Below, one piece after another: positions 1 through 64,000 of a DNA stretch of 64,000 nucleotides. Within the stretch, counting starts at the first letter, position 1. Each line of letters opens with the position of its first letter. The translations under genes were made by a program, and so were the position numbers. This DNA comes from a candidate division WOR-3 bacterium (GTDB taxonomy: Bacteria > Hydrothermota > Hydrothermia > Hydrothermales > JAJRUZ01), in assembly GCA_039804025.1 (NCBI GenBank), contig JBDRZP010000005.1, positions 28,273-92,272 on the forward strand, given 5' to 3'. The notes below the pieces were generated by a model. It was not told the origin of the DNA and ran no database searches. It saw only the letters and a list, made by a program, of their open reading frames with translations.

Positions 1-867
1 ACCAATTACACATATAACATGACTTATTGTTTTGAGAACATCCACATAATCTCCTCCTACATAAAAAGCCGGTTCGTAATAGTAAGTTATATCATATTCA
101 TTAATCTCAGGTAATTTTTCAGGTAAAAGCATTTTTTGTATTTCCTGTGCCAGTTCAGCATCTCTTTTAAGTCTTTCCTTTTCTGTTAATTCCTTTCTGT
201 ATTCAATAAGTTTAATTCTCATTTCTTCTGCAGCTTTTGCAATTTTACCGAATTCATCCTTTGATATAATTTTAATATTTTCATCAAGTCTTCCTTCTCC
301 AATTTTTCTTAAGGCTTCTATTATATAGTTTAAAGGTTTCAGTGATAAATGGGAAAACAGGAATATCAAAAAGGTTCCTAAAATTAAAGATAAAGAGAAA
401 ATTAAAAAAGCAGATTTTCTAAAATCACTTTTAGCTTTTTCGAGAACTGAAAGAGAAAGTCCAAGATAAACTTTTCCTATATTTATACCCCCCATTATTA
501 TATCTTTTTCAAATATAAGTAGATTTTCTCTTGCTTCATAAAAAGGTAATATTTCTTTTATATTTTTATCAATATCTTCATAATCTGGAGAACCCTTTAT
601 TTTACCCTGTTTATCTACTATGTAAACAAAGGAAAGGTTTTCTTCTTTTTTTAAAGAGTAAGTTAATCTTGAAAGTTCAGCAAGATTGTTATCAAGAAGA
701 GGTTCCTTTGCAAATCTTGCAAGAGATAAAGATAAGGAATTTCCCCTTTCTTTTATTTCTTCAATTATATATTTTTCGCCCCTTTGAGTTAGATTATCGT
801 ATATTAAATAGGAAAAGAATATGAATAAAAGAGAAAAGAGAATACTTATTTTTACTTTAAAACTCAT
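1..867 (-). CDS. Membrane-bound PP2C/SpoIIE (RsbU-like) phosphatase with sensor and HAMP domains; 3'-truncated by the window edge
   Basis: Not in the ORF track; translated by hand from ATG at 867: MSFKVKISILFSLLFIFFSYL (TM), extracytoplasmic domain, second TM, HAMP (KPLNYIIEALRKIGEGRLD...KDEFGKIA), then AELAQEIQKMLLP...YEPAFYVGGDYVD, the start of a SpoIIE domain. Frame is open to base 1. Confidence 0.85.
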   Translation of the reverse strand, partial: MSFKVKISILFSLLFIFFSYLIYDNLTQRGEKYIIEEIKERGNSLSLSLARFAKEPLLDNNLAELSRLTYSLKKEENLSFVYIVDKQGKIKGSPDYEDIDKNIKEILPFYEARENLLIFEKDIIMGGINIGKVYLGLSLSVLEKAKSDFRKSAFLIFSLSLILGTFLIFLFSHLSLKPLNYIIEALRKIGEGRLDENIKIISKDEFGKIAKAAEEMRIKLIEYRKELTEKERLKRDAELAQEIQKMLLPEKLPEINEYDITYYYEPAFYVGGDYVDVLKTISHVICVIG

Positions 868-868
868 T

Positions 869-1432
869 TTACTTAAGTTTTTCCTTCAATTTCTTATAGG
901 CAAAGAAGAGTCTTTCTTCTCTTGTTAAAAGGTTCTTTTTTTTGAGTATTTCTTTAAATTCTTTTTCGGATATTTTATTTTTTGAGGGACACTCCTTTAT
1001 TAATTCGCTGGGTTCAATTAATGGATTTTCAATTATTTTTTCCTCAATCCAATTTTCAAGGTTAAAGGTTTCCTCAGCTTTTTCTTCTATTTTTTCTTCA
1101 AATACTGGAATATCATATTTTTCCCTATAATCAATAAATCTGTATAGTTCCATTATATCAAAAATGCTTTTTATTTCAGGTTTCATACCTGTAACAATTA
1201 CATTTATGTTATCTTTTTTTGAGTACACACAGAATTTTAAAAGGGCTCCGTAACCTGCACTGGAAACATAGTCTACATCTCTATAATTTATAACTATTTC
1301 TTTTTCACCTTCCCTTTTTGCTTTTTCAAGAACTTCTTTGAATTCGTTAACTGTTCTTGTATCTATTTTGCCTTTTAAGTTTACATAAACTCTTTTATTT
1401 TCCTTAAATATTTTTGCTTCAAAAATTTTCAT
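869..1432 (-). CDS. STAS-domain anti-sigma-factor antagonist (RsbV/SpoIIAA-like) with an extra C-terminal helical domain
   Basis: LKGKID...VDYVSSAGYGAL STAS signature with the phosphoacceptor Ser; about 70 extra C-terminal residues; directly upstream of the RsbU-like gene. Confidence 0.85.
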   Translation of the reverse strand: MKIFEAKIFKENKRVYVNLKGKIDTRTVNEFKEVLEKAKREGEKEIVINYRDVDYVSSAGYGALLKFCVYSKKDNINVIVTGMKPEIKSIFDIMELYRFIDYREKYDIPVFEEKIEEKAEETFNLENWIEEKIIENPLIEPSELIKECPSKNKISEKEFKEILKKKNLLTREERLFFAYKKLKEKLK

Positions 1433-1479
1433 ATCATATTATAAATGAAAATTTTAATTTTTTTCTCTTAAATTTTATT

Positions 1480-2007
1480 ATGAAGATACTGATCACAGGA
1501 AAACCTGGTTCAGGTAAAACAACTCTTTTAAAAAGAATTTATGAAGAGCTTAAAAATTATGTTAAAGTGAGAGGTTTTTTTACAGGTGAGATAAGAGAAA
1601 AGGGTGAAAGAATCGGTTTTTTTATAGAAAACTTTGAAGGTAAAAGGAAAATTTTTGCCCATAAGGATTTTGATTTTCCTTTAAAAGTTTCAAAATATGG
1701 AGTTAATATTAATGCACTTCTTGAAATAGGTCTTCCTGAGATAATTAAGGCTATAGATGAAAAATCTTTTCTTATGATAGATGAGATAGGGAAAATGGAA
1801 CTTCTTTCAGAAAATTTTCAGGAACTTGTTGAAAAGGCTTTTAATTCAGGTATAGATATAATTGCCACAATTTCAATTTCTCCTCATCCCTTTATAAAGG
1901 AAATCAAAAAAAGAGAGGATGTTAAGATTTTTGAAATTAATGAAAATAAAAGGGAATATCTTTTTAAAAGGATAAAAGAAATTTGTTTCGCGGAATTAAA
2001 AATTTAA
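1480..2007 (+). CDS. Nucleoside-triphosphatase, THEP1/NTPase_1 family
   Basis: MKILITGKPGSGKTT Walker A, GFFTGEIRE..RIGF, IDEIGKMEL Walker B. Start moved to ATG 1480. Confidence 0.9.
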   Translation: MKILITGKPGSGKTTLLKRIYEELKNYVKVRGFFTGEIREKGERIGFFIENFEGKRKIFAHKDFDFPLKVSKYGVNINALLEIGLPEIIKAIDEKSFLMIDEIGKMELLSENFQELVEKAFNSGIDIIATISISPHPFIKEIKKREDVKIFEINENKREYLFKRIKEICFAELKI

Positions 2008-2025
2008 AGTATATAGATATTAGAA

Positions 2026-2352
2026 TTAAACTCTTTTAATAACTTCTGATAGAAGTATTTCAAGTCTTTTATTTCCTTCGTCAATCATTCTCTGTGTTTC
2101 CATTATAAATTTTTCAAGTCTTTTATTTCCTTCTTCAATCATTTTTTCTGTATCTTTTTTGCTTTCTTCAATCATTTTTTCTGTGTCTTTTTTGCTTTCT
2201 TCAATCATCCTTTGAGTTGCTTCAATCATCTTTTTTGCTCTTTCATCCTCTTTTTGTATGAGTTTATTTGTAAAATAAGATAGGATAAGGGGTTGAATTA
2301 AAGCAAGAACTCCTAAAATAAGTGCAAGAATATTTACTGTTTCAGTTGTCAT
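2026..2352 (-). CDS. Small single-TM protein with repetitive coiled coil
   Basis: N-terminal hydrophobic helix, then (K/R)MIEESKKDTE repeats; 108 aa. Confidence 0.75.
   Translation of the reverse strand: MTTETVNILALILGVLALIQPLILSYFTNKLIQKEDERAKKMIEATQRMIEESKKDTEKMIEESKKDTEKMIEEGNKRLEKFIMETQRMIDEGNKRLEILLSEVIKRV
2131..2209. repeat. 33-bp tandem repeat (about 2.4 copies) inside the coiled-coil gene
   Basis: ttcttcaatcattttttctgt(a/g)tcttttttgct at 2131-2163 and 2164-2196, partial third copy from 2197. A second 31-bp repeat lies at 2059-2089 and 2113-2143 (54-bp period). Confidence 0.9.
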
Positions 2353-2406
2353 ATTTTAATTTTAAAATGAAAATTTAAATAAAATCAAATTAAAGGAAGC
2401 TGAGTT

Positions 2407-3663
2407 TTATAATCCCTTTTCCTGATTAATATTTAAAATCTTAATAGTTTCTGTATATTTTCCCATTTTAACCTTTATAAAATATGTATTTTTATTTATC
2501 TCATTTAAGTTTATTTCAAGGCGATATTTTCCTTTTTGAGCATAACCATAGTTCCTCTTTTCAATTAATGAATCATTTGTGTTATAAAAATCTAATTCTA
2601 TTTGAGAGGGTTCTTTTATATCAAAAACTAAAACAAGGGATTTTGAGTTCCTTAATACATAAAGATTGTTTTTTTGCTCAGAGACTTCTGGTTTAGAAGG
2701 CTTAAAATCATCTTCACCTAAAAGACCACCTTCAAACTTTAAAATAAATGCATCACTACCTCCTGCATTTGTTCCCTGATAATATGCACCACCACCTGGA
2801 TCTTGTGTTGGAAAATCAGTTGAAGAAGTCCTTCCTGTTACAAAAACATTACCATTTGCATCCGTTGTAATTGAATAGCCATAATCATAATCACTTCCTC
2901 CATAATAAGTAGCCCATAAAAGTGCAAGTGGTGGATCTATTATTAAATTATTTTCTCTTGAATAATTTGCAGTAAATGTAATATAACCTTCTTTAAAATC
3001 ATAAAGAACTTCTGCTTCTTTTGAGCCTTGATATGCAAAAATCTCTCCATCCTCTATTTGAGAAATAGGAGTTTTAAGTATAAGTTTCTTACCATCTTTA
3101 ATCTCAACATCAGCATACTTTATATCCATCTTTATTTTTGATATATCAGCAAATGGCTTTAACTCAAACTGATGATGAACCTTACCATCCTCATATCTCC
3201 ATACCCAGTCAATCCCTGGATAAATTTCCTTTATCCTCACCTTTCTATAAGTTATAACTCCAAGAATCCCATCAGGACAAGAAGAAAGATAATAGTTTGT
3301 ATACCCAGATAAAGGCTCCTCAAACTCTATATTTTCCTCTTTTATATTTGCATCTATAAGGTCAACATCAATCCTTGAATATTGTATTTTTTCCAGATTT
3401 TTTTCTGAATCTTCTTTTTTCATTCCATAAATAACATAAGAAACTCCTTTTTCAGTTATAAATATTCCAAAACCAGGAAGTTTTGCCCTTATAAGAACAT
3501 CTTTTACAGGTTTTCCTTCAAAATCTCCTACTTGTCCGAAATTCTTTTCAAATCCAATATAATCATTTATCCAGCTTTTAGTAACTCCTTCCTTCACTGT
3601 TTGATTCACTTCAAGAGCATATAGTGCTATCAGTGTTAAAAACATAAAAATTACTTTTTTCAT
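2407..3663 (-). CDS. Secreted SBBP-repeat family protein (conserved N-terminal domain, one SBBP blade, T9SS-like/FlgD-like C-terminal tail)
   Basis: Signal peptide MKKVIFMFLTLIALYA; FEKNFGQ and IKEIYPGIDWV motifs; LIIDPP.LLWATYYGGSDYDYGYSITTDANGNVFVTGRTSSTDFPT is the SBBP repeat; tail ends TYFIKVKMGKYTETIKIL. Confidence 0.85.
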   Translation of the reverse strand: MKKVIFMFLTLIALYALEVNQTVKEGVTKSWINDYIGFEKNFGQVGDFEGKPVKDVLIRAKLPGFGIFITEKGVSYVIYGMKKEDSEKNLEKIQYSRIDVDLIDANIKEENIEFEEPLSGYTNYYLSSCPDGILGVITYRKVRIKEIYPGIDWVWRYEDGKVHHQFELKPFADISKIKMDIKYADVEIKDGKKLILKTPISQIEDGEIFAYQGSKEAEVLYDFKEGYITFTANYSRENNLIIDPPLALLWATYYGGSDYDYGYSITTDANGNVFVTGRTSSTDFPTQDPGGGAYYQGTNAGGSDAFILKFEGGLLGEDDFKPSKPEVSEQKNNLYVLRNSKSLVLVFDIKEPSQIELDFYNTNDSLIEKRNYGYAQKGKYRLEINLNEINKNTYFIKVKMGKYTETIKILNINQEKGL

Positions 3664-3682
3664 TTTTATTTTAAGAGTTTTA

Positions 3683-3710
3683 AAGGATTTGCACCTTATC
3701 TATTATTATA
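3683..3710 (-). promoter_or_regulatory. Extended -10 box followed by a T-loop-like leader hairpin (AAGG-TGCAAAT-CCTT)
   Basis: Minus strand reads TG-T-TATAAT(3710-3705)-aatagat-AAGGTGCAAATCCTT(3697-3683)-19 AT-rich nt-ATG(3663); no SD. Confidence 0.65.
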
Positions 3711-3738
3711 ACATAAAAAAAATTCAAGGTTTTTAAAT

Positions 3739-3765
3739 ATATTGGATTTTTCTGGCTCAATAAGA
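3739..3765 (-). repeat. 27-bp motif shared with the duplicated 36.2 kb and 40.7 kb element
   Basis: Minus strand tcttattgagccagaaaaatccaatat; 26/27 identical to 40930-40956 and 25/27 to 36468-36494. Confidence 0.85.
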
Positions 3766-3845
3766 GTGTTATAAATATACAAATACAGAATGAAAATAAA
3801 AGGCTACTTTATAAATTTTAAAAAAGTAAAAATTCTATTACACAA

Positions 3846-3921
3846 TCGGGGAGAGGGGATTTGAACCCCTGACCTCCTGGTCCCGAACCAGGCGCGCTAA
3901 ACCGGACTGCGCTACTCCCCG
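3846..3921 (-). tRNA. tRNA-Pro (anticodon CGG); 3' CCA not encoded
   Basis: Minus strand CGGGGAGTAGCGCAGTCCGGTTTAGCGCGCCTGG-TTCGGGA-CCAGGAGGTCAGGGGTTCAAATCCCCTCTCCCCGA gives a full cloverleaf; followed by TTG, not CCA. Confidence 0.97.
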
Positions 3922-3934
3922 TATTTATATTTTA

Positions 3935-4282
3935 TTATATCCTGGATAATAAATTCTCTATTTGCTCCTGTAAGGAAAATGAATTATTTTCAAGTTCAAG
4001 AAATATACTGAAACCTTTCAGTTTTTCCTTTAAATTTTTATTAGCCTTTGTCACAATAACCACAAAGGGAAAATCATATTCACTAATATTTAAACTAAAA
4101 ATTTTTTCACCTATTTTACCAGGATCAAGAATAAAACACTTTACATCTGAAGGATTAAATTTTCCTAAATCGCCAAAATCTTCAAGATTTATAATCTCAT
4201 AGCCTTCAAGAACGAAATAAGGCTCTATCTTTTTAAACTCTTCCTCGTAAACCATAGCTAGAATCAAATTTTTTTCCATCAA
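3935..4282 (-). CDS. Hypothetical protein, possibly a degenerate receiver-like alpha/beta fold
   Basis: 115-aa ORF with genome-typical composition; alternating beta/alpha pattern (LILAMVYEEE...CFILDPG...PFVVIVTK). Confidence 0.55.
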   Translation of the reverse strand: MMEKNLILAMVYEEEFKKIEPYFVLEGYEIINLEDFGDLGKFNPSDVKCFILDPGKIGEKIFSLNISEYDFPFVVIVTKANKNLKEKLKGFSIFLELENNSFSLQEQIENLLSRI

Positions 4283-4425
4283 TTAAAAATAATGCAATAA
4301 CCATTCCTTTTTTTCTTTTGGAGTCCTGTGTAAGAAAATTTTTCTCTTATAAGTACTTTTTAAATACATCTAATTAAAATAATTTGAATTTTGCAAAATC
4401 TTGTATATTTTAAGTTACATTAAAT

Positions 4426-5352
4426 TTATCTATAAACTCCCCTTTTTATATTATCTGTTGTTCCAAAAGTTTTTTTGTGTTCTTCAAGCAATTTTTCAAA
4501 ATATGAATCTACCATTTTCTGGATTTCATTTATCTCTTCTTCCTTTAAATGTTTGAATCTTCCCTGAATCTGAAAGTATTCCTTTAAGGGGAGTCCCTTT
4601 GGCATATAATTTATTTTAATTTTATCACCATCTTCTACTTCATATAAGGGGAAAAATTTTGTTTCAACTGCAAGTCTTGATGCCTTTATTGTAAGTTCAG
4701 AATCCATTCTCCATCCAGGGGGGCATGGAGCAAGAACATGTATGAATCTTGTTCCTTTTATTTCTTTAGCTTTTTTTACCTTATTATAAAGATCAAGGGG
4801 AAAGGCAACTGTTGCTGTCGCAATATAGGGAATTCTATGTGCCCTCATAATTTCAACTATATTCTTTTTAGGTCTTGGATTAGGACTTTCAAAAGGTGTT
4901 GTGGTTGTCCAGGCTTTATAAGGAGTTGCCCCTGACCTCTGAATACCTGTATTCATATAAGCCTCATTGTCATAACATATATATAGAATGTCTTCATTTC
5001 TCTCAGCTGCTCCGGATAATGCCTGAAGTCCAATATCAAAGGTTCCTCCATCACCTGCGAAGGCAAGGACATTTATGTCTCTCTTACCTTTTATATTCAG
5101 TCCTGCTCTTATTCCAGTTGCAGTTGCTGCTGCTGTTTCAAAGGCAGTATGGAAAACTGGAACTTTAAGGGAGTGGTATGGATAGGGTCCATCAATTATT
5201 GTCCAACAGCAGGCTGGAATAGTAGTAATAGTATTTTTACCAAGGGCTTTTAAAACATGCTTCATTGTTATAACTGCACCACAGCCCTGGCATGATAAAA
5301 CACCGGGATTTAAAACTTCTTCCTGTAAAAGTTCTCCCCATTCAAAAACCAT
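4426..5352 (-). CDS. porB: Pyruvate/2-oxoacid:ferredoxin oxidoreductase beta subunit (TPP-binding)
   Basis: SCQGCG, AGDGGTFDIGLQALSGA, CYDNEAYMNTGIQRS, LAPCPPGW; SD GGAGGG upstream. Confidence 0.92.
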   Translation of the reverse strand: MVFEWGELLQEEVLNPGVLSCQGCGAVITMKHVLKALGKNTITTIPACCWTIIDGPYPYHSLKVPVFHTAFETAAATATGIRAGLNIKGKRDINVLAFAGDGGTFDIGLQALSGAAERNEDILYICYDNEAYMNTGIQRSGATPYKAWTTTTPFESPNPRPKKNIVEIMRAHRIPYIATATVAFPLDLYNKVKKAKEIKGTRFIHVLAPCPPGWRMDSELTIKASRLAVETKFFPLYEVEDGDKIKINYMPKGLPLKEYFQIQGRFKHLKEEEINEIQKMVDSYFEKLLEEHKKTFGTTDNIKRGVYR

Positions 5353-5364
5353 TTTTTTCCCTCC

Positions 5365-6564
5365 TTATAAGTTTATATTTTCTTCCTTTAATCCCCAGAA
5401 AATAATATCCTCGGAAGTTTTTCTTTTTTCTGCATCTTTTATTATCCCATAAACATCAGAAGGTGTTATATCCCTTCCACCAAGACCTACAATATATCCA
5501 ATAAGTTTTGGTTTTTTTCTTGATGTGTAAAGGGAAGATCTTATTTCGTTAAAGAAAACACCACCAAGCCCAAAGGATATATTTCTATCCATAACAATAA
5601 CTTTTTTTCTTCCTTCAAGGAGTTCTCTTACTTTATTGAAGGGGAAGGGTCTTAAAACTCTTATTCTCAACACACCGATTTTTTTATTTTCATTTTTTCT
5701 TATTTTATTTACAGTATATTTAACAGTTGAGGAAATTGCTCCTGAACTTACAATCACGGTTTCAGCATCATCCATCATAAATTCCTCAACAAGTCCCCAT
5801 CTCCTTCCGAATTTTTTCTCAAATTCTTCACCAGCTTTTTCAATTTCATAAAGTGCCGTTTCCATTGCCTTTTGAATTTTATAGCGAAATTCCATATAAG
5901 GACCTGAAGGAGAAACAACCGCACCTATTGCAAAGGGATTTTCAGGAGAAAGTGCCCAGGGCAAATCAAGGGGTGGCAAAAATTCATCTACCTCTTCCTG
6001 ATCAGGTATTTCAACTGGTTCAGCAGTATGGGACAAAATAAAGGCATCAAGAACAATCATTGTAGGAAGAAAAACTCTTTCTGAAACCTTGTAGGCAAGT
6101 ATAACAGAGTCAAGAACTTCCTGATTGGATTCACAGTAAATCTGCATCCAACCTGTATCTCTCTGTGAGATTGTATCATTTTGATCAGACCATATTGACC
6201 ATGGAGCTCCAACAGCTCTATTAATTGCTGCCATGACAATAGGCAATCTATCACCTGCTGCCCAGTGTAAAAGTTCATGCATTAAAAGCAATCCCTGTGA
6301 TGATGTTGCTGTAAAGGTTCTTGCACCAGTTATACTTGCACCGATGCAAACAGCCATTGCTGAATGTTCTGATTCAACATTTACAAAAGTTGCATTTAAT
6401 TCCTTTTTACCGCACATTTCTGATAGAAGTTCAACAACCTGAGTTTGTGGTGTTATTGGATAGGCTGATATAACCTCTACCCTTGATAACTTAACTCCAT
6501 AAGAAACTGCGTGATTGCCATATAAAACTTTTTTTGTTTTCTTTTCAATTTTTAATTTTTCCAT
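5365..6564 (-). CDS. porA: Pyruvate/2-oxoacid:ferredoxin oxidoreductase alpha subunit
   Basis: GNHAV, AYPITPQT, ESEHSAM, TATSSQGL, GLGGRD motifs. Confidence 0.93.
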   Translation of the reverse strand: MEKLKIEKKTKKVLYGNHAVSYGVKLSRVEVISAYPITPQTQVVELLSEMCGKKELNATFVNVESEHSAMAVCIGASITGARTFTATSSQGLLLMHELLHWAAGDRLPIVMAAINRAVGAPWSIWSDQNDTISQRDTGWMQIYCESNQEVLDSVILAYKVSERVFLPTMIVLDAFILSHTAEPVEIPDQEEVDEFLPPLDLPWALSPENPFAIGAVVSPSGPYMEFRYKIQKAMETALYEIEKAGEEFEKKFGRRWGLVEEFMMDDAETVIVSSGAISSTVKYTVNKIRKNENKKIGVLRIRVLRPFPFNKVRELLEGRKKVIVMDRNISFGLGGVFFNEIRSSLYTSRKKPKLIGYIVGLGGRDITPSDVYGIIKDAEKRKTSEDIIFWGLKEENINL

Positions 6565-6583
6565 TTTTAATCCTCCTTTTGTT

Positions 6584-8248
6584 TTAAACCATCTGAATTA
6601 TTCCCCTTGGACACTCTTTCGCACAAATACCACAACCTTTGCAAAAATCGTAGTCTACAGAGGGTCTATTATCCTTCCATAATATTGACATATCAGGACA
6701 ATAAACAAAACAATTTCCGCAGGAATTACAATAACCACAGGAAAAACACCTTTTTGCTTCTTTTATAGCCATTTCTTCTTGTAAAGTTTTTACCTCCTCA
6801 TCAAAGGTTTGTATTCTTTCTTCTACAGATAGCTCAAAAGGATGAACTGCTTTTTCTTTATTAAAATAATCAGTATTTATAAGCATAAAGGAAACAGTTT
6901 TTGGTGGAGCTTCCCTTACATTTATATCTTCACCTTTTAGAAATCTATCAATACTTTCAGCAGCTTTTTGAGCCCAAGATTCAGCCTCAACAACTGTTGA
7001 AGGACCCTGAATAAAATCTCCGCCAGCAAAAACACCTTTAACTTTCATAGCTCCTGTCTTTTTATCAGCAAAAGGCCATCCATCATCACCAAGATATTCG
7101 GAAGGTAAAGCGCTTCTATCAGCCTCTTCACCTATTGCCTTTATTACAAAATCATACTCCTCTTCATAAACTGCACCCTCAATAGGAATTGGTCTTCTTC
7201 TTCCTGAAGAATCAGGTTCTCCAAGTTGCATTTTCTGTAGAGTTAAAACAATTTTATCATTTTTCTTCTGAGCTTTTATCGGAAGAACTAAAAGATGAAA
7301 TGGAATCCCATCGCTTTTTGCTTTTTCTCTTTCTTCTTCAAGAGCAGGCATTTCTGCTTCAGTTCTCCTGTAAAGTATTTCTGGATTTGCTTTAATTCTT
7401 TTGAGTGTTCTCACAACATCCATTGCTACATTACCTCCTCCTATACAGGCTACCTTTTTACCTATGAATTTTGAGATATCTTTTCCTTCATTAACTTCCT
7501 TTAAAAAATGTAATCCTGAGAGCATTAAATCTTCACCCTCAATTTTCATTTTCTTTTCAACCCATGCTCCAATAGCAATAAAGATAGCATCAAATTTATC
7601 CCTAAGTTCATCTATGGAAAAGTCTTTTCCGAGTGCTTTATTTGTTTCAATTTTTATTCCCATTTTATAAAGCATATCAAACTCTCTATCCAGAATATCC
7701 TTGGGTAATCTGTAGGAAGGAATTCCATACCTTAATACTCCACCAGGAAGAGATTCTCTTTCATAAATTGTAACAGAGTGTCCTTTTATCCTTAAAAAGT
7801 AAGAAGCAGCCATTCCAGCTGGTCCAGAACCTATTACTAATATTTTTTTACCTGTATCCGAAGGGATTTCCTTTATTTTATATCCCCTATTAAGAATATA
7901 ATCACCTACGAATCTTTCGAGTTCTCTTATTGAAATTCTTTCATCGAACCTTTTTCTGTTACATCCGATCTGGCAAAAGGCAGGACAAACTCTTCCTGTT
8001 ATTGCTGGAAAGGGATTTTTTTCAAGTAAAATATCAGCTGCTCTATCAAGGTTTTTTTCAATAATATAAAAAAAATACTGTGGAATTTTTGTCCCTAAAG
8101 GACATGCTTTTGAACAGGGTGCAGCTTTATCTTCTATTACAGGTTTTAAATTTTTCCATGAACCTGTTTTTAAAACTTTTGTTGAACCCGTCGAAAGAGC
8201 AACTTCTGGTAATTCATTGATATCTTTATAAGAAATTCTTTTATCCAT
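6584..8248 (-). CDS. PorD-like ferredoxin fused to a GltD-like FAD/NAD(P) oxidoreductase module
   Basis: N-terminal KTGSWKNLKP (PorD-type); CSKACP and GRVCPAFCQIGCNR Fe-S motifs; GSGPAG (FAD); GGGNVAMD and YRR (NADPH); C-terminal CNSCGNCFVYCP and DYDFCKGCGICAKECP. Confidence 0.88.
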   Translation of the reverse strand: MDKRISYKDINELPEVALSTGSTKVLKTGSWKNLKPVIEDKAAPCSKACPLGTKIPQYFFYIIEKNLDRAADILLEKNPFPAITGRVCPAFCQIGCNRKRFDERISIRELERFVGDYILNRGYKIKEIPSDTGKKILVIGSGPAGMAASYFLRIKGHSVTIYERESLPGGVLRYGIPSYRLPKDILDREFDMLYKMGIKIETNKALGKDFSIDELRDKFDAIFIAIGAWVEKKMKIEGEDLMLSGLHFLKEVNEGKDISKFIGKKVACIGGGNVAMDVVRTLKRIKANPEILYRRTEAEMPALEEEREKAKSDGIPFHLLVLPIKAQKKNDKIVLTLQKMQLGEPDSSGRRRPIPIEGAVYEEEYDFVIKAIGEEADRSALPSEYLGDDGWPFADKKTGAMKVKGVFAGGDFIQGPSTVVEAESWAQKAAESIDRFLKGEDINVREAPPKTVSFMLINTDYFNKEKAVHPFELSVEERIQTFDEEVKTLQEEMAIKEAKRCFSCGYCNSCGNCFVYCPDMSILWKDNRPSVDYDFCKGCGICAKECPRGIIQMV

Positions 8249-8261
8249 TTTTTTTCCTCCT

Positions 8262-8819
8262 TTATAATCCTTTTACACTTTGAAATGCCTCTTCAGCTGC
8301 TTTTATATTTTCTTCTTTTTTAACAGAAACTTCTTCCTCTATTGCATATTTTAATTCTTCAAGTCCAAAAATCTTGCTTACCTTTGCAAGGGCTCCTAAA
8401 ATTGAGGTATTCACAATTGGTTGAGTTCTTGAACCGAGCTTATACTTGACAGCAATTTCTGTTGCATCAACTGTGTAAACTTTAAATTTTCCTTTAAAAT
8501 TAAAGTCTTCTGGATTTTTAGGTGAATTTATTATTATTTTTCCATTTTCTTTAAGACCTTCTGTAACATCTATCATTTCAAGAAGTGATGTATCAAGAAT
8601 TACAATAATATCAGGGTTATATATATTACATCTTAAAAAAAGTTTTTCATCAGGACTAAAGATTCTCAAAAAAGCTGTTACAGGTGCCCCTCTTCTTTCA
8701 ACTCCAAACTGAGGAAAGGCAAGGGGATAGTAGCCACTTTTAAAAGCTGCTATTGCACTTACCTTTGAAGCTACTACTGCCCCCTGACCTCCCCTCCCAT
8801 GGAATCTAATTTCAATCAT
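8262..8819 (-). CDS. porC: Pyruvate/2-oxoacid:ferredoxin oxidoreductase gamma subunit
   Basis: [35 protein letters not shown]; start moved to ATG 8819, after SD AGGAGG. Confidence 0.93.
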
Positions 8820-8853
8820 TTTAAAATCCCTCCTTTTTTTCAAATTTAGAGCC

Positions 8854-8915
8854 GGATTTGAACCCTCCGCGGAAAGATTTTTTAAAATTATATGATTTTA
8901 TTTAATTTTTTTCAA
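8854..8915 (-). promoter_or_regulatory. Sigma70-type promoter of the por operon with a T-loop-like leader element
   Basis: TTGAAA(8915-8910)-17 nt-TATAAT(8892-8887); GGTTCAAATCC at 8864-8854 in the leader. Confidence 0.75.
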
Positions 8916-8924
8916 GTTTAAATG

Positions 8925-8997
8925 TTGATAAAGCATTATCTTTTTTATTATAATTTTATTCTTAATCATACACTATATTCTTAAGGGTTCCATTCCC
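8925..8997 (+). promoter_or_regulatory. Putative secD-operon promoter with a T-loop-like leader hairpin (GGG-TTCCATT-CCC)
   Basis: TTGATA(8925-8930)-18 nt-TATAAT(8949-8954); a second -10-like TATATT at 8974-8979; hairpin at 8985-8997, then 20 AT-only nt to GTG 9018; no SD. Confidence 0.6.
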
Positions 8998-9017
8998 AAA
9001 AAATAATTTTAAAAAAA

Positions 9018-10556
9018 GTGAAAACTATTAGGTTTAAATTTTTAATTATTTTGGGTGTTCTTCTTTTTTCCATTATTTCTCTTTTCCCTACAATACAATA
9101 TTATTCAATACCCAAATCCGAACTTGAAAAAAAGCCAAAAGAAGAGATAAGAAAACTTTTAAGAAGAACTCTTTCACTTGGTCTTGACCTTATAGGAGGT
9201 ATGTATCTTGTTTTGAAAGTTAACCCACCGGAAAAGGAAAAAGTTAAAGAAGCAAGGGATAGGGTCCTTGAAATAATAAGAAACAGAATAGACCAGTGGG
9301 GTGTTTTTGAACCAGTTATTCAGCCTATAGGTGAAGATAGGATTATGGTTCAGTTGCCTGGTGTTATGGACAGAGAAAGAGCAAGGGAAATAATCGGAAA
9401 AACAGCAGTTTTAACTTTTCATTTAGTTGAGGATATTGAAAGTGCTAAGAGAGTTCTTGATAATATTGATAAATCTCTTTTAGAAATAGAAGGGGGTAAT
9501 AAAAATTCACCTTTAAAACCACTTTTATTTTTATACAGGGGGGATATAGTTTTTGAAGAAATTTATCTTGATTCAATTAAAAAAATAATAAAAAGGGAGG
9601 AAGTTAAAAAATTAATTCCAAAGGATAAAATTTTTCTCTTTGGTAAATCTTTTGAAGTTGAAGGGAAAAAGTTAAGGTCAATTTTTTTGTTAAATAAAAA
9701 TCCAGATGTAAAGGGTGAGTATATAAAAGATGCAAGGCAATCAGTTTATCAGGGAACTGACCCGGCTCTTCAGAATACACCAGTTGTAAATATTTCCTTT
9801 GATAGAAGGGGCACAATAGATTTTGCAAGAGTTACGGGTGAGAATGTAGGAAGGAGGCTTGCGATAGTTCTTGATTCAATTGTTCAATCTGCTCCAAGAA
9901 TTGCCCAGAAAATACCAACAGGTAATGCCCAGATTACAGGAATTGAGTCAATGGATGAAGCAAGAGACCTGGCAGTTATTTTAAGGGCAGGTGCCTTACC
10001 AGCTCCTGTGGACATAGAAGAGGAAAGGTCAGTTGGTCCATTACTTGGAAAGGATTCAATAAGAAGGGGTATTCAGAGTGCTATTCTTGGTGGTCTACTT
10101 GTTATGATTTTTATGGCTATTTATTACCTATTTGCAGGAGCTGTTGCTGATTTTGCTCTTATATTGAATTTAATAATAATCCTCTCTCTTCTTTCCCTTT
10201 TTAAAGGGACCCTTACTTTACCGGGTATAGCAGGTCTCATTCTTACAATTGGTATGTCAGTTGATGCAAATGTTTTAATCTATGAAAGGATTAGGGAAGA
10301 ATTGAGACTTGGTAAATCCTTTAAAGCTGCAGTTGATGCAGGTTTTTCAAGGGCACTTATTACAATACTTGACTCAAACCTTACAACAATCTTTTCAGCA
10401 CTTGTGCTTATATGGTTTGGAACAGGTCCAATAAGAGGATTTGGTCTTGTTCTTGCCCTTGGGATTGCAACTTCTTTCTTTACAGCTGTTTTTGTTGTAA
10501 GAACAATTTTTGATTACTTTGTTATTGTTAAAAAAGTAAAAAGTTTACCTATATAA
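9018..10556 (+). CDS. secD: Protein translocase subunit SecD
   Basis: LGLDLIGG, IRNRIDQWGVFEPVIQ, LAIVLD, LRAGALPAP, GMSVDANVLIYERIREE. Confidence 0.97.
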   Translation: MKTIRFKFLIILGVLLFSIISLFPTIQYYSIPKSELEKKPKEEIRKLLRRTLSLGLDLIGGMYLVLKVNPPEKEKVKEARDRVLEIIRNRIDQWGVFEPVIQPIGEDRIMVQLPGVMDRERAREIIGKTAVLTFHLVEDIESAKRVLDNIDKSLLEIEGGNKNSPLKPLLFLYRGDIVFEEIYLDSIKKIIKREEVKKLIPKDKIFLFGKSFEVEGKKLRSIFLLNKNPDVKGEYIKDARQSVYQGTDPALQNTPVVNISFDRRGTIDFARVTGENVGRRLAIVLDSIVQSAPRIAQKIPTGNAQITGIESMDEARDLAVILRAGALPAPVDIEEERSVGPLLGKDSIRRGIQSAILGGLLVMIFMAIYYLFAGAVADFALILNLIIILSLLSLFKGTLTLPGIAGLILTIGMSVDANVLIYERIREELRLGKSFKAAVDAGFSRALITILDSNLTTIFSALVLIWFGTGPIRGFGLVLALGIATSFFTAVFVVRTIFDYFVIVKKVKSLPI

Positions 10557-10567
10557 GGAGGTTATAA

Positions 10568-11449
10568 ATGGAATTATTTAAAACACCCAATATAGATTTT
10601 CTTTCAAAAAGAAGAATATTTCTTGCAATTTCAGGTTTTCTTGTTCTTTTATCTATTTTACTTCTTTTTATTAAAGGACCCAAATACGGTATAGATTTTC
10701 TCGGTGGAACTTTACTACATATTCATACTGATAGAGATATAAAGACTTCTGATTTGAGAAATGCTCTTTCAGAGATAAAGCTTGCAAGAGCTGAAATACA
10801 GGAAATAACTTTAAGGGAGCATATAATTAAATATTATGAAAATATAGAAGCAGATTCACTTGTTAAGTTTTTAAATAAAAAACTTAAGCTTAATATAGAA
10901 ATAGAAAGAGCAGAAAAAGTAGGTCCGAGAGTTGGATTTGAATTAAGATTAAGAGCAATTTATGCTGTTTTAATAGGAATGGTTTTAATGCTTATCTATA
11001 TAGCTTTCCGATTTAATCTTCCCTTTGGAGTAAGTTCTATTATAGCTCTTTTCCATGATGTAATGATAACTCTCGGTGTTTTTGTTTTATTTTCAAGAGA
11101 AATAACTGTTCCTGTAATAGCTGCCTTTTTAACAATTGTTGGTTATTCTATAAATGATTCAATTGTAATTTCTGATAGAATAAGGGAGAATTTGAAGAAA
11201 AGACAGGGTAAATTTATTGATATTGCAAATAGAAGTTTAAATGAAACGTTATCAAGAACAATTATAACAGGGGGAACTACACTTCTTGTTTTGATTGTCC
11301 TTTTATTTCTTGGTGGTCCACTTCTTTTTGATTTTGCTCTTGCTCTTTTGATAGGTATAATTGTTGGAACTTATTCATCAATTTTTATTGTTGCTGCACT
11401 TGTTGTAGAATACGAGGAAATAAAGATGAAAAGAATGAGAAGAAGATAA
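10568..11449 (+). CDS. secF: Protein translocase subunit SecF
   Basis: YGIDFLGG, VGPRVG.EL, ALFHDV, VGYSINDSIVISDRIREN, TLSRTIIT. Confidence 0.97.
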   Translation: MELFKTPNIDFLSKRRIFLAISGFLVLLSILLLFIKGPKYGIDFLGGTLLHIHTDRDIKTSDLRNALSEIKLARAEIQEITLREHIIKYYENIEADSLVKFLNKKLKLNIEIERAEKVGPRVGFELRLRAIYAVLIGMVLMLIYIAFRFNLPFGVSSIIALFHDVMITLGVFVLFSREITVPVIAAFLTIVGYSINDSIVISDRIRENLKKRQGKFIDIANRSLNETLSRTIITGGTTLLVLIVLLFLGGPLLFDFALALLIGIIVGTYSSIFIVAALVVEYEEIKMKRMRRR

Positions 11450-11452
11450 GGT

Positions 11453-14400
11453 ATGCTTCCCTTTTTTGCTTTAGACCCTAAGAAAACAGCTTCTGAAGCG
11501 AAAAGATTGATGGAAGAGGGTAAATGGGAGAGGGGCTATTCTTTGTGTAAAAAGGCTTTAAAAACTTCACCAAGAGACCCTGATCTTCTTGAAGTAAGTC
11601 TTGAACTTGCTCTTCTTTTGAAAAATTATAAAGAAGCAGTGGGTCATTTTTTACTTATAAAAAATTTCCCTGATAGGAAAAAAAGAGTTCTTGAACATAT
11701 GGTTTCTCATTTTGGTGGTGAGGAAAAGGATAAAATATTATTAAGGGAGCAAGTTTTACTTGAATTTATTTCAGAGGGTGAGCTTGAAAGGATTGAAAAT
11801 TTATTCCCCCTTATCCCGGAAAGAGAGAAAAAGCATTTTTTTGAAAAACATTCTGAAAAAGATGAATTTGTATCTCAAATGTTTATTTATTCTCTTTTAT
11901 TTTATTCAAAAAAATACATTGAAGCTTCTTTAAAACTTTTTGAAATATATGAAAAATTTAAAGATAAAGAAGATTTTTTAAGAAAAGAAATTTTGAGGAT
12001 TCAGAATATGGGCTTTATTAGAAAGTATGCCAGTTTCACAAATTTTCTTATAAATTATTCTGAAGGAGATGAAGATAAAGCATTAGAATACATTGATGAC
12101 CTTTTGGAGGACGAATCCTTTTTCCCTTATTTAATTAGCGAATTTGAAAAAAGAAATCCCAAAAACCCTTATTTTAAACTTCTCTTTTCTAACCTTTTAA
12201 TTCTTAAAGGGGAAAGGAAAAGAGGACTTATTTTTTTAAGAGAATCACTTAAAAATAAAGAGAACTTAGATTTAAATTATGCCTATAACATTGTTAAGGA
12301 TATAAAAAGGGAAAACTTAGATGATGAGGAAGTTTCTATTGTTTCTGATATTTTAAAAGAACTTGGTAAGACTGAAGATGCAGCAGAATTTCTTAAGATA
12401 AGAGTTAAAAAAGGTGAAAGCATCATAACTTTAAGGGAAACCCTTTTAAAATCCTTTTCAGCAAGAGCCTTTAGAATTTTACTTGAGATGGAGGAAGAGA
12501 AAATTGAAGAGAATTTAAAATTTTTATACGAAAATAACCCTGATTATTTAAGTGACATTGATGTTTTGAATATATTAAAGGATTTTTCTGAAGAGAGAAA
12601 TATAAAATCAGAGTTTTTTCTTTTTTCCCTTGGCTCTTCTCTTGTTAGAAATGGTGAGTATAAAGATGGAATTAATATTTTAAGGTATCTTTTGAGAAAA
12701 AATTTTAATAGAGAATTAATTTTAAAAGAATTTAAGAGGAAAAGGGACTCTCTTTTAAATATTCCAGAAGGCTTACTCTTTGATGCTGAAATAAAAATTC
12801 AAGAAAAAAATGAAGAATTTTTTGATTCAATAAAAAATCTTTTGGAAAAATTTCCAAATTATTCAGATTATGCTTTACTTTTACTTGATGAGTTTGGAGA
12901 AATACATAAAGATTTTAATGATAAAATAATTGATTTCTTAAATAAAGAAAAGGATAAATTTTCAAAAAAATATCTTGTTGTTGAGGGATTATCCCTGATT
13001 AGAAAGAAAAATTTAAAAGAAGGAGCAATAAAACTTTATAAAGCCTATGTAGAAGGAGAAAAATTTGTAAAGGATATAGTTGAAAGAATATTTAGAGAGG
13101 ATATACCTGAATACAATTTTTTAAAGGGAGCAATACTTCTTGAAATGGGTAAATTTGAAGAGAGTTCAAAATATTTAAAAAAGGCAATGATTGATAAAAA
13201 ACTTCTCCCTGAAATTTCCAAAGTTGTTACAGAAAAGATGAAAGAAAAGAAAGACCCCACCTTAATTTTTATATATGTAAATACCCTTTTATTCTGGAAC
13301 AAATTTGAGGAGGCTATAAGGTTTATAAGTATTTTAAAAGAAGAAATAAAGGATGAGAAGATGTTGAATAATGTTATTTCTCTTGAATCCATTATACTTT
13401 ATAAAAGGGGTGAAAAAGATAAAGCAAGGGAAATTATTAAAATTTTATTAAAGGAAAAGAAAAAATTTGACCCCTATTTTCTTTATGAATTTCTCAAGGA
13501 GGAGGAAAAAAATGATAAGTCCCCTTTTATTTATCAAACTCTCGGTTCACTTGCTCTTTTACTTTCAAAGCCTCTTGAAGCAGTAAGATACTATTTTATG
13601 CTTGCTTTGAGTTCTCCAAAACTAATAAGTAAAATAAAAGATATATATTTAACAATTGAGACAAAATTTCCCTATTTTCCTGAAATTGACCTTTATAAAT
13701 TTTCATTAAATTTACTGGAAAAAGAGAAAAATAGAGATTTACTCCTTAAATTTTTTGAAGATAACCCTGAGTTAAAGGATGAATTTAAGTTTTTCTTGAA
13801 CATTTATCCTGATACACAGAAAGACCCCTATCTATTATATTATTTAGCAAAACTTAATTATGAAGAGGGGAAAGAATTTGAAGAAGAATTAATAAAAAGT
13901 TATGAACTTGCATTGAATGAGAGACTTTATGATCTTTTGGAAGATATAAAAAATTTCTCCTATGAAAGAATTAGAAAAGATGAAGCAAAGGCGAAACTTT
14001 TATTTTTTATTCTTAAAAGGGAATTTAGAGATTTTAATAAATTTTTTAAACTACTTAAAGAGAAAGAGTTTATTGAAAAGTTCCCAAAGGAATCTTATGA
14101 TGTTATGCGTGATGCTTTTTTAAAAGGAGTAAGGGAAAAGGATTTTATTTTTACCTATGCAGATTTTCTCGCTGAAAGAGATGATAAAGGCTCAATATAC
14201 CTTTATCAGGAGGCACTCGAAAAATATCCTGAAGAAGTAGAAAAAAGAAGAAATAAATGGGAGAAATTTATACCTGAGGGAAAAGGGTTATCCCTTATTC
14301 TTTCAATAAAGTTTAGAGATGTAGAAAAATTTAAGAAAGAATTGAAAAATATAATGGAACTTAAACTGGAGGGAACTTTTTATGCAATAATAAAGGAGGG

Positions 14401-14791
14401 AATAAAGGCTTTTGATTACGATAGAGAGCTTTATGAACTTATAAATACCTGTGCGCAGAGGATAAAGGATATTGATACAGAAATTTTTGTTTTAAAAGAG
14501 CTTTCAATGAAAGAAAAAAATCTTGATTACTTTAAGAATTTAATTGAAAAATTGATTGTTTTTAAAAAAGAGGAGCTCTCTTTTATATGGAAGGAGTTTG
14601 TTAAGGTTATTTCTGAAAATAAAAGGTTTGATATTCTTGATAATTTATGGAATAAATACTTTAAAGATAAAAAGAAAAAAGAAACTTTAGGTGAATCTTA
14701 TTTTAATTTGATTTTTTTAAGAGACCCGAAAATATTTTTTAGATTTTTAAAAAGTAGGAGAAATTTTCCCTTGCCCCTTTTAGAGCCTTAA
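11453..14791 (+). CDS. Large TPR-like alpha-solenoid protein (1112 aa)
   Basis: Long open frame of repeated helical hairpins, very K/E/L/F-rich; no signal peptide or catalytic motif recognised. Confidence 0.7.
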   Translation: MLPFFALDPKKTASEAKRLMEEGKWERGYSLCKKALKTSPRDPDLLEVSLELALLLKNYKEAVGHFLLIKNFPDRKKRVLEHMVSHFGGEEKDKILLREQVLLEFISEGELERIENLFPLIPEREKKHFFEKHSEKDEFVSQMFIYSLLFYSKKYIEASLKLFEIYEKFKDKEDFLRKEILRIQNMGFIRKYASFTNFLINYSEGDEDKALEYIDDLLEDESFFPYLISEFEKRNPKNPYFKLLFSNLLILKGERKRGLIFLRESLKNKENLDLNYAYNIVKDIKRENLDDEEVSIVSDILKELGKTEDAAEFLKIRVKKGESIITLRETLLKSFSARAFRILLEMEEEKIEENLKFLYENNPDYLSDIDVLNILKDFSEERNIKSEFFLFSLGSSLVRNGEYKDGINILRYLLRKNFNRELILKEFKRKRDSLLNIPEGLLFDAEIKIQEKNEEFFDSIKNLLEKFPNYSDYALLLLDEFGEIHKDFNDKIIDFLNKEKDKFSKKYLVVEGLSLIRKKNLKEGAIKLYKAYVEGEKFVKDIVERIFREDIPEYNFLKGAILLEMGKFEESSKYLKKAMIDKKLLPEISKVVTEKMKEKKDPTLIFIYVNTLLFWNKFEEAIRFISILKEEIKDEKMLNNVISLESIILYKRGEKDKAREIIKILLKEKKKFDPYFLYEFLKEEEKNDKSPFIYQTLGSLALLLSKPLEAVRYYFMLALSSPKLISKIKDIYLTIETKFPYFPEIDLYKFSLNLLEKEKNRDLLLKFFEDNPELKDEFKFFLNIYPDTQKDPYLLYYLAKLNYEEGKEFEEELIKSYELALNERLYDLLEDIKNFSYERIRKDEAKAKLLFFILKREFRDFNKFFKLLKEKEFIEKFPKESYDVMRDAFLKGVREKDFIFTYADFLAERDDKGSIYLYQEALEKYPEEVEKRRNKWEKFIPEGKGLSLILSIKFRDVEKFKKELKNIMELKLEGTFYAIIKEGIKAFDYDRELYELINTCAQRIKDIDTEIFVLKELSMKEKNLDYFKNLIEKLIVFKKEELSFIWKEFVKVISENKRFDILDNLWNKYFKDKKKKETLGESYFNLIFLRDPKIFFRFLKSRRNFPLPLLEP

Positions 14792-14818
14792 AATTATACC
14801 TATGGAAGGAGGAAAGTA

Positions 14819-15964
14819 ATGGAAATATGTCCCTTTTTGTCAAATTCAATCTGGGAAAAAAAGGAAAATGGTGAAGAAATTTTAATATTAAAGGAAGTTC
14901 CTTGTCAGAAGGAAAAGTGTTTCCTTTTCAGGGATGGAAGGTGTGGTGTTGCTTTTGATTTTAATTATACAGTCTTAAAAGAAAATATTAATGAATTTAC
15001 TTTTAATTTAAATGAGAATATGAAGGCTTTATATGATCTTATAAAAGAAACAAGGGAAGAAGGAATTAAAAGGGTGTCTTCAATTGAAGAGAAATTTAAC
15101 ACTATGCAGGTCTCCCTTGCAAAAATTTTATATAAATTTTCAGAGGATATAGTTAATTACATTAAAAGTTCAAAAGAGGAAGAAAGTAAAAGGTTAGAGG
15201 AATTTAAGGCTTATTTTCAGGAAATTTTAAATAATAACTATGAAAATTTTAAAAAAATTTTAGAAGAATTTGTTAAGGAAAGGAATGAATTTATGAAATA
15301 TTTTGAATCAGCCTTAACAAAAATTCTTGATTCTGAAAAACAAAAATTTGAAGAAATAACTAAATTGTCTGAAAGTAAAATATCTGAATTAATGAGTAAT
15401 TTAGATAGGGAACGAGAAGTGCTTAATGAACTCTTTTTAAAGATGAAAGAATTTACTGAGGGATTAGTTTCTTATAAAGAAAAAATGGAAGAGGTGGTTA
15501 AAAGGGAGGAGAATTTGAGAAAATTTGAAACTGCAAAATCCTTTTATTTAAGGGGGGAATATAAAGAGGCGGAGAAGATATTGAAAGAAGTGTTAAAATC
15601 TTATGAGCTGGAGGAAGGCTATCTTTTGCTCGGTTTAACTCTTATTGGTAACAAAAATTTTGAAGAGGCAGAAATTTATTTAAAAAAATATATGGAAACT
15701 CACCCTGAAGTTCCTGAAGTCTTATCAGGTATGGCGAGAATTCTATTTGAAAGAGGAGAATATGAAAGTGCTATTTCTTTGTTAGAAAAAGCCAAAGAAA
15801 AATCACCTGATTCAGAAGATATTCTTTATCTTTATGGCTTAGCTCTTATAAGAAAGGGTGAAATTGATGAAGCTAAAAAAGTATTTGAAAGAATAATAGA
15901 AATAAATCCTTACTTTGAACCAGCAAGGGAGGCTATTAAAAAGTATATAAATCCTTTAAGTTAG
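14819..15964 (+). CDS. Cys-motif / coiled-coil / TPR protein
   Basis: N-terminal CPF...C-x4-C-x7-C, central coiled coil, C-terminal canonical TPRs (LYLYGLALIRKGEIDEAKKVFERIIEINP); SD AAGGAGG. Confidence 0.8.
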   Translation: MEICPFLSNSIWEKKENGEEILILKEVPCQKEKCFLFRDGRCGVAFDFNYTVLKENINEFTFNLNENMKALYDLIKETREEGIKRVSSIEEKFNTMQVSLAKILYKFSEDIVNYIKSSKEEESKRLEEFKAYFQEILNNNYENFKKILEEFVKERNEFMKYFESALTKILDSEKQKFEEITKLSESKISELMSNLDREREVLNELFLKMKEFTEGLVSYKEKMEEVVKREENLRKFETAKSFYLRGEYKEAEKILKEVLKSYELEEGYLLLGLTLIGNKNFEEAEIYLKKYMETHPEVPEVLSGMARILFERGEYESAISLLEKAKEKSPDSEDILYLYGLALIRKGEIDEAKKVFERIIEINPYFEPAREAIKKYINPLS

Positions 15965-15971
15965 AAAAAAT

Positions 15972-16457
15972 ATGAAACCCGAATATTTTATTGGGATAGG
16001 TGAAGGGAAGGTTTTAAAAGGTGAGGGTGTGCTTAAAGCAATAGGAGTTGGTTCCTGTATAGTACTAATACTTTTTGATAGAGAAAACAAAATTGGAGGA
16101 TTTGTGCATTCCATGCTTCCTGCTCCAAAAAGATTAGATGATAATACGCCTGGTTACAGGTATGTTAATAAGGCAATTCCCCAGATTGTTAAAGAAATGG
16201 AGCATATAGGGGCAAAAAAAGAAAATCTTGAAGCCTATTTAATAGGTGGTGCAACGATATTTGATTCTCCTATTTCCACTTCTCCCTGGTCAATTGGTGC
16301 CAGAAATGTTCTGGAGGCAAGAAATGTTCTTATGAGACTTGATATAAAAATCGTAAAAGAAGATGTTGGTGGAAATGAAGGAAGATCTGTTATATTTGAT
16401 GTAAGCGAGGGAAAAATTGTTGTGAAAAGGAAGGATAAGGAACTTGTCCTCAGATAA
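15972..16457 (+). CDS. cheD: Chemoreceptor glutamine deamidase CheD
   Basis: GVGSCI and GFVHSMLP (catalytic Cys and His), AYLIGGA, IGARN, EDVGGNEGR. Confidence 0.93.
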   Translation: MKPEYFIGIGEGKVLKGEGVLKAIGVGSCIVLILFDRENKIGGFVHSMLPAPKRLDDNTPGYRYVNKAIPQIVKEMEHIGAKKENLEAYLIGGATIFDSPISTSPWSIGARNVLEARNVLMRLDIKIVKEDVGGNEGRSVIFDVSEGKIVVKRKDKELVLR

Positions 16458-17469
16458 GATAAAGGTTCTTGTTGTTGATGATTCCTATTTAATGCGAATA
16501 CTTATAAGTGATATTTTATCTTCCTTCAGTGATATAGAAGTTGTTGGAACTGCGAAGGACGGAAAAGAAGCAATTGAACTTGTTAAAAAATTAAAACCCG
16601 ATGTTGTTACTCTTGATTATGAGATGCCAGGTTTAAGTGGAATTGAAGTTCTTGAACATATAATGAGTGAAAACCCTGTTCCCTGTATAATGCTTTCTGC
16701 CTATACAAAAGAAGGTGCAGAGGTAACACTTTCTGCATTGAGTAAGGGTGCCTTTGATTTTGTGACAAAACCTTCTGGTTCTATTTCAATGGATATTGAA
16801 AAGATAAAAATTGAGCTTTATGAAAAAATTAAACTTGCTAAAAATGTCAATCCAGAAATACTAAAATTTAAGTTTAAAAAAGTTGAAATAAAAGAAAAAG
16901 TAAAAGTTAAAAAGGTTAATGCAATTGGAATAGTTTCTTCAACAGGTGGTCCTCCTGTTATTGAATTTATTTTAAAAAATATTCCCAAGGTTAAAATTCC
17001 AATTTTTATTGTCCAGCACATGCCAAAAAGTTTTACATCCCTTTTTGCTGAAAGACTTAAAATTGTCACAGGAAAAAAAGTTTTTGAAGCAAGGGATAAA
17101 GAAAAAGTAAAAGAGGGATACATTTATATTGCACCAGGTGGAATTCATATGAGTTTAAAAAAGATAAAAGAAGAAATATTTATAGATTTAATTGATGAAG
17201 AACCTAAGTGGGGAGTAAAACCGAGTGGTGATTATATTCTTTCAGCTATTGCAGAAATTTACGGAGAAAATTCAATTGGAATAATTTTAACAGGAATGGG
17301 AAAGGATGGAAGTGAGGGTGCAAAAAAAATTAAAGAAAAGGGAGGAATAATAATTTCTCAGAATAAAGAAACCTCTCTCATTTATGGAATGCCATGTGCA
17401 GTGAAGGATATATCTGATTTTATTTTATCTCCTGAAGAGATTGTTGAAAAAATTACTGAATTTTTATGA
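16444..17469 (+). CDS. cheB: Chemotaxis response-regulator methylesterase CheB
   Basis: Receiver domain VLVVDDS...PDVVTLDYEMP...KP; esterase motifs SSTGGP, VQHMP, LTGMGKDG. Confidence 0.95.
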   Translation: MSSDKIKVLVVDDSYLMRILISDILSSFSDIEVVGTAKDGKEAIELVKKLKPDVVTLDYEMPGLSGIEVLEHIMSENPVPCIMLSAYTKEGAEVTLSALSKGAFDFVTKPSGSISMDIEKIKIELYEKIKLAKNVNPEILKFKFKKVEIKEKVKVKKVNAIGIVSSTGGPPVIEFILKNIPKVKIPIFIVQHMPKSFTSLFAERLKIVTGKKVFEARDKEKVKEGYIYIAPGGIHMSLKKIKEEIFIDLIDEEPKWGVKPSGDYILSAIAEIYGENSIGIILTGMGKDGSEGAKKIKEKGGIIISQNKETSLIYGMPCAVKDISDFILSPEEIVEKITEFL

Positions 17470-18326
17470 TAGAAGAGCTAAAGAGGATTGAAAATTTAAA
17501 AGGCTTGAGATTAAAGGTAAAAGCTCTTTTAGAAGGAATTTTACTTGGTGTTCACAAAAGTCCCCTGCATGGATATTCCTCAGAATTTGTTGAACATAGA
17601 GAATATTCTCTGGGTGATGACTTAAGGATGGTTGACTGGAAGGTTTTTGCAAGGAAAGAAAGATTATATACAAAGAAATTTTCTGAGGAAACAAATTCAA
17701 ATGTTTATTTTTTGCTCGATTCTTCTAAATCAATGGATTATGGAGCGCCACCTAAAATTGAATATGCAAAGGTTTTAATTTTGTCCCTTTCATATCTTTT
17801 TCATCTTCAAAGGGATGCACCTTCCCTTTTTGTTTTTTCTGATAGAGAGAAATTTTTTATACCTCCTTCAACAAAAAGAGGGAATTTAGAAAAAATTAGA
17901 GATGTTCTTGAAAAATTGAAAGCAGAGGGTAAAACAGAACCAGATGAAATTTTTCCTTATCTTATTGAGATAATTAAAAAGAGAAGTATTATTTTTCTTT
18001 TTACTGACTATTACCACAAACCCTATGAATTTGTGAAAGGATTAAAATACTTAAAAGCAAAGAATAACAAGGTTTACTCAATAAGACTTGTTTCAGAGGA
18101 AGAATTTAATCTTTATAAAAATCCCCCCTTTATTTTAAAAGATTTAGAAACAGAAAATGAACTTGTTATTGATGAAAGAAAATTATGGGAAGATTTTAAA
18201 AAAAAATTATCTGAATTTGAAAAAAATCTAAATGAAGAAATTTTAAAGAGAGGTATAAAGAATTTTAATATAAATACCTTTGAGTCCTATGAGAAGAATT
18301 TATTAATGATTATTAAATCTTTATGA
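17466..18326 (+). CDS. DUF58 (vWA-like, MoxR-associated) protein
   Basis: G.HKSPLHGYSSEFVEHREYSLGDDLRMVDWKVFAR, LLDSSKSMDY. Confidence 0.9.
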   Translation: MIEELKRIENLKGLRLKVKALLEGILLGVHKSPLHGYSSEFVEHREYSLGDDLRMVDWKVFARKERLYTKKFSEETNSNVYFLLDSSKSMDYGAPPKIEYAKVLILSLSYLFHLQRDAPSLFVFSDREKFFIPPSTKRGNLEKIRDVLEKLKAEGKTEPDEIFPYLIEIIKKRSIIFLFTDYYHKPYEFVKGLKYLKAKNNKVYSIRLVSEEEFNLYKNPPFILKDLETENELVIDERKLWEDFKKKLSEFEKNLNEEILKRGIKNFNINTFESYEKNLLMIIKSL

Positions 18327-19837
18327 TATTTTTAAAACCTCTTTTACTTTTACTCTTACCTTTTTCCTTAATTCCCCTTGTAATTCATCTTCTTTTACAG
18401 TTAAGAATAACAAAAATTTTATATCCCTGGGTTTTTATTTTTGAAAAAGAAAAGGAAATAAGAAAAAAAAGAAAAATAAAGGATATTTTAGTTCTTATCC
18501 TAAGAATTCTTGTAATTTTTTTTGTTATACTCTCTTTTAGTGAGCCTATTATTAAATCAAAATACGGAATTTTTGATCATATTGTTTATTTTGAACATCC
18601 CTTTTATAAAAAAAAGTTAAAGGATTATAATGTTAAAAAAATTCCCTTTTCTAAAATTGATTCTCTTTTAAATGATAAAAAAGTAAAAAATATTTATTTT
18701 TTAGGACCTCTCCCTGATACTGCTTTAATTAAACTTTCAATTTTAGAGGATAAAAGAATTTATCTGATTGGAGAAAAAAAGGTTAAAAACATAAAAATAA
18801 AAGATATAATTGATGACTATGAAGGTATGTATATTGTAATTTCTTCTGATTTTGATACTTCAAATATTCCACTTGAAATTTATCACGAAAGGGATATGAT
18901 TTTAAGAGAAGAACTTAATATAAAAAAGGGAGATAATTTGTTTAGATTCAATTTGACCTCAGACTGGAATCCAGTTTTTATAAAAATTGATGTTAAAGAT
19001 GATTATCCTGATGATAACGAAAAATTTTTTTACGTTAAAAAAAATAAAGGAGCAAAAATAAAAATTATAGGTAATAATAAATACATAACTGCATTTTCTG
19101 AGGCAATGAAAAAAGGAGAAGAAGAAGTTTTTATTGTGATTGGAATTAAAGATATAAAACTTATTGAAAAACTCATTTCAGAAAATAAAAACCTAATAAT
19201 TTTCCCTGATACTTTAATTGATGAATTGAAGTTATTATTGAAAAAGAAAGGAATAATTTTAGGGGGTAAATTAAATAATGTTACAAGTTTAAATCAAAAA
19301 ATATATTTCAAAAAATTTTTTGTTATCTCAGGTGATAAAAATTTTAAGATAAAGGATTTTAATTATAATATTTTTTCCCTTACTCATAATCTGTGTTTAG
19401 CAGGATTTTATCCTGATGAAAATTATACAAATTTTGTATATTATCCGGATTTTGCCACACTTCTTTATGAGGTTGTAAATTTTTTTGTAACAAAAAAATT
19501 TTCAATTCCTGAAAGTAGTTTTTTAGTTTTAAATTTAGATGAAGATAAATATTCCCTTTATACTTCAAAGGAAGAAAAAATTTTTGATTATGAGGGTAGA
19601 GAAATTTTTTTAAAACCTCTATCAAGGGGAATTTATTATCTTAGAGGTAAAAACAAAGAGATTATACTTGAGGTAAATCCACCTTCACTTCCTTCAATTT
19701 CAGAAATTAATGAATTGAGTAGTAATTTTATTTTTATAAAGGATAAAAAAGAGCTTTTTTCAATAAATCTTAAAAAAAATTTCCTTTTTATTTCTATTTT
19801 TCTTTTTTTATTAGAGGTTTTCCTATGTCTTATTTAA
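18323..19837 (+). CDS. BatA-domain membrane protein
   Basis: N-terminal LLLLLPFSLIPLVIHLL...YP...ILVLILRIL..FFVILSFSEP; C-terminal TM helix. Confidence 0.75.
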   Translation: MIFLKPLLLLLLPFSLIPLVIHLLLQLRITKILYPWVFIFEKEKEIRKKRKIKDILVLILRILVIFFVILSFSEPIIKSKYGIFDHIVYFEHPFYKKKLKDYNVKKIPFSKIDSLLNDKKVKNIYFLGPLPDTALIKLSILEDKRIYLIGEKKVKNIKIKDIIDDYEGMYIVISSDFDTSNIPLEIYHERDMILREELNIKKGDNLFRFNLTSDWNPVFIKIDVKDDYPDDNEKFFYVKKNKGAKIKIIGNNKYITAFSEAMKKGEEEVFIVIGIKDIKLIEKLISENKNLIIFPDTLIDELKLLLKKKGIILGGKLNNVTSLNQKIYFKKFFVISGDKNFKIKDFNYNIFSLTHNLCLAGFYPDENYTNFVYYPDFATLLYEVVNFFVTKKFSIPESSFLVLNLDEDKYSLYTSKEEKIFDYEGREIFLKPLSRGIYYLRGKNKEIILEVNPPSLPSISEINELSSNFIFIKDKKELFSINLKKNFLFISIFLFLLEVFLCLI

Positions 19838-21169
19838 CTTTTTTGGTTTATACGATACTTCCTTAATAACATTTTCAAGTATTTCAATTCCGGTATATAG
19901 CTCTTCTTCTTTTATTATAAGGGGTGGGCATATTCTTAAAACATTTTCACCAGCTGGTAAGATTAAAAGTCCCTTTTTAAAACATTCCTGAACTATAAGG
20001 TCTCTTTTTGTTTTGTCCTTTTTAAGTGTTTTTTTATCACTTACAATTTCAAGACCTATCATTAATCCCTTTCCTCTCACATCTCCGATAATTTCGTATT
20101 TTTCCTTCCATTTTTCAAGGTCTTTTAAAACTTTATCTCCAAGGGAGCTCACATGTTCCATTAGGCCATTTTCAAGTTTTTCAATAACTTTTAAAGCTAC
20201 TTCACAGGATACAGGGTTACCACCAAAGGTTGAGGCATGAGTTCCTGGTGGCCAGTTCATAATGCCACTTTTTGCAATACAGGCTCCAAGTGGGAATCCT
20301 GAAGCTATTCCTTTTGCAAGGGTTATAATATCGGGTATTACATCATAGTGCTCTATGGCAAAAAATCTACCTGTTCTTCCCATTCCACTTTGAACCTCAT
20401 CAACAATTAGGAGTATTCCGTATTTATCAATTAATTTTTTTAGTTCTTTAAAATAGTTCTCTGGAGCAGGAATATAACCACCTTCTCCCTGAATTGGTTC
20501 AATAATAAAAGCAGCAACTTCTTCAGGGTCTACAAGTCTTGAAAAAATGTTTTCTTCAATAAAACTTATACATGCAAAATTGCAATCCGGGTATTTAAGG
20601 TTAAAGGGGCATCTGAAACAATAAGGATAAGGTGCGTGAACTGTTCCATAGAAAAGGGTGAAAAATCTTTTTCTATGTATTGTTTTACTTGCAGTTGCAG
20701 AGAGAGCTCCCATTGTTCTTCCATGAAATCCACCGTAAAAGGCAAGTATATAGGGTCTATTTGTATAGTATCTTGCAAGTTTAATTGCAGCCTCCACTGA
20801 TTCTGCACCTGAATTAGAAAAGAATATTTTCCTATTTTTAGCTCCTGGTGTAATTTCAGCGAGTTTTTCAGCAAGTTTAATTTCAGAAGAATAGTAAAAA
20901 TCTGTTCCAGAATAGTGTATAAGTTTTTTCATCTGATTAAGTGCAGTTTCTATAACCTCAGGATGGGAATGCCCAAGCGTTAAAACCGCAACTCCTGCGT
21001 TAAAGTCTAAAAATTTATTCCCATCAACATCATAGACCCATACCCCTTCTCCCCTTTCAACAACTAATGGATAAACTCTTGTATAAGAAGGGGAGATAAA
21101 TTTTTTATCCTTTGTAAGCCATTTTTTTGCATTTTTACCTGGCAGCTCATTTTTTATTTCTGGTTTCAT
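19823..21169 (-). CDS. Class III PLP aminotransferase (4-aminobutyrate/acetylornithine aminotransferase family)
   Basis: FSNSGAESVEAA, FHGRT, EPIQGEGG, DEVQSGMGRTG, LAKG; start ATG 21169 after SD AGGAGG. Confidence 0.92.
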   Translation of the reverse strand: MKPEIKNELPGKNAKKWLTKDKKFISPSYTRVYPLVVERGEGVWVYDVDGNKFLDFNAGVAVLTLGHSHPEVIETALNQMKKLIHYSGTDFYYSSEIKLAEKLAEITPGAKNRKIFFSNSGAESVEAAIKLARYYTNRPYILAFYGGFHGRTMGALSATASKTIHRKRFFTLFYGTVHAPYPYCFRCPFNLKYPDCNFACISFIEENIFSRLVDPEEVAAFIIEPIQGEGGYIPAPENYFKELKKLIDKYGILLIVDEVQSGMGRTGRFFAIEHYDVIPDIITLAKGIASGFPLGACIAKSGIMNWPPGTHASTFGGNPVSCEVALKVIEKLENGLMEHVSSLGDKVLKDLEKWKEKYEIIGDVRGKGLMIGLEIVSDKKTLKKDKTKRDLIVQECFKKGLLILPAGENVLRICPPLIIKEEELYTGIEILENVIKEVSYKPKKLNKT

Positions 21170-21182
21170 TTTTCCCTCCTTT

Positions 21183-21965
21183 TTAAGGTTCTTCAATTTT
21201 AACCCATTCCTCAGATCCATCTTCAAAGCTTAGTTTATACTCTCTTTTAAAAATATTAATATCTGAAACCCTTGCCATACCTTTTTCTGTAAAGATTTCT
21301 CTTCCTATTTCTGGCATTCCCTTTGAAAGTTCCTCATATACATTAAGTTCAAATCTAAGACAGCACAGAAGCCTACCACAGATTCCAGTTAAATTTTCAG
21401 GTGCAGTGAAAATATACTGTTTCCTCGCCATATCAATTGTTATTGGAGGTATATCCTTAAGCCATGTTTCACAACATAAAATTCTTCCGCACCTTCCTAT
21501 TCCTCCAAGTTCCCTTGCATAATCCCTTGTTCCCTTCTGTTTGAATTCAGTATGTAAATGTAATTTTTTTGCTATAATTGGAGCAATTTTAGATAGGTCA
21601 TATCTTTTATCAGCTGTGAAGGTAAATTTTATAATACCTTTTTCTCTATCCAGTTCAATATCAACTATTCTTATGTCTCTTATTTTTTCTTCAAATAGAA
21701 TTCCGTAAACCATATTTCTAAAAAGTTTAATTAATTCTTTATCTTCACAGGGAGAAATGTGTACCAATCTAATTTTTGATTCCTTTTCTGAAATTCCTCT
21801 TACTTTTACATAAATTGGTTTTTCTTCTCCCTCAATTTTTATAAGAGCAAATTTTAAATTTTTATCTATTTCCATATCCTTTGGAATACTGTATCTTGCT
21901 AAAGGACCCCCTATTATTGATACTTCAAGTGATTTTATATCTTCTTTCTTTTTAAAAAATTTCAT
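21183..21965 (-). CDS. PSP1-domain protein (RicT/YaaT family)
   Basis: GGIGRCGRILCC, MARKQ, LTGICGRLLCCLRFE. Confidence 0.9.
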   Translation of the reverse strand: MKFFKKKEDIKSLEVSIIGGPLARYSIPKDMEIDKNLKFALIKIEGEEKPIYVKVRGISEKESKIRLVHISPCEDKELIKLFRNMVYGILFEEKIRDIRIVDIELDREKGIIKFTFTADKRYDLSKIAPIIAKKLHLHTEFKQKGTRDYARELGGIGRCGRILCCETWLKDIPPITIDMARKQYIFTAPENLTGICGRLLCCLRFELNVYEELSKGMPEIGREIFTEKGMARVSDINIFKREYKLSFEDGSEEWVKIEEP

Positions 21966-23074
21966 CTTTTGATTGAAGTAATTTTTACAAAGGGAAAACT
22001 TTCTTTTACAAATCTTATTTTTTTATCTCTTATCAAAACATCAAACTCTGAAAAATTTAAAAACTCTTTTTTAATATAAGATAGTGCTATATTTTTATCT
22101 AAGAATGGGGAATAAGCTCCTGAGGTTATAAAACCAGCTTTTTCAGATTTATAAAATACCTCAGCACCTTTTCGTGGAACACCTTTCATCTCATCAGAAA
22201 CAAGACCTATTAATTTTTTCTCAATATTACCCTGCATTTGATTTACAAGAATTTCTTTTCCAAGGAATTTTTCCTTTTCAATTTTTACGAATTTTTCAAG
22301 ACCTGCTTCTATTGGTGTTATATCTTCTGTTAACTCATTTCCATATAAAGGATAACCCATTTCCAATCTCAATATATCTCTCGCTCCAAGTCCTGCTGGT
22401 TTTAAGTTAAACTTTGCTCCCTTTTTTAATATTTCGTTTAAAAAATCAAGAGCAAATTTTTTTTCACCGTATATCTCAAAACCATCCTCACCTGTATAAC
22501 CTGTTCTTGATAAAATCAGTTTTTTATTCATAAAATTTATTTCAAGGAAAGTATAAAATTTAACATCAGAAAAGGACCTATCAAAAAATTCTTCAACAAA
22601 GGGTTGAGCTCTTGGACCCTGAATTGCAAGTTGAAAAATTTCATCTGATCTATCCTTTATTAAAACATCTTTAAAATTCTTACTCATTTCTTTCATATAC
22701 TCAAAATCTTTAAATCTATTTGCTGCATTTACCACACATAGAAATTTATCCTCCATCCTGTAAATTAAAAGGTCATCTACACAGGTTCCCCTTTCAGTTA
22801 AAAGTATGGAATACTGGACTTTTCCGTATTTTAATTTTGAGGGATCATTTGAGGTTATATAGGATAAAAAATTAAGTGCATCTTTTCCCTCAACTTCAAT
22901 TTCTCCCATATGAGATACATCAAATATTGATAAAACTCTTCTTGTATGGATTGCTTCTTTTATTATTCCCTCATACTGAAGCGGCATCTCGTATCCTGCA
23001 AAGGGAATCATTTTTGCTTTACTTTCTATATGAAATTCATAGAAGGGAGTTTTTCTTAATTTTTTCTCTTCCAT
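21962..23074 (-). CDS. gcvT: Glycine cleavage system aminomethyltransferase T
   Basis: FAGYEMPLQY, FDVSHMGEI, SRTGYTGEDGFEI, GLGARDILRLEMGYPLYGNEL. Confidence 0.96.
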   Translation of the reverse strand: MEEKKLRKTPFYEFHIESKAKMIPFAGYEMPLQYEGIIKEAIHTRRVLSIFDVSHMGEIEVEGKDALNFLSYITSNDPSKLKYGKVQYSILLTERGTCVDDLLIYRMEDKFLCVVNAANRFKDFEYMKEMSKNFKDVLIKDRSDEIFQLAIQGPRAQPFVEEFFDRSFSDVKFYTFLEINFMNKKLILSRTGYTGEDGFEIYGEKKFALDFLNEILKKGAKFNLKPAGLGARDILRLEMGYPLYGNELTEDITPIEAGLEKFVKIEKEKFLGKEILVNQMQGNIEKKLIGLVSDEMKGVPRKGAEVFYKSEKAGFITSGAYSPFLDKNIALSYIKKEFLNFSEFDVLIRDKKIRFVKESFPFVKITSIKR

Positions 23075-23658
23075 GTTTTCCCTCCTTTTTTTATTGTTTT
23101 AGGAAGTTTTTGAGCTTCAAGTGTGAGAGAAAAAGAGTCCTTTTTTATTGTGGTGTTATTTTCAAAAATACTTATTTCAGTATCAAAAAGATATGCTGTA
23201 AAATTTTCTTCTTCTTTTTCTATTCTTATTAACCTGTCAAATTTATATATAAGTGTATCACTTCCCATTAAATATTTTTTGCTGAAATTAAAATTAATTT
23301 TTTCTCCTTCAATCGGTAAAATATCAAGAAATGGGACCATAAATTCATCAACTACAATATCCTGAAAATAGAATTTTACTTTTTTTAATTCATATAATAA
23401 ATTTCCCTTCCTTTTTAAAATTTTTGTTTCATCAAGAAAAATAAATTTTTTAAACTTTTCCTCTTCTTTTAATGTGTCCTTTATTGGGTAAATTAATCCA
23501 ATTTCTCCCCTTTCATTTAAATACTCAGCTTTACCTTCAAGGTCATAATATTCAAAATAAAAATTCTCTAATATTCCTTTTTTACATGAAATAAAAATAG
23601 TAAAAAGAAAAAGGATTTTTTTAAACTTTGAATTTACCGAGAAGAAGTTTAAGTTCAT
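23056..23658 (-). CDS. Hypothetical lipoprotein-like protein
   Basis: KKILFLFTIFISC lipobox-like segment; fills the operon gap between the MCP and gcvT. Start uncertain. Confidence 0.6.
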   Translation of the reverse strand: MNLNFFSVNSKFKKILFLFTIFISCKKGILENFYFEYYDLEGKAEYLNERGEIGLIYPIKDTLKEEEKFKKFIFLDETKILKRKGNLLYELKKVKFYFQDIVVDEFMVPFLDILPIEGEKINFNFSKKYLMGSDTLIYKFDRLIRIEKEEENFTAYLFDTEISIFENNTTIKKDSFSLTLEAQKLPKTIKKGGKTWKRKN

Positions 23659-25297
23659 CACCGAGTTTCCCGAGTTCCGAAACTGTTGCAGTTATTTCTT
23701 CCATTGATGCAAGTTGTTCTTCCATACTTGCAGCTATCTGCTCAGAGGATACAGATACACTTTCTGACATTTCACCCACTCTATCCATAAATTTAGCAAG
23801 TTTCTCAATCTCTTCCCTTTCCTTTTGTGAGAGTTTAGCAATTTTACTTGTTCTTTCCATTGCTTCCTCAGTCTGGTCAGCTATTTTTTTAAGTTGAGAA
23901 ACTGCATCAAATATAATATCTCTTGAACTTAAAAGGGTTTCATTTACCTTTTTCATTGCATTCAAAGTTTCTTGCATACCCTGATTTATGTTTTCCACTA
24001 TTTCCTGAATTTTTATAGAAGAAATTCTTGAATCTTCGGCCAATTTTCTTATTTCCTGTGCCACTATGGCAAAACCTTTACCATATTCTCCAGCCCTTGC
24101 AGCTTCTATGTAAGCATTCAAAGATAAGAGATTAGTCCTTTTCATAAACCCTTGAATACTTTCAGTTATTTCTCTTACTCCCCTCAACATTTGCGATAAG
24201 GTTTCAATATTATTTCTTAAAGATGTTATATCATTTTGCATTTCAGTTAATTTCTGCATAACCATTTCTGAAACTTCTCTTCCCTTTCTTGTAAAAAGAA
24301 GTGCGTCTTTTTCCAATTCCTCCATTTCCCTTGATTCTTCAGATGTTGAAAGAGAAAGCTCTAAAATTTCTTTAACTGATTTTGAAGCATCTATAACACT
24401 TGATGCAGTTTCTGAGGCGAGGGAGGCCATTTTTTGAACTGTATCTGTTACTTCATTTGATGATGCTGTCAATTCTTGAGTTGCACTTGAAATGTTTTCT
24501 GAAAATTCTCTAATCTTTTCTGATGTTTCAAGGGTTTTTGATACATTAATCCTTAATTTGTTTATGAATTCATTGAAGAAAATTGCCATTTCAGAAAATT
24601 CATCTTTCCCGTCAAGTTTAATTGTAACTCTTAAGTCCGCTTCACCTTCAGCAATTTCTTTTAATTTGTTTTTAAATATGTTGATTGGATTTATAAGTAT
24701 CATTGAAAGGATAAAGGAAATTAATCCGCCAACCATGAGGAAAATGATTGAAAAGATAAAAGCTGCGAAACTAGCTCTTTTTTCTGCTTCTACAATATCT
24801 TTTTTGCTTGTTACAAGTCTTAAAAATCCTATAGGAGATTTATCCTCAGGTGGAACTATTGGATATATCATATCAAGATATTTTTCTTTTTCTGAGAATA
24901 CATTTTTTTCTTTTTTTCTGTGACAGGTGATGCAATCCTTACCTGTTTGCTTTTCAAAATGTGCTTTTTTAGGTTCTTCTCCTACTTCATAAAATTTTTT
25001 TAAAGAATCTCCTGAATAAACTGCTATGTATATTATATTTTCATTTTTAATGAGTTCCTTTAAAATGTTTTTTATAAGAAGTGAATCTTCAAATAAAAGG
25101 GAGAGTTTTATTCTTTCAATTGTAATTTTTGCAAGGGTGTCAGAATAACTTATAATATTTTTTCTTGCTGTATCCCGCATATAAAATAGGAAAAACAGAG
25201 CAAAGGAAATTATTATAATAAGGGTGTATGGGAAAAAGGTTAAAAATAATTTTTTTCTAAATCCATAAAAAAAGTTTTTTAAAATTTTTTCCTTCAT
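23621..25297 (-). CDS. Methyl-accepting chemotaxis protein with a periplasmic CxxCH heme-c motif
   Basis: Two TMs; CITCH at 24920-24934 between them; HAMP; signalling hairpin TNLLSLNAYIEAARAGEYGKGFAIVAQEIRKLAE. Confidence 0.92.
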   Translation of the reverse strand: MKEKILKNFFYGFRKKLFLTFFPYTLIIIISFALFFLFYMRDTARKNIISYSDTLAKITIERIKLSLLFEDSLLIKNILKELIKNENIIYIAVYSGDSLKKFYEVGEEPKKAHFEKQTGKDCITCHRKKEKNVFSEKEKYLDMIYPIVPPEDKSPIGFLRLVTSKKDIVEAEKRASFAAFIFSIIFLMVGGLISFILSMILINPINIFKNKLKEIAEGEADLRVTIKLDGKDEFSEMAIFFNEFINKLRINVSKTLETSEKIREFSENISSATQELTASSNEVTDTVQKMASLASETASSVIDASKSVKEILELSLSTSEESREMEELEKDALLFTRKGREVSEMVMQKLTEMQNDITSLRNNIETLSQMLRGVREITESIQGFMKRTNLLSLNAYIEAARAGEYGKGFAIVAQEIRKLAEDSRISSIKIQEIVENINQGMQETLNAMKKVNETLLSSRDIIFDAVSQLKKIADQTEEAMERTSKIAKLSQKEREEIEKLAKFMDRVGEMSESVSVSSEQIAASMEEQLASMEEITATVSELGKLGDELKLLLGKFKV

Positions 25298-26301
25298 AAT
25301 CTTTCAAATATTGTATTTTCTTTTATATTTAAGTGTTTTAATGCTCTTTTTGTTAATTTTCTACCTCTTGGAGTTCTTTCTATTAATCCCTCTCTTAAAA
25401 GAAAAGGTTCATAAACCTCTTCAATTGTTCCTACATCTTCTCCTACAGCTTGAGATATTGTTTTAAGGCCAACAGGTCCACCACCAAATTTTTCATAAAT
25501 ACAGAATAAGATTTTTTTATCCATTTCATTAAGTCCGAGTTCATCAACTTCAAGTTTTTGTAAAGCATATTTTGTAATTTCGAGATCAATTTTTTCCTTT
25601 AATTTATAATCAGCAAAATCTCTAACTCTTTTCAAAAGTCTATTAACAATTCTTGGTGTTCCCCTTCCTCTCCTTGCAATTTCAAAGGCAGCATCTTCTT
25701 CAATTTTTATATTTAAAATTTTAGCAGATCTTTTAACTATCTCCTTTAATTCTTCCACCTCATAGTAATCAATCCTTATCTGAATTCCAAATCTTGATTG
25801 TAAGGGACTTGTTAAGAGCCCCATTCTTGTTGTTGCCCCTATAAGAGTAAAGGGTTTTAATTTTAATTTTATTGATTTTGCTTTTGGTCCCTTATCAACC
25901 ATTATTTCAATTTCATAGTTTTCCATAGCAGAATAAAGATACTCCTCAACATTTCTTGGTAATCTGTGAATCTCATCTATAAAGAGAATATCACCTTTAT
26001 TTAAATTTGTTAAAATTCCTGCAAGGTCAAAAGGTCTTTCAATAACAGGTCCTGATACGAGCTTTATATTTGTTCCCATTTCATAAGATATTATATGAGA
26101 TAAAGTTGTTTTTCCGAGTCCTGGAGGACCGGTAAAAATAACATGGTCAAGTGGTTCATTTCTTTTTTTTGCTGCCTCAATAAATACTTTTAAATTTTCT
26201 TTAATTTTTTCTTTCCCTATAAATTCCTTTAGTTTCCTTGGCCTTAAAAGTTCGCTTAGGGAAATATCCTCTTCAATTAAATTTGGGTTAAGAATTTTCA
26301 T
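25294..26301 (-). CDS. ruvB: Holliday junction branch-migration helicase RuvB
   Basis: LRP..L.EFIG, GPPGLGKTTL, FIDEIHRL, GATTR.GLL, RGTPRIVNRLLKRVRD, EEVYEPFL. Confidence 0.97.
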   Translation of the reverse strand: MKILNPNLIEEDISLSELLRPRKLKEFIGKEKIKENLKVFIEAAKKRNEPLDHVIFTGPPGLGKTTLSHIISYEMGTNIKLVSGPVIERPFDLAGILTNLNKGDILFIDEIHRLPRNVEEYLYSAMENYEIEIMVDKGPKAKSIKLKLKPFTLIGATTRMGLLTSPLQSRFGIQIRIDYYEVEELKEIVKRSAKILNIKIEEDAAFEIARRGRGTPRIVNRLLKRVRDFADYKLKEKIDLEITKYALQKLEVDELGLNEMDKKILFCIYEKFGGGPVGLKTISQAVGEDVGTIEEVYEPFLLREGLIERTPRGRKLTKRALKHLNIKENTIFERL

Positions 26302-26870
26302 TTTAATAGAGACTCAATTTCCTTTGACATTTCCTTAGCCTTTGAAGGACCAACAATCATCTGAGCTGACTCTTCAAGCTTTTTTAAAAACCTTCTGAAT
26401 AATCTCGGGGGACAGTTTTTCTTATCTATCTTCATTTCCTTAATTATATTATCAAATACCATTTCGCCAAATAAGGATAAATGTTTGACTGTAATTTCAA
26501 AAGCATTGTCGAAAATTTCTTCATCAAGTGGTTTTTCAATAATCTCTACTTCCTTTTTCTCAGGAGCTTTTTCGGGAACTTCTTTTGCTATAAATTTTTG
26601 TTCCTTTACCTTCTCCATTAGTTCTTTTTCTACACTTTCCACATCAATCTCTCCTTTACCGGAAAGAATAAGAATTTTATCCATATTTTCTTCCTTAAAA
26701 ATTAATGTTTCATCATTGAAAACTATTTTTAAATTCTGGATTGTAAGTCCTGAAAAATCCCAGGCTTCTTTTAATGCAATTATAATTCTTCTATATTCTT
26801 CTTTTAATTCTCCTTTTAAAAGGGTTAAATTACCTTTTTCAAGGATTGAAGCAAATTTTAAATTTTCCAT
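26298..26870 (-). CDS. Hypothetical protein
   Basis: 190-aa ORF coupled to both neighbours; C-terminal helical segment ending MIVGPSKAKEM. Confidence 0.7.
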   Translation of the reverse strand: MENLKFASILEKGNLTLLKGELKEEYRRIIIALKEAWDFSGLTIQNLKIVFNDETLIFKEENMDKILILSGKGEIDVESVEKELMEKVKEQKFIAKEVPEKAPEKKEVEIIEKPLDEEIFDNAFEITVKHLSLFGEMVFDNIIKEMKIDKKNCPPRLFRRFLKKLEESAQMIVGPSKAKEMSKEIESLLK

Positions 26871-27625
26871 TATATTAATTTTAATTTTTCAGCCACTTTT
26901 TTTACCTTTTTTCTTGCTTCTTCAACACCGTATTTAGATACAGCCATTTTCCATATTATATCAATTACAGCCCTGAAAGCCTTATTAATTTCCTCTTCAT
27001 TTATTTTTTCTTTAAAGGGGAGATTTATTTTAATTTCTTTCTCCTCCTGAGAAATAACACGGGCAAGTTCAGGGGAAGTATCTTTTATTTTAGCAATTGC
27101 CACTTTTGCCCACCTTATTTCATCACCAGGAGCAAATTCTTTTATTAATTCATTTATCTGCTCCACTTTATTTAAGGCTATTTTTTCCTCAGGTGTGGGA
27201 ATATATTCTTTAATTTCCTCCTTTCTTTCTGTTTCTGGAACTTTTTCTTCCGGTTTTTCTTCTCTTATTTCCTCTTCAGGTTTTTTCTCCTCCTTTATTT
27301 CTTTAAGGGGTTCAAATTTTGTAATCACTTCTTTTATTTTATTTAAATCAAGTTCTTCACCAATAACACCTGTTAAAAGGTTTTCCTTCATAAATAAGTT
27401 AATTTTTTCTCCTGTTTTAAGTTCTATTTCAATTATATCAAACTTATTCATTCCTATGTTTTTCTCAAGCGCAAGTTTTGCAGTTGAACCTATCAAAAGT
27501 ATTCCATCCTCAAAGAGTTCTGTTCTTCCTTCTCTTTCAATAATTTCTTCTTTATTAAGATCACATATTACAATTCCTTTTAAATTATTAACTTCTTTTT
27601 TCAATTTTTCAATTAATTCCTTCAT
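26870..27625 (-). CDS. Roadblock/LC7 (MglB-like) domain protein with a C-terminal helical domain
   Basis: N-terminal KLKKEVNNLKGIVICDL...G, then a beta-rich Roadblock-like pattern, an E/K/P-rich linker and a C-terminal helical domain. Confidence 0.6.
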   Translation of the reverse strand: MKELIEKLKKEVNNLKGIVICDLNKEEIIEREGRTELFEDGILLIGSTAKLALEKNIGMNKFDIIEIELKTGEKINLFMKENLLTGVIGEELDLNKIKEVITKFEPLKEIKEEKKPEEEIREEKPEEKVPETERKEEIKEYIPTPEEKIALNKVEQINELIKEFAPGDEIRWAKVAIAKIKDTSPELARVISQEEKEIKINLPFKEKINEEEINKAFRAVIDIIWKMAVSKYGVEEARKKVKKVAEKLKLI

Positions 27626-28473
27626 AATTTTTTCTTTAATGTTTCATATTTTTTTCTTGCAAGGATTTTACCAAATATTTCTTCAAGTTTTCCCAAAAAT
27701 ATCTCATCAAGTTTTCTTTTTATTTCCTCTATATCTTTAAAGGATAAATTAATATTTTCTGATATTTTAAATTCCTTTTTGAAGCTTATTGAATTTCCTA
27801 TTTCAGGATTTGTTTTTTTAATTGTTTCGATTATAAATTCACTCTGTTTATTAATTTCACTTTCTATTTCTCCTGACAATTCTTTTAACCATTCATTTAG
27901 AAATTTTGTTAAATTTTCTCTTGCTTTTTTACTTTCTTCTGGATCAACAATAAGTCCCTTTTCCTTTAGATAAACTAAGCTTTTGTAACTTTCAAGCAAA
28001 CCAAGGGAGCTTTGTTCAATTATTTCCCTTAAAGTTTTTTTCCCGTCCATTAATGTTAGTATTTTCCAATCAGTTTTTCTCAGTGTAAGTTCTGGAGAAG
28101 GAGATTTATCACTTTTTACCATACGAGTATCAAGATCCGGTAATTTTTCTTTTAAACCCTTTATTTCGTAACTTCTTTTTTCAATTTCATCCCTTAATAC
28201 TGTAAAAGGTGCTGATATTGTTTTTTTATCTGAAAGTAGAGATGGGATAAATATCAATTTACCTTCAATAAATTGAGCCATTTCATAAAGGGCATCAATA
28301 CCCTCCTTATTACTAAAATGGGAGTGCACACATCTTCCTTCTTCTAAAAATATTTCTCCTTTTTTATCCCTGTAAGATATCTCTATCTTGCCTGTTTTTT
28401 TAAATTTTTCCATTAATTGTAAAATTTCACTTAATGAAAAATATTTTAAATCACACTCTAATGCCTTTTCCAT
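27622..28473 (-). CDS. DUF4388 (PATAN-like) domain protein
   Basis: LKYFSLSEILQLM..FKKTGKIEI...GEIFLEEGRCVH...GIDALYEM, then WKILTLMDGKKTLREII (winged-helix-like). Confidence 0.85.
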   Translation of the reverse strand: MEKALECDLKYFSLSEILQLMEKFKKTGKIEISYRDKKGEIFLEEGRCVHSHFSNKEGIDALYEMAQFIEGKLIFIPSLLSDKKTISAPFTVLRDEIEKRSYEIKGLKEKLPDLDTRMVKSDKSPSPELTLRKTDWKILTLMDGKKTLREIIEQSSLGLLESYKSLVYLKEKGLIVDPEESKKARENLTKFLNEWLKELSGEIESEINKQSEFIIETIKKTNPEIGNSISFKKEFKISENINLSFKDIEEIKRKLDEIFLGKLEEIFGKILARKKYETLKKKL

Positions 28474-28505
28474 ATTTTAAGAATATGTAAAAAACCTTTA
28501 AAAAA

Positions 28506-29252
28506 TCAAATTTTTATTTCATGAAATAAAGGCGGGATAATTACCTTTTTATCTATTTTATTGTGAAAGTATTTTTTTAATTTTTTTCTATCCATAACAG
28601 GATAAAGATGAATTAAGTATGTTTCATGAGGATAAATATCTTTTATTAATTTTAAAACTTTTTGAGGATTCATGTGATTTTCAATATCAATGGGTACAGA
28701 GCATTCTGTTATTAAAATATCAACTTTTTTCATAATATCCCTATAGGTTTCATCATAATCAGTATCACCAGTATAAGCAATTCTTTTACCCTTTACATTT
28801 AAAATATAACCAATACTTTCATTTCTGTGTTTTGTTTTGAAAGTTTCTATTTTTATGTTTTTAAATTTAACTTCTTTTCCAGGTTTTAACTCCTCAATTT
28901 TTAATTTATAGCTTTTGGGTTCAAGTTGTTTTTCAAATAATTTAAAAATATCTTCCATTAATCCTTTAAGTCCAGATGGTCCAAAAATAAAAAATTCTTT
29001 TTTTCTTGGGTCTGCTTCGTACCTGAAGGCAAATAAAAGAGGAATAATACCTATAATGTGGTCTATATGAAAATGGGTGAGGAAAATTGCATCTATATCA
29101 TTTATCCTTATATTTTTTCTTATGAGATTTTTCATTATTCCTTCACCAAAATCAAAAATAATTTTTGTATTTTTATATTCAACAAATAAAGAACTTGGAG
29201 AGTTATTTTTTTCTGGAATACCCGTTCCAGTTCCAAGAAATATTATTCTCAT
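28506..29252 (-). CDS. Ribonuclease Z-like metallo-beta-lactamase fold hydrolase
   Basis: FLGTGTG, FDFGEG, THFHIDH, YTGDT, ITECS, LIHLYP. Confidence 0.85.
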   Translation of the reverse strand: MRIIFLGTGTGIPEKNNSPSSLFVEYKNTKIIFDFGEGIMKNLIRKNIRINDIDAIFLTHFHIDHIIGIIPLLFAFRYEADPRKKEFFIFGPSGLKGLMEDIFKLFEKQLEPKSYKLKIEELKPGKEVKFKNIKIETFKTKHRNESIGYILNVKGKRIAYTGDTDYDETYRDIMKKVDILITECSVPIDIENHMNPQKVLKLIKDIYPHETYLIHLYPVMDRKKLKKYFHNKIDKKVIIPPLFHEIKI

Positions 29253-29290
29253 TTATTTATGATACTTGAATACCTTATTATTTTTAAACT

Positions 29291-30310
29291 ATGAATAAAA
29301 TAGTTGATTTAAGAAGCGATACTGTTACAAAGCCAACCCCTGAAATGTATGAGGCAATTAAGAATGCTCCACTTGGAGATGATGTTTTATCAGATGACCC
29401 AACAGTTAAGGAACTTGAAAAACTTGCAGCAGAAAAAACAGGTTTTGAATCCGCCCTTTTTGTTCCTTCAGGCACAATGGGAAATGCTATAGCCTGTAAG
29501 GTATGGACAAAGGAAGGAAGTGAGGTAATATTAGAGGAAATGTGCCATATATATAATTTTGAGGTAGCTCATCTTGCAGAAATTTCAAGAGTTCTTCCAA
29601 GACCTTTAAAAAGCATAAGAGGTTATATTGACCCTGATGATATTGAAAGAAACATAAAAAAGGAAGGATTGCATACACCCGGAACTTCCCTTATCTGTCT
29701 TGAAAATACCCATAACTACTGGGGTGGAAAGGTTTTGACCCCTGAGTATTTAAAAGAAGTAAAGGAAATTGCTGAAAATTATGGAATTCCTGTTCACCTC
29801 GATGGTGCAAGAATCTTTAATGCGGCAGTTTTTTTAAAAAGGGATGTTAAGGAATTTACGAAATATGTTGATTCCCTTATGTTTTGTCTCTCAAAAGGTC
29901 TTTCCTGCCCGATTGGTTCAGTTTTATGTGGAAATAAAGAATTTATTGAAAAGGCAAGAAGGGTTAGAAAACTTTTAGGTGGTGGAATGAGGCAGGTTGG
30001 AATAATTGCTGCTTGTGGAATAGTTGCCTTAAATAAAATGATAGATAGACTTGATGAAGACCATAAAAATGCAAAAAAGCTTGCTGAAGGTCTTGCAGAA
30101 ATATCCTGGATAAATATAAATCCAGAAGATGTTGAGACCAATATTGTTATTGTTCATACAGAAAGAAATGAGGAAGAAATATGTAAAAGAATGAGAGAAA
30201 AAGGTGTTTTAGCGCTTCCCTTTGGTAAAAACAGAATAAGATTTGTGACTCACAAGGATGTTTCTTTTTCTGATATTGAGTATGCCCTTTCAGTTATAAG
30301 GAGTATTTGA
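29291..30310 (+). CDS. ltaE: Low-specificity L-threonine aldolase
   Basis: DLRSDTVTKP, GDDV..DDPT, PSGTMGN, LENTHN, HLDGARIFNA, CLSKGL.CP.GS. Confidence 0.95.
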   Translation: MNKIVDLRSDTVTKPTPEMYEAIKNAPLGDDVLSDDPTVKELEKLAAEKTGFESALFVPSGTMGNAIACKVWTKEGSEVILEEMCHIYNFEVAHLAEISRVLPRPLKSIRGYIDPDDIERNIKKEGLHTPGTSLICLENTHNYWGGKVLTPEYLKEVKEIAENYGIPVHLDGARIFNAAVFLKRDVKEFTKYVDSLMFCLSKGLSCPIGSVLCGNKEFIEKARRVRKLLGGGMRQVGIIAACGIVALNKMIDRLDEDHKNAKKLAEGLAEISWININPEDVETNIVIVHTERNEEEICKRMREKGVLALPFGKNRIRFVTHKDVSFSDIEYALSVIRSI

Positions 30311-30311
30311 T

Positions 30312-31646
30312 ATGTGTGGAATAATAGGTTATTTAGAAAAAAGAGAGAGAAAGGATTTAGGTGAAGTTGCTTATATTTCCCTTGAAATGCTTCAGCACAG
30401 AGGTCAGGATGCAGCAGGTATATATACTTTTGAAGGGAATTTAATAAAGGGGCAAGGTTCAGTTGACCAAGTTTTTAGGAGGGAAGTTATAAAGAGTATA
30501 GAGGGAAGGGGTTTTATAGGGCAGACAAGGTATCCAACTACAAAAACAAAAGAAGAAGCTCAGCCAATTGAATATGAATCCCTTGCTATGGTTCATAATG
30601 GCCATATTTATAATGTTCCTGAAATTATTGAAAAATTTGGAACCCCAGGTTTTGAATCAGGAATAGATATTATTGCTTTTTTTTCAATATTTAAAAAGGA
30701 AAAAGATATTTTAAAATTTTCAGAAAGCTCTTTAAAAAATTTAAAGGGTGGTTATTCTCTTCTTGGAATTTTTAAAGATAAATATTTATTTGCCTTAAGG
30801 GACCCCTACGGCATAAGACCACTTTTTTATTCCTATGATGAAAATAGAATAGCTATTACTTCTGAGACAATTGTTCTTGAAAAACTTGGATTTAATGAAT
30901 TTTTTGAACTTGAAAGGGGGAATCTTTTATTGATTGATAAAGATTTAAATATAAAAAAATATGAACTTATTGAAAAAGAAAATAAATTCTGTTCCTTTGA
31001 GATTGTTTATTTTTCAAGAACAACCTCAAAATATAAAGGTAAACAGATTTTTGAATACAGGGAAGAACTTGGAAAGGTTTTATGTGATTTATTTCTTGAA
31101 TCTCACAAGAATTTTGATTTTAAGGATACAATAATTTCTCCTGTTCCTGAAACATCAAGGGCAGCAGCTGAGGGATTTTTTAAAAGATTGAAAGAAAAGG
31201 GTATAGAAATTCCCCTTGTGGATGTTCTTGAAAAACATAGATACGGGGGAAGGAATTTTATAAAACCTTCTGAGGAAATAAGAAGAAGAGAGGTCTTCTA
31301 TACCTTAACACCAATTGAAAAAAATGTTAGAAATAAAAAGATTATTTTGATTGATGATAGCATTGTTAGGGGAACAACATCCAGTAAGATGGTTAAATTA
31401 TTGAGGGAAAAGGGAGCAAAAGAAATTCACCTTGCCATTACATTTCCACCCATAAGATATTCCTGTTTTTATGGAATTGATACTCCTACAAGAGAAGAAC
31501 TGATCGCTTCCTTTAAGAGTGTAGAAGAAGTAGGTAGGGAAATAGGTGTAGATACTTTAACATATATGACACTTGAAGGTTTAAAAAAAGTTCTTGGTAA
31601 CGAGATATGCTTTGCATGTCACGATGGTTCCTATGTTAATCTCTGA
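30312..31646 (+). CDS. purF: Amidophosphoribosyltransferase (Fe-S type)
   Basis: MCGIIG N-terminal nucleophile, LQHRGQD, RDPYGIRPL, DDSIVRGTTS, Fe-S Cys motifs CSFE, CFYGID and CFAC. Confidence 0.9.
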   Translation: MCGIIGYLEKRERKDLGEVAYISLEMLQHRGQDAAGIYTFEGNLIKGQGSVDQVFRREVIKSIEGRGFIGQTRYPTTKTKEEAQPIEYESLAMVHNGHIYNVPEIIEKFGTPGFESGIDIIAFFSIFKKEKDILKFSESSLKNLKGGYSLLGIFKDKYLFALRDPYGIRPLFYSYDENRIAITSETIVLEKLGFNEFFELERGNLLLIDKDLNIKKYELIEKENKFCSFEIVYFSRTTSKYKGKQIFEYREELGKVLCDLFLESHKNFDFKDTIISPVPETSRAAAEGFFKRLKEKGIEIPLVDVLEKHRYGGRNFIKPSEEIRRREVFYTLTPIEKNVRNKKIILIDDSIVRGTTSSKMVKLLREKGAKEIHLAITFPPIRYSCFYGIDTPTREELIASFKSVEEVGREIGVDTLTYMTLEGLKKVLGNEICFACHDGSYVNL

Positions 31647-32375
31647 ATGAAGCTTGTAATTGCGATACCCTCAAGATATTCTTCAAAAAGGTTTCCTGGA
31701 AAACCTCTTGCACTTATAAAAGGAAAACCGATGATTGAATGGGTTTATGAAAAAGCAAAAAAGGTAAAAGAAATTCTTAAAAATTCTTTTGACTTTATTG
31801 AGATAATTATAGCAACTGATGATGAAAGGATACAAAAAGTTTGTGAAAAATTCAATGCAAAAGTTATTATGACAGATTCTTCAATTCCTTCAGGAACAGA
31901 TAGAATATATCATGCAACAAAGAATATGGATTATGATTATATAATGAATTTACAGGGAGATGAACCTACAATTTATGAAAAGGACCTTGTAAGGTTGATA
32001 GAAAAGGCGGTAAAAAATAATTATCCTTCAGCAACACTTATTTATAAAACAAATGAAAGTATTGAAAGCCCTGATACAGTTAAAGTTGTAATTGATAGGG
32101 AAGGTAAGGCACTTTATTTTTCAAGGTCAAAAATTCCTTATGGAAGGGATTTTAAACCTCCCTTTTATTTAAAGCATATAGGAGTTTATATTTACAGGAA
32201 GGATATATTAGAAAAATTTGTTAATTTAAAGGAAAGTTATCTTGAAAGTATAGAGAAGCTTGAGCAGCTAAGGTTACTTGAAAATGGAATTCCCATTTAT
32301 TGCATTTTTGCAGAAAGAGATACTGTGCCAGTTGATAGAATGGAAGATATAGAAGAGGCTGAAAGATTATTATGA
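31647..32375 (+). CDS. kdsB: 3-deoxy-manno-octulosonate cytidylyltransferase
   Basis: IPSRYSSKRFPGKPL, ATDDERI, SGTDR, NLQGDEP, HIGVYIY, EKLEQLRLLENG. Confidence 0.96.
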   Translation: MKLVIAIPSRYSSKRFPGKPLALIKGKPMIEWVYEKAKKVKEILKNSFDFIEIIIATDDERIQKVCEKFNAKVIMTDSSIPSGTDRIYHATKNMDYDYIMNLQGDEPTIYEKDLVRLIEKAVKNNYPSATLIYKTNESIESPDTVKVVIDREGKALYFSRSKIPYGRDFKPPFYLKHIGVYIYRKDILEKFVNLKESYLESIEKLEQLRLLENGIPIYCIFAERDTVPVDRMEDIEEAERLL

Positions 32376-33412
32376 GATGTGAGATATGTAAAAAAAATTT
32401 TGATTACATTCCTTTAATTTTAAGAATATGTAAAAAATGTTTAATTATTAATTTTGAAAATGTAAAGGATAAATTAATTTCTATTCATAAAAAATCAAGG
32501 GAAAAATATGAACTTTCTTTTCCTGATAAAAAGGTAGGTATCAAGTGCTTTTTATGTGCGAGGGAATGTATTCTGGGTGAGGGGGAGAAGGGATTCTGTG
32601 GTTTGAGAATGGTTAAGAATAAAAAAATTTTGAATTTCTGTAAACATGATGAAGGTTTTTTTAAATTTTATTATGACCCGCTTCCTACAAACTGTGTTGC
32701 TGACTTTGTTTGTTCAGGGCATAAGGCTTATGGTAAATATAATTTAGCGGTATTTTATGAAACCTGTTCCTTAAATTGTTTATTTTGTCAGAATTATCAT
32801 TTTAGATTTACAAAGCCATGGAAAGAGAAACCTTCTTCTTATGTTGAACTTGTGAAGGCTTTAAACCCTGATGTTTACTGTATTTGTTTCTTTGGTGGTG
32901 ATCCGACAACGCAAGGTATTCATTCTTTAAAGGTTGCTGAGGAAGCTATTAAAATGGGAAAAGTTATTTGTTTCGAATCTAATGGAATGTGGAACAGAAA
33001 AATACTCAAAAGGGTTTTAGATGTTGTTAAGGAAAGTGGAGGAATTTTAAAGTTTGATATTAAAGCTTTTTCACCTGAAGTTTATTTTGCTTTAACAGGA
33101 AGTGATGGTAGAAAAGTTTTTGAAAATTTTGAGTTTTCAGTAAATTATCTTAAAGAGTTTTCTTCAAAACATTTATGTGTATCAACTCTTATGGTCCCCG
33201 GTTATCTGGATGAGTATGAAATTTCAAAAATTGCAGAGTTTATATCAAAACTTAATCCAGAAATTCCCTATGCTTTACTTGCTTTTGCCCCACATTTTGA
33301 AATGAATGATGTAAGGCAGAATTATAAGAGGGAGGCGGAAAGATTTTATGAAATAGCGAAAGGGAAGGGACTTAAGAATGTAAGAATAGGTAATGTTTTT
33401 CTATTAAAATAG
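32372..33412 (+). CDS. Radical SAM protein (PFL-activase-like / AmmeMemoRadiSam-related) with N-terminal Cys clusters
   Basis: CSLNCLFCQN; N-terminal CEIC, CKKC and CFLCAREC..GFCG; FFGGDP; FDIKAF. Confidence 0.88.
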   Translation: MRCEICKKNFDYIPLILRICKKCLIINFENVKDKLISIHKKSREKYELSFPDKKVGIKCFLCARECILGEGEKGFCGLRMVKNKKILNFCKHDEGFFKFYYDPLPTNCVADFVCSGHKAYGKYNLAVFYETCSLNCLFCQNYHFRFTKPWKEKPSSYVELVKALNPDVYCICFFGGDPTTQGIHSLKVAEEAIKMGKVICFESNGMWNRKILKRVLDVVKESGGILKFDIKAFSPEVYFALTGSDGRKVFENFEFSVNYLKEFSSKHLCVSTLMVPGYLDEYEISKIAEFISKLNPEIPYALLAFAPHFEMNDVRQNYKREAERFYEIAKGKGLKNVRIGNVFLLK

Positions 33413-35521
33413 GAAAATCCATTTTACCTTTACACCTCCTATTCTTTCCAGATTTGAGAATTTTTGATTCTCATAGTTAAAGGAATGGTTATAAACCAAA
33501 AAGATCTTTGATTTTGGTTTTACCTCATAAGTGTAGTAAATTGAAGTTCTCAAATAGGTAAGTTTAGTTTTTTCCTTTTCAAATAATAAAGCAGGATTGA
33601 GATAAAATGTTACATTCATAAAGGGTGTAAAGTTATAAGTTAAATAAATTTTGTTACTTGTTAAGGTTTGAATATAGGAATTTCTTTCATCAAATTCAGT
33701 CCATCCGTTTGTTTCAATTGAAAAATTAAATCTTCTTGTTGCTGGAAGTTCAAATCCAAAATAGGGTGTTAATGTATAGGCAAGATAGTTTCTTATATAA
33801 TTCCAGTCATAGTTATAATTTGCTCCAAAATAAAAGGTTATCTGTGTAAAATTGAAATTTATATTGAACCCAAGTGATTTGTATATGAATTCTGTATCTT
33901 TTTCAAAGGCTTTTCCTGTTCCTAAGCTTAAATAAATCCAAGTATTTGGATTTCTTAAACCGATATTATTTTCGATAAAAAATAGATTAGAACTTCCCCT
34001 TTCTATACCTTCTTTCAGATAAAGGTAAGCTGCTGAGAGAAAATAATTAGAAATTATGCCTCTTTTATTAAATTTTAAATAAACTGGTCCAAAAAGAAAA
34101 CTCCTGTCACCGGGATAAAAATTCTGGTACCCCATTTCGCTTATATCAATGTAATTATTAACATATTTTCCACTTAAAATTAAAACATAGTTTTCCTTAA
34201 TGAAGATATTTCCTCCTGAATTGAGTAAGAAACCTATCCTTCCTTTTCCTTTTAAAGTAGAGGTGGCCTGGTAGGCTAACTGATTTCTCTGCCATCTTAT
34301 TGCTCCATCAATATCACCTCCTAAGTAGTATTCATTTTTTTCAAGATTTTTCATGTAAGTAATCAAAAATCCTGATTCGGAATTGACTAAAAAATATCTT
34401 TTAAGTCTTAAAACATTCCAGAGTGTTTGATATGAAGTATCAAAGTCTCCATTTTTTCTTCCTGTTAAAACACTTAATATTCCTGTTTCATAAATATTTG
34501 ATTTAAATGTATATTTAAGACCGCTCAATATTGGAACTTCACCTGTTCCATCAAGCATCTTTCTTCCTATTCTTCTTGAATAGAATATTTTTGCAGGTGA
34601 ATAGAATCCCCAGTGTCCGGATCCTGAGGGTTCAAAAATGTTTTTTCCCTCAATAAAAAATGGTCTTCTTTCAGGATAATAGATTTCATATTTACTGAAA
34701 GACATTGTGAATGGATCTGATTCAATTTCTGCAAAGTCAGGTAAAACTGCTAAATTTAAAGTATGATTTTCTTTTCTATATAAAATATCTGTTCCTATCC
34801 ATGGGTGAAATTCTCCTTTTAAATTCTCATCTCTTCTATGATAGTAATCATTTCTAAAAAGACAAACAGGGTAGAATTCAATTCCATAACCTTTAAGAGG
34901 TGGGTTAATATTTTTTAAAAGACCAAATTTTGAAGCTCTTAAATCTTCTTTCTGGTCAGGTAAAATGTAATAATTTACTTCCTTTGTTTTATAAAATTCT
35001 GTTTTAACCTGAAATCCCCATTCATTTTTATCCTTTGAAAAATTAATTGTTTTAAATGGAATTTTTATTTCAGAAATATAGATATATTCTCCCTTTTCAT
35101 TTTTTATAATTTTACTTACATTTTCCCAGACTGAATCCCATGAGTCGTCAAAGCTTCTTCCATCCTGTGTTACTATACCATCCTGTCTTTTACCATCAAG
35201 GTATATAGCAAAATAGTAAGCATTAACCTTTGATAAAAGAGGGTCAATATAAATACTTATTTTATCATTTTTACCTGAAAGTTCTTTTCTTGGTTTTTCT
35301 TCTTTATAGTTTATCTTTATAAGAAAATAAAGGTTATTTTCATCGTAAATTGATTTAACAGTTGTTTTATATGTAGATGTAGAATCGTAAAAGGGATAGA
35401 ACATTTTATCAACCATAATTGAGTCGGATACTTTCCATATTGAATCAACTTCGCCATCAAATTTTATTCCCTTATCAAAAAACAGGGCATTTAAATTAAA
35501 AATTATTAAAAAGATTTCCAT
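33404..35521 (-). CDS. CBM9-like / DUF5916 outer-membrane protein
   Basis: IKFDGEVDSIW, DKISIYIDP, FDDSWDSVW, EIKIPFKTI, PDFAEIESD, YPERRPFFIEG, FYSRRIG; C-terminal aromatic residue; start ATG 35521 after SD GGGAGG. Confidence 0.85.
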   Translation of the reverse strand: MEIFLIIFNLNALFFDKGIKFDGEVDSIWKVSDSIMVDKMFYPFYDSTSTYKTTVKSIYDENNLYFLIKINYKEEKPRKELSGKNDKISIYIDPLLSKVNAYYFAIYLDGKRQDGIVTQDGRSFDDSWDSVWENVSKIIKNEKGEYIYISEIKIPFKTINFSKDKNEWGFQVKTEFYKTKEVNYYILPDQKEDLRASKFGLLKNINPPLKGYGIEFYPVCLFRNDYYHRRDENLKGEFHPWIGTDILYRKENHTLNLAVLPDFAEIESDPFTMSFSKYEIYYPERRPFFIEGKNIFEPSGSGHWGFYSPAKIFYSRRIGRKMLDGTGEVPILSGLKYTFKSNIYETGILSVLTGRKNGDFDTSYQTLWNVLRLKRYFLVNSESGFLITYMKNLEKNEYYLGGDIDGAIRWQRNQLAYQATSTLKGKGRIGFLLNSGGNIFIKENYVLILSGKYVNNYIDISEMGYQNFYPGDRSFLFGPVYLKFNKRGIISNYFLSAAYLYLKEGIERGSSNLFFIENNIGLRNPNTWIYLSLGTGKAFEKDTEFIYKSLGFNINFNFTQITFYFGANYNYDWNYIRNYLAYTLTPYFGFELPATRRFNFSIETNGWTEFDERNSYIQTLTSNKIYLTYNFTPFMNVTFYLNPALLFEKEKTKLTYLRTSIYYTYEVKPKSKIFLVYNHSFNYENQKFSNLERIGGVKVKWIFLF

Positions 35522-35593
35522 TTTTGCCTCCCTTTTATATAAGGTAAACGTTTTTTTAAAACTTTTTGTTACCATTTTATTTTAAAATAAAAT

Positions 35594-36163
35594 ATGGAAT
35601 TTTATGAATTGGTTTTGAATAGATTCAGTTGCAGGAAATTTAAAGATAAAAGTGTGGATAGGGAGAAAATTTTAAAGTGTATTGATGCTGCGAGACTTGC
35701 TCCATCTGCCTGTAATTCTCAACCCTGGAGATTTGTTGTTGTGGATGATGAGAAATTAATTAAAGAAATAGCAGAAATTGCTACAAAGGGAATATACGGT
35801 GTAATAAATAAATTTTTATTTGAGGTTCCATGTATAGTTGTTGTGGTAGCTGACAAAGAGAAATTTATAGCAAGGTTAGGAGCAAGAATTACTGGAACCC
35901 AGTATTATCTTATTGATATAGGAATATCGAGTGAGCATTTTGTATTGCAGGCTCAGGAACTCGGTTTAGGGACATGTTTCATTGGATACTTTAATGAAAG
36001 GGGTATAAAAAAGTTACTGAATATACCGAATAGATATAAGGTTCCTCTTTTAATTGCAGTTGGTTATCCAGATGATATATATAAGGAGGAAGATGTTATA
36101 AAGGTTAAACTTAAATCAAGGAAAAGTTTAGAGGAGATTGTGTCTTTTAATAAATTCTTATAA
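35594..36163 (+). CDS. Nitroreductase family protein
   Basis: RFSCRKF, ARLAPSACNSQPWRF, LQAQELGLGTCFIG, IAVGYP, RKSLEEIV. Confidence 0.95.
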   Translation: MEFYELVLNRFSCRKFKDKSVDREKILKCIDAARLAPSACNSQPWRFVVVDDEKLIKEIAEIATKGIYGVINKFLFEVPCIVVVVADKEKFIARLGARITGTQYYLIDIGISSEHFVLQAQELGLGTCFIGYFNERGIKKLLNIPNRYKVPLLIAVGYPDDIYKEEDVIKVKLKSRKSLEEIVSFNKFL

Positions 36164-36236
36164 AATGATTTTACTCTTAAAGCCAATTGATGAAAAATTT
36201 TAAAGAGATATTAGATAATGGGAAAAGGTAAAAATT

Positions 36237-36259
36237 CGCAGGCTAAAGCCTGCGTCTAC
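36237..36259 (-). repeat. GTAG-type REP hairpin (left)
   Basis: Minus strand GTAG-A-CGCAGGC-TTTA-GCCTGCG; perfect 7-bp stem. Confidence 0.85.
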
Positions 36260-36310
36260 CATTTTTTTTGAAAATTTTTAACATTTATTACCATATTCTA
36301 TAATTTTATG

Positions 36311-36333
36311 GTAGCCGCACCCTTTAGGGTGCG
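36311..36333 (+). repeat. GTAG-type REP hairpin (right)
   Basis: Plus strand GTAG-C-CGCACCC-TTTA-GGGTGCG; perfect 7-bp stem with compensatory changes relative to the left REP. Confidence 0.85.
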
Positions 36334-36516
36334 CAAAAATTCACTATCAAATTTTTTGAAAAATATACAGCGAGGCAACAGAGATGCTTTTGGAGTTAAA
36401 AAGTTTTGCGGTATATTTATGGAAAAAGAAAAATTAAGAACATTTTGTCTTAGGTATTTTTTTTTAATCTTATTGAGCCAGAAAAATTCAACATTGTTAT
36501 GGTATTCTATATTTAA

Positions 36517-36546
36517 TTGACTTATTATTTGTGGAGAGTATAAAAT
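36517..36546 (+). promoter_or_regulatory. Putative sigma70 promoter at the right junction of element copy 1
   Basis: TTGACT(36517-36522), then TATAAA after 16 nt or TAAAAT after 18 nt; SD AAGGAGG before ATG 36565. Confidence 0.5.
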
Positions 36547-36564
36547 ATAAAAAAGGAGGTTAAT

Positions 36565-37506
36565 ATGAATTTAATAGTATTTTTCTTTATAAATAAGTAT
36601 GCCTATGCAGTTTTACCTTATGAATCAAGGAATGTTGATTCCACTGTTTATAGAATTGTTATTGATTATATGGAGGAGGAACTTTCCTCTTATGGAAGTG
36701 TTCTTGAAAGGAATAAGGCTCAAGAGCTTCTTCTTAAAGTAAAAGAATGTGAAAGTGACATTTGTTTAAAGAAATACTCGGAAGAATACGATTTGGAAAA
36801 TATGGTATTTGTTTATCTTGATAGACTCGGTGAAAAATACCTCTTAAGGGTTAAAGTTTTTAATTCAAAGGAAGGTAAATTTGTTTACAATCAGAGAGAT
36901 ATTGCTGACAGGGAATCAGATTTAAATATTATTGTTGAGAGAATGGCAAAATCTGTATATGAAGGAAAAAGCATTGAAAAAGTCGTTACAACAGAAACAA
37001 TTACAGGTTATGAAGCTGAAAAAGAACCAAGAAAGAGACTTACAAGGAGATATTTAACTGCAAGGGTAGGTTCAATTTTCCCTTTAACAGGATATTATGA
37101 TGAAAATAGGGATGTTCCTTTGAATCTATCAAGATTTATTCTTGGATTTCATTATGAAGTAAAAAAGACATCAGTTTCCCTTGAATATGCTGTTTTTTCA
37201 AGAGGTTTTGGATTTGAATTTCCTGTAAGGTTTTATACTTCAACCGGAGATAATGCTCTATTTTATGAATTTGTGCCTGGTTACTATTTTATGCCTGATA
37301 TTTATGAAAACGGATACTGGTATTATGATGGTAGTGGTCGCAAAATTGCTGGAGGAAATGGACCTGCTCTTGGAATAGGTGGGGGTTTTATTCTTTTTCA
37401 CACTTATGATATTCAATTTATTATAGATGCAAAATACCTTTTTATTTTAAATAATGGTCCTGATTCAGGAGTTGAAATAACTTTCGGGCTTTTGGCCGGA
37501 AGGTAA
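36565..37506 (+). CDS. Exported protein: CsgG/TolB-N-like alpha/beta domain plus a C-terminal beta-barrel-like domain
   Basis: Short hydrophobic N-terminus; AVLPYESRNVD...ECESDIC...YLLRVKVFN; amphipathic aromatic strands in the C-terminal half. Confidence 0.65.
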   Translation: MNLIVFFFINKYAYAVLPYESRNVDSTVYRIVIDYMEEELSSYGSVLERNKAQELLLKVKECESDICLKKYSEEYDLENMVFVYLDRLGEKYLLRVKVFNSKEGKFVYNQRDIADRESDLNIIVERMAKSVYEGKSIEKVVTTETITGYEAEKEPRKRLTRRYLTARVGSIFPLTGYYDENRDVPLNLSRFILGFHYEVKKTSVSLEYAVFSRGFGFEFPVRFYTSTGDNALFYEFVPGYYFMPDIYENGYWYYDGSGRKIAGGNGPALGIGGGFILFHTYDIQFIIDAKYLFILNNGPDSGVEITFGLLAGR

Positions 37507-37518
37507 GTTAGTTAAAAC

Positions 37519-38016
37519 TTAAGGGACTTTTTCAAGGGTATTGGAAAGCACATTTTTCATAAAATGAAGGTCCTGTAATGTTTTTAAATTTATTTTTCTT
37601 TTCTTTAAATTAATAAGGTCTTCTAAGGATATAACATAAACTTTTGTTTCACCAAGTTTTTTTTCTACAATCTTATAATCCTTTATATTTTCTTTTAAGT
37701 GCAGTTTAATTCTCCATGGAAAAATTCTCCTGTGATAAAAAATTAAAAATTCCTCTTGAAAACTTTCTTTGTTTTTTAAATACTCATATAAAAATTTGTA
37801 TTTTATATTTCCTTTTATTTTCATCCCCATATTCTGCATTAATTTTATAAATCTTTCAAGGTTCTTATCTTCAAAATCAATTATTAAGTCTATATATCTT
37901 ATTTTTTTTCTAACCCCCCACATATATGTGGCTGTATCGCCGAAGATTGTGAAATTTATGTTGTATTTTTCAAAAAAATTAAAAAACCTTTCAAATTTTA
38001 GGAGATACTTTTTCAT
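37519..38016 (-). CDS. Minimal nucleotidyltransferase-fold protein with degenerate motifs
   Basis: FTIFGDTATYMWG..RKKIRYIDLIID and SLEDLINLK..LQDL resemble GG.A...G..R.T.DID and LEDLI..K...D..D. Confidence 0.55.
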   Translation of the reverse strand: MKKYLLKFERFFNFFEKYNINFTIFGDTATYMWGVRKKIRYIDLIIDFEDKNLERFIKLMQNMGMKIKGNIKYKFLYEYLKNKESFQEEFLIFYHRRIFPWRIKLHLKENIKDYKIVEKKLGETKVYVISLEDLINLKKRKINLKTLQDLHFMKNVLSNTLEKVP

Positions 38017-38065
38017 TTTTGCTTTTTACTATTATAAATATTTAATGATAAATTTTTCAAATATA

Positions 38066-39505
38066 CTATCTTTTTGTAAGAACGCTTTTTTCTATTGCTA
38101 CATTTGTACTCACAATATTAATATGTTTTACAAAGTAATAAAGGCTACTTAAAGAAAAGAGGAAAAGCCATGGTATTGCACCCCAGATTTTCAGTTTGAA
38201 AGCTAAAAAAATGGAAATAAAGGAATAGAAAATTTTTAAAATTTCTGATATACCTATCTCATATTTTACAGAGTAAGCTTTTCTTGTCCCATTTCCCTTT
38301 TTGGGAGTTCTTTCAAAAATAAAATCCTTTTTGAAAATTGCTTCAAGAACAGCTTTTGTTCCTTCAAAACAGAAAGAAGTAAAAACTATTATCAAATAAA
38401 ACATATCTTTAAGTCTCCACTCATATAAGTAATCTTTTCTTACTTTTTTATCTATTGTCCATATGTTATATAAATTTACCATACCAAGAAAAAGAACAAG
38501 AAGTCCAAAGAGTATATGTGAATATCTTGATAAAGGCCAAATAATAACAAAGTAGATTACATTTAAAAGGTAAAGGAAAGGTGAAAGGGTATGGATTAAA
38601 ATATTAAGTTTATCCTCTCTATCTAAATTTGATTTCAAAATGCTCTTCCATAGCTTCAGACCGACCTGAAAAGTTCCTTTTGTCCACCTTTTTTGCTGAA
38701 TTAAAAAAGCATTAAAATCTGTGGGTAATTCAGAAGAAACTAAAAGATCATCTAAAAAAATCCCCTTGAATCCTTTAAGGTGACTTCTTATTGATAAATC
38801 AAGGTCTTCTGCAAGGGTATCTTCATGCCAGTTACCTGCTTCAATTATAGCAGATTTTCTCCATATTCCAGCAGTTCCGTTAAAATTAAAGAAGAAACCA
38901 CTTTTAAACTTTGCCTCCTGCTCAAGCCAGAAGTGATTTCTTAAAAGCATTGCCTGAATTCTTGTAAGTAAGTTTTCATTTTCATTTATATAATCCCATT
39001 TTGCCTGAACGAAAGCTACTTTTGGATCTTCAAAATAGGGAAGGGTTCTTTTTAAAAAATCAGCGGGTATTATAAAATCAGCATCAAATATTGCCACAAA
39101 CTCTCCTTTTGCATATTTAAGTCCATTTTTAAGTGCTCCTGCTTTGAATCCCTTTCTATTATCTCTTCTTATTGCGTAGATATTAAATCCTTCTTTTCTC
39201 TTAATTTCAACAAGTCTATCAACAAGTTCCTTTGTTTCATCAGTTGAATCATCAAGTATTTGAATTTCGAATTTTTCCTTTGGATAATCAATTTTTACAG
39301 CACTCTCCACTATTCTTTCCACTACATTAAACTCATTATAAATTGGTATCTGAATTGTAGTAAAGGGAAATTCCTTAATTTCCTTCTGGGGCAATTTTAC
39401 TTTTTCTGAATTTCTGTAAAGAAGTAAAAGCCAAAGTCTATATGCCCCAAAAATTGCAAATAGCAAAAAAACCGGAAAAAATAAAAATAAATAAAGAAAA
39501 TACAT
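38066..39505 (-). CDS. Processive GT2 glycosyltransferase (cellulose-synthase-like / CslA-type)
   Basis: QIPIYNE, ILDDSTD, GFKAGAL, IFDADF, LAEDLDLS, QQKRW; multiple TMs. Confidence 0.92.
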   Translation of the reverse strand: MYFLYLFLFFPVFLLFAIFGAYRLWLLLLYRNSEKVKLPQKEIKEFPFTTIQIPIYNEFNVVERIVESAVKIDYPKEKFEIQILDDSTDETKELVDRLVEIKRKEGFNIYAIRRDNRKGFKAGALKNGLKYAKGEFVAIFDADFIIPADFLKRTLPYFEDPKVAFVQAKWDYINENENLLTRIQAMLLRNHFWLEQEAKFKSGFFFNFNGTAGIWRKSAIIEAGNWHEDTLAEDLDLSIRSHLKGFKGIFLDDLLVSSELPTDFNAFLIQQKRWTKGTFQVGLKLWKSILKSNLDREDKLNILIHTLSPFLYLLNVIYFVIIWPLSRYSHILFGLLVLFLGMVNLYNIWTIDKKVRKDYLYEWRLKDMFYLIIVFTSFCFEGTKAVLEAIFKKDFIFERTPKKGNGTRKAYSVKYEIGISEILKIFYSFISIFLAFKLKIWGAIPWLFLFSLSSLYYFVKHINIVSTNVAIEKSVLTKR

Positions 39506-39525
39506 TTGGTGAATATATTTTAATT

Positions 39526-40602
39526 TTAGTATGGTCTTAAAAGCAAGTTAAAAAGAAAATAAAAGTAAATTGAATATTTAATCACATTTGATAAATTTTT
39601 CTTTTCTCTTTTAAGATAATTCCAGAAAAGTGATATAAAGGTAAAAAGGAATATAAGAGTAAAAATTATTAGATAGATTTCAAAAAAACTTAAAGAGCCT
39701 GAAAAAAGTGATTTTAAAGAAGTTTTATTGAAAGCAGAACCATAAACAACTAATAGATGTGAATAATATACAAGGAGTGATTCCATTCCGAGGATTTTTA
39801 TAATATTCAAGAATTTATTTTCTTTATTTTCTAATTGATATAAAATTAAGGATAAAAGAGTTAAATTAAAGATTTTAAAATAAATAGAGGCGACAAAATT
39901 TGTAAAAGGTTTTAATAAAAGGTATATTAAAAAATTTATTAATGCAAAAATTATAAAATAAAAATTTTTATTTTCCTTTTTTATCACTAAATATCCGAGA
40001 AAAACACCTGAAAAAAGGTATATGGAAAAGGGTGTTAAGGGAAAGTTTGAATTTTTAAAATACTTATAGAAGAAGAGGGGTAAATCAGGTTCAAATCCTT
40101 TATTAATAAAGAAACTTAAAATTGAAAAAATAAAAATTAAAAAAAAGTTTGTAATTAAAAAAAATTTCTCCTTTTTGGTAATAAAATAAAAAAATTGAAG
40201 TATTAATAGGCTTACTCCTATACATTGAAGGATATCAACATTAAAGAAATTATTCCAATCATTAAATTTTGAATATAATAATATTTTTCTTAAGGAAAAA
40301 TAGGGAAGATGAAGGGTATAACCAAGTAAAATAATAAAAAGTATTCTTCTTATTCTTGTAAATAATTTTTCAGAAAAAACAAGGTATTCTTTTCTATCTA
40401 TTGTTGATAAAGCAAAGCTTATTCCTGAAGCAAAAAGAAAAAGGGGAGCAGTGTATCCTCTAACATGCATCCAGGTCTGGTAAAAGAGGGATGATTTCTG
40501 GGAAATTGAAAGCAGGGCATCAAGGGAATGTCCGTTAATCATTTCAATAACAGCGATACCTCTTAAAAGGTCAAGGAATAAAAACCTTTTTTTATCTTTC
40601 AC
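39526..40602 (-). CDS. Membrane acyltransferase (DUF1624 / HGSNAT-like)
   Basis: RFLFLDLLRGIAVIEMINGH, APLFLFASGIS, DILQCIG, SLLVYYSHL; about 10 TMs. Confidence 0.8.
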   Translation of the reverse strand: MKDKKRFLFLDLLRGIAVIEMINGHSLDALLSISQKSSLFYQTWMHVRGYTAPLFLFASGISFALSTIDRKEYLVFSEKLFTRIRRILFIILLGYTLHLPYFSLRKILLYSKFNDWNNFFNVDILQCIGVSLLILQFFYFITKKEKFFLITNFFLIFIFSILSFFINKGFEPDLPLFFYKYFKNSNFPLTPFSIYLFSGVFLGYLVIKKENKNFYFIIFALINFLIYLLLKPFTNFVASIYFKIFNLTLLSLILYQLENKENKFLNIIKILGMESLLVYYSHLLVVYGSAFNKTSLKSLFSGSLSFFEIYLIIFTLIFLFTFISLFWNYLKREKKNLSNVIKYSIYFYFLFNLLLRPY

Positions 40603-40674
40603 CTTATTATTTTATGAAAATTTATGAATTAGAATAAAAGATAGTAAAGGTATAATTGTTTTTTTTGACATTTA

Positions 40675-40980
40675 ATGAAAAATTTTAAAGAGATATTAGA
40701 TAATGGGAAAAGGTAAAAATTACCATTTTTTTGAAAATTTTTAACATTTATTCTCATATTCTATAATTTTATGGTAGCCTTACCCTTTAGGGTTCGCAAA
40801 AATTCATTATCAAATTTTTTGAAAAATATACAGCGAAGCAACAGAGATGCTTTTGGAGTTAAAAAGGTTTGCGGTATATTTATGGAAAAAGAAAAATTAA
40901 GAACATTTTGTCTTAGGCATTCCTTTTAATCTTATTGAGCCAGAAAAATTCAATATTGTTATGGTATTCTACATTTAATT
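40675..40980 (+). repeat. Duplicated intergenic element, copy 2 (306 bp); left REP deleted, right REP decayed
   Basis: aaaaat|taccatttt lacks tcgcaggctaaagcctgcgtc; right REP reads gtagccttaccctttagggttcgc; ACATTTAAT direct repeat at 40668-40676 and 40971-40979. Confidence 0.95.
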
Positions 40981-41001
40981 TTAAATTTTGTTTTTTTTAA
41001 T

Positions 41002-41028
41002 TATAATTAGTTTTTGGGTCCAATTCCT
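41002..41028 (+). promoter_or_regulatory. -10 box followed by a T-loop-like leader hairpin (GGG-TCCAATT-CCT)
   Basis: TATAAT 41002-41007, hairpin 41016-41028, SD AAGGAGG 41048-41054, ATG 41059. Confidence 0.55.
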
Positions 41029-41058
41029 AATAAAATTTTTTTCCCTAAGGAGGTTATA

Positions 41059-43260
41059 ATGATAAAATCATTTGGAGTGGTAAATACAATGAGAGGAGTT
41101 AAGTTTTTTACTCCTTACAGGTCTGAACCTGAAATAAAAGAAGAAAAACACTTATTAAAACAAGCTTCAGGAAAGAAAAAAAATTTTTTGAAAAAATTCT
41201 TATTTTTTACTTTTTTTACTATTCCCTTAATCTTCTCTGATTCCTTAAATGTTAGATTAATAGGTTTCTGTGATACACCTCAATGGGCTGTTGGTGTATT
41301 TTTATCTTTTCCTTATGCCTATGTTGCAGATGTTGCTGATCTTCCAATTATAGATGTGTCAGACCCTTACAATCCTTTTATAGCCAGTAACATTTATACA
41401 CCAAATAGTGCTGGTGATGTTTATGTTTCAGGTAATTATGCATATATTGCGGATGGTAATGACGGTCTCCGTGTTGTGAAAGTTTTACCAGATGAAAAAT
41501 ACTCTTATGACATAATTGGTAGTAGTGCTGTGGATTTGTTTGTTGCGGGTAACTTTATCTATGTTGCAGATTTGGATCGGGGGCTCTGTATCCTTCAGGG
41601 GGGTGTTGAGGTAGGTTATTATGATACACCTGGCTGGGTGGAAGATGTATATGTTGTGGGAAATTATGCTTACCTTGCTGACATGACAGCACTAAGGATT
41701 ATTGATGTTTCTAATCCATCATCCCCTTATGAAGTGGGTTCCTGTGGTATGCCGTATCCTGCAGCGACACCAAGTGTTTATGTTTCCGGTTCCTATGCCT
41801 ATATGGCTGTAGGCGATTCAGGTCTATGTATTGTTAATATTTCAAATCCTTCAAGTCCATATGTTGTAGGTAAGTATGTCACACCGGGTTCTGCTAATGG
41901 AGTGTTCGTTTCAGGTTCATATGCATATGTGGCAGATGCATCTGGTGGGTTACGTGTTATAGATGTTTCAAATTCTTCAAATCCTTATGAAGTCAGTAAT
42001 TGTTCTACTCCTGACTGGGCATTGGATGTTTTTATTTCAGGAAATTTTGCCTATATTGCAGCAAATAATTCTGGATTACGAATTGTTGATATTTCTGATC
42101 CCTTAAACCCATATGAGATAGGTTTTTTTGATACACCGGATAAGGCATTTGGTGTATTTGTTTCAGGTTCCAATGCTTATGTGGCGGATTTAAATTCTGG
42201 TCTTCAAATAATAGATATTTCAAATCCAGTAAATCCACGCCGAAAAGGTTATTACGATACTCCTGGTTCTGCCATGGGTGTTTTTGTCTCCGGTGCTTAT
42301 TACCCTTATGCCTATATTGCAGATGGTTCAGCCGTAAGAGTTATTGATATCAATTTCCCTTACGAGACCGGAGTCTGTAATACCCCTGGTTCCGCCTCTG
42401 GTGTTTATAAATCAGGAAATTACGCATATGTTGCTGATCAGGACGGAGGACTCAGAATAGTTGATGTGCAGGACCCTTTCAGCCCGTTTGAAAGGGGTTA
42501 TTTATCCATGCCTTCTTATGCAAATGAAATCTGTGGAAACTCCTTCTATGCCTATGTAGCAGACGGTCTTTCGGGATTACGGATTGTATATGTATATTAT
42601 CCTGGTTCTCCTTCAGAAGTCGGATATTATGATACGCCTGGTTTTGCATTAAATGTTTATGTTTCAGGAAATTATGCTTATGTTGCTGATGGTGATTTTG
42701 GTATTCGTATAGTTAATATTTCTAACCCCTCAAATCCCTATGAAGTTGGATACTATGATACACCCGGATTTGCTGTGTCTGTTTATGTTGAAGATACTTT
42801 TGCTTATGTAGCAGATCGCTGGAGTGGTATTAGGGTTTTGAATGTAAGTGATCCATCAAATCCATATGAAGTTGGTTTTCACACTACACCTGATGATGCC
42901 TGGGATGTTTTTGCTTTAAACTCCTATATTTATGTTGCCACTGATTGGTATGGATTAGGGATTTATCAATTTTATACTACTGAAATTGAAGAAAAAAATA
43001 GTTTAACAGAACAGAATTTTAGGATTATTTCTAACATTGCAAAAGATGGTATTACACTAAATTTGGGATCTAATTCCAATAAAGGCAATCTTAATTTACC
43101 AGTTTATAATGTTCTTGGTCAAAAGGTAAAAGACTTTAATATACTTCCGGGTACTGAAACAAAAAGAATTAATCTTTTAATTTCTGAAATTAAAAGTGGT
43201 GTATATTTTTTGAAAATTAAAGGAAAAAAGGAAAGCTTAAAAATTGTAAAAATTCCCTGA
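41059..43260 (+). CDS. Secreted LVIVD-repeat protein (14 repeats) with a T9SS-like C-terminal tail
   Basis: 14 copies of about DTPG.A..V.VSG.YAYVAD...GLRIVD.S.P..P; hydrophobic signal ending ...PLIFS-DSLNVRLIG; tail GVYFLKIKGKKESLKIVKIP; start at SD-preceded ATG 41059. Confidence 0.92.
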   Translation: MIKSFGVVNTMRGVKFFTPYRSEPEIKEEKHLLKQASGKKKNFLKKFLFFTFFTIPLIFSDSLNVRLIGFCDTPQWAVGVFLSFPYAYVADVADLPIIDVSDPYNPFIASNIYTPNSAGDVYVSGNYAYIADGNDGLRVVKVLPDEKYSYDIIGSSAVDLFVAGNFIYVADLDRGLCILQGGVEVGYYDTPGWVEDVYVVGNYAYLADMTALRIIDVSNPSSPYEVGSCGMPYPAATPSVYVSGSYAYMAVGDSGLCIVNISNPSSPYVVGKYVTPGSANGVFVSGSYAYVADASGGLRVIDVSNSSNPYEVSNCSTPDWALDVFISGNFAYIAANNSGLRIVDISDPLNPYEIGFFDTPDKAFGVFVSGSNAYVADLNSGLQIIDISNPVNPRRKGYYDTPGSAMGVFVSGAYYPYAYIADGSAVRVIDINFPYETGVCNTPGSASGVYKSGNYAYVADQDGGLRIVDVQDPFSPFERGYLSMPSYANEICGNSFYAYVADGLSGLRIVYVYYPGSPSEVGYYDTPGFALNVYVSGNYAYVADGDFGIRIVNISNPSNPYEVGYYDTPGFAVSVYVEDTFAYVADRWSGIRVLNVSDPSNPYEVGFHTTPDDAWDVFALNSYIYVATDWYGLGIYQFYTTEIEEKNSLTEQNFRIISNIAKDGITLNLGSNSNKGNLNLPVYNVLGQKVKDFNILPGTETKRINLLISEIKSGVYFLKIKGKKESLKIVKIP

Positions 43261-43288
43261 GATAATTTTCAAACTTACCTGAATCTTT

Positions 43289-44458
43289 TTAAATATTTTC
43301 CTCTAAATATTCAATAAATTTTTCCATACCTTCTTTTATCCTATTTTCTGTTTGTGTTAGAGAAAATCTTAAATAGGATTCACCATATTTCCCATAACCT
43401 GACCCAGGACCTATCATCACTCCTTTTTTATCTATCAAATCAGAAACTATTTTCATTGAATCCTTTTCCTTTGAATTCATTTCAGCCCATACATAAATTG
43501 TTGAGTCAGAGTTATAGTAACGCCACCCTATTTTTTCTAAATATTCCTTTATAATTTTTCTTCTTTCTTTATATATTTTTCTTAATTGAGGAGTAAAAGA
43601 ATCGTATAATTCAATTGCCTTAATCGCAGCTTTTTGAATGGGTATAAAAACACCAGAATCTGTATTTGTTTTAATAATTGACAGTGCTTTTAGAATTTCC
43701 TTTGAACCACATGCCCATCCTATTCTAAAACCCTGCATATTGTATGTTTTTGAAAAGGAATGTATTTCAACAGCTATCTCTTTTGCCCCATCAACTTCAA
43801 AAATTGAAGGAGGAGCCTCGTCTTCATAGATCTCTGAATAGGCATTGTCGTGAATTATATATATTCCCCATTTATTACAAAAATCAAAAAGTTCTCTAAA
43901 AAATTTTATATCAGCCCTTTTTGATGTTGGATTGTTAGGGTAATTTAAAATAATAATCTTTGTCTTATTTAAAATACTTTTTTTAATAGAATTTAAATCA
44001 GGCAAAAAATCATTTTCCTTTAAAAGAGGTAATTCATAGGGAATTGACCCTGAAAATAATACTGAGGTTCTATATGTAGGATACGCTGGGTCTGGTATTA
44101 GAGCATAATCTCCCTTTTCACAGAGAGCAAGAAAGAGATGGGTTATACCTTCCTTTCCTCCTATCAGAATCATTATCTCTTCTTCAGGATCCATAAAAAC
44201 TTTAAATCTTTTTTTCATCCATTCTGAAATTTTTTTTCTTAAATCTATTAATCCCCAGTAAGAAGGATATTTGTAAAAATCTTTTTCTGAAAGAGATTTT
44301 TTTAATTCTTCAACTACTTCATGAGGAGGCTCTAAATCAGGGTCTCCATGAGCGATGTTTATTATATCAAGACCTTTTTCTTTTGCTCTTTTTATTGCTT
44401 CATCCATTTCAGCGTATATATAAGGGGGAACACCCCTTATCCTTTCAGGAAATTTCAT
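43289..44458 (-). CDS. Class I/II PLP aminotransferase, LL-diaminopimelate aminotransferase-like
   Basis: HGDPD, IGGKEGI, PDPAYPTY, LNYPNNPT, HDNAYSE, SFSKTYNMQGFRIGW; clustered with lysC and lysA. Confidence 0.85.
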   Translation of the reverse strand: MKFPERIRGVPPYIYAEMDEAIKRAKEKGLDIINIAHGDPDLEPPHEVVEELKKSLSEKDFYKYPSYWGLIDLRKKISEWMKKRFKVFMDPEEEIMILIGGKEGITHLFLALCEKGDYALIPDPAYPTYRTSVLFSGSIPYELPLLKENDFLPDLNSIKKSILNKTKIIILNYPNNPTSKRADIKFFRELFDFCNKWGIYIIHDNAYSEIYEDEAPPSIFEVDGAKEIAVEIHSFSKTYNMQGFRIGWACGSKEILKALSIIKTNTDSGVFIPIQKAAIKAIELYDSFTPQLRKIYKERRKIIKEYLEKIGWRYYNSDSTIYVWAEMNSKEKDSMKIVSDLIDKKGVMIGPGSGYGKYGESYLRFSLTQTENRIKEGMEKFIEYLEENI

Positions 44459-45681
44459 TTTTCACTCCTTTCAAATAATCTTTTTAAAATTTCAAAAGTT
44501 TTATAAGCATCTTTTTTCTCAATAAAAGTCATTATGTCAGTATGGAGTGTTAATATTTCCCATATATTTATTCCCTCTTTTGAAATTGGTGTAACAATTT
44601 TTTTTATTACACCTGGCTCATTTATAAATTTTAAACTTCTTATTAGAATTTTTTTAATCCCCTTTTTAATATTAAGCATTTTTAAATTTTTGATCTTTTT
44701 GAGAAGTGTAGAAAGAAGAAGATAACCCCTTTCAGAATCCTCTTCAAGAAGATATATGGAAATTAAATTATCTGATATAGTTATTGAGTATATGGAGATA
44801 TTCTCTTCATAAAGTTTTTTTGAAATCTCATAAAGGATACCTGGTGTTTCTGGTAATCTATTTCCTACAAAAGTGAGCACTGAGAAATTTTCATCCTCCA
44901 TAGATATTTTGATCTTTTCCCTGAAAAGAACTTTTGTTCCCTTTTTAAATTCAGGGGATACAACCTTCATTTTTTCTATATTTTCAGTATATTTGAGGGC
45001 AAGGGGATTTAAAACTTTTGCTCCTGAAGAACTTAAAATACCGAGTTCCTCAGAAAAAATTTTTTTTATTCTTTTTGTTCTTTTCAAAATTGAAGGATTT
45101 CCACTTAATATACCGCCTGTATCCTTTAAAAATATAACTTCCTTCAAATTTAAAAGTTCTGCTATTAAAACACCTGATATATCACTTCCTCCCCTTCCAA
45201 GTGTTAAAATTCTACCTTTTCCATCTTTTGCTACAAAACCAGGAATAATTAAAACCCTGTATTTTTCAAAAAGAGGTAAAAAATGTTTCCTTACTTTGAT
45301 ATTACTTAAATTCAGGATATCAAAGTTTCTCTTATCCTCAGGCGAAGTTTTAGTTTCAATTGAAATGTAAATTGGCCATTCCCTCATCCACGGAAGAATT
45401 GTCTTTGCCCTTATATTTAAAAAATTAAAGGCAGATTCAAATAAAATTGAAGATTCTATCTCCCCTAAGGGTAAAAATCTTTCCATATTCCAGAAATCAG
45501 GTGAGGGGATTGCTCTTTTAAAGGTTTCATAGAGAGAATCGGTTTTCCCTTTCATTGCTGAGGTAACAAGTATTATCTTTGATTTTTTATAACTATTTAT
45601 AATATTCTCTGCCATTCTTAAATAATCTTCCGGTTTTTCTAATATAGAACCACCTATTTTAATTACCTTAATATTTCTCAT
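44455..45681 (-). CDS. lysC: Aspartate kinase with ACT domains
   Basis: VIKIGGS, VTSAMKGKTD, IPGF, LTLGRGGSD, KDTGGI..NP; two ACT-like C-terminal repeats. Confidence 0.85.
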   Translation of the reverse strand: MRNIKVIKIGGSILEKPEDYLRMAENIINSYKKSKIILVTSAMKGKTDSLYETFKRAIPSPDFWNMERFLPLGEIESSILFESAFNFLNIRAKTILPWMREWPIYISIETKTSPEDKRNFDILNLSNIKVRKHFLPLFEKYRVLIIPGFVAKDGKGRILTLGRGGSDISGVLIAELLNLKEVIFLKDTGGILSGNPSILKRTKRIKKIFSEELGILSSSGAKVLNPLALKYTENIEKMKVVSPEFKKGTKVLFREKIKISMEDENFSVLTFVGNRLPETPGILYEISKKLYEENISIYSITISDNLISIYLLEEDSERGYLLLSTLLKKIKNLKMLNIKKGIKKILIRSLKFINEPGVIKKIVTPISKEGINIWEILTLHTDIMTFIEKKDAYKTFEILKRLFERSEK

Positions 45682-46867
45682 TTCTTATAAAATCTTCAAA
45701 TTTACCTTTTTTCCTTATTAATTTAAATTTTCCATCAAAGAGATATTCAGGCGCTAAAAATCTTCCATTATAAGCCATTGCCATTGTCCTTGTATAGGCT
45801 CCACAGTTATGAATCAGAACTATATCACCTAACTTTAATTGAGGTAATTCATATTCTCCAAATTCATCTGTATTCTCACATAAAGGTCCTGCTACCCTTG
45901 ATTTTATTTTTCTGCCTTTAAAATTAAAAAGGGGTTCTATATGATGATAGGCATCATATAAAGCAGGTCTTATAAGTTCTGTCATTCCTGCATCAATTAT
46001 ATAAAGAGGAGTACCTTTTCTTTCTTTTATTGATATAACTCTTGAAAGAATAAAACCAGCATTAGCTACGATAAATCTTCCTGGTTCTAAAAATATTTTA
46101 ACATTATAATTTTTATTAAGATTTTTATAACACTCCACTATTGGATCAAAGTCAAGTTTTTTATCCTCAGGATGATAGGGAACACCAAAACCTCCTCCAA
46201 GATTTACATGGGTGATTTTGAATCCATTTTCTCTTAAATAAATCAAAGTTTCAATAACTTTTTTTGTTGCTTCAATAAAGGGCTCGGGATTTAAAATTTG
46301 TGAACCTATATGAGAATGGATGCCTATAAGGTGAGCGTACTTAAAATTCTTTATTATCTTAATATTATTCTTAATCTCATCAAAATGCATTCCAAATTTA
46401 CTTGAAGGGGAGCCTGTAGAAAGGTGTTCGTGAGTATCCGGAAATATACCTGGGTTTATTCTAACAAAAACTTTTATCTTTTTTCTTTCTTTTTTTGCAC
46501 ACTTTTCAAGTAATAAAGCCTGATCTATCGATTCAAAATTAAAATAAATTATTCCTCTTTTTATTGCAAATAAAACTTCCTCTTCTTTTCTTGCTATATT
46601 GTTATAAAGAATTTTATCTCCCGAAAATTCTGCTTTTAAGGAAATAAAAATTTCACCAGGAGAAACAACCTCTGCCCCTAACCCCATTTCCTTTATAATT
46701 TTTAAAATTGACAGAGATGTATTAGCCTTAACAGCAAAAAATATTTCAGCATTTGAAGAAGAAAATTTATTCTTTAAAAAGGAAATATTTTCTATTATTC
46801 CATCCTTTAAATATATATAGGATGGAGTAGGCAAAAGTTTGAGCTTTCTTTTAATTTGTTCTTCCAT
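45668..46867 (-). CDS. lysA: Diaminopimelate decarboxylase
   Basis: FAVKAN, VRINP, SKFG, HSHIGSQ, NLGGGFG, EPGRFIV, GPLCENTD, GAYT. Confidence 0.95.
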   Translation of the reverse strand: MEEQIKRKLKLLPTPSYIYLKDGIIENISFLKNKFSSSNAEIFFAVKANTSLSILKIIKEMGLGAEVVSPGEIFISLKAEFSGDKILYNNIARKEEEVLFAIKRGIIYFNFESIDQALLLEKCAKKERKKIKVFVRINPGIFPDTHEHLSTGSPSSKFGMHFDEIKNNIKIIKNFKYAHLIGIHSHIGSQILNPEPFIEATKKVIETLIYLRENGFKITHVNLGGGFGVPYHPEDKKLDFDPIVECYKNLNKNYNVKIFLEPGRFIVANAGFILSRVISIKERKGTPLYIIDAGMTELIRPALYDAYHHIEPLFNFKGRKIKSRVAGPLCENTDEFGEYELPQLKLGDIVLIHNCGAYTRTMAMAYNGRFLAPEYLFDGKFKLIRKKGKFEDFIRNEKY

Positions 46868-46886
46868 TTTTTGTTATCTTTAATTT

Positions 46887-47750
46887 TCATAAATTAGAAA
46901 TTCTAATTATAAGATTCATAAAATTTCTTTTCAATATTCTGTTTCCTAATTTTTTTAACCTTTCCATAGCAGGCTTAATAAATTTTTTAAACCATTTTTT
47001 ATTTTTTTTAATGGATAAAAAAGAATAGGCTGCAAGTGCTTGCATTAATCTTTGAGATGAGGTGAGTAAGTAATAATGATAAAATTCATCAAAGCTCATT
47101 TTTCTAAATCTATCTTTTATTCTATCGTAATAATAAAACAAAAGTTTTTCCTTAACAGTTTCATTAATTTCTACATAGGGATCTTCAAGAAGGGATGAAA
47201 GGTCATAGGTGAAAGGTCCTATATGAGCAGTTTGAAAATCAGTTATTCTTATTTTATTTTGTTTTAAAAAAATATTTGTTGATTGAAAATCCCTGTGCAT
47301 AAAAAGCTTCGGCATTTTATTACATTCTTTTGCAAGTTTATCAAAATCCTTATCCATTTCCTTTAATTCCTCTTCTTTGAATTTTAAAAAATTTATCAGG
47401 AATTCCCTTTTAAAATAATCTGTCTCCCATCTTAAAGATTCATAATCAAAAATTTTTTTTCTTTTTAAGGATAAATTTAAAAAACCTTCTTTTGCCTTAA
47501 ACTGAAGTTCTATTAAAAAATCAATTATTCTTTTATATAAATTGAAAGTTTCTTTTTTATAAATTTTAAAAATAGATTTTTCTCCAAGGTCTTCAATAAT
47601 AGCAATTTTATTTTCTAAATCATAAAAATAAATTTTTGGGGCTGAAAGCATTTTTTTATTTAAAAAATTTCCTATCTTTATATAATTTAAAAACTGAATT
47701 TCATCACTATCCTTTAAAATAACAGAATTTTTTAATTCTTTTATTCTCAA
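46887..47750 (-). CDS. amgK: MurNAc/GlcNAc anomeric kinase (AmgK-like phosphotransferase); true start probably upstream of 47750
   Basis: IEDLG, MHRDFQSTNI, DFQTAHIGP..YDLSSLLED, QRLMQALAAY; the frame stays open 17 codons upstream and includes LSGGSDRIF. Confidence 0.8.
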   Translation of the reverse strand: MRIKELKNSVILKDSDEIQFLNYIKIGNFLNKKMLSAPKIYFYDLENKIAIIEDLGEKSIFKIYKKETFNLYKRIIDFLIELQFKAKEGFLNLSLKRKKIFDYESLRWETDYFKREFLINFLKFKEEELKEMDKDFDKLAKECNKMPKLFMHRDFQSTNIFLKQNKIRITDFQTAHIGPFTYDLSSLLEDPYVEINETVKEKLLFYYYDRIKDRFRKMSFDEFYHYYLLTSSQRLMQALAAYSFLSIKKNKKWFKKFIKPAMERLKKLGNRILKRNFMNLIIRISNL

Positions 47751-47790
47751 AAAAATTCTGTCAGAACCACCGCTTAAAATCTTTATTTTT

Positions 47791-48465
47791 TTAATAATTC
47801 CTTAAATATAAATTAAAAAGAGTTTTAAAACTACCTATGTCAAAAATAAAACCTTCTTTCACTTTAAATCCCGCAAGTTCCTTATATTTTATCAATTTAA
47901 AAAAAACATCAAGTAAATCACTTTTACCTTCAGGTATAAATCTGAAAATTTCCTTTTTAAAAATTGAAATTCCCGCATAGGTCAAAAATTTATTTTTTCT
48001 TTTATGAATTTTAATATCTCTTACTAAATTTCCTTCTAAAATTACTTCGCTTTTTGTTTCCATAAAAGTAAGAAGTAAAGTCCCAATTTTAGAATTTTTA
48101 AAGTGGAAATCAACAAGTTCATTTAAATCAATATTATAATAAATATCACAGTTATGTAATATAAAATCACCTTCAATATATTTTTCAAAATTTTTTACTC
48201 CACCACCAGTTCCCATAAGTTCCTTTTCCTTAAAAATAAAAATTATATCTTTATATTCTGAATTTTTAATAATTTTTTCTATTTTATCTTTTTTATAATA
48301 AAGGTTAACATAAATTTTTTTTACACCTAAATTTTTCAGATTATCAAAAATATGAAAAATAATGGGTTTTCCTTTAATTTTTATAAGTGGTTTCGGAATA
48401 AAAAAACTCAAAGGTCTTAATCTTTTTGAATAACCTGCTGAAAGAACCACCCCTCTTTCAATCAT
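47791..48465 (-). CDS. murU: MurNAc-alpha-1-phosphate uridylyltransferase-like nucleotidyltransferase
   Basis: VLSAGYSKRLRPLS...PKPL, NLYY, GTGGG, NCDI, FDIGS; ATG 48465 overlaps the namZ stop; lies between namZ and amgK. Confidence 0.8.
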   Translation of the reverse strand: MIERGVVLSAGYSKRLRPLSFFIPKPLIKIKGKPIIFHIFDNLKNLGVKKIYVNLYYKKDKIEKIIKNSEYKDIIFIFKEKELMGTGGGVKNFEKYIEGDFILHNCDIYYNIDLNELVDFHFKNSKIGTLLLTFMETKSEVILEGNLVRDIKIHKRKNKFLTYAGISIFKKEIFRFIPEGKSDLLDVFFKLIKYKELAGFKVKEGFIFDIGSFKTLFNLYLRNY

Positions 48466-49591
48466 ATAGAAAGTATTTCCTCCTCTTTTCATCAAATTCC
48501 TTTAGATCTTTCTTCCATTTTTTTTCTATTTCTTCAATTTCTTCACCTTTTTGTAACATTTCCCTTACATAAGAATTCCCCACAAGAATATCAAAGGGTT
48601 TTTTTTCCTTTTCAAATTCATAAGGAGGGTTTTTAAACTCAAATTTTTCGGGGTAAAGTTCCATTATGCTTTTAATAATTAAAAGTCCCATTTTAAAAGG
48701 TTTTAGTTTTCTTTTATTTTCTATGTATATTTCACATCCACCACAAATCTTTTCTTTATATTTATTCCACATAGGTCTGAAATAAACTGGTTTAAATCTA
48801 ACACCATCTATTTTTTCTAACTTTTTAACCAATTTAAAAGGATCAATAAAATCTGCTCCAAAAATCTTAAAGGGTTTTGCAGTTCCTCTTCCCTCTGATA
48901 TATTCGTTCCTTCTAAAAGGCACATTCCAGGATATAAAAGAGAAGTTTCAAAATCTGTCATATTTGGTGACATTGTTATAAAGGGAAAAGAAATTTCATC
49001 AAAAAATAACTTTCTTTTCCATTTTTTTATTTTAAAAATTTCAATATCTTTATCCATTTTAAATTCACCTTTAATATAAAGAATAAGTTCTCCTATTGTT
49101 AAACCGAATCTAACAGGTATAGGGTAAAGTCCAACAAAAGATTTATAATTTTTTTCTATTAAAGGTCCCTCAATAGATATTCCATTTAAAGGATTAGGGT
49201 AATCAAAAATAATAATTTTTTTGTCAAATTTTTCAATTAGTTTCAACGCTGTCCATTTGTATGTATAATACCTTGAACCATTGTCAGGAATTGCTATAAT
49301 TAAAATTTCTATATCATCTAAATCCTTTTTATCTGGTTCAACCTTATCTCCGTAAAGACTTTTTACAGGTATATTCTTATAAGAATCACCATTAACTTTT
49401 TCCTCCATCTGAAAGGTTCCAAAAAATCCGTGTTCTGGTGAAAAGATAACTTTTATATTAAAGTTTTTCTCTAAGAGAAAATCTAAAAAATTTACCAAGT
49501 TTCTATTACAGAAGGAGTGATTGGTTAAAATTCCAATTTTTTTATTTTTTATTTTTTTATATTTTTCAGAAAATCCTTCAAAATCTAACAC
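48458..49591 (-). CDS. namZ: Exo-beta-N-acetylmuramidase NamZ (DUF1343)
   Basis: GILTNHS, FSPEHG, SLYG, SRYYTY, PNPL.G, SPNM, LYPGMCLLEGTNISEGRGT. Confidence 0.92.
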   Translation of the reverse strand: MLDFEGFSEKYKKIKNKKIGILTNHSFCNRNLVNFLDFLLEKNFNIKVIFSPEHGFFGTFQMEEKVNGDSYKNIPVKSLYGDKVEPDKKDLDDIEILIIAIPDNGSRYYTYKWTALKLIEKFDKKIIIFDYPNPLNGISIEGPLIEKNYKSFVGLYPIPVRFGLTIGELILYIKGEFKMDKDIEIFKIKKWKRKLFFDEISFPFITMSPNMTDFETSLLYPGMCLLEGTNISEGRGTAKPFKIFGADFIDPFKLVKKLEKIDGVRFKPVYFRPMWNKYKEKICGGCEIYIENKRKLKPFKMGLLIIKSIMELYPEKFEFKNPPYEFEKEKKPFDILVGNSYVREMLQKGEEIEEIEKKWKKDLKEFDEKRRKYFLYD

Positions 49592-49593
49592 AG

Positions 49594-50694
49594 TTAGAGA
49601 GGTATTATTAAAAAGAATATTATTGCAGGAATTAAAAATATAATGTTTGGTAACCAGGCTGAAAGAAAAGGTGATAAAATATATGCATACCCCATTGCCC
49701 TTGATATTTCAAGCATTCCCCAGTAAATAAAGGATAAAGTTGTGGCAAGAGTTAATACAAAAGCTTTGCCTTTCTGTCTTGTTCTCGCAGCAAGAGAAAT
49801 TGAGAGCAAAAGTGTTATAAAAATTGAAAAGGGGAAGGAAAAATGGACAAAGAATTCAACTTCTTCCTTTTTATAATCAAGCCCTGCATTTTTTAGAGTA
49901 TTCAATAATTTTTTTATTTCAAAAACATTCATCTCTTCAAGGGATTTTCTTAAAGATAACATTTGTAAGGGAGACACTTTCATTTCAGAAAAAAGTTTTT
50001 CCTTAAAGTTTTCAAAATTTAAAACTCTCTCACCGTCAGAACTATATTCATATAAAATTCCGTCATAGAGTTTCCAACCTTCATTTTTAAATTCTCCTCT
50101 TTTTGCATATATAAATCTTTTTGTTTTACTCTTTTCCATTTCAGTGATATAAATATCTTCACCTTCTTTTCTTCTTGAATCAATTATTCCAAAGTGAAAG
50201 AATCTATCTAAATTCGCCTTTTTTTCTATAAAATTAAAATCTGTTTCAAAAATTCTTTCCCAGGGAGCGGGTCTTTTCTCTATTTCCCTGTATTTTATAC
50301 TCATTGCCTTTCTCATAAAAATTGGTTCTATTGTTTCATTAATAATAAAGGAGATTAAGGAAAGAATAATTCCAAAAAATAAAAGTGGAAGAAAAAATTT
50401 TTTTAAATTTATTCCTCCTGTTTTTAATGCAATAAGTTCAAAATCCCTTGCCATTCTTCCAATAGTAAAAAAAGGTGCAAGAAGGGATGCAACAGGTAAA
50501 AGTAAAACTGTAAGGTAAGGTGTCTGAAAAAAATAATAAAGAAGAATTTTATAGGGTGAAAATCCTTTTAAAAACTTATCAATGTTTTCAAAAAAATCAA
50601 TAACAACATAAAGGATAATCAGTGAAAAGGTAAAAAGTATTATGAAAATTAAATTTTCAATTATCACAAATTTTACAATTTTTTTATTCATCAA
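49594..50694 (-). CDS. LPS export ABC transporter permease, LptF/LptG family
   Basis: Three N-terminal TMs, ELIALKTGG, periplasmic beta-rich region, C-terminal SPFLSAWLPNIIF. Confidence 0.9.
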   Translation of the reverse strand: MMNKKIVKFVIIENLIFIILFTFSLIILYVVIDFFENIDKFLKGFSPYKILLYYFFQTPYLTVLLLPVASLLAPFFTIGRMARDFELIALKTGGINLKKFFLPLLFFGIILSLISFIINETIEPIFMRKAMSIKYREIEKRPAPWERIFETDFNFIEKKANLDRFFHFGIIDSRRKEGEDIYITEMEKSKTKRFIYAKRGEFKNEGWKLYDGILYEYSSDGERVLNFENFKEKLFSEMKVSPLQMLSLRKSLEEMNVFEIKKLLNTLKNAGLDYKKEEVEFFVHFSFPFSIFITLLLSISLAARTRQKGKAFVLTLATTLSFIYWGMLEISRAMGYAYILSPFLSAWLPNIIFLIPAIIFFLIIPL

Positions 50695-52732
50695 AATATA
50701 ATTTTTTAAGTCCCTGAACTTTCCCTAAAACAAGAGTTATAACTCCTCTTCTAAAAAAATTAATTTTTGCCTTTCCATCACCTAAGTCAAGAATAATTCC
50801 TTCACCCCAGAAAGGATGATATACTCTATCTCCCCTTTTTAAAATTTTTTCCTCTCCCCTTATAAATTCTTCTTTTTTAACCCATTCTATACAATCCTCA
50901 GGAAGTTCATATAAAAACCTTGAAGGAAGTGTTTCTCTCATTCCTCTTCTCCATCTTTCCCTGGAATATAAAAGATAAACTTCTTTTTTTGCCCTCGTAA
51001 GTGCAACATAAAATAATCTCCTTTCTTCTTCTATTTCTCTGTCATTTTCAAGGGATAAAAAGTGAGGGAAAAGACCTTCTTCAAGACCTGTAATTATTAC
51101 AGTTTCAGCTTCAAGTCCCTTGGCATTATGAACTGTCATCAAAGTGAAGATATCTTTTTCTATATTTTCTTCATCAATTCTTAAAACAACATTTTGAAGA
51201 TAATTTGTTAAGGTTGGTTTTTCTTCTTTTAATACAAATTCTCTCATTGAGGCAAAAAGTTCCATTAAGTTTTCATATCTTGATTCAAAGTTTAAATTAT
51301 CCGTTGAAATTTTCTTTAAGTGTTTTATAAATTCAGTTTCTTCATAAATTTTTTCAGCAATTTCAAGACAGGTTAAATTCTCTAAATTAAATCTTATATA
51401 ATCAAAGAGTTCTGTAAGTTTTTTGATTTCTTTTTTTAAATTGGTTGATAGACTTTTTAAAAATTCTCCTTCTTTCATTGCATCAAGAATTGATATTTCC
51501 TTTTTTTCTGCAATTTCCTTTAATTTTTTCTGAGTTACTTCCCCTATTCCCCTTCTCGGGGACTCAATAAGTCTTTCAAAACTAACATAGTCGTATGGGT
51601 TTATTATAAATTTTAAGTATGAAATAAAATCCTTAATTTCCCTTCTTTCAAAGAATTTTAAAGCTCCAACAACCTGATAGGGAACTCCCTTTAAGTTAAA
51701 AATTTCTTCTAAAGGTCTTGATTGGGCATTTGTTCTGTAAAGTATAAGAACATCTGAAGGATTTTTATCTTTTATAATTTCATAAACTTTTTCAGCCTCT
51801 TCCCTTTCATCTTTTGCTTCAATAATTTTTATTTTTTCTCCCTCCTTTATATCAGTCCATAAATTTTTACCTATCCTTCCTATATTGTGACTTATGAGGT
51901 GATTTGCAGCTTTTAAGATAATTTCATGGGAACGGTAATTTCTTTCAAGACGGTATATTTTAATATCAGGGAAGTCCTTGATAATATCAAATACATTTTC
52001 AACCCTTGCACCTCTGAAAGCATAGATTGACTGATCTTCATCACCTACTACGAATAAATTTCTGTGTTTTTTTGATAAAATTTTTAATATCTTATATTGA
52101 ATGAAAGATGTGTCCTGATATTCATCTACAAGAATATGTAAAAACTTATCCTGATAATACTCCCTAACATTTTTATCCTTTTTAAAAAGTTCTATTAATA
52201 AAAGTAAAAGGTCATCAAAATCAAGGGCTTTATTTTTTCTTAATGATTCTATATATTTTTGAGCTATTTCTTTTTCATAGGTGTCAGGAATTTTAATTCC
52301 ATTTCTTATTTTTGAAATATTTTCAACCCACATAGAAAGGCTTTCACCTTCTCCTACTATATCCTTTAAGATTCTTTTACTATCCTCTCTGTCATAAACA
52401 GTGAAATTCTCAGGAATATCTATAATTTTTCCCCATTCCCTTAATATCCTGTATCCGAGAGAATGAAAAGTTCCCATCCATATTTTTTTTGCCTCATCCC
52501 TTATTAAATTTTTAATTCTTTCCTTCATTTCGTCAGCAGCCTTATTTGTAAAGGTTAAGGCGAGGATTCTATCAGGTGGAACATTATTAATAATTAAATA
52601 ACATATCCTGTAAGTTAAAACTCTTGTTTTTCCTGTGCCTGCACCGGAGAGTATAAGGGCAGGACCATTTTCATGGAAACAGGGTTTAATCTGCTCCTCA
52701 TTTAAAAATTTTTTAAAATCAATTATTTCCAT
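50684..52732 (-). CDS. pcrA: ATP-dependent DNA helicase PcrA/UvrD
   Basis: GAGTGKT, LTFTNKAADEM, GTFHS, VDEYQDT, VGDEDQSIYAFRGA, NYRS, TVHNAKGLE, EERRLFYVALTRAK. Confidence 0.95.
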   Translation of the reverse strand: MEIIDFKKFLNEEQIKPCFHENGPALILSGAGTGKTRVLTYRICYLIINNVPPDRILALTFTNKAADEMKERIKNLIRDEAKKIWMGTFHSLGYRILREWGKIIDIPENFTVYDREDSKRILKDIVGEGESLSMWVENISKIRNGIKIPDTYEKEIAQKYIESLRKNKALDFDDLLLLLIELFKKDKNVREYYQDKFLHILVDEYQDTSFIQYKILKILSKKHRNLFVVGDEDQSIYAFRGARVENVFDIIKDFPDIKIYRLERNYRSHEIILKAANHLISHNIGRIGKNLWTDIKEGEKIKIIEAKDEREEAEKVYEIIKDKNPSDVLILYRTNAQSRPLEEIFNLKGVPYQVVGALKFFERREIKDFISYLKFIINPYDYVSFERLIESPRRGIGEVTQKKLKEIAEKKEISILDAMKEGEFLKSLSTNLKKEIKKLTELFDYIRFNLENLTCLEIAEKIYEETEFIKHLKKISTDNLNFESRYENLMELFASMREFVLKEEKPTLTNYLQNVVLRIDEENIEKDIFTLMTVHNAKGLEAETVIITGLEEGLFPHFLSLENDREIEEERRLFYVALTRAKKEVYLLYSRERWRRGMRETLPSRFLYELPEDCIEWVKKEEFIRGEEKILKRGDRVYHPFWGEGIILDLGDGKAKINFFRRGVITLVLGKVQGLKKLYFDE

Positions 52733-53195
52733 ATTTTTTTATTATTTTTTCTATAATTTTACTTGTGCTTCTTCCCTTTAAAATCTTAACAAGATAAACC
52801 TCACCCTTATTTTTCAATACTATATCACTTCCAACTACTTCCTTTAATTTATAATCAGCACCTTTAACAAGAACATCTGGTTTTATTTCTCTTATTAATC
52901 TGTATGGAGTTTTTTCATCAAATAAAATCACATAATCTACATATTTAATTGAGTCAAGAATTTTTGCTCTATCCTTTTCTTTAATTATTGGTCTTTTATT
53001 CCCCTTAATTTTTTTAATTGATCTATCTGAATTTAAACCAACTATAAGTATATCACCTTTTTTCTTTGCTTTTTTTAAAATCTCTATATGTCCAGCATGT
53101 ATAATATCAAAGCATCCATTTGTAAAAACAATTTTTTTTCCTTCTTTTTTAAATTTTTTGAGGATTTTTTTGAGAGTTTTTAAATCAACTATCAT
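52719..53195 (-). CDS. rfaE2: D-glycero-beta-D-manno-heptose 1-phosphate adenylyltransferase (RfaE domain II)
   Basis: VFTNGCFDIIHAGH, VGLNSDRS, PDVLVKGADY, GRSTSKIIEKI. Confidence 0.92.
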   Translation of the reverse strand: MIVDLKTLKKILKKFKKEGKKIVFTNGCFDIIHAGHIEILKKAKKKGDILIVGLNSDRSIKKIKGNKRPIIKEKDRAKILDSIKYVDYVILFDEKTPYRLIREIKPDVLVKGADYKLKEVVGSDIVLKNKGEVYLVKILKGRSTSKIIEKIIKKYGNN

Positions 53196-54499
53196 ATAAA
53201 AAATTTAATGAAAACAAAACCAAAAAGGGAAATAACAGATAAAAAAAGTGTAAAAAATTCGTAAAATTTAGAATAAGTTTTTTCTCTTAGTTTTCCTGGC
53301 TCAAAAAAGAAGTAATTTAAAAATTTTATATAGTAACCAAAAGATAGTATTGTTAAGAGAATAAGAATTAAAACTTCTTTTTTATATCCTGCTTTGAAAA
53401 GTTCATATAAAAGATAAAATTTTGCAAAAAAACCCCCTGTGGGTGGAAAGGAGGAAAGAGATATGATGAATAAAAGGATTGAAATTGAAATTATTTTATC
53501 TGTGAAAAATAATCCTTTGAATTTTTCAAATTCTGTATCCTCTTTTCCTTTAAGAAAATATATTAGAGAAATGAAAATTCCGCCTTTCATTATAAAATAA
53601 ATTATAAGGTAGTAAAGTAAAACATTTTTAGAGGCTGGATCTGGAAGCAGTATGGAAAAAAGCAAAAAGGCAGAGTGAGAAATTGATGAATAGGCTAAAA
53701 CTCTTTTAATTCTATTTTCGTAAATACCAGCTAAATTAGAAAGAAGTATTGTTATAATAGCAAAAAGTGAAAGGGGGAAAGTTATTTCAGGAAGATAAAA
53801 TTTTATTTTGTAAAGGAAAATAAGAATACCTGCTTTTGGAGTTAATGAAATTAAAGTTAAATAAGGTATGCTTATTTTTTCAAAAATATCCGGCATAAAA
53901 AATTGAAAGGGAATAAATAGAATTTTAAAACCTAGAGAAAATATAAAAAGCTCTAGGGAAAGAAAATAAAGCTTGTCATTTCTTTCAAAGAAGGTAAAGG
54001 CTTTAAAGGAAAGAGTTTCAGTTCTCGAGTATAGTAATATCAGGGAAAAAAGTAAAAAAAGAGAAGATAAAGAACCAATAACAAAATATCTTATAAGGGG
54101 TGAAAAATCCTGATATTTTTTCGATTCAAGTCCGATTAGAATATAAAATACAAAGGACAAAAGTTCAAGGGAAATGAAGAAAATTATAAGGTTTTCAGTT
54201 TTTAAAATAAGATGAAGGGAAAGTAAATGGGCATAAATAAAGAAATTGGAAATAGAGAATTCTTCCTTATTTTGAGTTAAATAAAAAGGGTAAAGAATTA
54301 AAAAGGTTCCAATATCAAGGAGGTATAAAAAGCCTTCTGATTTCAAAATAAAGTTTGTTAATATAAGAGAAAGGTAAGAAAATACAAGAAATACTTGATA
54401 GCCCCTTTTATTAACAGAAATCATATAAAAAATATTGATGGTTAAAAATGTAGTTAAGAGTATTTCCTGCGAATAATTTAAAATTATTTCTTTTATCAT
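53192..54499 (-). CDS. nuoN: NADH-quinone oxidoreductase subunit N-like antiporter subunit
   Basis: FISLELLS, RYFVIGSLSS, GFKI..IPFQ.FMPD, KRVLAYSSISH, PPTGGFFAKF. Confidence 0.8.
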   Translation of the reverse strand: MIKEIILNYSQEILLTTFLTINIFYMISVNKRGYQVFLVFSYLSLILTNFILKSEGFLYLLDIGTFLILYPFYLTQNKEEFSISNFFIYAHLLSLHLILKTENLIIFFISLELLSFVFYILIGLESKKYQDFSPLIRYFVIGSLSSLFLLFSLILLYSRTETLSFKAFTFFERNDKLYFLSLELFIFSLGFKILFIPFQFFMPDIFEKISIPYLTLISLTPKAGILIFLYKIKFYLPEITFPLSLFAIITILLSNLAGIYENRIKRVLAYSSISHSAFLLFSILLPDPASKNVLLYYLIIYFIMKGGIFISLIYFLKGKEDTEFEKFKGLFFTDKIISISILLFIISLSSFPPTGGFFAKFYLLYELFKAGYKKEVLILILLTILSFGYYIKFLNYFFFEPGKLREKTYSKFYEFFTLFLSVISLFGFVFIKFFI

Positions 54500-55869
54500 T
54501 TGTAAAGTATATAGAGAAAAGGTGAAGGAATAATACCCAATAAAAATACAAAAATTGTTAAAAGTAAAAGTATTTTCCTTTCTTTTAAGTCAAGATCAGG
54601 AAGATGTTTTAATTCCTCTTTTTCTATTTCTCCCCATAAAGTTCTTTTTATTGCCTTTAAAGCATAAAGGGCAGAGAAAAATGGGGCAAAGGCAAGGATT
54701 ATTCCATAAGCTAAATTATTTTTAAAGGAAGAATAGATAAGGAGAAATTCTCCAACAAAGTTAGATGTTCCGGGTAATCCAATTGAGGAAAGGAAAAATA
54801 GAACAAAATAGAAGGAGAAAAGAGGAATAACTTTTGAAATTCCCCCAAAATCAGATAGTTTCCTTGTATGGGTTCTTTTATATAAAATTCCAACAAGAAT
54901 AAAAAGTGCTCCTGTTACTATTCCGTGATTAAACATCTGTAAAAAAGCTCCCTGAATCCCTGAGATATTTTGCATTGATAATCCTAAGATAACAAATCCC
55001 ATATGAGAGACACTTGAATAAGCCACGAGTCTCTTTAAATCCTCCTGGGAGAAACTCATTAAAGCTCCATAAAATATTGAAAAAATTGAAAGAAAAATAA
55101 TGATATTTTTAAAGTTTAAAAAGGCATGAGGAAAAAGTTGAATTAAAAATTTATAAAATCCCCATGTTCCCATTTTAAGTAGAACACCAGCTAATATAAC
55201 ACTTCCAGCAGTAGGTGCCTCAGTATGGGCATCCGGTAACCATGTATGAAAGGGGAAAAGCGGTACTTTAATTGAAAAACTTATTAAAAATAGTAAAAAA
55301 CCAATACTATTTTTAGAATCAAAAACTCTAAGTATAACTCCTATTATTCCTGTTAAAAGAAAGGCACCTGATAAAAGAGTGTAAAATACAAATTTTAGAT
55401 TTGCAATTTTTTTTCTTTCACTTCCCCATATACCAATTAAAAAGTAAAAGGGTATTATTGAAAATTCCCAGAAAATAAAAAAGGGGAGAAGGGAATCTGA
55501 GGAAAAAAGTAAGTTTAAAGATGTTTGGGTAAATAAAAGCCATACATTTAGTTCTTTTATTCTGAATAAAATATCTCCCTTAGAAAAATATATGGATAAA
55601 GTAAATAGAAAGTTATTTAAAAAAATTAAAAGTGAAGAAAAGGAATCTATTTTAAAAACAAAATCAAGAAATGAAATTTTAAATTCAATTAAATAAAATT
55701 CTTTTAAAGGGTTTTTGAAAAAATAAAATAAATAAAATCCAGAAAATAAAAGGGGTATAATTGAAAACAGAAGGGAAAGATTAAAAATTAAATCTCTTTT
55801 TTCCTCTTTTAGAAAAAAGATAATTATTGCACCCAAAACTGGGATTGAATATATTATGATTTCTTTCAT
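54496..55869 (-). CDS. nuoM: NADH-quinone oxidoreductase subunit M-like antiporter subunit
   Basis: FFIFWE, KVPLFPFHTWLPDAHTEAPTAGSVILAGVLLKMG, LKRLVAYSSVSHMG, GLPGTSNFVGEF. Confidence 0.92.
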   Translation of the reverse strand: MKEIIIYSIPVLGAIIIFFLKEEKRDLIFNLSLLFSIIPLLFSGFYLFYFFKNPLKEFYLIEFKISFLDFVFKIDSFSSLLIFLNNFLFTLSIYFSKGDILFRIKELNVWLLFTQTSLNLLFSSDSLLPFFIFWEFSIIPFYFLIGIWGSERKKIANLKFVFYTLLSGAFLLTGIIGVILRVFDSKNSIGFLLFLISFSIKVPLFPFHTWLPDAHTEAPTAGSVILAGVLLKMGTWGFYKFLIQLFPHAFLNFKNIIIFLSIFSIFYGALMSFSQEDLKRLVAYSSVSHMGFVILGLSMQNISGIQGAFLQMFNHGIVTGALFILVGILYKRTHTRKLSDFGGISKVIPLFSFYFVLFFLSSIGLPGTSNFVGEFLLIYSSFKNNLAYGIILAFAPFFSALYALKAIKRTLWGEIEKEELKHLPDLDLKERKILLLLTIFVFLLGIIPSPFLYILYK

Positions 55870-55932
55870 TTTTATTGATTTTAAGAAAGTTCAAATGGGA
55901 TTTTCATTTATTTATTGCTTTATAATAGAGTT

Positions 55933-57183
55933 ATGATAATTTACGATAGAGAAATATACGAACTTATAAAAAGGGAAATAAGAAGGCAGGAAGAAAATAT
56001 AATCCTTATTGCTTCGGAAAATTATGCCTCTTACAATGTTTTGAGAGTAATGGGAACTCCACTTTCAAATAAGTACGCAGAGGGTTATCCCTTTAAAAGG
56101 TATTATGGTGGTTGTGAAGTAGTTGATGAGATTGAACAGATTGCTATTGATAGATTAAAAAGACTTTTTAATGCAGAACATGCAAATGTTCAACCCCATT
56201 CAGGAACCCAGGCTAATTTGGCAGTATATCTTGCTCTTTTGAATACCGGAGATACAATTCTATCAATGAAACTTCCCCATGGGGGTCATTTATCCCACGG
56301 ACATAAGGTAAATGCGGCAGGAAAATATTACAGGGTTATCCAGTATGGTGTGAGAAAGGATACTGAAACAATAGATTTTGATGAGGTGAGGGATTTAGCA
56401 AAAAAAGAAAAACCTAAAATTATTGTTTGCGGATATTCGGCTTATCCCAGGAAAATTGATTTTAAAACCTTTAGAGAAATTGCAGATGAGGTTGGAGCGT
56501 ATCTGCTTGCTGATATAGCCCATATTACGGGTTTAATAGCAGCAGGATTTCATGAAAATCCCTTTCCATATGCCCATGTAGTTACAGGGACAACCCATAA
56601 AACTTTAAGGGGACCAAGAGGTGGTTTTATACTATCAAAAAAAGAACTTGCAGAGAAAATTGATAAGGCAGTTTTTCCGGGAACACAAGGGGGTCCCCTT
56701 GAGCATGTAATAGCAGCAAAAGCTGTTTGTTTCAAAGAGGCAAGCACTCCTGAATTTAGAGAATACATAAAAAATGTATTAGAAAATTCAAGGAAACTTG
56801 CTTTTTCTTTAAAGGAAAGAGGTTTAAGGATTGTATCAGATGGAACTGATACTCATTTATCCTTAATTGATTTAAGACCACTTGGAATTACAGGAAAAGA
56901 GGCAGAAGATTTACTCAATATTGCAGGTATTGTTGTTAATAAAAATACAATACCTTTTGACGAAAAACCCCCAACAGTTACAAGTGGTATAAGAATTGGT
57001 TCCCCCTGTGTTACAACAAGGGGAATGAGGGAAAAGGAGATGGAATTGATTGCTGATATGATTTATGAGGTCATAAGTTCTAAAAGTGAAGAAAAGGCAA
57101 AGAAAATAAGAGAAAAAGTAAAAGAATTGACAAAGAATTTTCCTGTTTATGGAAATGTTTTTGATAATATTTTAAGTGAATAA
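55933..57183 (+). CDS. glyA: Serine hydroxymethyltransferase
   Basis: [57 protein letters not shown]. Confidence 0.98.
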
Positions 57184-57652
57184 GATAATTTTTTTATTTT
57201 TTCTTTTATTTTTAAGTTGTGTTTATTCTTTAAGACCACCTTTACCTGAAGGTATAAAGACTATTGGTGTTGAAAATTTTTCAAATTCTTCAGAAAGGTT
57301 AGGTATAGAGGTTTTTGTAACGCAGAGTTTCATTGATGGAATTCTTGAAGATAAGAGAATTCCCCTAAAAGATTTAAATAACTGTGATTTACTTATAAAG
57401 GGAGAAATTACAAGATATTTAAGAACACCTTTTGGAGTTACAATGGGTGGAGAGGTTTTTTCTTACAAGGTGATAATAAAGGCTAAAATTAATTTTTTAA
57501 AAAAAGATGGAATTCAAATTTTTGAAGAAAGAGAATTTCAGGGGGAAAGTGTTTATGATACAAGGGAAAAAACAGAAGAGGAAGCAATTAAAGAAGCAGC
57601 AAAAGACCTTTCCAGAAAAGTTATTCAATATATTTATGCCCAAGCAATTTGA
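57176..57652 (+). CDS. LptE-like LPS-assembly lipoprotein
   Basis: Lipobox FLSC; [11 protein letters not shown]...[11 protein letters not shown]...[16 protein letters not shown]. Confidence 0.75.
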
Positions 57653-58955
57653 AATACAAATAGAAAAAATAGTTCAGGAAGGTTATGGAATCTCAAGGGA
57701 TAAAGGGAAGGTAGTTTTTACTCCTTTTGTTTTACCAGGTGAAAAAGTAAAAGTAGAAATTATAGAGGATAAAAAGGATGTTGCTTTTGCTTTTCCGGTT
57801 GAAATAATTGAAAAAAGTGGAGAGAGAATAAAGCCAGAGTGCCCCTATTTTGGAGAATGTGGTGGCTGTCACTTTCAGATGGCAAATTACAATTATCAAT
57901 TAAAAATAAAGGAAGAAGTTGTAAGGGATGCTTTTTATCATAATGCTAAAATTAAGGAAATTCCTCTTGAAAGTGCTATTCCTTCTCCTGAAATTTTCTA
58001 TTATAGAACAAGGGCTCATTTTCCTTTAAAAAGGATAAAGGGTAAAGTTTATGCTGGATTTTATAAAAGGGAAAGTCATTATTTAATATCAATTGAGGAG
58101 TGTCCAATTCAAAAAAAAATAATAATTGATCACATGTTAAAGATAAAGGATATATTGCAGGAGGAGAGGATTACAATTTATGATGAGGTAAAAGATTTTG
58201 GAAGGTTAAGATACCTATCAATAAAAACAAATAAAAATGAAAGTGAGGTTCTTATAACATTTGTAACAAGGAATAGGGGGTTTCCAAAGAGTATTGTAAA
58301 AAGGGTTGAAGAACTTGAAAGAATAACTGGTGTGGTTGAAAATGTAAATCCAAAAAAAGGAAATGTAATTTTAGGTGAAGAGGAAAGAATTCTATCAGGA
58401 AGAAATTATATTTTTGAACATATAGGGGATTTAACTTTCAGAGTTTCTTCCAGGTCTTTTTTTCAAGTTAATCCTTCTATTTTACCTATACTTCTTGAAA
58501 AAATGGAGGAGGAGATAAAAGGCTATAATACTCTTATTGATCTTTACGGAGGTGTTGGTCTTTTTGGTTTTTATTTTTCAAAGTTTTTTAAAAAGGTTTA
58601 TGTTGTTGAAATAAATGATTCTTCAATTAAAGATGCTCTTTACAATCAGAAGATAAATGATTTATTTAATGTGGATATAATTAGGGAGGATGCTGGAAAT
58701 GCTCTTAAAAGTTTAAAGGGTGAAGTTTTAATTTTAGATCCACCGAGAAAGGGAATAGATGAAAGTGTAATAGAGGGTATAGATAGGATAAAACCTGAGA
58801 AGATAATTTATCTTTCTTGTTTTCCCCCTTCAATTGCAAGGGATTCAAAGATTTTAATTTCAAAGGGTTATGCTTTAAAAAGGGTCATTCCCTTTGACTT
58901 TTTTCCCCAGACCTATCATATAGAAATATTATGTGTTTTTGATAAAAAAGATTAA
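57636..58955 (+). CDS. rlmD: RNA (uracil-C5)-methyltransferase, RlmD/TrmA family (TRAM and Fe-S)
   Basis: TRAM (GYGISR..GKVVF.PFVLPGE), CPYFGECGGC, SFFQVN, DLYGGVG, LDPPRKG, YLSC, DFFPQTYHIE; start ATG 57636. Exact RNA target not determined. Confidence 0.88.
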   Translation: MPKQFEIQIEKIVQEGYGISRDKGKVVFTPFVLPGEKVKVEIIEDKKDVAFAFPVEIIEKSGERIKPECPYFGECGGCHFQMANYNYQLKIKEEVVRDAFYHNAKIKEIPLESAIPSPEIFYYRTRAHFPLKRIKGKVYAGFYKRESHYLISIEECPIQKKIIIDHMLKIKDILQEERITIYDEVKDFGRLRYLSIKTNKNESEVLITFVTRNRGFPKSIVKRVEELERITGVVENVNPKKGNVILGEEERILSGRNYIFEHIGDLTFRVSSRSFFQVNPSILPILLEKMEEEIKGYNTLIDLYGGVGLFGFYFSKFFKKVYVVEINDSSIKDALYNQKINDLFNVDIIREDAGNALKSLKGEVLILDPPRKGIDESVIEGIDRIKPEKIIYLSCFPPSIARDSKILISKGYALKRVIPFDFFPQTYHIEILCVFDKKD

Positions 58956-58961
58956 AATTTT

Positions 58962-59429
58962 TTAAAAACAATCCCTTATTTCTTCTTCATAATAAAATTT
59001 AATTTTCTTTTTTGATTTTTTTAAAAGAACAATATGATAGGGTTGTGTGAAAGCCATTGTTACTATACAGTTTTTACCAGGTGATATTTCTTTAACATAT
59101 ACTGAGATTTCTTTATCACTTTCAACAATTTTTTTTATTTCAATAGAAAAACCACCTGTTGGTTTTTCTCCCATAAAGGTGCAGATTAACATATATTTAT
59201 CAAAGTCAATTTCAGGGGGCTCAGGTAGAGGAAGGAGTATTTTTGTGTGATTTTTCCACATTTCAATAAATTCCTTTTTATTTTTTATTACAATTTCCTT
59301 TTTCTCTTTTATTCCTGAATAAAACCCTTTTTCAAAAGTTTCAAATTCTAATTCCCCTTTCGTATTTTTTCTTGTATTTAAACAAAAATTAAAAAAAATT
59401 AAAAAAGAAAGTAAAATTAAAAATCTCAT
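58962..59429 (-). CDS. PrcB C-terminal domain lipoprotein (protease complex subunit family)
   Basis: Lipobox-like FNFC; PEIDFDK, FMGEKPTGGFSIEI, VTMAFTQPYHIV. Confidence 0.8.
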   Translation of the reverse strand: MRFLILLSFLIFFNFCLNTRKNTKGELEFETFEKGFYSGIKEKKEIVIKNKKEFIEMWKNHTKILLPLPEPPEIDFDKYMLICTFMGEKPTGGFSIEIKKIVESDKEISVYVKEISPGKNCIVTMAFTQPYHIVLLKKSKKKIKFYYEEEIRDCF

Positions 59430-59484
59430 AGAAAAATATAAGATAAGTTTTTTTCAAAAGTAAATTATATCTTATAATTTTTTT

Positions 59485-60651
59485 ATGTTTGGTGAACTTG
59501 TTAGTTTATTGGAAACAGAGGAACAAAAGATTTTGAGGGAAACAGTTAGAAAGTTTGTTAAGGAAAAAATTGCTCCCCTTGCCTCAGAGATTGATGAGAA
59601 AGATGAGTTTCCTTCTCAAATTTTTAAAGAGATGGCAGAACTTGGTTTTACCGGAATTCTTATACCAGAAGAATACGGAGGTTTTGGAGAGGATATTTTA
59701 TCAGCTTGTATTGTGCTTGAGGAAATTTCAAGAGAAAGTCCATCAATAGCACTTTCACTTCTTGCCCATTCTGTGTTATGTGCTCATCCTATAACAAGGT
59801 TTGGGACAAAAGAACAGAAGGAAAAATACTTACCAAAACTTGCAAAGGGTGAGTTAATAGGTGCTCTTGCAATTACAGAACCTGATGCAGGATCTGACAC
59901 CTATTCTATCAAGACTACAGCAAAGGAGGAAAAAGAAGGGTTTATTATAAATGGTAGTAAGATCTTTATAACAAATGGTTCAATTGCTGATATCATAATA
60001 GTTTATGCAAAAACTTCCCCTGAAAAAGAAAAATTAGGAATATCAAGTTTCATTTTTGAAACAAATTGTAAAGGTTTTTCAGTGAGTAAAAAATTTGAGA
60101 AAATGGGAATGAGGGGTTCTCCAACTGCTTCTTTATTCTTTGATAATGCTTTCTGTCCTAAGGAAAATCTTCTTGGAGAGAAAGATAAAGGCTTTAATAT
60201 ACTTGTAAAATGCTTTGAGGTGGAAAGAATTACAATTTCAGCAATTTCTCTTGGTATAGCTCTTTCATCCCTTGAATGGCAGATTAAATATTCAAAGGAA
60301 AGGAAGCAATTTTCTAAACCAATCTATGAATTTCAGATGGTTTCCGAAAAGATCGCGGAAAATGCGGCTCTCCTTGAGGTTTTAAGAACTTATATTTATT
60401 TTCTTGCTAAAAATTATGATATTAGGAAGGATAATAGAGTTGAAAGTGCTACTTCAAAACTTCTTGCGGGGAAACTGGGTGTTAAGGCTTCTCTTGATGC
60501 AATTCAGATTCTTGGAGGTTATGGTTATACAAAGGAGTATCCTGTGGAAAGATTTCTAAGAGACGCAAAGCTTATGGAGATAGGTGCGGGAACTTCTGAA
60601 ATTATGAAATTTATAATTTCCAATGTGTTAATTGAGAAATATCCTGTTTGA
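59485..60651 (+). CDS. Acyl-CoA dehydrogenase (isovaleryl/butyryl-CoA type)
   Basis: PEEYGG, ALAITEPDAGSD, NGSKIFITNG, KMGMRGSPT, RKQFSKPIYEFQ, LGGYGY..EYPVERFLRDAK..EIGAGTSEI. Confidence 0.95.
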   Translation: MFGELVSLLETEEQKILRETVRKFVKEKIAPLASEIDEKDEFPSQIFKEMAELGFTGILIPEEYGGFGEDILSACIVLEEISRESPSIALSLLAHSVLCAHPITRFGTKEQKEKYLPKLAKGELIGALAITEPDAGSDTYSIKTTAKEEKEGFIINGSKIFITNGSIADIIIVYAKTSPEKEKLGISSFIFETNCKGFSVSKKFEKMGMRGSPTASLFFDNAFCPKENLLGEKDKGFNILVKCFEVERITISAISLGIALSSLEWQIKYSKERKQFSKPIYEFQMVSEKIAENAALLEVLRTYIYFLAKNYDIRKDNRVESATSKLLAGKLGVKASLDAIQILGGYGYTKEYPVERFLRDAKLMEIGAGTSEIMKFIISNVLIEKYPV

Positions 60652-60664
60652 AGTTATAATTTAT

Positions 60665-60690
60665 TATAATTTTTATAAGGTTCAAATCCT
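60665..60690 (+). promoter_or_regulatory. -10 box followed by a T-loop-like leader hairpin (AGG-TTCAAAT-CCT)
   Basis: TATAAT 60665-60670, 6 nt, AAGGTTCAAATCCT 60677-60690 (stem extendable with one bulge), 19 AT-rich nt, ATG 60710; no SD. Confidence 0.65.
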
Positions 60691-60709
60691 ATAGAATTTT
60701 TAAAATATT

Positions 60710-63700
60710 ATGTGTAAAAAGATCTTTCTAATACTTTTCCCTATCTTGCTTTTTGCTTTAAAAGAGGTAAAGGATGAGTATTCAGTTTACAGGAAAAATT
60801 ACCATCCTTCCCCTAAGTTGATAAAAAGTGGAGACTTTTTCTATGATGTTGAAACAGGAAAACCTTTAACAGGTTTTAATTTAAAAGAAGGTCCTTACAC
60901 TGGTTCAATTGAAGAAAAAGCAAGGAAATTTATAGGTGATTTTCAGAATAAACTAATGTTAGATTCTAAAGCAGAACTAAGGGTTTTTGATTTAAAAAAT
61001 GGTCTTAAAGATTTAACCCATATAAGATTCAGAGAATATTATAAAGGAATTCCTGTTTTTGGTTCAGAACTTGTTATTACCTTTAAAGGTAATTATGTTA
61101 CTTCCTATTCCTCAAGACTATTTGACATAAAGAGGGATATAGATGTGGAACCTCTTATTTCAAAGGAAATGGCTTATGAAATTGCAAAGAACTTTTTACC
61201 TATAAAGGGTAAAATCCATAAGTATATTGAGCCGGAACTTGTTATATACCCTTACAGGGATTTTAAACTTTCCTATAGAATTTTGATTCCATCTTCTGAT
61301 CCTATAGGAGATTGGGAATTTTTTGTTGATGCTAAAAGTGGTGAAGTGTTATTTGTAAGGGACCAGGCTAAATATTTTGACGGACAGGGTTATTCTTTTA
61401 ATCCAGACCCATTAACCACTGCTCACAGGATTTATAATCAGAATAGCTACTGGGCAGATAACAATGATGCTGATAATGATTCTCTTAACGGACAGAGATT
61501 TTTAGTTCCTCTTTTAGGTTTAACAGATTCATCTGGATGGAAACTTTTGAAAGGTCCTCATGCCTATCTAATTGACTGGGATGCTCCTTCTGTTCCTGTT
61601 GTAAAGACGCAAAACGGTTTGTTTTATTATACAAGGAGCCAATCAGGTTTTGAAGATGTAATGGTTTATTACGGAATAGATATTATTCAGAGGTATATTC
61701 AGTCTCTTGGTTTTAACAATGTGAATAATGAGCCACAGGATGTTGATCCACATGGTGTGAATGGTCAAGATAATTCTTATTATGTTCCATCAACAGATAG
61801 AATTGCCTATGGAGAAGGTGGTGTGGATGATGCAGAGGATATGGATGTTATACTTCATGAGTATGGACATGCAATACAGGATGCTCAGGTTCCTGGATGG
61901 GGTGCTTCAAGTGAAGCTGATGCAATGGGTGAGGGTTTTGGTGATTATTTAGCAGCGAGTTATTCAATAGTTATTGATACTTTTAAATGGGCATGGGTAT
62001 TTAACTGGGATGGACACAATCCCTTCTGGCCTGGAAGGTCAGTTAATATGGATAATTATCATTATCCAGAGGATGCTCCACCTAACAGAGAGATACATGA
62101 TGCAGGGCAGCTCTGGTCTTCTGCTCTTTTTGATGTTATGTGGGCTCTTTTCAATATGTATAATTCAATGGATAGTGCGAGGAAAATACTTGATAAACTT
62201 GTTATTCAGCATCACTTTTATTTAACAGCATCTGCAACAATGCCAGAAGCAGCACAGGCAATTTTACAGGCTGATAACGATATAAATAATAGAAAACACT
62301 GGTCTATTATAATACCTATTTTTGATGCAAGAGGCTTTATAGATGCTTCTCAATACTTACCACAGATAACCCATACACCTTTACCTGATAATGAGAATGT
62401 TTTTGGTCCATATACAGTTCTTGCTAAGGTTATTCCATCTACCGCACCTATAGATTCAGTTTTTGTTTATTACTGGACAAGTTTATTACCACAGGATACA
62501 GTTAAACTTATTATGCAACCAACGGGAAATCCTGATGAATACAGTGCAAATATTCCTGGCCCAGGGCAGGATGCGGATATAAATTATTACATTTATGCAA
62601 GGGACCAAAATGGAAATTTCAATACCCATCCACAGGGAGCTCCTTTAAATTACCATTCTTTCCATGTTGGAGAAGATACTGTAAAGCCTGTTATAGTCCA
62701 TACACCAGTTAGAACACAGTATCCTATTTCAAGGTGGCCAGCAAAGGTAAGAGCAACTATTACTGATAATCTCGGTGTTGATACTGCATATGTTGAGTGG
62801 GTTTATAATGGGAATATAGAGGCCCCTTTTGGTTTAACTAATATGGGTAATAATATATATGAGGCAAATTTTCCGCTACCTTCAGTAAATATAGGTGATA
62901 CAATTAAATATAGAATAGTTGCGGTTGATGCTTCCTCAACACCTGATACGGCTAAAAATCCAGTTTCAGGTTATCATAAATTTTACATTGTTGAATCAAG
63001 GGGAATTGTGCTTGTTTTAAATGATGATTCAGGAGATAGAAAATGGGGAGCAAAACTTTTTAAAAATGATGATTGGTTAAGTTTTGTTGATTATAAAAAA
63101 GCAGGTGAAAGTGCTGATTCTATAGCTTCCTGGTTGAGTTCTATAGGATTTGATGTAACAAAAGAGAATATATGGCAGACAGATACTTTGACATGGAATA
63201 ATTATGATGTTTTAATCCTTTCATCAGGTCTTGATGTAGTTACAGTTGCACAGGATAATGTTTATGGACCTAAAATGAGAAGTGCTTTAAAAAATTTTGT
63301 TTCAAGAGGAGGTAAACTTCTTGTGGAAGGAGGTGAGATAGGTTTTGATGCACAAGTATGGAATCCAGATTTTGGAACTCAGGTATTACATATAAATGAC
63401 TGGGATTCTGATTATCCTGGAAATCTTAATCTCTATTTACCTAATCATCCAATAGCCAATTCCCCCAATACTTTGCCTTCTCAGATTGTTGGTAATTTCA
63501 GCGGGCAGTGGGGAGTAGCTGATGCCCTTAAACTTGAGTTTGATGCCTATTTTGTTTATAACTGGACAAGTTATCAGAATGATGGTGGTATTATTGTTCA
63601 TGATACGAATCAAGGGGAACCGAATGTTGTATTTATGTCAATAAATATACTTTCTATTTCTGATAGAACTGTTGCAAAAGCTCTCCTTGAGAACTGTGTA

Positions 63701-63994
63701 GAGTATCTACTTGGGCCCGTTGATATAAAGGAAACTCAAAAACCTTTAAAGTTTTCCTTTGATATTAAGAAAATTGGAAGGGATATAAAAATTAATTTTA
63801 CTCTTGATGAATCACAGAGAGTGGAGATAAAGGTTTTTGATGTAACAGGAAGAAAAAATTATGGTTATTCAAAAATGCTTAAAAGAGGCACATACACTCA
63901 TTCCATAATTAACTTAAAACCAGGAATTTATTTTGTATCTTTTAAAACTGATAAAAATTTAAGGGAGATAAAAAAAGCTGTAATATTAAAGTAA
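60710..63994 (+). CDS. Secreted M36/M4-type zinc metallopeptidase with accessory domains and a T9SS-like tail
   Basis: Signal peptide; FTP propeptide (HIRFREYYKGIPVFG) and PepSY (WEFFVDAKSGEV); HEYGH, MGEGFGDY, EIHDAGQLWS; tail KPGIYFVSFK....KKAVILK. Confidence 0.9.
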   Translation: MCKKIFLILFPILLFALKEVKDEYSVYRKNYHPSPKLIKSGDFFYDVETGKPLTGFNLKEGPYTGSIEEKARKFIGDFQNKLMLDSKAELRVFDLKNGLKDLTHIRFREYYKGIPVFGSELVITFKGNYVTSYSSRLFDIKRDIDVEPLISKEMAYEIAKNFLPIKGKIHKYIEPELVIYPYRDFKLSYRILIPSSDPIGDWEFFVDAKSGEVLFVRDQAKYFDGQGYSFNPDPLTTAHRIYNQNSYWADNNDADNDSLNGQRFLVPLLGLTDSSGWKLLKGPHAYLIDWDAPSVPVVKTQNGLFYYTRSQSGFEDVMVYYGIDIIQRYIQSLGFNNVNNEPQDVDPHGVNGQDNSYYVPSTDRIAYGEGGVDDAEDMDVILHEYGHAIQDAQVPGWGASSEADAMGEGFGDYLAASYSIVIDTFKWAWVFNWDGHNPFWPGRSVNMDNYHYPEDAPPNREIHDAGQLWSSALFDVMWALFNMYNSMDSARKILDKLVIQHHFYLTASATMPEAAQAILQADNDINNRKHWSIIIPIFDARGFIDASQYLPQITHTPLPDNENVFGPYTVLAKVIPSTAPIDSVFVYYWTSLLPQDTVKLIMQPTGNPDEYSANIPGPGQDADINYYIYARDQNGNFNTHPQGAPLNYHSFHVGEDTVKPVIVHTPVRTQYPISRWPAKVRATITDNLGVDTAYVEWVYNGNIEAPFGLTNMGNNIYEANFPLPSVNIGDTIKYRIVAVDASSTPDTAKNPVSGYHKFYIVESRGIVLVLNDDSGDRKWGAKLFKNDDWLSFVDYKKAGESADSIASWLSSIGFDVTKENIWQTDTLTWNNYDVLILSSGLDVVTVAQDNVYGPKMRSALKNFVSRGGKLLVEGGEIGFDAQVWNPDFGTQVLHINDWDSDYPGNLNLYLPNHPIANSPNTLPSQIVGNFSGQWGVADALKLEFDAYFVYNWTSYQNDGGIIVHDTNQGEPNVVFMSINILSISDRTVAKALLENCVEYLLGPVDIKETQKPLKFSFDIKKIGRDIKINFTLDESQRVEIKVFDVTGRKNYGYSKMLKRGTYTHSIINLKPGIYFVSFKTDKNLREIKKAVILK

Positions 63995-64000
63995 ATAAAA

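Follow-up and report, generated by a model that had tools for sequence, protein, structure and literature searches.

A four-gene operon in the window (the whole 64,000-nt stretch of WOR-3 DNA analyzed here) encodes, as judged from its proteins, a variant of the four-subunit POR/VOR-type OFOR, given a large delta subunit that carries an insert. In this subunit, designated delta*, PorD is split in two by a flavoprotein cassette of the GltD/NfnB kind. The complex is probably a CoA-dependent 2-oxoacid:NADP+ oxidoreductase, with a predicted leaning to branched-chain or broad substrates.

Gene order and the divided delta subunit

The genes for gamma, delta*, alpha, and beta are encoded together on the minus strand, with intergenic gaps of 12 to 19 nt (Table 1), and the delta function would be provided through the split ends of delta*. 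The usual stand-alone delta measures ~90 to 105 aa, whereas delta* with its insert has exactly 554 aa. The TPP, proximal-cluster, and CoA P-loop (HGRGGQG) motifs are all intact in the operon proteins, and gamma matched Pfam POR (E = 6e-36) and passed TIGR02175. An AGGAGG-like ribosome-binding site is visible 5' of gamma, sigma-70-like sites being no more numerous in this region than in shuffles, and the leader contains a sequence resembling a tRNA T-loop (window positions 8854 to 8870). A frameshift or assembly artefact was ruled out, since the ORF is full length in both close and distant relatives; the closest named relatives belong to Ca. Hydrothermales (80 to 81% identity). A glutamate synthase small subunit was also ruled out, as delta* scores below the GltD cut-offs and the large subunit was not found nearby.

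TABLE 1 Features of the operon, in window coordinates
Feature	Position	Strand	Details
Candidate sigma-70 promoter 5' of gamma	8887..8915	-	TTGAAA-17-TATAAT, 11/12, consensus match only
Gamma subunit (PorC/VorC type, CoA-binding domain III)	8262..8822	-	186 aa from ATG at 8822
Delta* (predicted delta-flavoprotein fusion, PorD split by permuted GltD/NfnB cassette)	6584..8248	-	554 aa
PorD N-terminal half	8123..8248	-	Residues 1-42; ELP...KTGSW..xP and first ferredoxin strand; rejoin test
Inserted cassette (GltD/NfnB type, circularly permuted)	6734..8122	-	Residues 43-505; Pfam Fer4_20 and Pyr_redox_2
Permuted segment	6734..6835	-	Residues 472-505, ER..F.E...EA.RCFSCG; corresponds to N-terminus of canonical GltD/NfnB
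PorD C-terminal half	6584..6733	-	Residues 506-554; eight invariant Cys, medial and distal clusters
Alpha subunit (PorA/VorA type)	5365..6564	-	399 aa; YPITP, ESEHSA, and NRA intact; substrate loop NRAVGAPWSIWSD
Beta subunit (VorB/PorB type)	4426..5352	-	308 aa; TPP motif GDG...NEAYMNTG; proximal-cluster Cys21, 24, 49, 210

Pfam domains Fer4_20, Pyr_redox_2, and a C-terminal Fer4 were identified in delta*, which scored above the cut-offs of both NF009410/PRK12771 ("NAD(P)-binding protein"; 531.5 versus 516) and the PorD model TIGR02179 (66.5 versus 60.05), the TIGR02179 and NF040684 matches falling at residues 501 to 554. Its motifs include TGSWKNLKP (residues 28 to 36), GGGNVAMD (270 to 277), YRR (293 to 295; codons at window positions 7364 to 7372), and DYDFCKGCGICAKECP (532 to 547). 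An HMM was built from 30 plain WOR-3 PorD proteins, and residues 1 to 42 of delta* were joined to residues 507 to 554 for comparison with it. The rejoined halves scored 95.0 bits as a single continuous domain aligned end to end, versus 62.9 bits for the C-part alone (N-part alone, E = 1e-7) and 66.9 +/- 3.0 bits (maximum, 75.9) for 200 joins with a shuffled N-part. Across 54 homologues, the N-part contributes 18.5 to 34.7 bits, and residues T28, W31, and P36 are invariant among 87 homologues. Judged by these profile scores, the split of PorD exceeds chance. A simple tandem GltD-ferredoxin fusion is ruled out by the rejoin test. A second operon on contig C13 of the same genome has a plain 93-aa PorD and serves as an internal control. 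The preliminary description of this DNA had assigned a 554-aa protein to the delta place in an operon ordered gamma-delta-alpha-beta and had read it as a PorD split by an insert; both readings stood up.

Of the 61 GltD-like proteins with TGxW at the loci read, 60 adjoin four-subunit POR genes and a separate small PorD is near none of them, versus 2 of 84 GltD-like proteins without TGxW that have four-subunit POR neighbors; these counts include kin and near-duplicates and are a description with no statistical test attached. Most often the genes are arranged as gamma-delta*-alpha-beta; gamma-alpha-beta-delta* is also seen, and natural gamma-delta* gene fusions occur (P0027, L178, and L181). Certain WOR-3 families carry the fusion with no plain PorD match; in family f5, the fusion was found in 4/5 and a plain PorD match (E <= 1e-22) in 0/5. 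In sequence and position, delta* takes the place of PorD in the operon as the putative delta subunit. One WOR-3 operon of the same VOR-like alpha/beta subfamily (L159, 4639 to 7540; genome G014) has a plain 99-aa delta and is a natural cassette-free control, possibly through cassette loss. The sole split-PorD protein with no POR neighbor in the fetched DNA (L027, 920 to 3448; genome G005) is followed by an RnfB-like Fe-S protein.

The complex prediction was made for the beta-delta* pair and gave an ipSAE of 0.94 (best control, 0.00), contacts agreeing at >=96% between runs and a partner pLDDT of 91; the mark applied is reached by 58 of 80 solved pairs and 2 of 110 mismatched pairs, and a textbook pair such as this one would be expected to pass through its resemblance to solved PFORs such as 9BT4, so that the score speaks of likeness, not of binding. 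The modelled beta interface involves both PorD halves (residues 17 to 31 [17 to 28 and 31] and 508 to 545). Because the nearest beta contacts surround C517 and C536 to C542 in the model, cysteines C507/510/513/546 would form the distal, ferredoxin-exit cluster. Both the docking to beta and the choice of the delta cluster that is turned toward it are modelled features. Cassette ligand C504 lies three residues from the delta distal-cluster C507.

It is very improbable, in our view, that delta* is instead a free DsrL-like NADPH:acceptor oxidoreductase whose gene merely lies in one operon with those of a three-subunit OFOR that has no delta. OFORs without domain V do exist (PMC13768988), and the full architecture of delta* is identical to that of DsrL; it aligns over 548 aa at 40% identity with a DsrL whose gene follows dsrAB. 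However, delta* keeps the PorD-specific TGxW segment that is absent in DsrL (gain, 33 versus 6 bits), TGxW predicts POR neighbors, and the model places the two PorD halves against beta.

The permuted cassette and the predicted reaction

The preliminary description had also recognized a complete GltD/NfnB-like module between the PorD halves; complete it is, but not in the normal order. The usual GltD/NfnB N-terminus, with two cluster cysteines, is placed at the end of the insert, where residues 472 to 505 matched an HMM of canonical GltD/NfnB N-termini (E = 3.4e-9). When these residues were moved before residue 41, the canonical-HMM score rose from 382.4 (core) to 417.4 bits, versus 386.5 +/- 2.7 bits (maximum, 401.2) in shuffled controls. 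As far as the alignments go, the insert is a complete GltD/NfnB cassette in circularly permuted form, like that of StnC/NfnA.

The cassette has an Fe-S domain (C45, C49, C88, C92, C96, and E111), the FAD site GSGPAG, and an NADP site comprising GGGNVAMD and YRR. With the NfnB ligand list (PMC7596348) as the guide, C45/C96/C501/C504 map to the cassette distal cluster, to which the 472-505 segment provides C501 and C504, and C49/C88/C92/E111 map to the FAD-proximal cluster. No variation was seen among 87 homologues in any of the 15 Cys or in GxGxxG, GGGNxAxD, and YRR, and 85 of the 87 keep E111; a few homologues (L093, L108, and L174) lack YRR, which is the NADP(H)-specificity mark in NfnB and DsrL-2 (PMC7596348). 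In total, delta* is predicted to carry four [4Fe-4S] clusters, FAD, and an NADP(H) site. It was modelled confidently with AlphaFold (pLDDT 93.4, pTM 0.90). NfnA 9N5U, StnC 8OH5, and NfnL 5JCA are its best PDB matches, StnC and NfnA being nearest in both sequence and fold, with a VIA Z of 42.8 and an rmsd of 2.1 A across 465 residues for 8OH5_C. A single [4Fe-4S] cluster would staple both ends of the insert together, and this could be the reason why 463 residues are tolerated in a ferredoxin loop. The insertion would thus be tolerated, and wired as it is, because the cassette is circularly permuted, and the permutation offers a simple rule for how a single flavin cassette plugs into many Fe-S wires.

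Decarboxylation on TPP and the binding of CoA by gamma are established for any OFOR. The complex would be an (alpha-beta-gamma-delta*)2 CoA-acylating 2-oxoacid oxidoreductase in which delta* doubles as an NADP(H) flavoprotein. TPP on beta/alpha would decarboxylate the 2-oxoacid, gamma would bind CoA, and single electrons would pass from the beta proximal cluster to the delta medial (C517/536/539/542) and distal clusters, and onward through the cassette distal and proximal clusters to FAD, which would hand a hydride to NADP+ at the YRR site. We infer that the electron wire through delta* is continuous, that the FAD is non-bifurcating, and that NADP+ is the physiological acceptor; free ferredoxin may be a side acceptor. 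By textbook values, the proposed reaction runs from ~-500 mV to ~-320 mV and is strongly downhill, and the complex would therefore be a one-way NADPH source. The anabolic direction, with NADPH electrons driving 2-oxoacid synthesis from acyl-CoA and CO2, seems to us extremely improbable: OFORs are reversible and NADPH is the donor for DsrL-2 (PMC7596348), but NADPH is by textbook potentials ~150 to 180 mV too positive for carboxylation without bifurcation, and WOR-3 bacteria are described mainly as heterotrophs (PMC12285271).

Both catalytic subunits lean, narrowly, to the VOR type. Beta scored 404.3 with the VorB model PRK11864 (cut-off, 405) and 376.5 with the PorB model PRK11865, and alpha scored 439.6 (VorA) and 431.7 (PorA), both below cut-off; the plain operon of the same genome has the opposite preference (Vor versus Por, 315 versus 391 and 374 versus 426). 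The substrate loop reads PW(S/N)(I/V)W in most fusion-linked alphas, a W-form that presumably resembles the loop of Pyrococcus VorA, and PINIH in plain WOR-3 PORs and PINIW in 9BT4. Branched-chain or broad-range 2-oxoacids from peptides are somewhat likelier substrates than pyruvate alone, and the genome also has the separate plain-PorD operon of pyruvate type.

Neither G6PDH nor PntB nor a further GltD/NfnB protein was found in the genome (95.6% complete); NADPH could also come from malic enzyme, an Iso_dh-family dehydrogenase, and ELFV-family dehydrogenases, and the fusion is the sole GltD/NfnB-type protein in the genome's own order. A role of the fusion as a substitute for Nfn as NADPH source across WOR-3 was not supported, an NfnB-type gene being present in 24 of 40 carriers versus 108 of 161 non-carriers. 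Contigs C1, C2, C8, C13, and C25 carry no fewer than six further OFOR gene sets (plain POR, KorAB types, a Vor/Oor type beside hdr genes, and IOR), but of stand-alone small ferredoxins with CxxCxxCxxxC only one was seen, at C13, 18768 to 19037.

Delta* could also sit in the complex while its distal cluster trades mainly with free ferredoxin, the flavin module serving the entire cell as a tethered ferredoxin:NADP+ reductase that drains the other OFORs too. This arrangement would suit a genome with several ferredoxin-reducing OFORs, a small ferredoxin, and no other NfnB/GltD, as well as the location of NfnB-family ferredoxin sites at these clusters (PMC10482914) and the NifJ-linked relatives, which must work in trans. 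We nevertheless hold it to be rather unlikely, since the cassette joins at the distal cluster, presumably the usual ferredoxin dock, and an intramolecular downhill path should beat a diffusible carrier. It is compatible with the direct NADP+ reduction that we favor, and the two are not exclusive.

An FAD that acts like the NfnB b-FAD together with an extra high-potential partner would allow flavin-based bifurcation or confurcation, for example, in reductive carboxylation or in the conversion of a 2-oxoacid plus NADH to 2 NADPH from 2 NADP+. The NfnB-type Glu ligand (E111; Lys in StnC) and the flavin-adjacent Arg R180 are kept, as this would have it, but the same Glu and Arg occur in DsrL, which is not known to bifurcate. 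GltD shares them as well, and we know of no bifurcation by GltD. An NfnA/NfnS-type or HydBC-type gene was found in the operon at none of the loci read, and the sole PF10418 protein in the 95.6% complete genome is PyrK beside PyrD. In addition, the permuted cassette of StnC is a non-bifurcating NADPH/Fe-S exchanger, its FAD feeding a linear cluster chain (PMC10482914). Taken together, bifurcation by delta* is quite improbable.

If direct NADP+ reduction is true, many anaerobe genomes annotated with [quoted passage not shown] would encode a one-way NADPH-making 2-oxoacid dehydrogenase. Redox and energy reconstructions would change, the electrons of delta* bypassing ferredoxin-driven hydrogenases and ion pumps, and the operon would be a four-gene ferredoxin-free path to acyl-CoA and NADPH that is usable in engineering, with a thermophilic copy attractive for assay.

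Distribution and relatives of the fusion

The fusion, expected in other genomes by the preliminary description, indeed turned up in 40 of the 201 WOR-3 genomes that were searched, in many Desulfobacterota (three copies in some), and in metagenomes. The NF009410/PRK12771 family has no assigned function and also gathers DsrL, NifJ-linked proteins, and multidomain cassette carriers. In Alphaproteobacteria, family members with a decayed TGxW precede nifJ. Because NifJ retains its own ferredoxin domain, the flavoprotein beside it must act in trans, and the family can also serve as a separate redox partner. Clusters of a PRK12771 protein, nifJ, and a dihydroorotate dehydrogenase-like gene were identified in alphaproteobacterial plasmids (L073, 6920 to 13246, and L074, 6941 to 13230).

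Phylogenies of the fusion were built by quick methods for the cassette and for alpha. The split-PorD proteins did not form one group in the cassette tree, where at least four changes are forced; NifJ-linked proteins and one DsrL were placed among them, and the delta* cassette grouped with a 781-aa multidomain carrier. In the alpha tree (no bootstrap), the fusion operons stood apart from plain WOR-3 operons, with the plain-delta operon L159 inside them at weak support.

The cassette was also seen inside a molybdopterin-enzyme FAD subunit (PF00941/PF03450) in P0088 and related proteins of 780 to 790 aa, and an IOR alpha subunit and a POR beta subunit each carry a fused module of related type (L183 and L109). 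On these occurrences, the module is mobile and has many hosts. In several WOR-3 families, not including this genome, the operon directly follows a gene that by eye is fabH-like (3-oxoacyl-ACP synthase III; L190 to L199 and L209). Such a neighbor would fit the supply of an acyl-CoA primer and NADPH to fatty-acid synthesis.

Comparison with known systems

NADP-linked OFORs as such are not new, and the split-PorD design is common, its architecture appearing uncharacterized. The preliminary description had known of no biochemistry for such a fusion, and no characterized example was found in the literature searched, most subscription papers lying outside it; GltD, glutamate synthase, and flavoprotein subunits go unmentioned in the 2026 PFOR-diversity review (PMC13768988). 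The candidate NADP-linked OFOR of the preliminary description holds as a candidate, with the split PorD, the permuted cassette, the neighbors, and the beta docking model in its favor and NADP+ reduction as the deduced step. The circular permutation, the DsrL-identical architecture, the lean of alpha and beta to the ketoisovalerate (VOR) type, and the NADP-reducing OFOR precedents had been missed.

Four-subunit POR/VOR enzymes (PorCDAB and VorCDAB; PDB 9BT4) share with the present operon the gene order, the catalytic motifs, and a delta with two [4Fe-4S] clusters and TGxW. However, a 463-aa flavoprotein cassette divides delta*, and NADP+ is therefore expected to replace ferredoxin as the acceptor.

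The 2-oxoglutarate:NADP+ oxidoreductase (KGOR) of Azoarcus evansii (Ebenau-Jehle, Boll, Fuchs 2003) has a GltD-family subunit and reduces NADP+, as cited in PMC10134865. The delta* operon likewise has a GltD-family subunit within an OFOR. The Azoarcus enzyme reportedly has three subunits, is specific for 2-oxoglutarate, and has a two-subunit catalytic core of the KorAB type. Such a core is not matched here (alpha, 121 versus 483 for TIGR03710; beta, 57 versus 262 for TIGR02177). A gltD-korA-korB locus (L121) encodes a canonical unpermuted GltD, with the PorD halves absent.

In the NAD-linked phenylglyoxylate dehydrogenase PadEFGHI, an OFOR is wired to pyridine nucleotide via an added flavin module. 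The eukaryotic pyruvate:NADP+ oxidoreductase (PNO; Euglena and Cryptosporidium; cited in PMC13768988) is also an OFOR wired to pyridine nucleotide in this way. Pad and PNO differ from the delta* complex in having other flavin modules, and all four subunits are far under the Pad cut-offs.

In StnC/NfnA of the Bfu-type NfnABC transhydrogenases (8OH5, 9BOV, and 9N5U), this permuted cassette likewise sits within an Fe-S wire. Its host there resembles NuoG/Fdh and has a bifurcating module of HydBC type, and the proximal ligand is Lys; in delta*, the host is PorD, such a module is absent, and the ligand is Glu. NfnAB (NfnSL) differs in its domain order, which is permuted in delta*, and in the NfnA/NfnS partner gene, absent here; delta* scored 313.9 with TIGR01316, below 471.75.

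DsrL (type 2), the NAD(P)H:acceptor oxidoreductase partner of DsrAB, has its domain order, YRR, and a permuted RCxSCG in common with delta*, and both pass PRK12771. The shared layout consists of an N-terminal Fe-S domain, FAD and NAD(P) folds, a linker, and a C-terminal 2[4Fe-4S] domain. The differences are that the delta* gene is not linked to dsrAB, that the partner is an OFOR, and that TGxW is kept. DsrL-like genes linked to pyruvate/ketoisovalerate oxidoreductase genes were noticed and excluded by Löffler 2020 (PMC7596348), whose third criterion for DsrL is the absence of such linkage; delta* is embedded in a POR/VOR operon. The DsrL of the dsrA-dsrB-dsrL locus L080 (1560 to 5632), the one that is 40% identical to delta*, has a permuted RCMSCG segment and pairs with the split-PorD protein L170 in the quick tree (98 SH-aLRT). 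Löffler 2020 also described DsrL as being without one or both N-terminal Cys of the distal cluster (PMC7596348), and the one DsrL examined here suggests that the "linker" supplies the two distal-cluster Cys reported missing from the N-terminus. The permutation thus leads to a testable revision of DsrL cluster ligation. We tentatively extend this to a possible, if doubtful, wider picture: the operons would form a widespread class of self-contained branched-chain 2-oxoacid:NADP+ oxidoreductases with a mobile permuted cassette on the PorD ferredoxin-exit cluster, the split-PorD flavoprotein would be the source of DsrL and of the NifJ-linked partners, and the DsrL "linker," in supplying the missing distal-cluster Cys, would be tethered, not flexible.

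Follow-up and report, generated by a model that had tools for sequence, protein, structure and literature searches.

Messenger RNAs that imitate part of a tRNA are known from several systems, among them the t-elements of plant mitochondria, tRNA punctuation in mitochondrial transcripts, the operator of the E. coli thrS gene and viral TLS elements. In all of these, part-tRNA mimicry borrows the machinery that recognises tRNA, as it would in the bacterial motif described here, and some of them, like some copies of our motif, lie between cistrons; they are, however, built from whole arms or L-shapes with real helices, whereas our motif consists of a 7-nt loop and two closing pairs only. A parallel at the level of DNA is the B box of RNA polymerase III (GGTTCGANTCC), which also occurs in yeast intergenic regions as B-box-only ‘ETC’ sites for TFIIIC. 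Its consensus is near-identical to that of our motif, both being T-arm-derived, and ETC sites are likewise stand-alone intergenic copies; as a eukaryotic DNA-level system read by TFIIIC, it nevertheless provides a mere analogy for a DNA-level explanation of the motif, and to our knowledge bacteria have neither TFIIIC nor Pol III. Signals for initiation independent of the Shine–Dalgarno sequence (SD) are known from the FCB group, where they are compositional: A-rich ‘Kozak-like’ upstream positions in Bacteroidota, within ~15 nt of the start. The lineage studied here resembles that group in having few SDs and A/U-rich spacers after the motif; unlike those signals, the motif is a discrete, G/C-clamped 11-mer at −20 to −35.

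Eukaryotic mRNAs contain T-loop-like GUUCNANNC sites that are modified by TRUB1/Pus4 (PMC13492117, PMC5340967). The minimum stem reported for TRUB1 is 2 bp, and the E. coli enzyme TruB, although it modifies short stem-loops, has only weak affinity for them (PMC13492117). The sites of TRUB1/Pus4 pseudouridylation and of TRMT6/61A m1A formation share with our motif the G-U-U-C-N-A-N-N-C sequence and the G–C-closed 7-nt loop; they are, however, scattered, mostly in coding or 3′ regions, with no class-wide position or conservation relative to the start codon. The motif described here is by contrast bacterial, clade-wide, placed 17–28 nt before the ribosome-binding region and conserved between orthologues, with two copies that lack U55. 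Full-text literature searches and Rfam returned no bacterial leader element of this kind. What is known is tRNA mimicry in mRNA as such; the present element has a real chance of being more distinctive and, if it acts as RNA, would be the first conserved, positioned T-loop mimic to serve as a gene-expression signal in bacteria, linking tRNA-modification or tRNA-binding machinery to the control of mRNA.

A T-loop-like motif recurs in 5′ leaders

We analysed a 64-kb stretch of DNA (the window; ~30% G+C) whose protein names and Pfam domains identify it as Candidatus Hydrothermales (WOR-3), a lineage that the literature places in hot springs and vents. Two of its proteins, LVIVD and M36, bear type-9 secretion sorting domains. 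A first-pass annotation of the sequence had drawn attention to an 11-mer resembling a tRNA T-arm in the leaders of five genes, and all five copies are indeed present where it had placed them, in the sense orientation relative to the downstream gene. The copies in the window are:

3685–3695, minus strand: leader of the DUF7948/SBBP gene, GGTGCAAATCC; ATG (3663) at 21 nt; no SD.
8854–8864, minus strand: leader of porC, GGTTCAAATCC; SD GGAGGG at 20 nt, ATG (8819) at 34 nt.
8985–8997, plus strand: leader of secD, GGGTTCCATTCCC, with the 11-mer at 8986–8996; a 20-nt A/U-rich spacer, then the GTG start at 9018; no SD.
41017–41027, plus strand: leader of the LVIVD/T9SS-CTD gene, GGTCCAATTCC; SD GGAGG at 21 nt, ATG (41050) at 31 nt.
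60679–60689, plus strand: leader of the M36 peptidase gene, GGTTCAAATCC; ATG (60710) at 20 nt; no SD.
40088–40098, plus strand: sixth non-tRNA copy, an exact 11-mer, antisense within the acyltransferase ORF 39526–40602.
3857–3867, minus strand: genuine T-arm of tRNA-Pro(CGG), GGTTCAAATCC, outside any leader element and given for comparison only.

These copies account for all seven exact matches to GGTNCNANTCC in the window, that is, the five leader copies, the tRNA-Pro T-arm and the plus-strand copy at 40088–40098, against 0.67 expected from dinucleotide shuffles. Intergenic DNA makes up ~4% of the window by our curated gene list (2371 nt): both strands of this fraction hold five matches where 0.0055 are expected, and none of 3000 shuffles reached five. 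The hand estimate of ~0.01 expected intergenic matches in the first-pass annotation was therefore about right. Its distances from the closing CC to the start codon are correct: secD and SBBP have 21 nt each, the peptidase 20 nt, porC 34 nt and LVIVD 31 nt. Because the GGTNCNANTCC pattern was set post hoc, these figures need independent support, which is supplied by the conservation of the motif in orthologous leaders of diverged relatives (below).

The copies differ in their surroundings. Those of SBBP, LVIVD and the peptidase lie 8–9 nt past a −10 box: the SBBP copy has a TGnTATAAT box 9 nt upstream, the LVIVD copy a TATAAT 9 nt upstream, and the peptidase copy, situated in a 58-nt gap behind an acyl-CoA dehydrogenase gene, follows its TATAAT by 8 nt. 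The four leaders first thought to carry such a box 6–9 nt upstream are in this way reduced to three, as the TATATT near the secD copy is not conserved. At the position equivalent to T55, the SBBP copy has G (GGTGC) and the LVIVD copy C (GGTCC). The region upstream of LVIVD is part of a 95% repeat, and a block of it is common to the SBBP upstream region, so these two copies are possibly not independent. Downstream of the 40088–40098 copy we found neither an ORF nor an obvious promoter, and this copy may be a chance match or a relic.

Orthologous sites keep the motif within a genus-level clade

Contigs of relatives were gathered through homologues of SecD, the M36 peptidase and TrmD, together with a motif-independent stretch of DNA from the porC N-terminus, used as an anchor in a metagenome scan that returned loci L107, L111 and L113. 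A metagenome scan with the low-complexity, K/E-rich peptides of the neighbouring 1112-aa TPR protein gave no matches. A contig scan with universal peptides from the SecD alignment gave, among the matches listed, two distant WOR-3 loci (47–49% identity).

In the motif-bearing relatives whose secD locus was retrieved, SecD is about 80–93% identical to that of the window, and TrmD is 73–82% identical between operon loci; the motif-carrying group comprises six or more species-level lineages and amounts to a clade at genus level. Within it, the motif is kept at five orthologous sites whose flanks have diverged: secD, porC, porB/CoA-transferase, rpsP/khpA and thiamine-BP/aminotransferase. The secD copy persists as GGGTTC[CT]A[TGA]TCCC in six diverged lineages (L084, L085, L086, L107/L111, L113), 21–28 nt from a GTG start that has no SD. 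The divergently oriented porC copy persists as GGTTC[AT]A[ATC]TCC in five lineages (L084, L085, L086 and L107/L111 among them), 19–23 nt from GGAGGG; the porC leader of L113 is shorter and lacks the motif. The remaining three sites lie between cistrons:

porB/CoA-transferase spacer: GGTTCGATTCC (L085) and GGTTCAAAGCC (L086), 23 and 20 nt from the ATG.
rpsP/khpA spacer: GGGTTCAA[GTC]TCCC in four lineages, including the window’s own genome (L124), 19–20 nt from GGAGG.
Thiamine-BP/aminotransferase spacer: GGTTCAA[AT][CT]CC in four lineages, 18–24 nt from the ATG.

In these three groups the motif begins 0–21 nt after the upstream stop codon. The porB/CoA-transferase spacer is only 30–33 nt long, and the motif begins at the porB stop codon itself; in the thiamine-BP/aminotransferase spacer it starts 0–4 nt past the stop codon, and khpA belongs to an rpsP–trmD operon.

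At ~60% protein identity, relatives have no motif at the loci compared. Two of them (L087 and L088) instead start secD with GGAGG plus TTG, and in relatives at this distance rpsP and khpA lie 1 nt apart; with an ordinary SD at secD and abutting rpsP and khpA, these relatives offer a natural before-and-after comparison. The orthologue of the peptidase gene in L121 (71% identity) has other genes around it and no copy of the motif, whose absence there and from the L113 porC leader indicates that the motif is dispensable at some sites. The element arose within a narrow clade. The first-pass annotation had supposed it to be lineage-specific and had proposed a scan of related genomes; in the contigs of relatives compared here it is both lineage-specific and strand-specific, kept in close relatives and absent at ~60% identity.

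The same annotation had also seen a protein-export theme in the genes concerned. Beyond the export genes, however, the carriers include porC and the genes for the CoA-transferase, KhpA and the aminotransferase, which are functionally unrelated; these carriers rule out an export regulon, and the theme falls with it.

The motif retains the T-loop without the T-arm

Over 25 distinct instances, the consensus of the motif is (R)GG-T-T-C-N-A-N-Y-CC(Y), 11–13 nt in length. G1, G2, T3, C5, A7, C10 and C11 are invariant (25/25), position 4 is T in 23 and position 9 a pyrimidine in 24, positions 6 and 8 are free, and nothing is conserved in the flanks except a preference for G/A at −1. In tRNA numbering, the motif reads G52 G53 U54 U55 C56 N57 A58 N59 Y60 C61 C62. 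A T-loop owes its own fold to the G53–C61 closure, the U54–A58 reverse-Hoogsteen pair and Y60 (PMC7912444), and all of these fold-defining bases are retained, in keeping with the original claim that the T-loop consensus has been copied: at the sequence level, the 7-nt loop with G53–C61, U54, C56 and A58 is present in 25/25 instances and Y60 in 24/25. Purine 57, which in tRNA stacks within the contact with the D-loop (PMC7912444), is not retained, position 6 being A/G in 15/25 instances and C/T in 10/25. The pattern that defines TruB/Pus4/TRUB1 substrates (GUUCNANNC with U55 and at least two closing pairs) fits 23/25; the SBBP and LVIVD copies, without U55, do not fit.

The likeness does not extend into the stem. 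Only two G–C pairs are invariant; a third pair is formed in 16/25 instances and the outer two in 8–10/25, and across the three outer positions 67.2% are paired compared with 66.8% in shuffles. Pair counting over the 25 instances revealed no 5-bp T-arm stem and no covariation; the T-arm hairpin originally described thus shrinks to the two invariant G–C pairs, with nothing conserved beyond them, and the one or two extra pairs that it was said to have in most copies, standing at shuffle level, are not a conserved feature. In porC orthologues the third pair is absent and the hairpin is not the predicted fold, and in several leaders the predicted fold likewise differs from the motif hairpin. At 37 °C the predicted hairpin energies lie between −1 and −5 kcal/mol, at 65 °C they are ~0, and modelling makes a self-standing hairpin unlikely in this probable thermophile.

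No other tRNA-like structure accompanies the motif. ARAGORN and Rfam (RF00005, CL00001) found only tRNA-Pro(CGG) at 3846–3921, which is the sole tRNA gene of the window, and permissive Rfam scans of two leader regions gave noise only. The Rfam search that had been suggested at the outset accordingly matched no family at gathering or permissive thresholds; the element is not a tRNA.

Position follows the ribosome-binding region rather than the promoter

That the motif keeps a fairly constant spacing ahead of translation starts, as the first-pass annotation had it, is borne out across the clade: in 228 kb of clade DNA, 24 of 33 non-tRNA matches to GGTNCNANNCC have a start codon 17–29 nt or an SD 17–25 nt further downstream, compared with none of 10 matches in 295 kb of AT-rich control DNA from outside the clade. 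In SD-less genes the motif itself lies 17–28 nt upstream of the start codon, mostly at 18–24 nt with a maximum of 28; in genes that have an SD it lies 17–28 nt upstream of that SD, at 19–23 nt in 11/11 cases. Because the geometry relative to the start codon differs between these two classes, rigid docking on the ribosome is argued against. An SD precedes only ~13 of 56 genes in the window, and many of the window’s genes look leaderless, with a −10-like box 5–8 nt before the ATG. If it acts as RNA, the motif would bear on how bacteria that largely ignore the SD mark and tune their start sites.

The motif is coupled less tightly to the promoter than to the ribosome-binding region (SD or start codon). 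At secD and porC, predicted sigma-70-type promoters stand upstream of the motif:

8925–8954, plus strand: secD promoter, TTGATA-18-TATAAT; 11/12 consensus matches, kept in the alignment of relatives.
8887–8915, minus strand: porC promoter, TTGAAA-17-TATAAT; 11/12 consensus matches, with the motif 22 nt past the −10 box.

The secD promoter ends 30 nt upstream of the GGG, which puts the motif at ~+24 of the predicted 5′ UTR, and the position of these conserved consensus promoters upstream of the motif predicts that it is transcribed at both genes. Among orthologues, indels place the motif anywhere from 15 to 30 nt past the −10 box at secD and from 11 to 22 nt past it at porC, an overall range of 11–30 nt at conserved boxes. 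The copies in the rpsP/khpA and thiamine-BP/aminotransferase spacers have no sense-strand sigma-70-like promoter in the preceding 270–330 nt, by a scan for the sigma-70 consensus that weak internal promoters of an AT-rich genome could escape.

The motif thus has no fixed position relative to the −10/−35 hexamers, whereas a sigma-70 element or an operator at +1 would be expected to keep one relative to these or to the transcription start site (TSS), and downstream of it neither a −10 partner at fixed spacing, as an alternative sigma factor would use, nor any other conserved position was found. We rejected readings of the motif as a promoter element of sigma-70, ECF or sigma-54 geometry, for which it has no consistent spacing and no conserved −10 partner. 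The initial proposal of a module of the mRNA 5′ end is contradicted by the variable −10 distance and by the three orthologous groups that lie between cistrons of operons; the operator across +1 that was offered as an alternative is likewise at odds with the copies between cistrons. We also considered that the 3′ UCC(Y) of the motif sequesters the SD, to which it is complementary over 3–6 nt (GGAGG/GGAUUU) in some SD genes such as porC, and rejected this as a general mechanism because such complementarity is trivial for any YCC and the SD-less genes, the larger group, offer no partner.

A proposed RNA element read by a T-arm-recognising factor, and alternatives to it

We favour, with about even confidence, the explanation that the motif is an RNA element adjoining the ribosome-binding site that mimics a T-loop and is read by a factor that recognises T-arms. 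Action at the level of RNA is suggested by the sense orientation, by the placement of copies inside operons and by promoters that lie upstream of the motif; the coupling to the ribosome-binding region rather than to the promoter, and the reproduction of the T-loop determinants, point the same way. A specific reader would be needed because the loop bases are invariant although the stem lacks the strength to form unaided; in a probable thermophile, capture of the two-pair stem by a trans-acting, T-arm-recognising factor would be most likely. Candidate readers are TruB, an m5U54 methyltransferase, TrmI (m1A58), some other protein that binds T-arms, or the ribosome. With G or C in place of U55, TruB is excluded at SBBP and LVIVD, so that, should all copies share one reader, TruB fits less well than an enzyme or protein that depends on U54, C56 and A58. 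Once bound or modified, the element, which borders the ribosome landing site on its 5′ side, could set initiation, the stability of the downstream cistron or both; its effect on initiation might be positive or negative, and it might instead make the mRNA more stable or guide its processing. Of the interpretation with which this work began, a lineage-specific T-loop-like cis-element at translation starts has stood, and the stem, the link to the 5′ end and the export theme have not.

A bolder version of this explanation, which we offer tentatively and think rather less probable than its negation, is that the T-loop has become a general signal in the mRNAs of thermophilic WOR-3 bacteria, throughout a clade of genus level. 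The mimic, closed by two pairs, would sit one ribosome footprint upstream of starts, in leaders and between cistrons, where T-arm machinery (TruB, an m5U54/m1A58 methyltransferase, or a ribosomal contact for the tRNA elbow such as the L1 stalk) would read it and set translation initiation or the fate of the mRNA. If true, this would constitute positioned, conserved control by RNA modification or tRNA mimicry in bacteria, possibly compensating for weak use of the Shine–Dalgarno sequence.

The most serious alternative, in our judgement unlikely but with a real claim to attention, is that the motif acts as DNA, either as an asymmetric transcription-factor site that blocks or represses within or just past promoters, or as the upstream element of a non-canonical promoter whose TSS lies ~20 nt downstream, such that SD-less mRNAs would be leaderless and others would start at the SD. 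If the TSS always lay equally far from the motif, the shared 17–28 nt to the SD or start codon would follow, and many genes of the window look leaderless; all promoter-proximal copies lie downstream of a −10 box, the typical place of an operator, and a helix in the RNA is unsupported. Many copies also have a TAnnnT hexamer between motif and start (TATAAT in the porC leader of L085, for example); such hexamers are, however, frequent by chance at 77% A+T, and the gap between motif and −10-like hexamer, at 3–11 nt where a hexamer exists at all, is too variable for a sigma factor. The khpA spacers, moreover, contain no conserved −10 and nothing promoter-like, whereas secD and porC already have conserved consensus promoters upstream of the motif; the two divergent copies at these genes lie from 93 to 160 nt apart among relatives, so that their geometry on the DNA is not fixed. 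Finally, it would have to be coincidence that an asymmetric site in DNA matches every T-loop determinant.

A special case of the RNA-level explanation, which we consider improbable, is that the motif is a processing or ‘punctuation’ signal at which RNase P, RNase Z, a similar tRNA-processing nuclease or some other endonuclease cuts leaders and polycistronic mRNAs, leaving a 5′ end ~10–20 nt before the ribosome-binding site. The copies directly after upstream stop codons in three operons and the constant spacing to the downstream ribosome-binding site would suit such a signal, for which the t-elements of plant mitochondria and the mitochondrial tRNA punctuation model are precedents. RNase P and RNase Z, however, need a coaxial acceptor/T helix of ~12 bp, compared with a stem here of at most 2–3 bp, and ARAGORN and Rfam detect nothing tRNA-like.

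We think it more improbable still that the motif is a generic small hairpin without a specific reader, serving as a 5′-terminal stabiliser against 5′-end-dependent decay or as an insulator that keeps an A/U-rich landing pad unpaired. In three genes of the window the GG lies 8–9 nt past TATAAT, which would put it at the extreme 5′ end, and the downstream spacers are A/U-rich and unstructured; but such a hairpin has no need of an invariant T, C and A in its loop, a stem of 2–3 bp is worth ~0 kcal/mol at 65 °C, and the position relative to the promoter is variable, with some copies intercistronic.

That the copies are non-functional, as chance matches, relics of tRNA genes or duplicated integrase att sites, is close to refuted: although the 11-mer is identical to the T-arm of the local tRNA-Pro, one copy is antisense within an ORF and a stretch of repeated DNA is common to the regions upstream of SBBP and LVIVD, the enrichment is ~1000-fold over expectation, orientation and distance to starts are strict, five orthologous sites are conserved amid diverging flanks, and likeness to tRNA ends with the 11-mer, all flanks being unrelated to the tRNA-Pro flank cctctccccga, on which grounds we rejected a tRNA relic or integrase att site. 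For annotation, 11-base tRNA-like matches in leaders of this lineage should accordingly be taken neither for tRNA fragments nor for att sites.

Start-site signals in secD and the rpsP-khpA spacer

The start region of secD differs between the motif-bearing clade and its relatives at ~60% identity. In the latter, secD has a TTG start behind a GGAGG Shine-Dalgarno sequence (SD; L087 2480-2620, L088 9900-10030); in the clade it has a GTG start, no SD, and the T-loop motif, an 11-nt look-alike of the tRNA T-arm, 21-28 nt upstream (window 8985-9020). On sequence comparison, it looks as if one start-site signal has been replaced by another. The rpsP-khpA gap is 1 nt in the outgroup (L129 9266-9268), and the clade has a spacer of 56-61 nt that holds the motif together with a strong SD (L124, from the window's own genome, 6823-6878). 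The porC leader is polymorphic for presence or absence of the motif (L113 2430-2520 versus L111 6540-6640): L113 has the same promoter as L107 and L111, but lacks the ~45-nt segment bearing the motif.

Across the window, an SD is present in only ~13 of 56 genes; in many, a TATAAT-like box precedes the ATG by 5-8 nt, suggesting that leaderless mRNAs are widespread in this lineage. Starts at 59485 (+), 1432 (-), 59429 (-) and 29252 (-) exemplify these features.

A block repeated upstream of two genes, with a sub-block upstream of a third

A block of ~330 bp recurs before the gene at 36565 and the LVIVD gene with 95% identity, and part of it lies before the SBBP gene:

36184-36518, copy 1, upstream of the gene at 36565
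40669-40980, copy 2, upstream of the LVIVD gene
3734-3765, inverted, sub-block TCTTATTGAGCCAGAAAAATYCAATAT of 27-32 nt, upstream of the SBBP gene

Within the block are a promoter-like element of its own, TTGAAA...TATAAT, and a GC hairpin; the hairpin reads GCGCACCCTTTAGGGTGCGC in copy 1 and is degraded in copy 2. The T-loop motif is absent from copy 1, which diverges before the promoter-proximal part.

Coding matches and unusual copies

A match to the relaxed pattern, GGTTCAAC[AC]CC, recurs within the M20 peptidase gene because the conserved peptide HGSTPWEG is encoded there, and exemplifies the coding false positives that this pattern can give:

L124 2612-2622
L132 5563-5573
L128 5514-5524

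Further copies of the motif:

window 40088-40098 (+), exact copy of GGTTCAAATCC, antisense within the acyltransferase ORF 39526-40602
L124 1551-1603, identical in L126 416-468, copy GGTTCTATCCC, overlapping a 6-bp hairpin (TATCCC/GGGATA)
L113 7814-7824 (-), orphan copy GGTTCAAGTCC, in a divergent intergenic region

The first has no ORF downstream; a hand estimate from base composition gives ~0.02 exact copies of GGTTCAAATCC expected per window. In both L124 and L126, the second is followed 22 nt on by GGAG and then a mini-ORF of two codons (ATG AAT TAA); ~40 nt further downstream lies a gene whose small protein product has an N-terminus resembling a signal peptide. After the L113 copy, a 23-codon ORF (MSFVWMLMVNISFIGIEIIIKSY) begins after 19 nt; it could encode a leader peptide or another small protein, or might not be coding at all.

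What the first reader, a model, noticed from the sequence alone, without database searches (positions are those of the whole stretch)
36190..36518. REPIN-like inverted REP pair inside a 330-bp element duplicated 4.5 kb away
Seen: two GC-rich hairpins in inverted orientation, both preceded by ATG-GTAG: GTAG-A-CGCAGGC-TTTA-GCCTGCG (minus, 36259-36237) and GTAG-C-CGCACCC-TTTA-GGGTGCG (plus, 36311-36333). They share a TTTA loop and show compensatory stem changes. The element recurs at 40675-40980, and both copies sit directly upstream of exported-protein genes. A TATAAT at 36299-36304 would start a transcript at about the GTAG of the right REP. The -35 (TTGACT) of the next promoter spans the element/flank junction. 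Established: GTAG plus hairpin REPs are substrates of RAYT (IS200-like TnpA-REP) HUH transposases. No RAYT is present in the window. Inference: a non-autonomous element carrying or supplying promoter sequence to surface-protein genes.
Basis: partly seen in the sequence, partly recalled or inferred. Interest (0 to 1): 0.7.

Follow-up and report, generated by a model that had tools for sequence, protein, structure and literature searches.

The report
REPIN nested in a defective IS
The two GC-rich hairpins are a real pair of REP repeats, passengers of a RAYT transposase that a sister strain carries, and they sit inside a dead insertion-sequence fragment present twice in the window; this is a known kind of bacterial selfish DNA, seen here in the little-studied WOR-3 phylum, and it does not supply the neighbouring gene's promoter.

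Summary
Two perfect GTAG-tagged hairpins lie head-to-head at 36237-36260(-) and 36310-36333(+). They are the only such hairpins in 64 kb, and the surrounding ~320-bp element recurs at 40676-40973 at 95.6% identity.

The hairpins belong to a REP family (GGTAG-N-CGCA-NNN-TTTA-NNN-TGCG) found in more than 20 phylum-level labels. Its free stem positions are complementary in 126 of 143 copies.

The whole doublet, spacer included, aligns at 84-89% with units that directly flank a RAYT gene in a sister-strain WOR-3 MAG. That RAYT passes the NCBIfam REP_Tyr_transpos cut-off and keeps the HUH and Tyr motifs. The same MAG shares 97% nucleotide identity with window 36512-40620. So the reading "REPIN-like, RAYT-dependent" is supported, although no RAYT was found in this assembly itself.

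The 320-bp element is not the RAYT substrate. It is an internally deleted IS relic: a TG...CA-ended left end, decayed HTH and rve transposase fragments, and a right end. The REP doublet is nested inside it.

Copy B is decaying. Its left hairpin is deleted (21 nt) and its right stem carries 3 substitutions.

The element-free sister strain already has the TTGACT/TAAAAT promoter, so the claim that the element supplies a promoter fails.

Verdict: a new member of a known kind, of modest interest.

The parts
36191..36511 (+). Copy A of the composite element: an internally deleted IS relic (TG...TA ends) carrying a nested REP doublet.
   Evidence: A/B alignment. Metagenome contigs start matching at 36191-36193 and stop at 36509-36511, with varied flanks. 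Homology to the sister strain resumes at 36512.
36191..36227 (+). IS left end, including the likely transposase start codon (ATG at 36218).
   Evidence: This is the highest-copy module: about 55-85 times the flank depth in X1/X2 and about 50-58 times in X8. In other copies it runs on into TAGATTAAAAAAACATAGAGAGGAAAAATT, which shares 16 nt (ATAGAGAGGAAAAATT) with the 5' end of the transposase relic in L145 (loose ends; sequence). The intact N-terminus P0004 begins MKKKKSVKNNDREEKL.
36228..36344 (.). REP doublet with short tails (REPIN-like, head-to-head heterodimer), nested in the IS relic. It takes the place of the first ~60 nt of the transposase gene.
   Evidence: Aligns end to end at 84-89% with units flanking the RAYT in L149. 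Inverted arms 36237-36262 / 36308-36333 are 81% complementary. Other contigs match exactly 36235-36333 in other contexts.
36237..36260 (-). Left REP: GGTAG-A-CGCAGGC-TTTA-GCCTGCG.
   Evidence: Minus-strand fold -17.9 kcal/mol, z = -5.2.
36261..36309 (.). Conserved doublet spacer. It contains the TATAAT at 36299-36304.
   Evidence: Conserved in the RAYT-flanking copies, except for a 7-nt TTCTATA indel. Depth is 22-40 times the flank.
36310..36333 (+). Right REP: GGTAG-C-CGCACCC-TTTA-GGGTGCG.
36345..36457 (+). Decayed transposase N-terminal (HTH) fragment, with frameshifts.
   Evidence: Window 36345-36496 is 86% identical over 155 aligned columns to the relic in L145 (E = 3e-45). It reads IKFFEKY / DAFGVKK / AVYLWKKK in three frames. 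The intact counterpart P0004 carries HTH_23/HTH_28.
36458..36497 (+). Decayed transposase C-terminal fragment (NLIEPEKFNI).
   Evidence: The L145 continuation hits the end of rve_3 (E = 0.003, below the cut-off).
36494..36511 (+). IS right end: GTTATGGTATTCTA(T/C)A.
   Evidence: Similar, by eye, to the sequence just past the end of the transposase reading frame in L145 (GTTATGGAATTATACA). Contig matches end at 36509-36511.
36517..36546 (+). Native promoter-like site of the 313-aa gene (TTGACT, 18 nt, TAAAAT). It is not part of the element.
   Evidence: It is present unchanged in the element-free sister strain L160.
40676..40973 (+). Copy B of the composite element (TG...CA ends), with a decaying REP doublet.
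40721..40722 (.). Site of the 21-nt deletion that removed the left hairpin in copy B. The head remnant TACCA is kept.
40773..40796 (+). Degraded right REP in copy B: GGTAGCCTTACCCTTTAGGGTTCG, with 3 stem substitutions.
   Evidence: Fold weakens from -15.2 to -8.6 kcal/mol.
40668..40676 (.). Left copy of the direct repeat ACATTTAAT flanking copy B. The duplicated target is TTTAA (40671-40675) if the element ends are TG...CA.
   Evidence: Read from the sequence.
40971..40979 (.). Right copy of the direct repeat ACATTTAAT (TTTAA at 40974-40978).
   Evidence: Read from the sequence.
3746..3765 (-). Isolated 20-nt exact fragment of the transposase C-terminal relic, upstream of a third exported-protein gene.

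Best explanation
**What it is.** The two hairpins form a head-to-head REP doublet (REPIN-like) of a GTAG-tagged REP family. The organism is a hot-spring bacterium of candidate division WOR-3.

**How such doublets work.** They are non-autonomous passengers of a RAYT, a domesticated IS200-like Y1 HUH transposase. The RAYT binds the folded hairpin plus the GTAG on single-stranded DNA, then cuts and rejoins nearby. This mechanism is established for the E. coli, S. maltophilia and Marinomonas systems. It is inferred here.

**What happened at this locus.**
1. The doublet became nested in a defective insertion sequence. That IS relic has a left end, the doublet in place of the first ~60 nt of the transposase gene, frameshifted HTH and rve transposase fragments, and a right end.
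2. The second copy 4.5 kb away arose by copying of this composite IS relic, not by RAYT action. Copy B has TG...CA ends and a TTTAA / ACATTTAAT flanking direct repeat.
3. Copy A sits at a synteny breakpoint and lacks matching flanks, as expected after recombination between IS-relic copies.
4. Since the duplication, copy B has lost its left hairpin and mutated its right stem. The doublet there is therefore not maintained.

**Promoter.** The promoter of the downstream gene is native and predates the element.

**Shown:** REP family membership, the doublet as a recurring unit, a RAYT flanked by the same doublet in a sister strain, the IS-relic homology, the element-free sister site with an intact promoter, and the decay of copy B.

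**Inferred:** RAYT-mediated mobility, the order of events, and mobilisation of the IS relic in trans.
For: **REP family**
- 143 scorable matches to GGTAGNCGCANNNTTTANNNTGCG were found in other genomes. 126 have complementary free stem triplets, of 13 compensatory types; chance would give 1 in 64.
- Y1_Tnp ORFs flanked by these REPs occur in four unrelated genomes.

**RAYT in a sister strain**
- P0009 scores 90.4 bits on NF047646 REP_Tyr_transpos (equivalog, cut-off 80).
- It aligns to PDB 4ER8 TnpAREP (E = 6e-8), with the HUH motif and the Tyr115-equivalent residue aligned.
- It lies at L149:3001-3477 in GCA_039803845.1, between two REP arrays.
- The same MAG holds the ortholog of window 36512-40620 at 97.4% nucleotide identity and of 46952-49802 at 94.9%.

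**Doublet as a unit**
- Window 36235-36340 aligns at 84-89% over 92-106 nt with L149 2871-2967, 3862-3959 and 3550-3640.
- Summed contig depth over the REPs is about 90-125 times the flank, and over the spacer 22-40 times.

**IS relic**
- (positive control), 64, 70 and 76 support the transposase homology and the modular copy structure.

**Promoter and decay**
- Element-free sister site with the same promoter.
- Decay of copy B.
Against: - No RAYT was found in the window or in either assembly that holds this exact locus. The RAYT is shown only for a strain at about 95-97% identity and for other WOR-3 MAGs.
- Copy numbers come from summed depths of short metagenome contigs. Other taxa in the same springs carry the same REP (for example Caldimicrobium MAGs). 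REP counts per genome are therefore upper bounds.
- No precise empty site for the doublet was recovered. The L-to-C junction contigs (36217->36345) are a different deletion variant.
- The IS terminal inverted repeats are weak, about 12 of 24 by eye.
- Copy A has no target duplication.
- No full-length transposase was recovered; all five hits are fragments. The IS family is unresolved: IS481 and IS630 both score far below their cut-offs.
- The minimum-energy fold keeps the two REPs as separate hairpins rather than one long hairpin.
Confidence: 0.75

Rival explanations
1. The 330-bp unit is a RAYT-dependent non-autonomous element that carries or completes promoters for surface-protein genes. TATAAT at 36299 would fire into the right REP, and the -35 TTGACT would be created at the junction.
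For: Both copies, plus a third fragment at 3746-3765, lie upstream of genes for exported proteins. The hexamers exist.
Against: - The sister strain has no element yet has the same TTGACT-18-TAAAAT 45 nt after the preceding gene.
- The promoter scan is at chance level.
- TATAAT is missing from two of the four aligned RAYT-flanking copies of the spacer.
- RNA contigs cover only the gene body 36683-37385 and do not bridge to the element.
- The 330-bp unit is IS-derived, not a REP unit.
Confidence: 0.08
2. The hairpins have been co-opted by the host. The left REP, nested in GGTA...TACC and followed by T8, would act as the intrinsic terminator or 3' mRNA stabiliser of the nitroreductase gene (35594-36163). 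This is compatible with a REP origin.
For: - On the plus strand, hairpin plus outer stem give -17.4 kcal/mol, followed by TTTTTTTT. The REP-less copy B gives only -5.4.
- In copy A the upstream gene is co-directional. In copy B, where the hairpin was lost, the upstream gene is divergent.
- Terminator and mRNA-stabiliser roles are proposed for REPs in general (PMC3733652).
Against: - This rests on a single locus.
- Seven nucleotides separate the strong stem from the T-run.
- The scan flags the hairpin as terminator-like only on the minus strand.
- No RNA 3'-end data exist.
- The right REP has no T-run on either strand.
Confidence: 0.15
3. A one-off local duplication of an intergenic stretch that contains two chance hairpins, with no mobile-element biology.
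For: Only two copies of the element, and only three REP-like sites, occur in the 64-kb window.
Against: - Depth over the REPs, the spacer and the IS ends is tens of times that of the flanks in six metagenome runs, with many different flanks.
- The same REP occurs in more than 120 loci of other genomes, with stem covariation.
- A RAYT is flanked by the same doublet.
Confidence: 0.01
4. The hairpins are subterminal ends of an IS200/IS605-type element (TnpA/TnpB) or of its palindrome-associated derivative, rather than REPs of a domesticated RAYT.
For: - The associated protein has the Y1_Tnp fold (PF01797).
- IS200/IS605 ends are also hairpins, with a guide tetranucleotide on their 5' side (PMC8266576).
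Against: - P0009 and P0006 pass the REP_Tyr_transpos equivalog cut-off and fail the IS200 model (24-27 bits against a cut-off of 55).
- The hairpins carry the GTAG tag and occur as inverted doublets and arrays on both sides of the gene, in REPtron fashion.
- No TnpB-like ORF recurs next to them among the 120 loci.
Confidence: 0.03

Closest known systems
REPIN-RAYT systems / REPtrons (Pseudomonas fluorescens REPINs; E. coli, S. maltophilia and Marinomonas TnpAREP; PMC3116915, PMC3333891, PMC8266576)
   Same: - A GTAG tag lies 5' of a short GC-rich palindrome.
- Two REPs in inverted orientation share a conserved spacer and recur as a unit.
- The cognate Y1 HUH transposase gene is flanked by the same repeats.
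- The perfect 7-bp stem resembles the group 3 type, and the TTTA loop is also the loop of the Marinomonas REP.
   Different: - The host is candidate division WOR-3 (30% GC, hot spring), not Proteobacteria.
- The two REPs of the doublet have different stems (a heterodimer).
- The RAYT is shown in a sister strain, not in this assembly.
- The RAYT group was not assigned.
- This particular copy is a passenger inside an IS relic.
GTAG-tagged REP superfamily with head-to-head (HH) dimers (Di Nocera et al. 2013, PMC3733652)
   Same: - Stems of 5-13 bp and short loops.
- HH dimers with conserved 20-100 bp spacers.
- Subfamilies with complementary stem changes.
- Occurrence in distant phyla.
   Different: I could not match the consensus to one of their 24 families, because the figure is not held. 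The exact 16-18-mers are absent from the searchable literature. Here the same 24-mer is shared by far more phyla than the paper's text describes for any one family.
BIMEs of E. coli (REP arrays with alternating orientation)
   Same: The RAYT-flanking arrays in L149 alternate REP orientation with regular linkers.
   Different: The window holds a single doublet, not an array. No IHF-type linker motifs were looked for.
MITEs / internally deleted IS derivatives of DDE (rve) transposons such as IS481 or IS3
   Same: - TG...CA ends and a short flanking direct repeat (copy B).
- Internal deletions that keep both ends.
- Many copies with modular deletion variants.
   Different: - The terminal inverted repeats are weak.
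- No intact parent IS was found.
- It carries a foreign REP doublet.
- The family is unresolved.
IS insertions into REPs (Tobes and Pareja 2006, cited in PMC3733652; ISPpu9, PMC8450116)
   Same: REPs and IS elements are physically nested.
   Different: The nesting is the other way round: here the REP doublet lies between the IS ends.

Membership tests
GTAG-tagged REP | GTAG tetranucleotide at the 5' foot of a short GC-rich palindrome. | tested here: met
   GGTAG + 1 nt + 7-bp stem + TTTA loop at 36260-36237(-) and 36310-36333(+). These are the only such hairpins in 64 kb.
GTAG-tagged REP | Many dispersed copies in the genome. | tested here: inconclusive
   Summed contig depth is 80-125 times the flank in X1/X2 and 12-43 times in X8, with many different flanks. 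This is metagenome data, however, and co-resident taxa carry the same REP. Only 3 sites lie in the 64-kb window.
GTAG-tagged REP | Stem kept by compensatory changes across copies. | tested here: met
   126 of 143 copies have complementary free triplets, of 13 complementary types.
REPIN (REP doublet forming a hairpin) | Two REPs in inverted orientation with a spacer, recurring as one unit. | tested here: met
   The unit 36235-36340 aligns at 84-89% with three to four units in L149. Contigs in other contexts match exactly 36235-36333.
REPIN (REP doublet forming a hairpin) | The two halves are complementary, so the whole can fold as one long hairpin. | tested here: inconclusive
   The arms 36237-36262 / 36308-36333 are 26 nt and 81% complementary. 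The minimum-energy ssDNA fold keeps two separate REP hairpins, and the central 45 nt are not palindromic.
REPIN-RAYT system (REPtron) | A RAYT gene in the same genome, flanked by the same REPs. | tested here: inconclusive
   Met in the sister-strain MAG GCA_039803845.1 (L149) and in other WOR-3 MAGs. Not found in the window. Not recoverable for the assemblies that hold this locus.
RAYT (REP-associated tyrosine transposase) | Y1 HUH fold with the HUH motif and catalytic Tyr; passes the curated family model. | tested here: met
   P0009 scores 90.4 bits on NF047646 (cut-off 80). It has DHLHL and aligns with Tyr115 of 4ER8.
RAYT (REP-associated tyrosine transposase) | Typically a single copy per genome, vertically inherited. 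| not testable with these tools
   Only MAG fragments are available.
RAYT (REP-associated tyrosine transposase) | Binds and cleaves its cognate single-stranded REP. | not testable with these tools
   Biochemistry is needed.
MITE / deleted IS derivative | Sequence homology to a transposase gene of a parent IS. | tested here: met
   Window 36345-36496 is 86% identical over 155 aligned columns to the relic in L145. Conceptual peptides hit the HTH N-terminus P0004 and the C-terminal fragments P0001-P0003 (E = 2e-24 to 7e-14). The rve_3 hit is weak.
MITE / deleted IS derivative | Terminal inverted repeats. | tested here: inconclusive
   TG...CA termini. About 12 of 24 terminal positions match when read by eye, and no tool reported a significant inverted repeat.
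MITE / deleted IS derivative | Target-site duplication. | tested here: inconclusive
   Copy B is flanked by ACATTTAAT / ACATTTAAT (TTTAA with TG...CA ends). Copy A has ATTGA versus TTTAA, with no duplication.

The most novel reading that the evidence does not exclude
One and the same 24-nt REP (GGTAG-N-CGCA-NNN-TTTA-NNN-TGCG, most often GGTAGCCGCAGGCTTTAGCCTGCG) serves RAYTs in more than 20 phylum-level lineages. These include WOR-3, Omnitrophota, Nitrospirota, Desulfobacterota, Ignavibacteriota, Planctomycetota, Verrucomicrobiota, Acidobacteriota, Elusimicrobiota and Clostridia. The adjacent RAYT proteins are only about 28-37% identical to each other. If this holds, either the DNA recognition module is far more conserved than the enzyme, or REP-RAYT systems move between phyla much more than the current picture of vertical inheritance with lineage-specific REPs allows.
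Probability: 0.3. Interest if true: 0.55.

Novelty: new member of a known kind. Interest (0 to 1): 0.35.

Why it matters
REP/RAYT systems have been characterised almost entirely in Proteobacteria. This locus documents one in an uncultured thermophilic candidate phylum, with a cognate RAYT available for biochemistry.

It also gives a clear example of how repeats pile up. A RAYT passenger became nested in a dead IS, was copied along with it, and then decayed by loss of the palindrome.

Practically, such composite repeats sit at synteny breakpoints and contig breaks in these MAGs. They also mimic regulatory elements. The sister-strain comparison shows that the apparent promoter donation here is an illusion.

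The wide sharing of one REP sequence across phyla is the one aspect that might interest specialists.

Tried and rejected
- **CRISPR-like array.** Rejected. Clustered hits in other genomes are spaced 48-230 nt apart and flank Y1_Tnp genes.
- **Known RNA family.** Nothing reaches gathering score in the window apart from one tRNA. The best sub-threshold hit on the element scores 24 bits against a gathering score of 79.
- **Left module L-M as a tandem duplicate of the transposase N-terminal region.** The local alignment is no better than shuffles; 33 of 500 reach the score. L is instead the IS left end.
- **The motif CTTATTGAGCCAGAAAAAT as a shared regulatory box upstream of exported-protein genes.** It is the coding remnant NLIEPEKFN of the transposase. 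The metagenome scan with it returned 24 loci, only one of them (L145) related.
- **Insertion versus deletion of the left hairpin.** I first read the 21-nt indel as a REP insertion at a GGTA site. Alignment with the RAYT-flanking doublets shows that the two-REP form is ancestral and that copy B kept the head remnant. It is a deletion.
- **RAYT in this very genome.** Eight of the eleven near relatives of P0009 (about 72-91% identical) were traced to contigs, and one more (P0006) matches the locus L082 already in hand. None lies in GCA_039804005.1, GCA_965648955.1 or the two runs known to hold this locus. Two (P0127, P0050) were not traced.
- **Transcription start from metatranscriptomes.** Only assembled contigs exist. 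They cover the gene body and say nothing about 5' ends.
- **Enrichment of any protein family other than RAYT near the REPs in 120 loci.** None was found.
Full report
**1. The observation**

- GGTAGACGCAGGCTTTAGCCTGCG lies on the minus strand at 36260-36237.
- GGTAGCCGCACCCTTTAGGGTGCG lies on the plus strand at 36310-36333.
- Their GTAG heads face each other, 49 nt apart. Both are preceded by AT and both have a TTTA loop.
- The stems differ by a compensatory change, GGC/GCC versus CCC/GGG.

The window is 29.7% GC, and these are its only perfect GC-rich hairpins of 6 bp or more. The motif GGTAGNCGCANNNTTTANNNTGCG, with up to 3 mismatches, matches three times against 0.04 expected. The third match is a degraded copy at 40773-40796.

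The surrounding element is duplicated. With ends at TG...(C/T)A, copy A is 36191-36511 and copy B is 40676-40973. They are 95.6% identical over 298 aligned bases. Two differences matter:
- Copy B lacks the left hairpin through a clean 21-nt indel.
- Three of the 13 substitutions fall in the right hairpin's stem. Its fold weakens from -15.2 to -8.6 kcal/mol.

**2. The hairpins belong to a large REP family**

The free stem triplets are complementary in 126 of 143 scorable matches, in 13 different complementary versions. Chance would give 1 in 64, so essentially every hit is a true family member.

The record titles span more than 20 phylum-level labels.

An unbiased clustering of all ORFs in these loci found one small family that sits between REPs. 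Its members are L038:106-573, L082:659-1144, L030:7294-7806 and L058:4556-5023. All four hit PF01797 Y1_Tnp.

A profile of the four finds 6,857 homologues. Several are named REP-associated tyrosine transposase or RayT by their sources.

**3. A RAYT with the same doublet in a sister strain**

Naming places the organism in candidate division WOR-3.

The WOR-3 RAYT P0009 (158 aa) has these properties:
- It passes the NCBIfam equivalog REP_Tyr_transpos (90.4 bits, cut-off 80) and fails the IS200 model.
- It aligns to the E. coli TnpAREP structure 4ER8 (E = 6e-8). The HUH motif (DHLHL) and the residue equivalent to Tyr115 are conserved.
- It lies in MAG GCA_039803845.1 at L149:3001-3477, between two arrays of REPs of alternating orientation. 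This is the REPtron layout described in PMC3333891 and PMC8266576.

The same MAG carries the ortholog of window 36512-40620 at 97.4% nucleotide identity and of 46952-49802 at 94.9%. It is therefore a sister strain, at about the species boundary.

The window's whole doublet, spacer included (36235-36340), aligns at 84-89% with L149 2871-2967, 3862-3959 and 3550-3640. The first of these is directly upstream of the RAYT start.

Weaker versions of the doublet flank RAYTs in other WOR-3 MAGs (L151, L154, L156, L157). The arms of the window's doublet are 26 nt long and 81% complementary.

So the pair is a genuine head-to-head REP doublet of the kind called a REPIN.

What is missing is a RAYT in this very genome:
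- There is none in the window.
- None of the near relatives of P0009 that I could trace lies in the two assemblies that hold this locus.
- RAYTs flanked by REP arrays assemble into contigs of about 900 nt, which binning would lose.

**4. Copy number**

Contigs of six hot-spring metagenome runs that hold this organism were laid on the locus. The unique flanks have depth about 10-11 in X1/X2 and 63 in X8.

| Region | Summed depth relative to flank (X2) |
|---|---|
| REP cores | 90-125 times |
| Doublet spacer | 22-40 times |
| 36194-36217 | 67-84 times |
| 36350-36457 | 2-9 times |
| 36458-36505 | 18-49 times |

Flanks and deletion joints are numerous and varied. REP counts are upper bounds, because co-resident taxa carry the same REP (for example Caldimicrobium MAGs).

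**5. What the 320-bp element is**

A metagenome scan with a conserved 19-mer gave one true relative, L145. There the sequence homologous to 36345-36497 continues into a decayed transposase C-terminus: NLIEPEKFNIELINYLLFYNTKKPHKSLNNSSPLDYF, which matches the end of rve_3 at E = 0.003.

A search with the conceptual peptides found only fragments. One of them is an intact N-terminus, MKKKKSVKNNDREEKLREIALKRLEIIKFFEKYGVEATKDAFGVARATVYLWKKK..., carrying HTH_23/HTH_28 domains.

The window reads IKFFEKY / DAFGVKK / AVYLWKKK in three different frames and then NLIEPEKFNI. It is a frameshifted, internally deleted transposase relic. It shares its main internal deletion with L145: 86% identity over 155 aligned columns.

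The ends are defined as follows:
- Metagenome contigs start matching at 36191-36193 and stop at 36509-36511, with different flanks.
- In most other copies the left module runs on after 36227 into TAGATTAAAAAAACATAGAGAGGAAAAATT, the transposase 5' region.
- So 36191-36227 is the IS left end with its start codon.
- GTTATGGTATTCTA(C/T)A is the right end. It resembles, by eye, the sequence just past the end of the transposase reading frame in L145.

The REP doublet (36228-36344) stands where about 60 nt of the transposase gene should be.

Copy B is flanked by the direct repeat ACATTTAAT (TTTAA with TG...CA ends), as expected of a transposition. Copy A has no matching flanks.

**6. Sister-strain comparison**

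In L160 the orthologous 313-aa gene follows a radical-SAM gene after 45 nt, with no element. Homology to the window starts at 36512 (TTTAATTGACTT...).

The sister already has TTGACT, 18 nt, TAAAAT, GGAGG and ATG. The -35 at the junction is therefore native DNA, and TTTAA is the target.

Upstream of 36512 the two genomes are unrelated. Copy A thus marks a synteny breakpoint, which fits recombination between IS-relic copies.

Window 40621-46951 is replaced by 22 nt in the sister. That segment includes copy B, the LVIVD/T9SS gene and three amino-acid metabolism genes.

**7. Direction of the indel**

The RAYT-flanking doublets all have two hairpins. Copy B still has the spacer and the head remnant TACCA. 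Copy B therefore lost its left hairpin; copy A did not gain one.

Other contigs show the right hairpin missing in the same way (GGTAGC|AAAAATTCAC). Loss of the palindrome appears to be the usual decay route.

**8. Function**

- Promoter-like sites are at chance frequency.
- The TATAAT in the spacer is missing from two of the four aligned RAYT-flanking copies (L149 2860-2985 and 3852-3975).
- Metatranscriptome contigs cover 36683-37385 only.
- The one plausible host use is termination. On the plus strand the left REP, enclosed by GGTA...TACC and followed by T8, folds at -17.4 kcal/mol downstream of the co-directional nitroreductase gene. The REP-less copy B folds at -5.4. This is a single case and untested.

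**9. Comparison with what is known**

GTAG-tagged REPs are described in PMC3733652, including head-to-head dimers with conserved 20-100 bp spacers, complementary stem subfamilies and occurrence in distant phyla. REPINs and RAYTs are described in PMC3116915 and PMC5581495. The role of GTAG, stem and loop in recognition is treated in PMC8266576, where the Marinomonas REP also has a TTTA loop.

The exact REP strings are not in the searchable literature. This does not prove novelty.

I file the finding as a new member of a known kind. The only part that goes beyond the ordinary is that one 24-mer is shared across so many phyla next to RAYTs that are only 28-37% identical to each other.

Noticed in passing
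window 40621-46951: A 6.3-kb segment is absent from the sister strain, where 22 nt stand in its place. It holds IS-relic copy B, the LVIVD/Por_Secre_tail gene, and aminotransferase, aspartokinase-like and DAP-decarboxylase-like genes. This is a strain-specific insertion or deletion next to the conserved 4-gene block.
   Followed up: partly
window 3746-3765 (-): A 20-nt exact fragment of the transposase C-terminal relic (CTTATTGAGCCAGAAAAAT...) lies between the tRNA gene (3846-3921, minus) and an exported-protein gene starting at 3663 (minus). It is a third IS remnant upstream of a secreted-protein gene.
   Followed up: partly
window 62901-62917 (-): A 17-nt exact match to the IS right end plus flank (ATTCTATATTTAATTG) lies in what looks like coding DNA (blastn-short E about 2e-4 to 1e-3). 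It may be chance.
   Followed up: no
The RAYTs next to it in four phyla are only 28-37% identical to each other, so the REP is far more conserved than the enzyme.
   Followed up: partly
P0013, P0127: RAYTs about 86% identical to the WOR-3 RAYT are deposited under Pacearchaeota and Aenigmatarchaeota MAG names. L030 and L113, which carry the REP, are labelled Klebsiella pneumoniae MAG. Mis-binning is likely, though transfer is possible.
   Followed up: no
L149:2600-2970 and 3590-3960: The ~370-nt REP array upstream of the RAYT is repeated directly downstream of it (991-nt period). The gene is therefore bracketed by direct repeats of an array, not only by inverted REPs.
   Followed up: no
window 36255 (position between GGTAG and the stem of the left REP): The left REP has A at this position. 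None of 143 copies in other genomes has A there (C 110, T 22, G 11).
   Followed up: no
L003, L004 and many Logan contigs: Short-read assemblies break inside the element: L003 starts at window position 36462 and L004 at 36406. These composite repeats therefore fragment WOR-3 MAGs.
   Followed up: no
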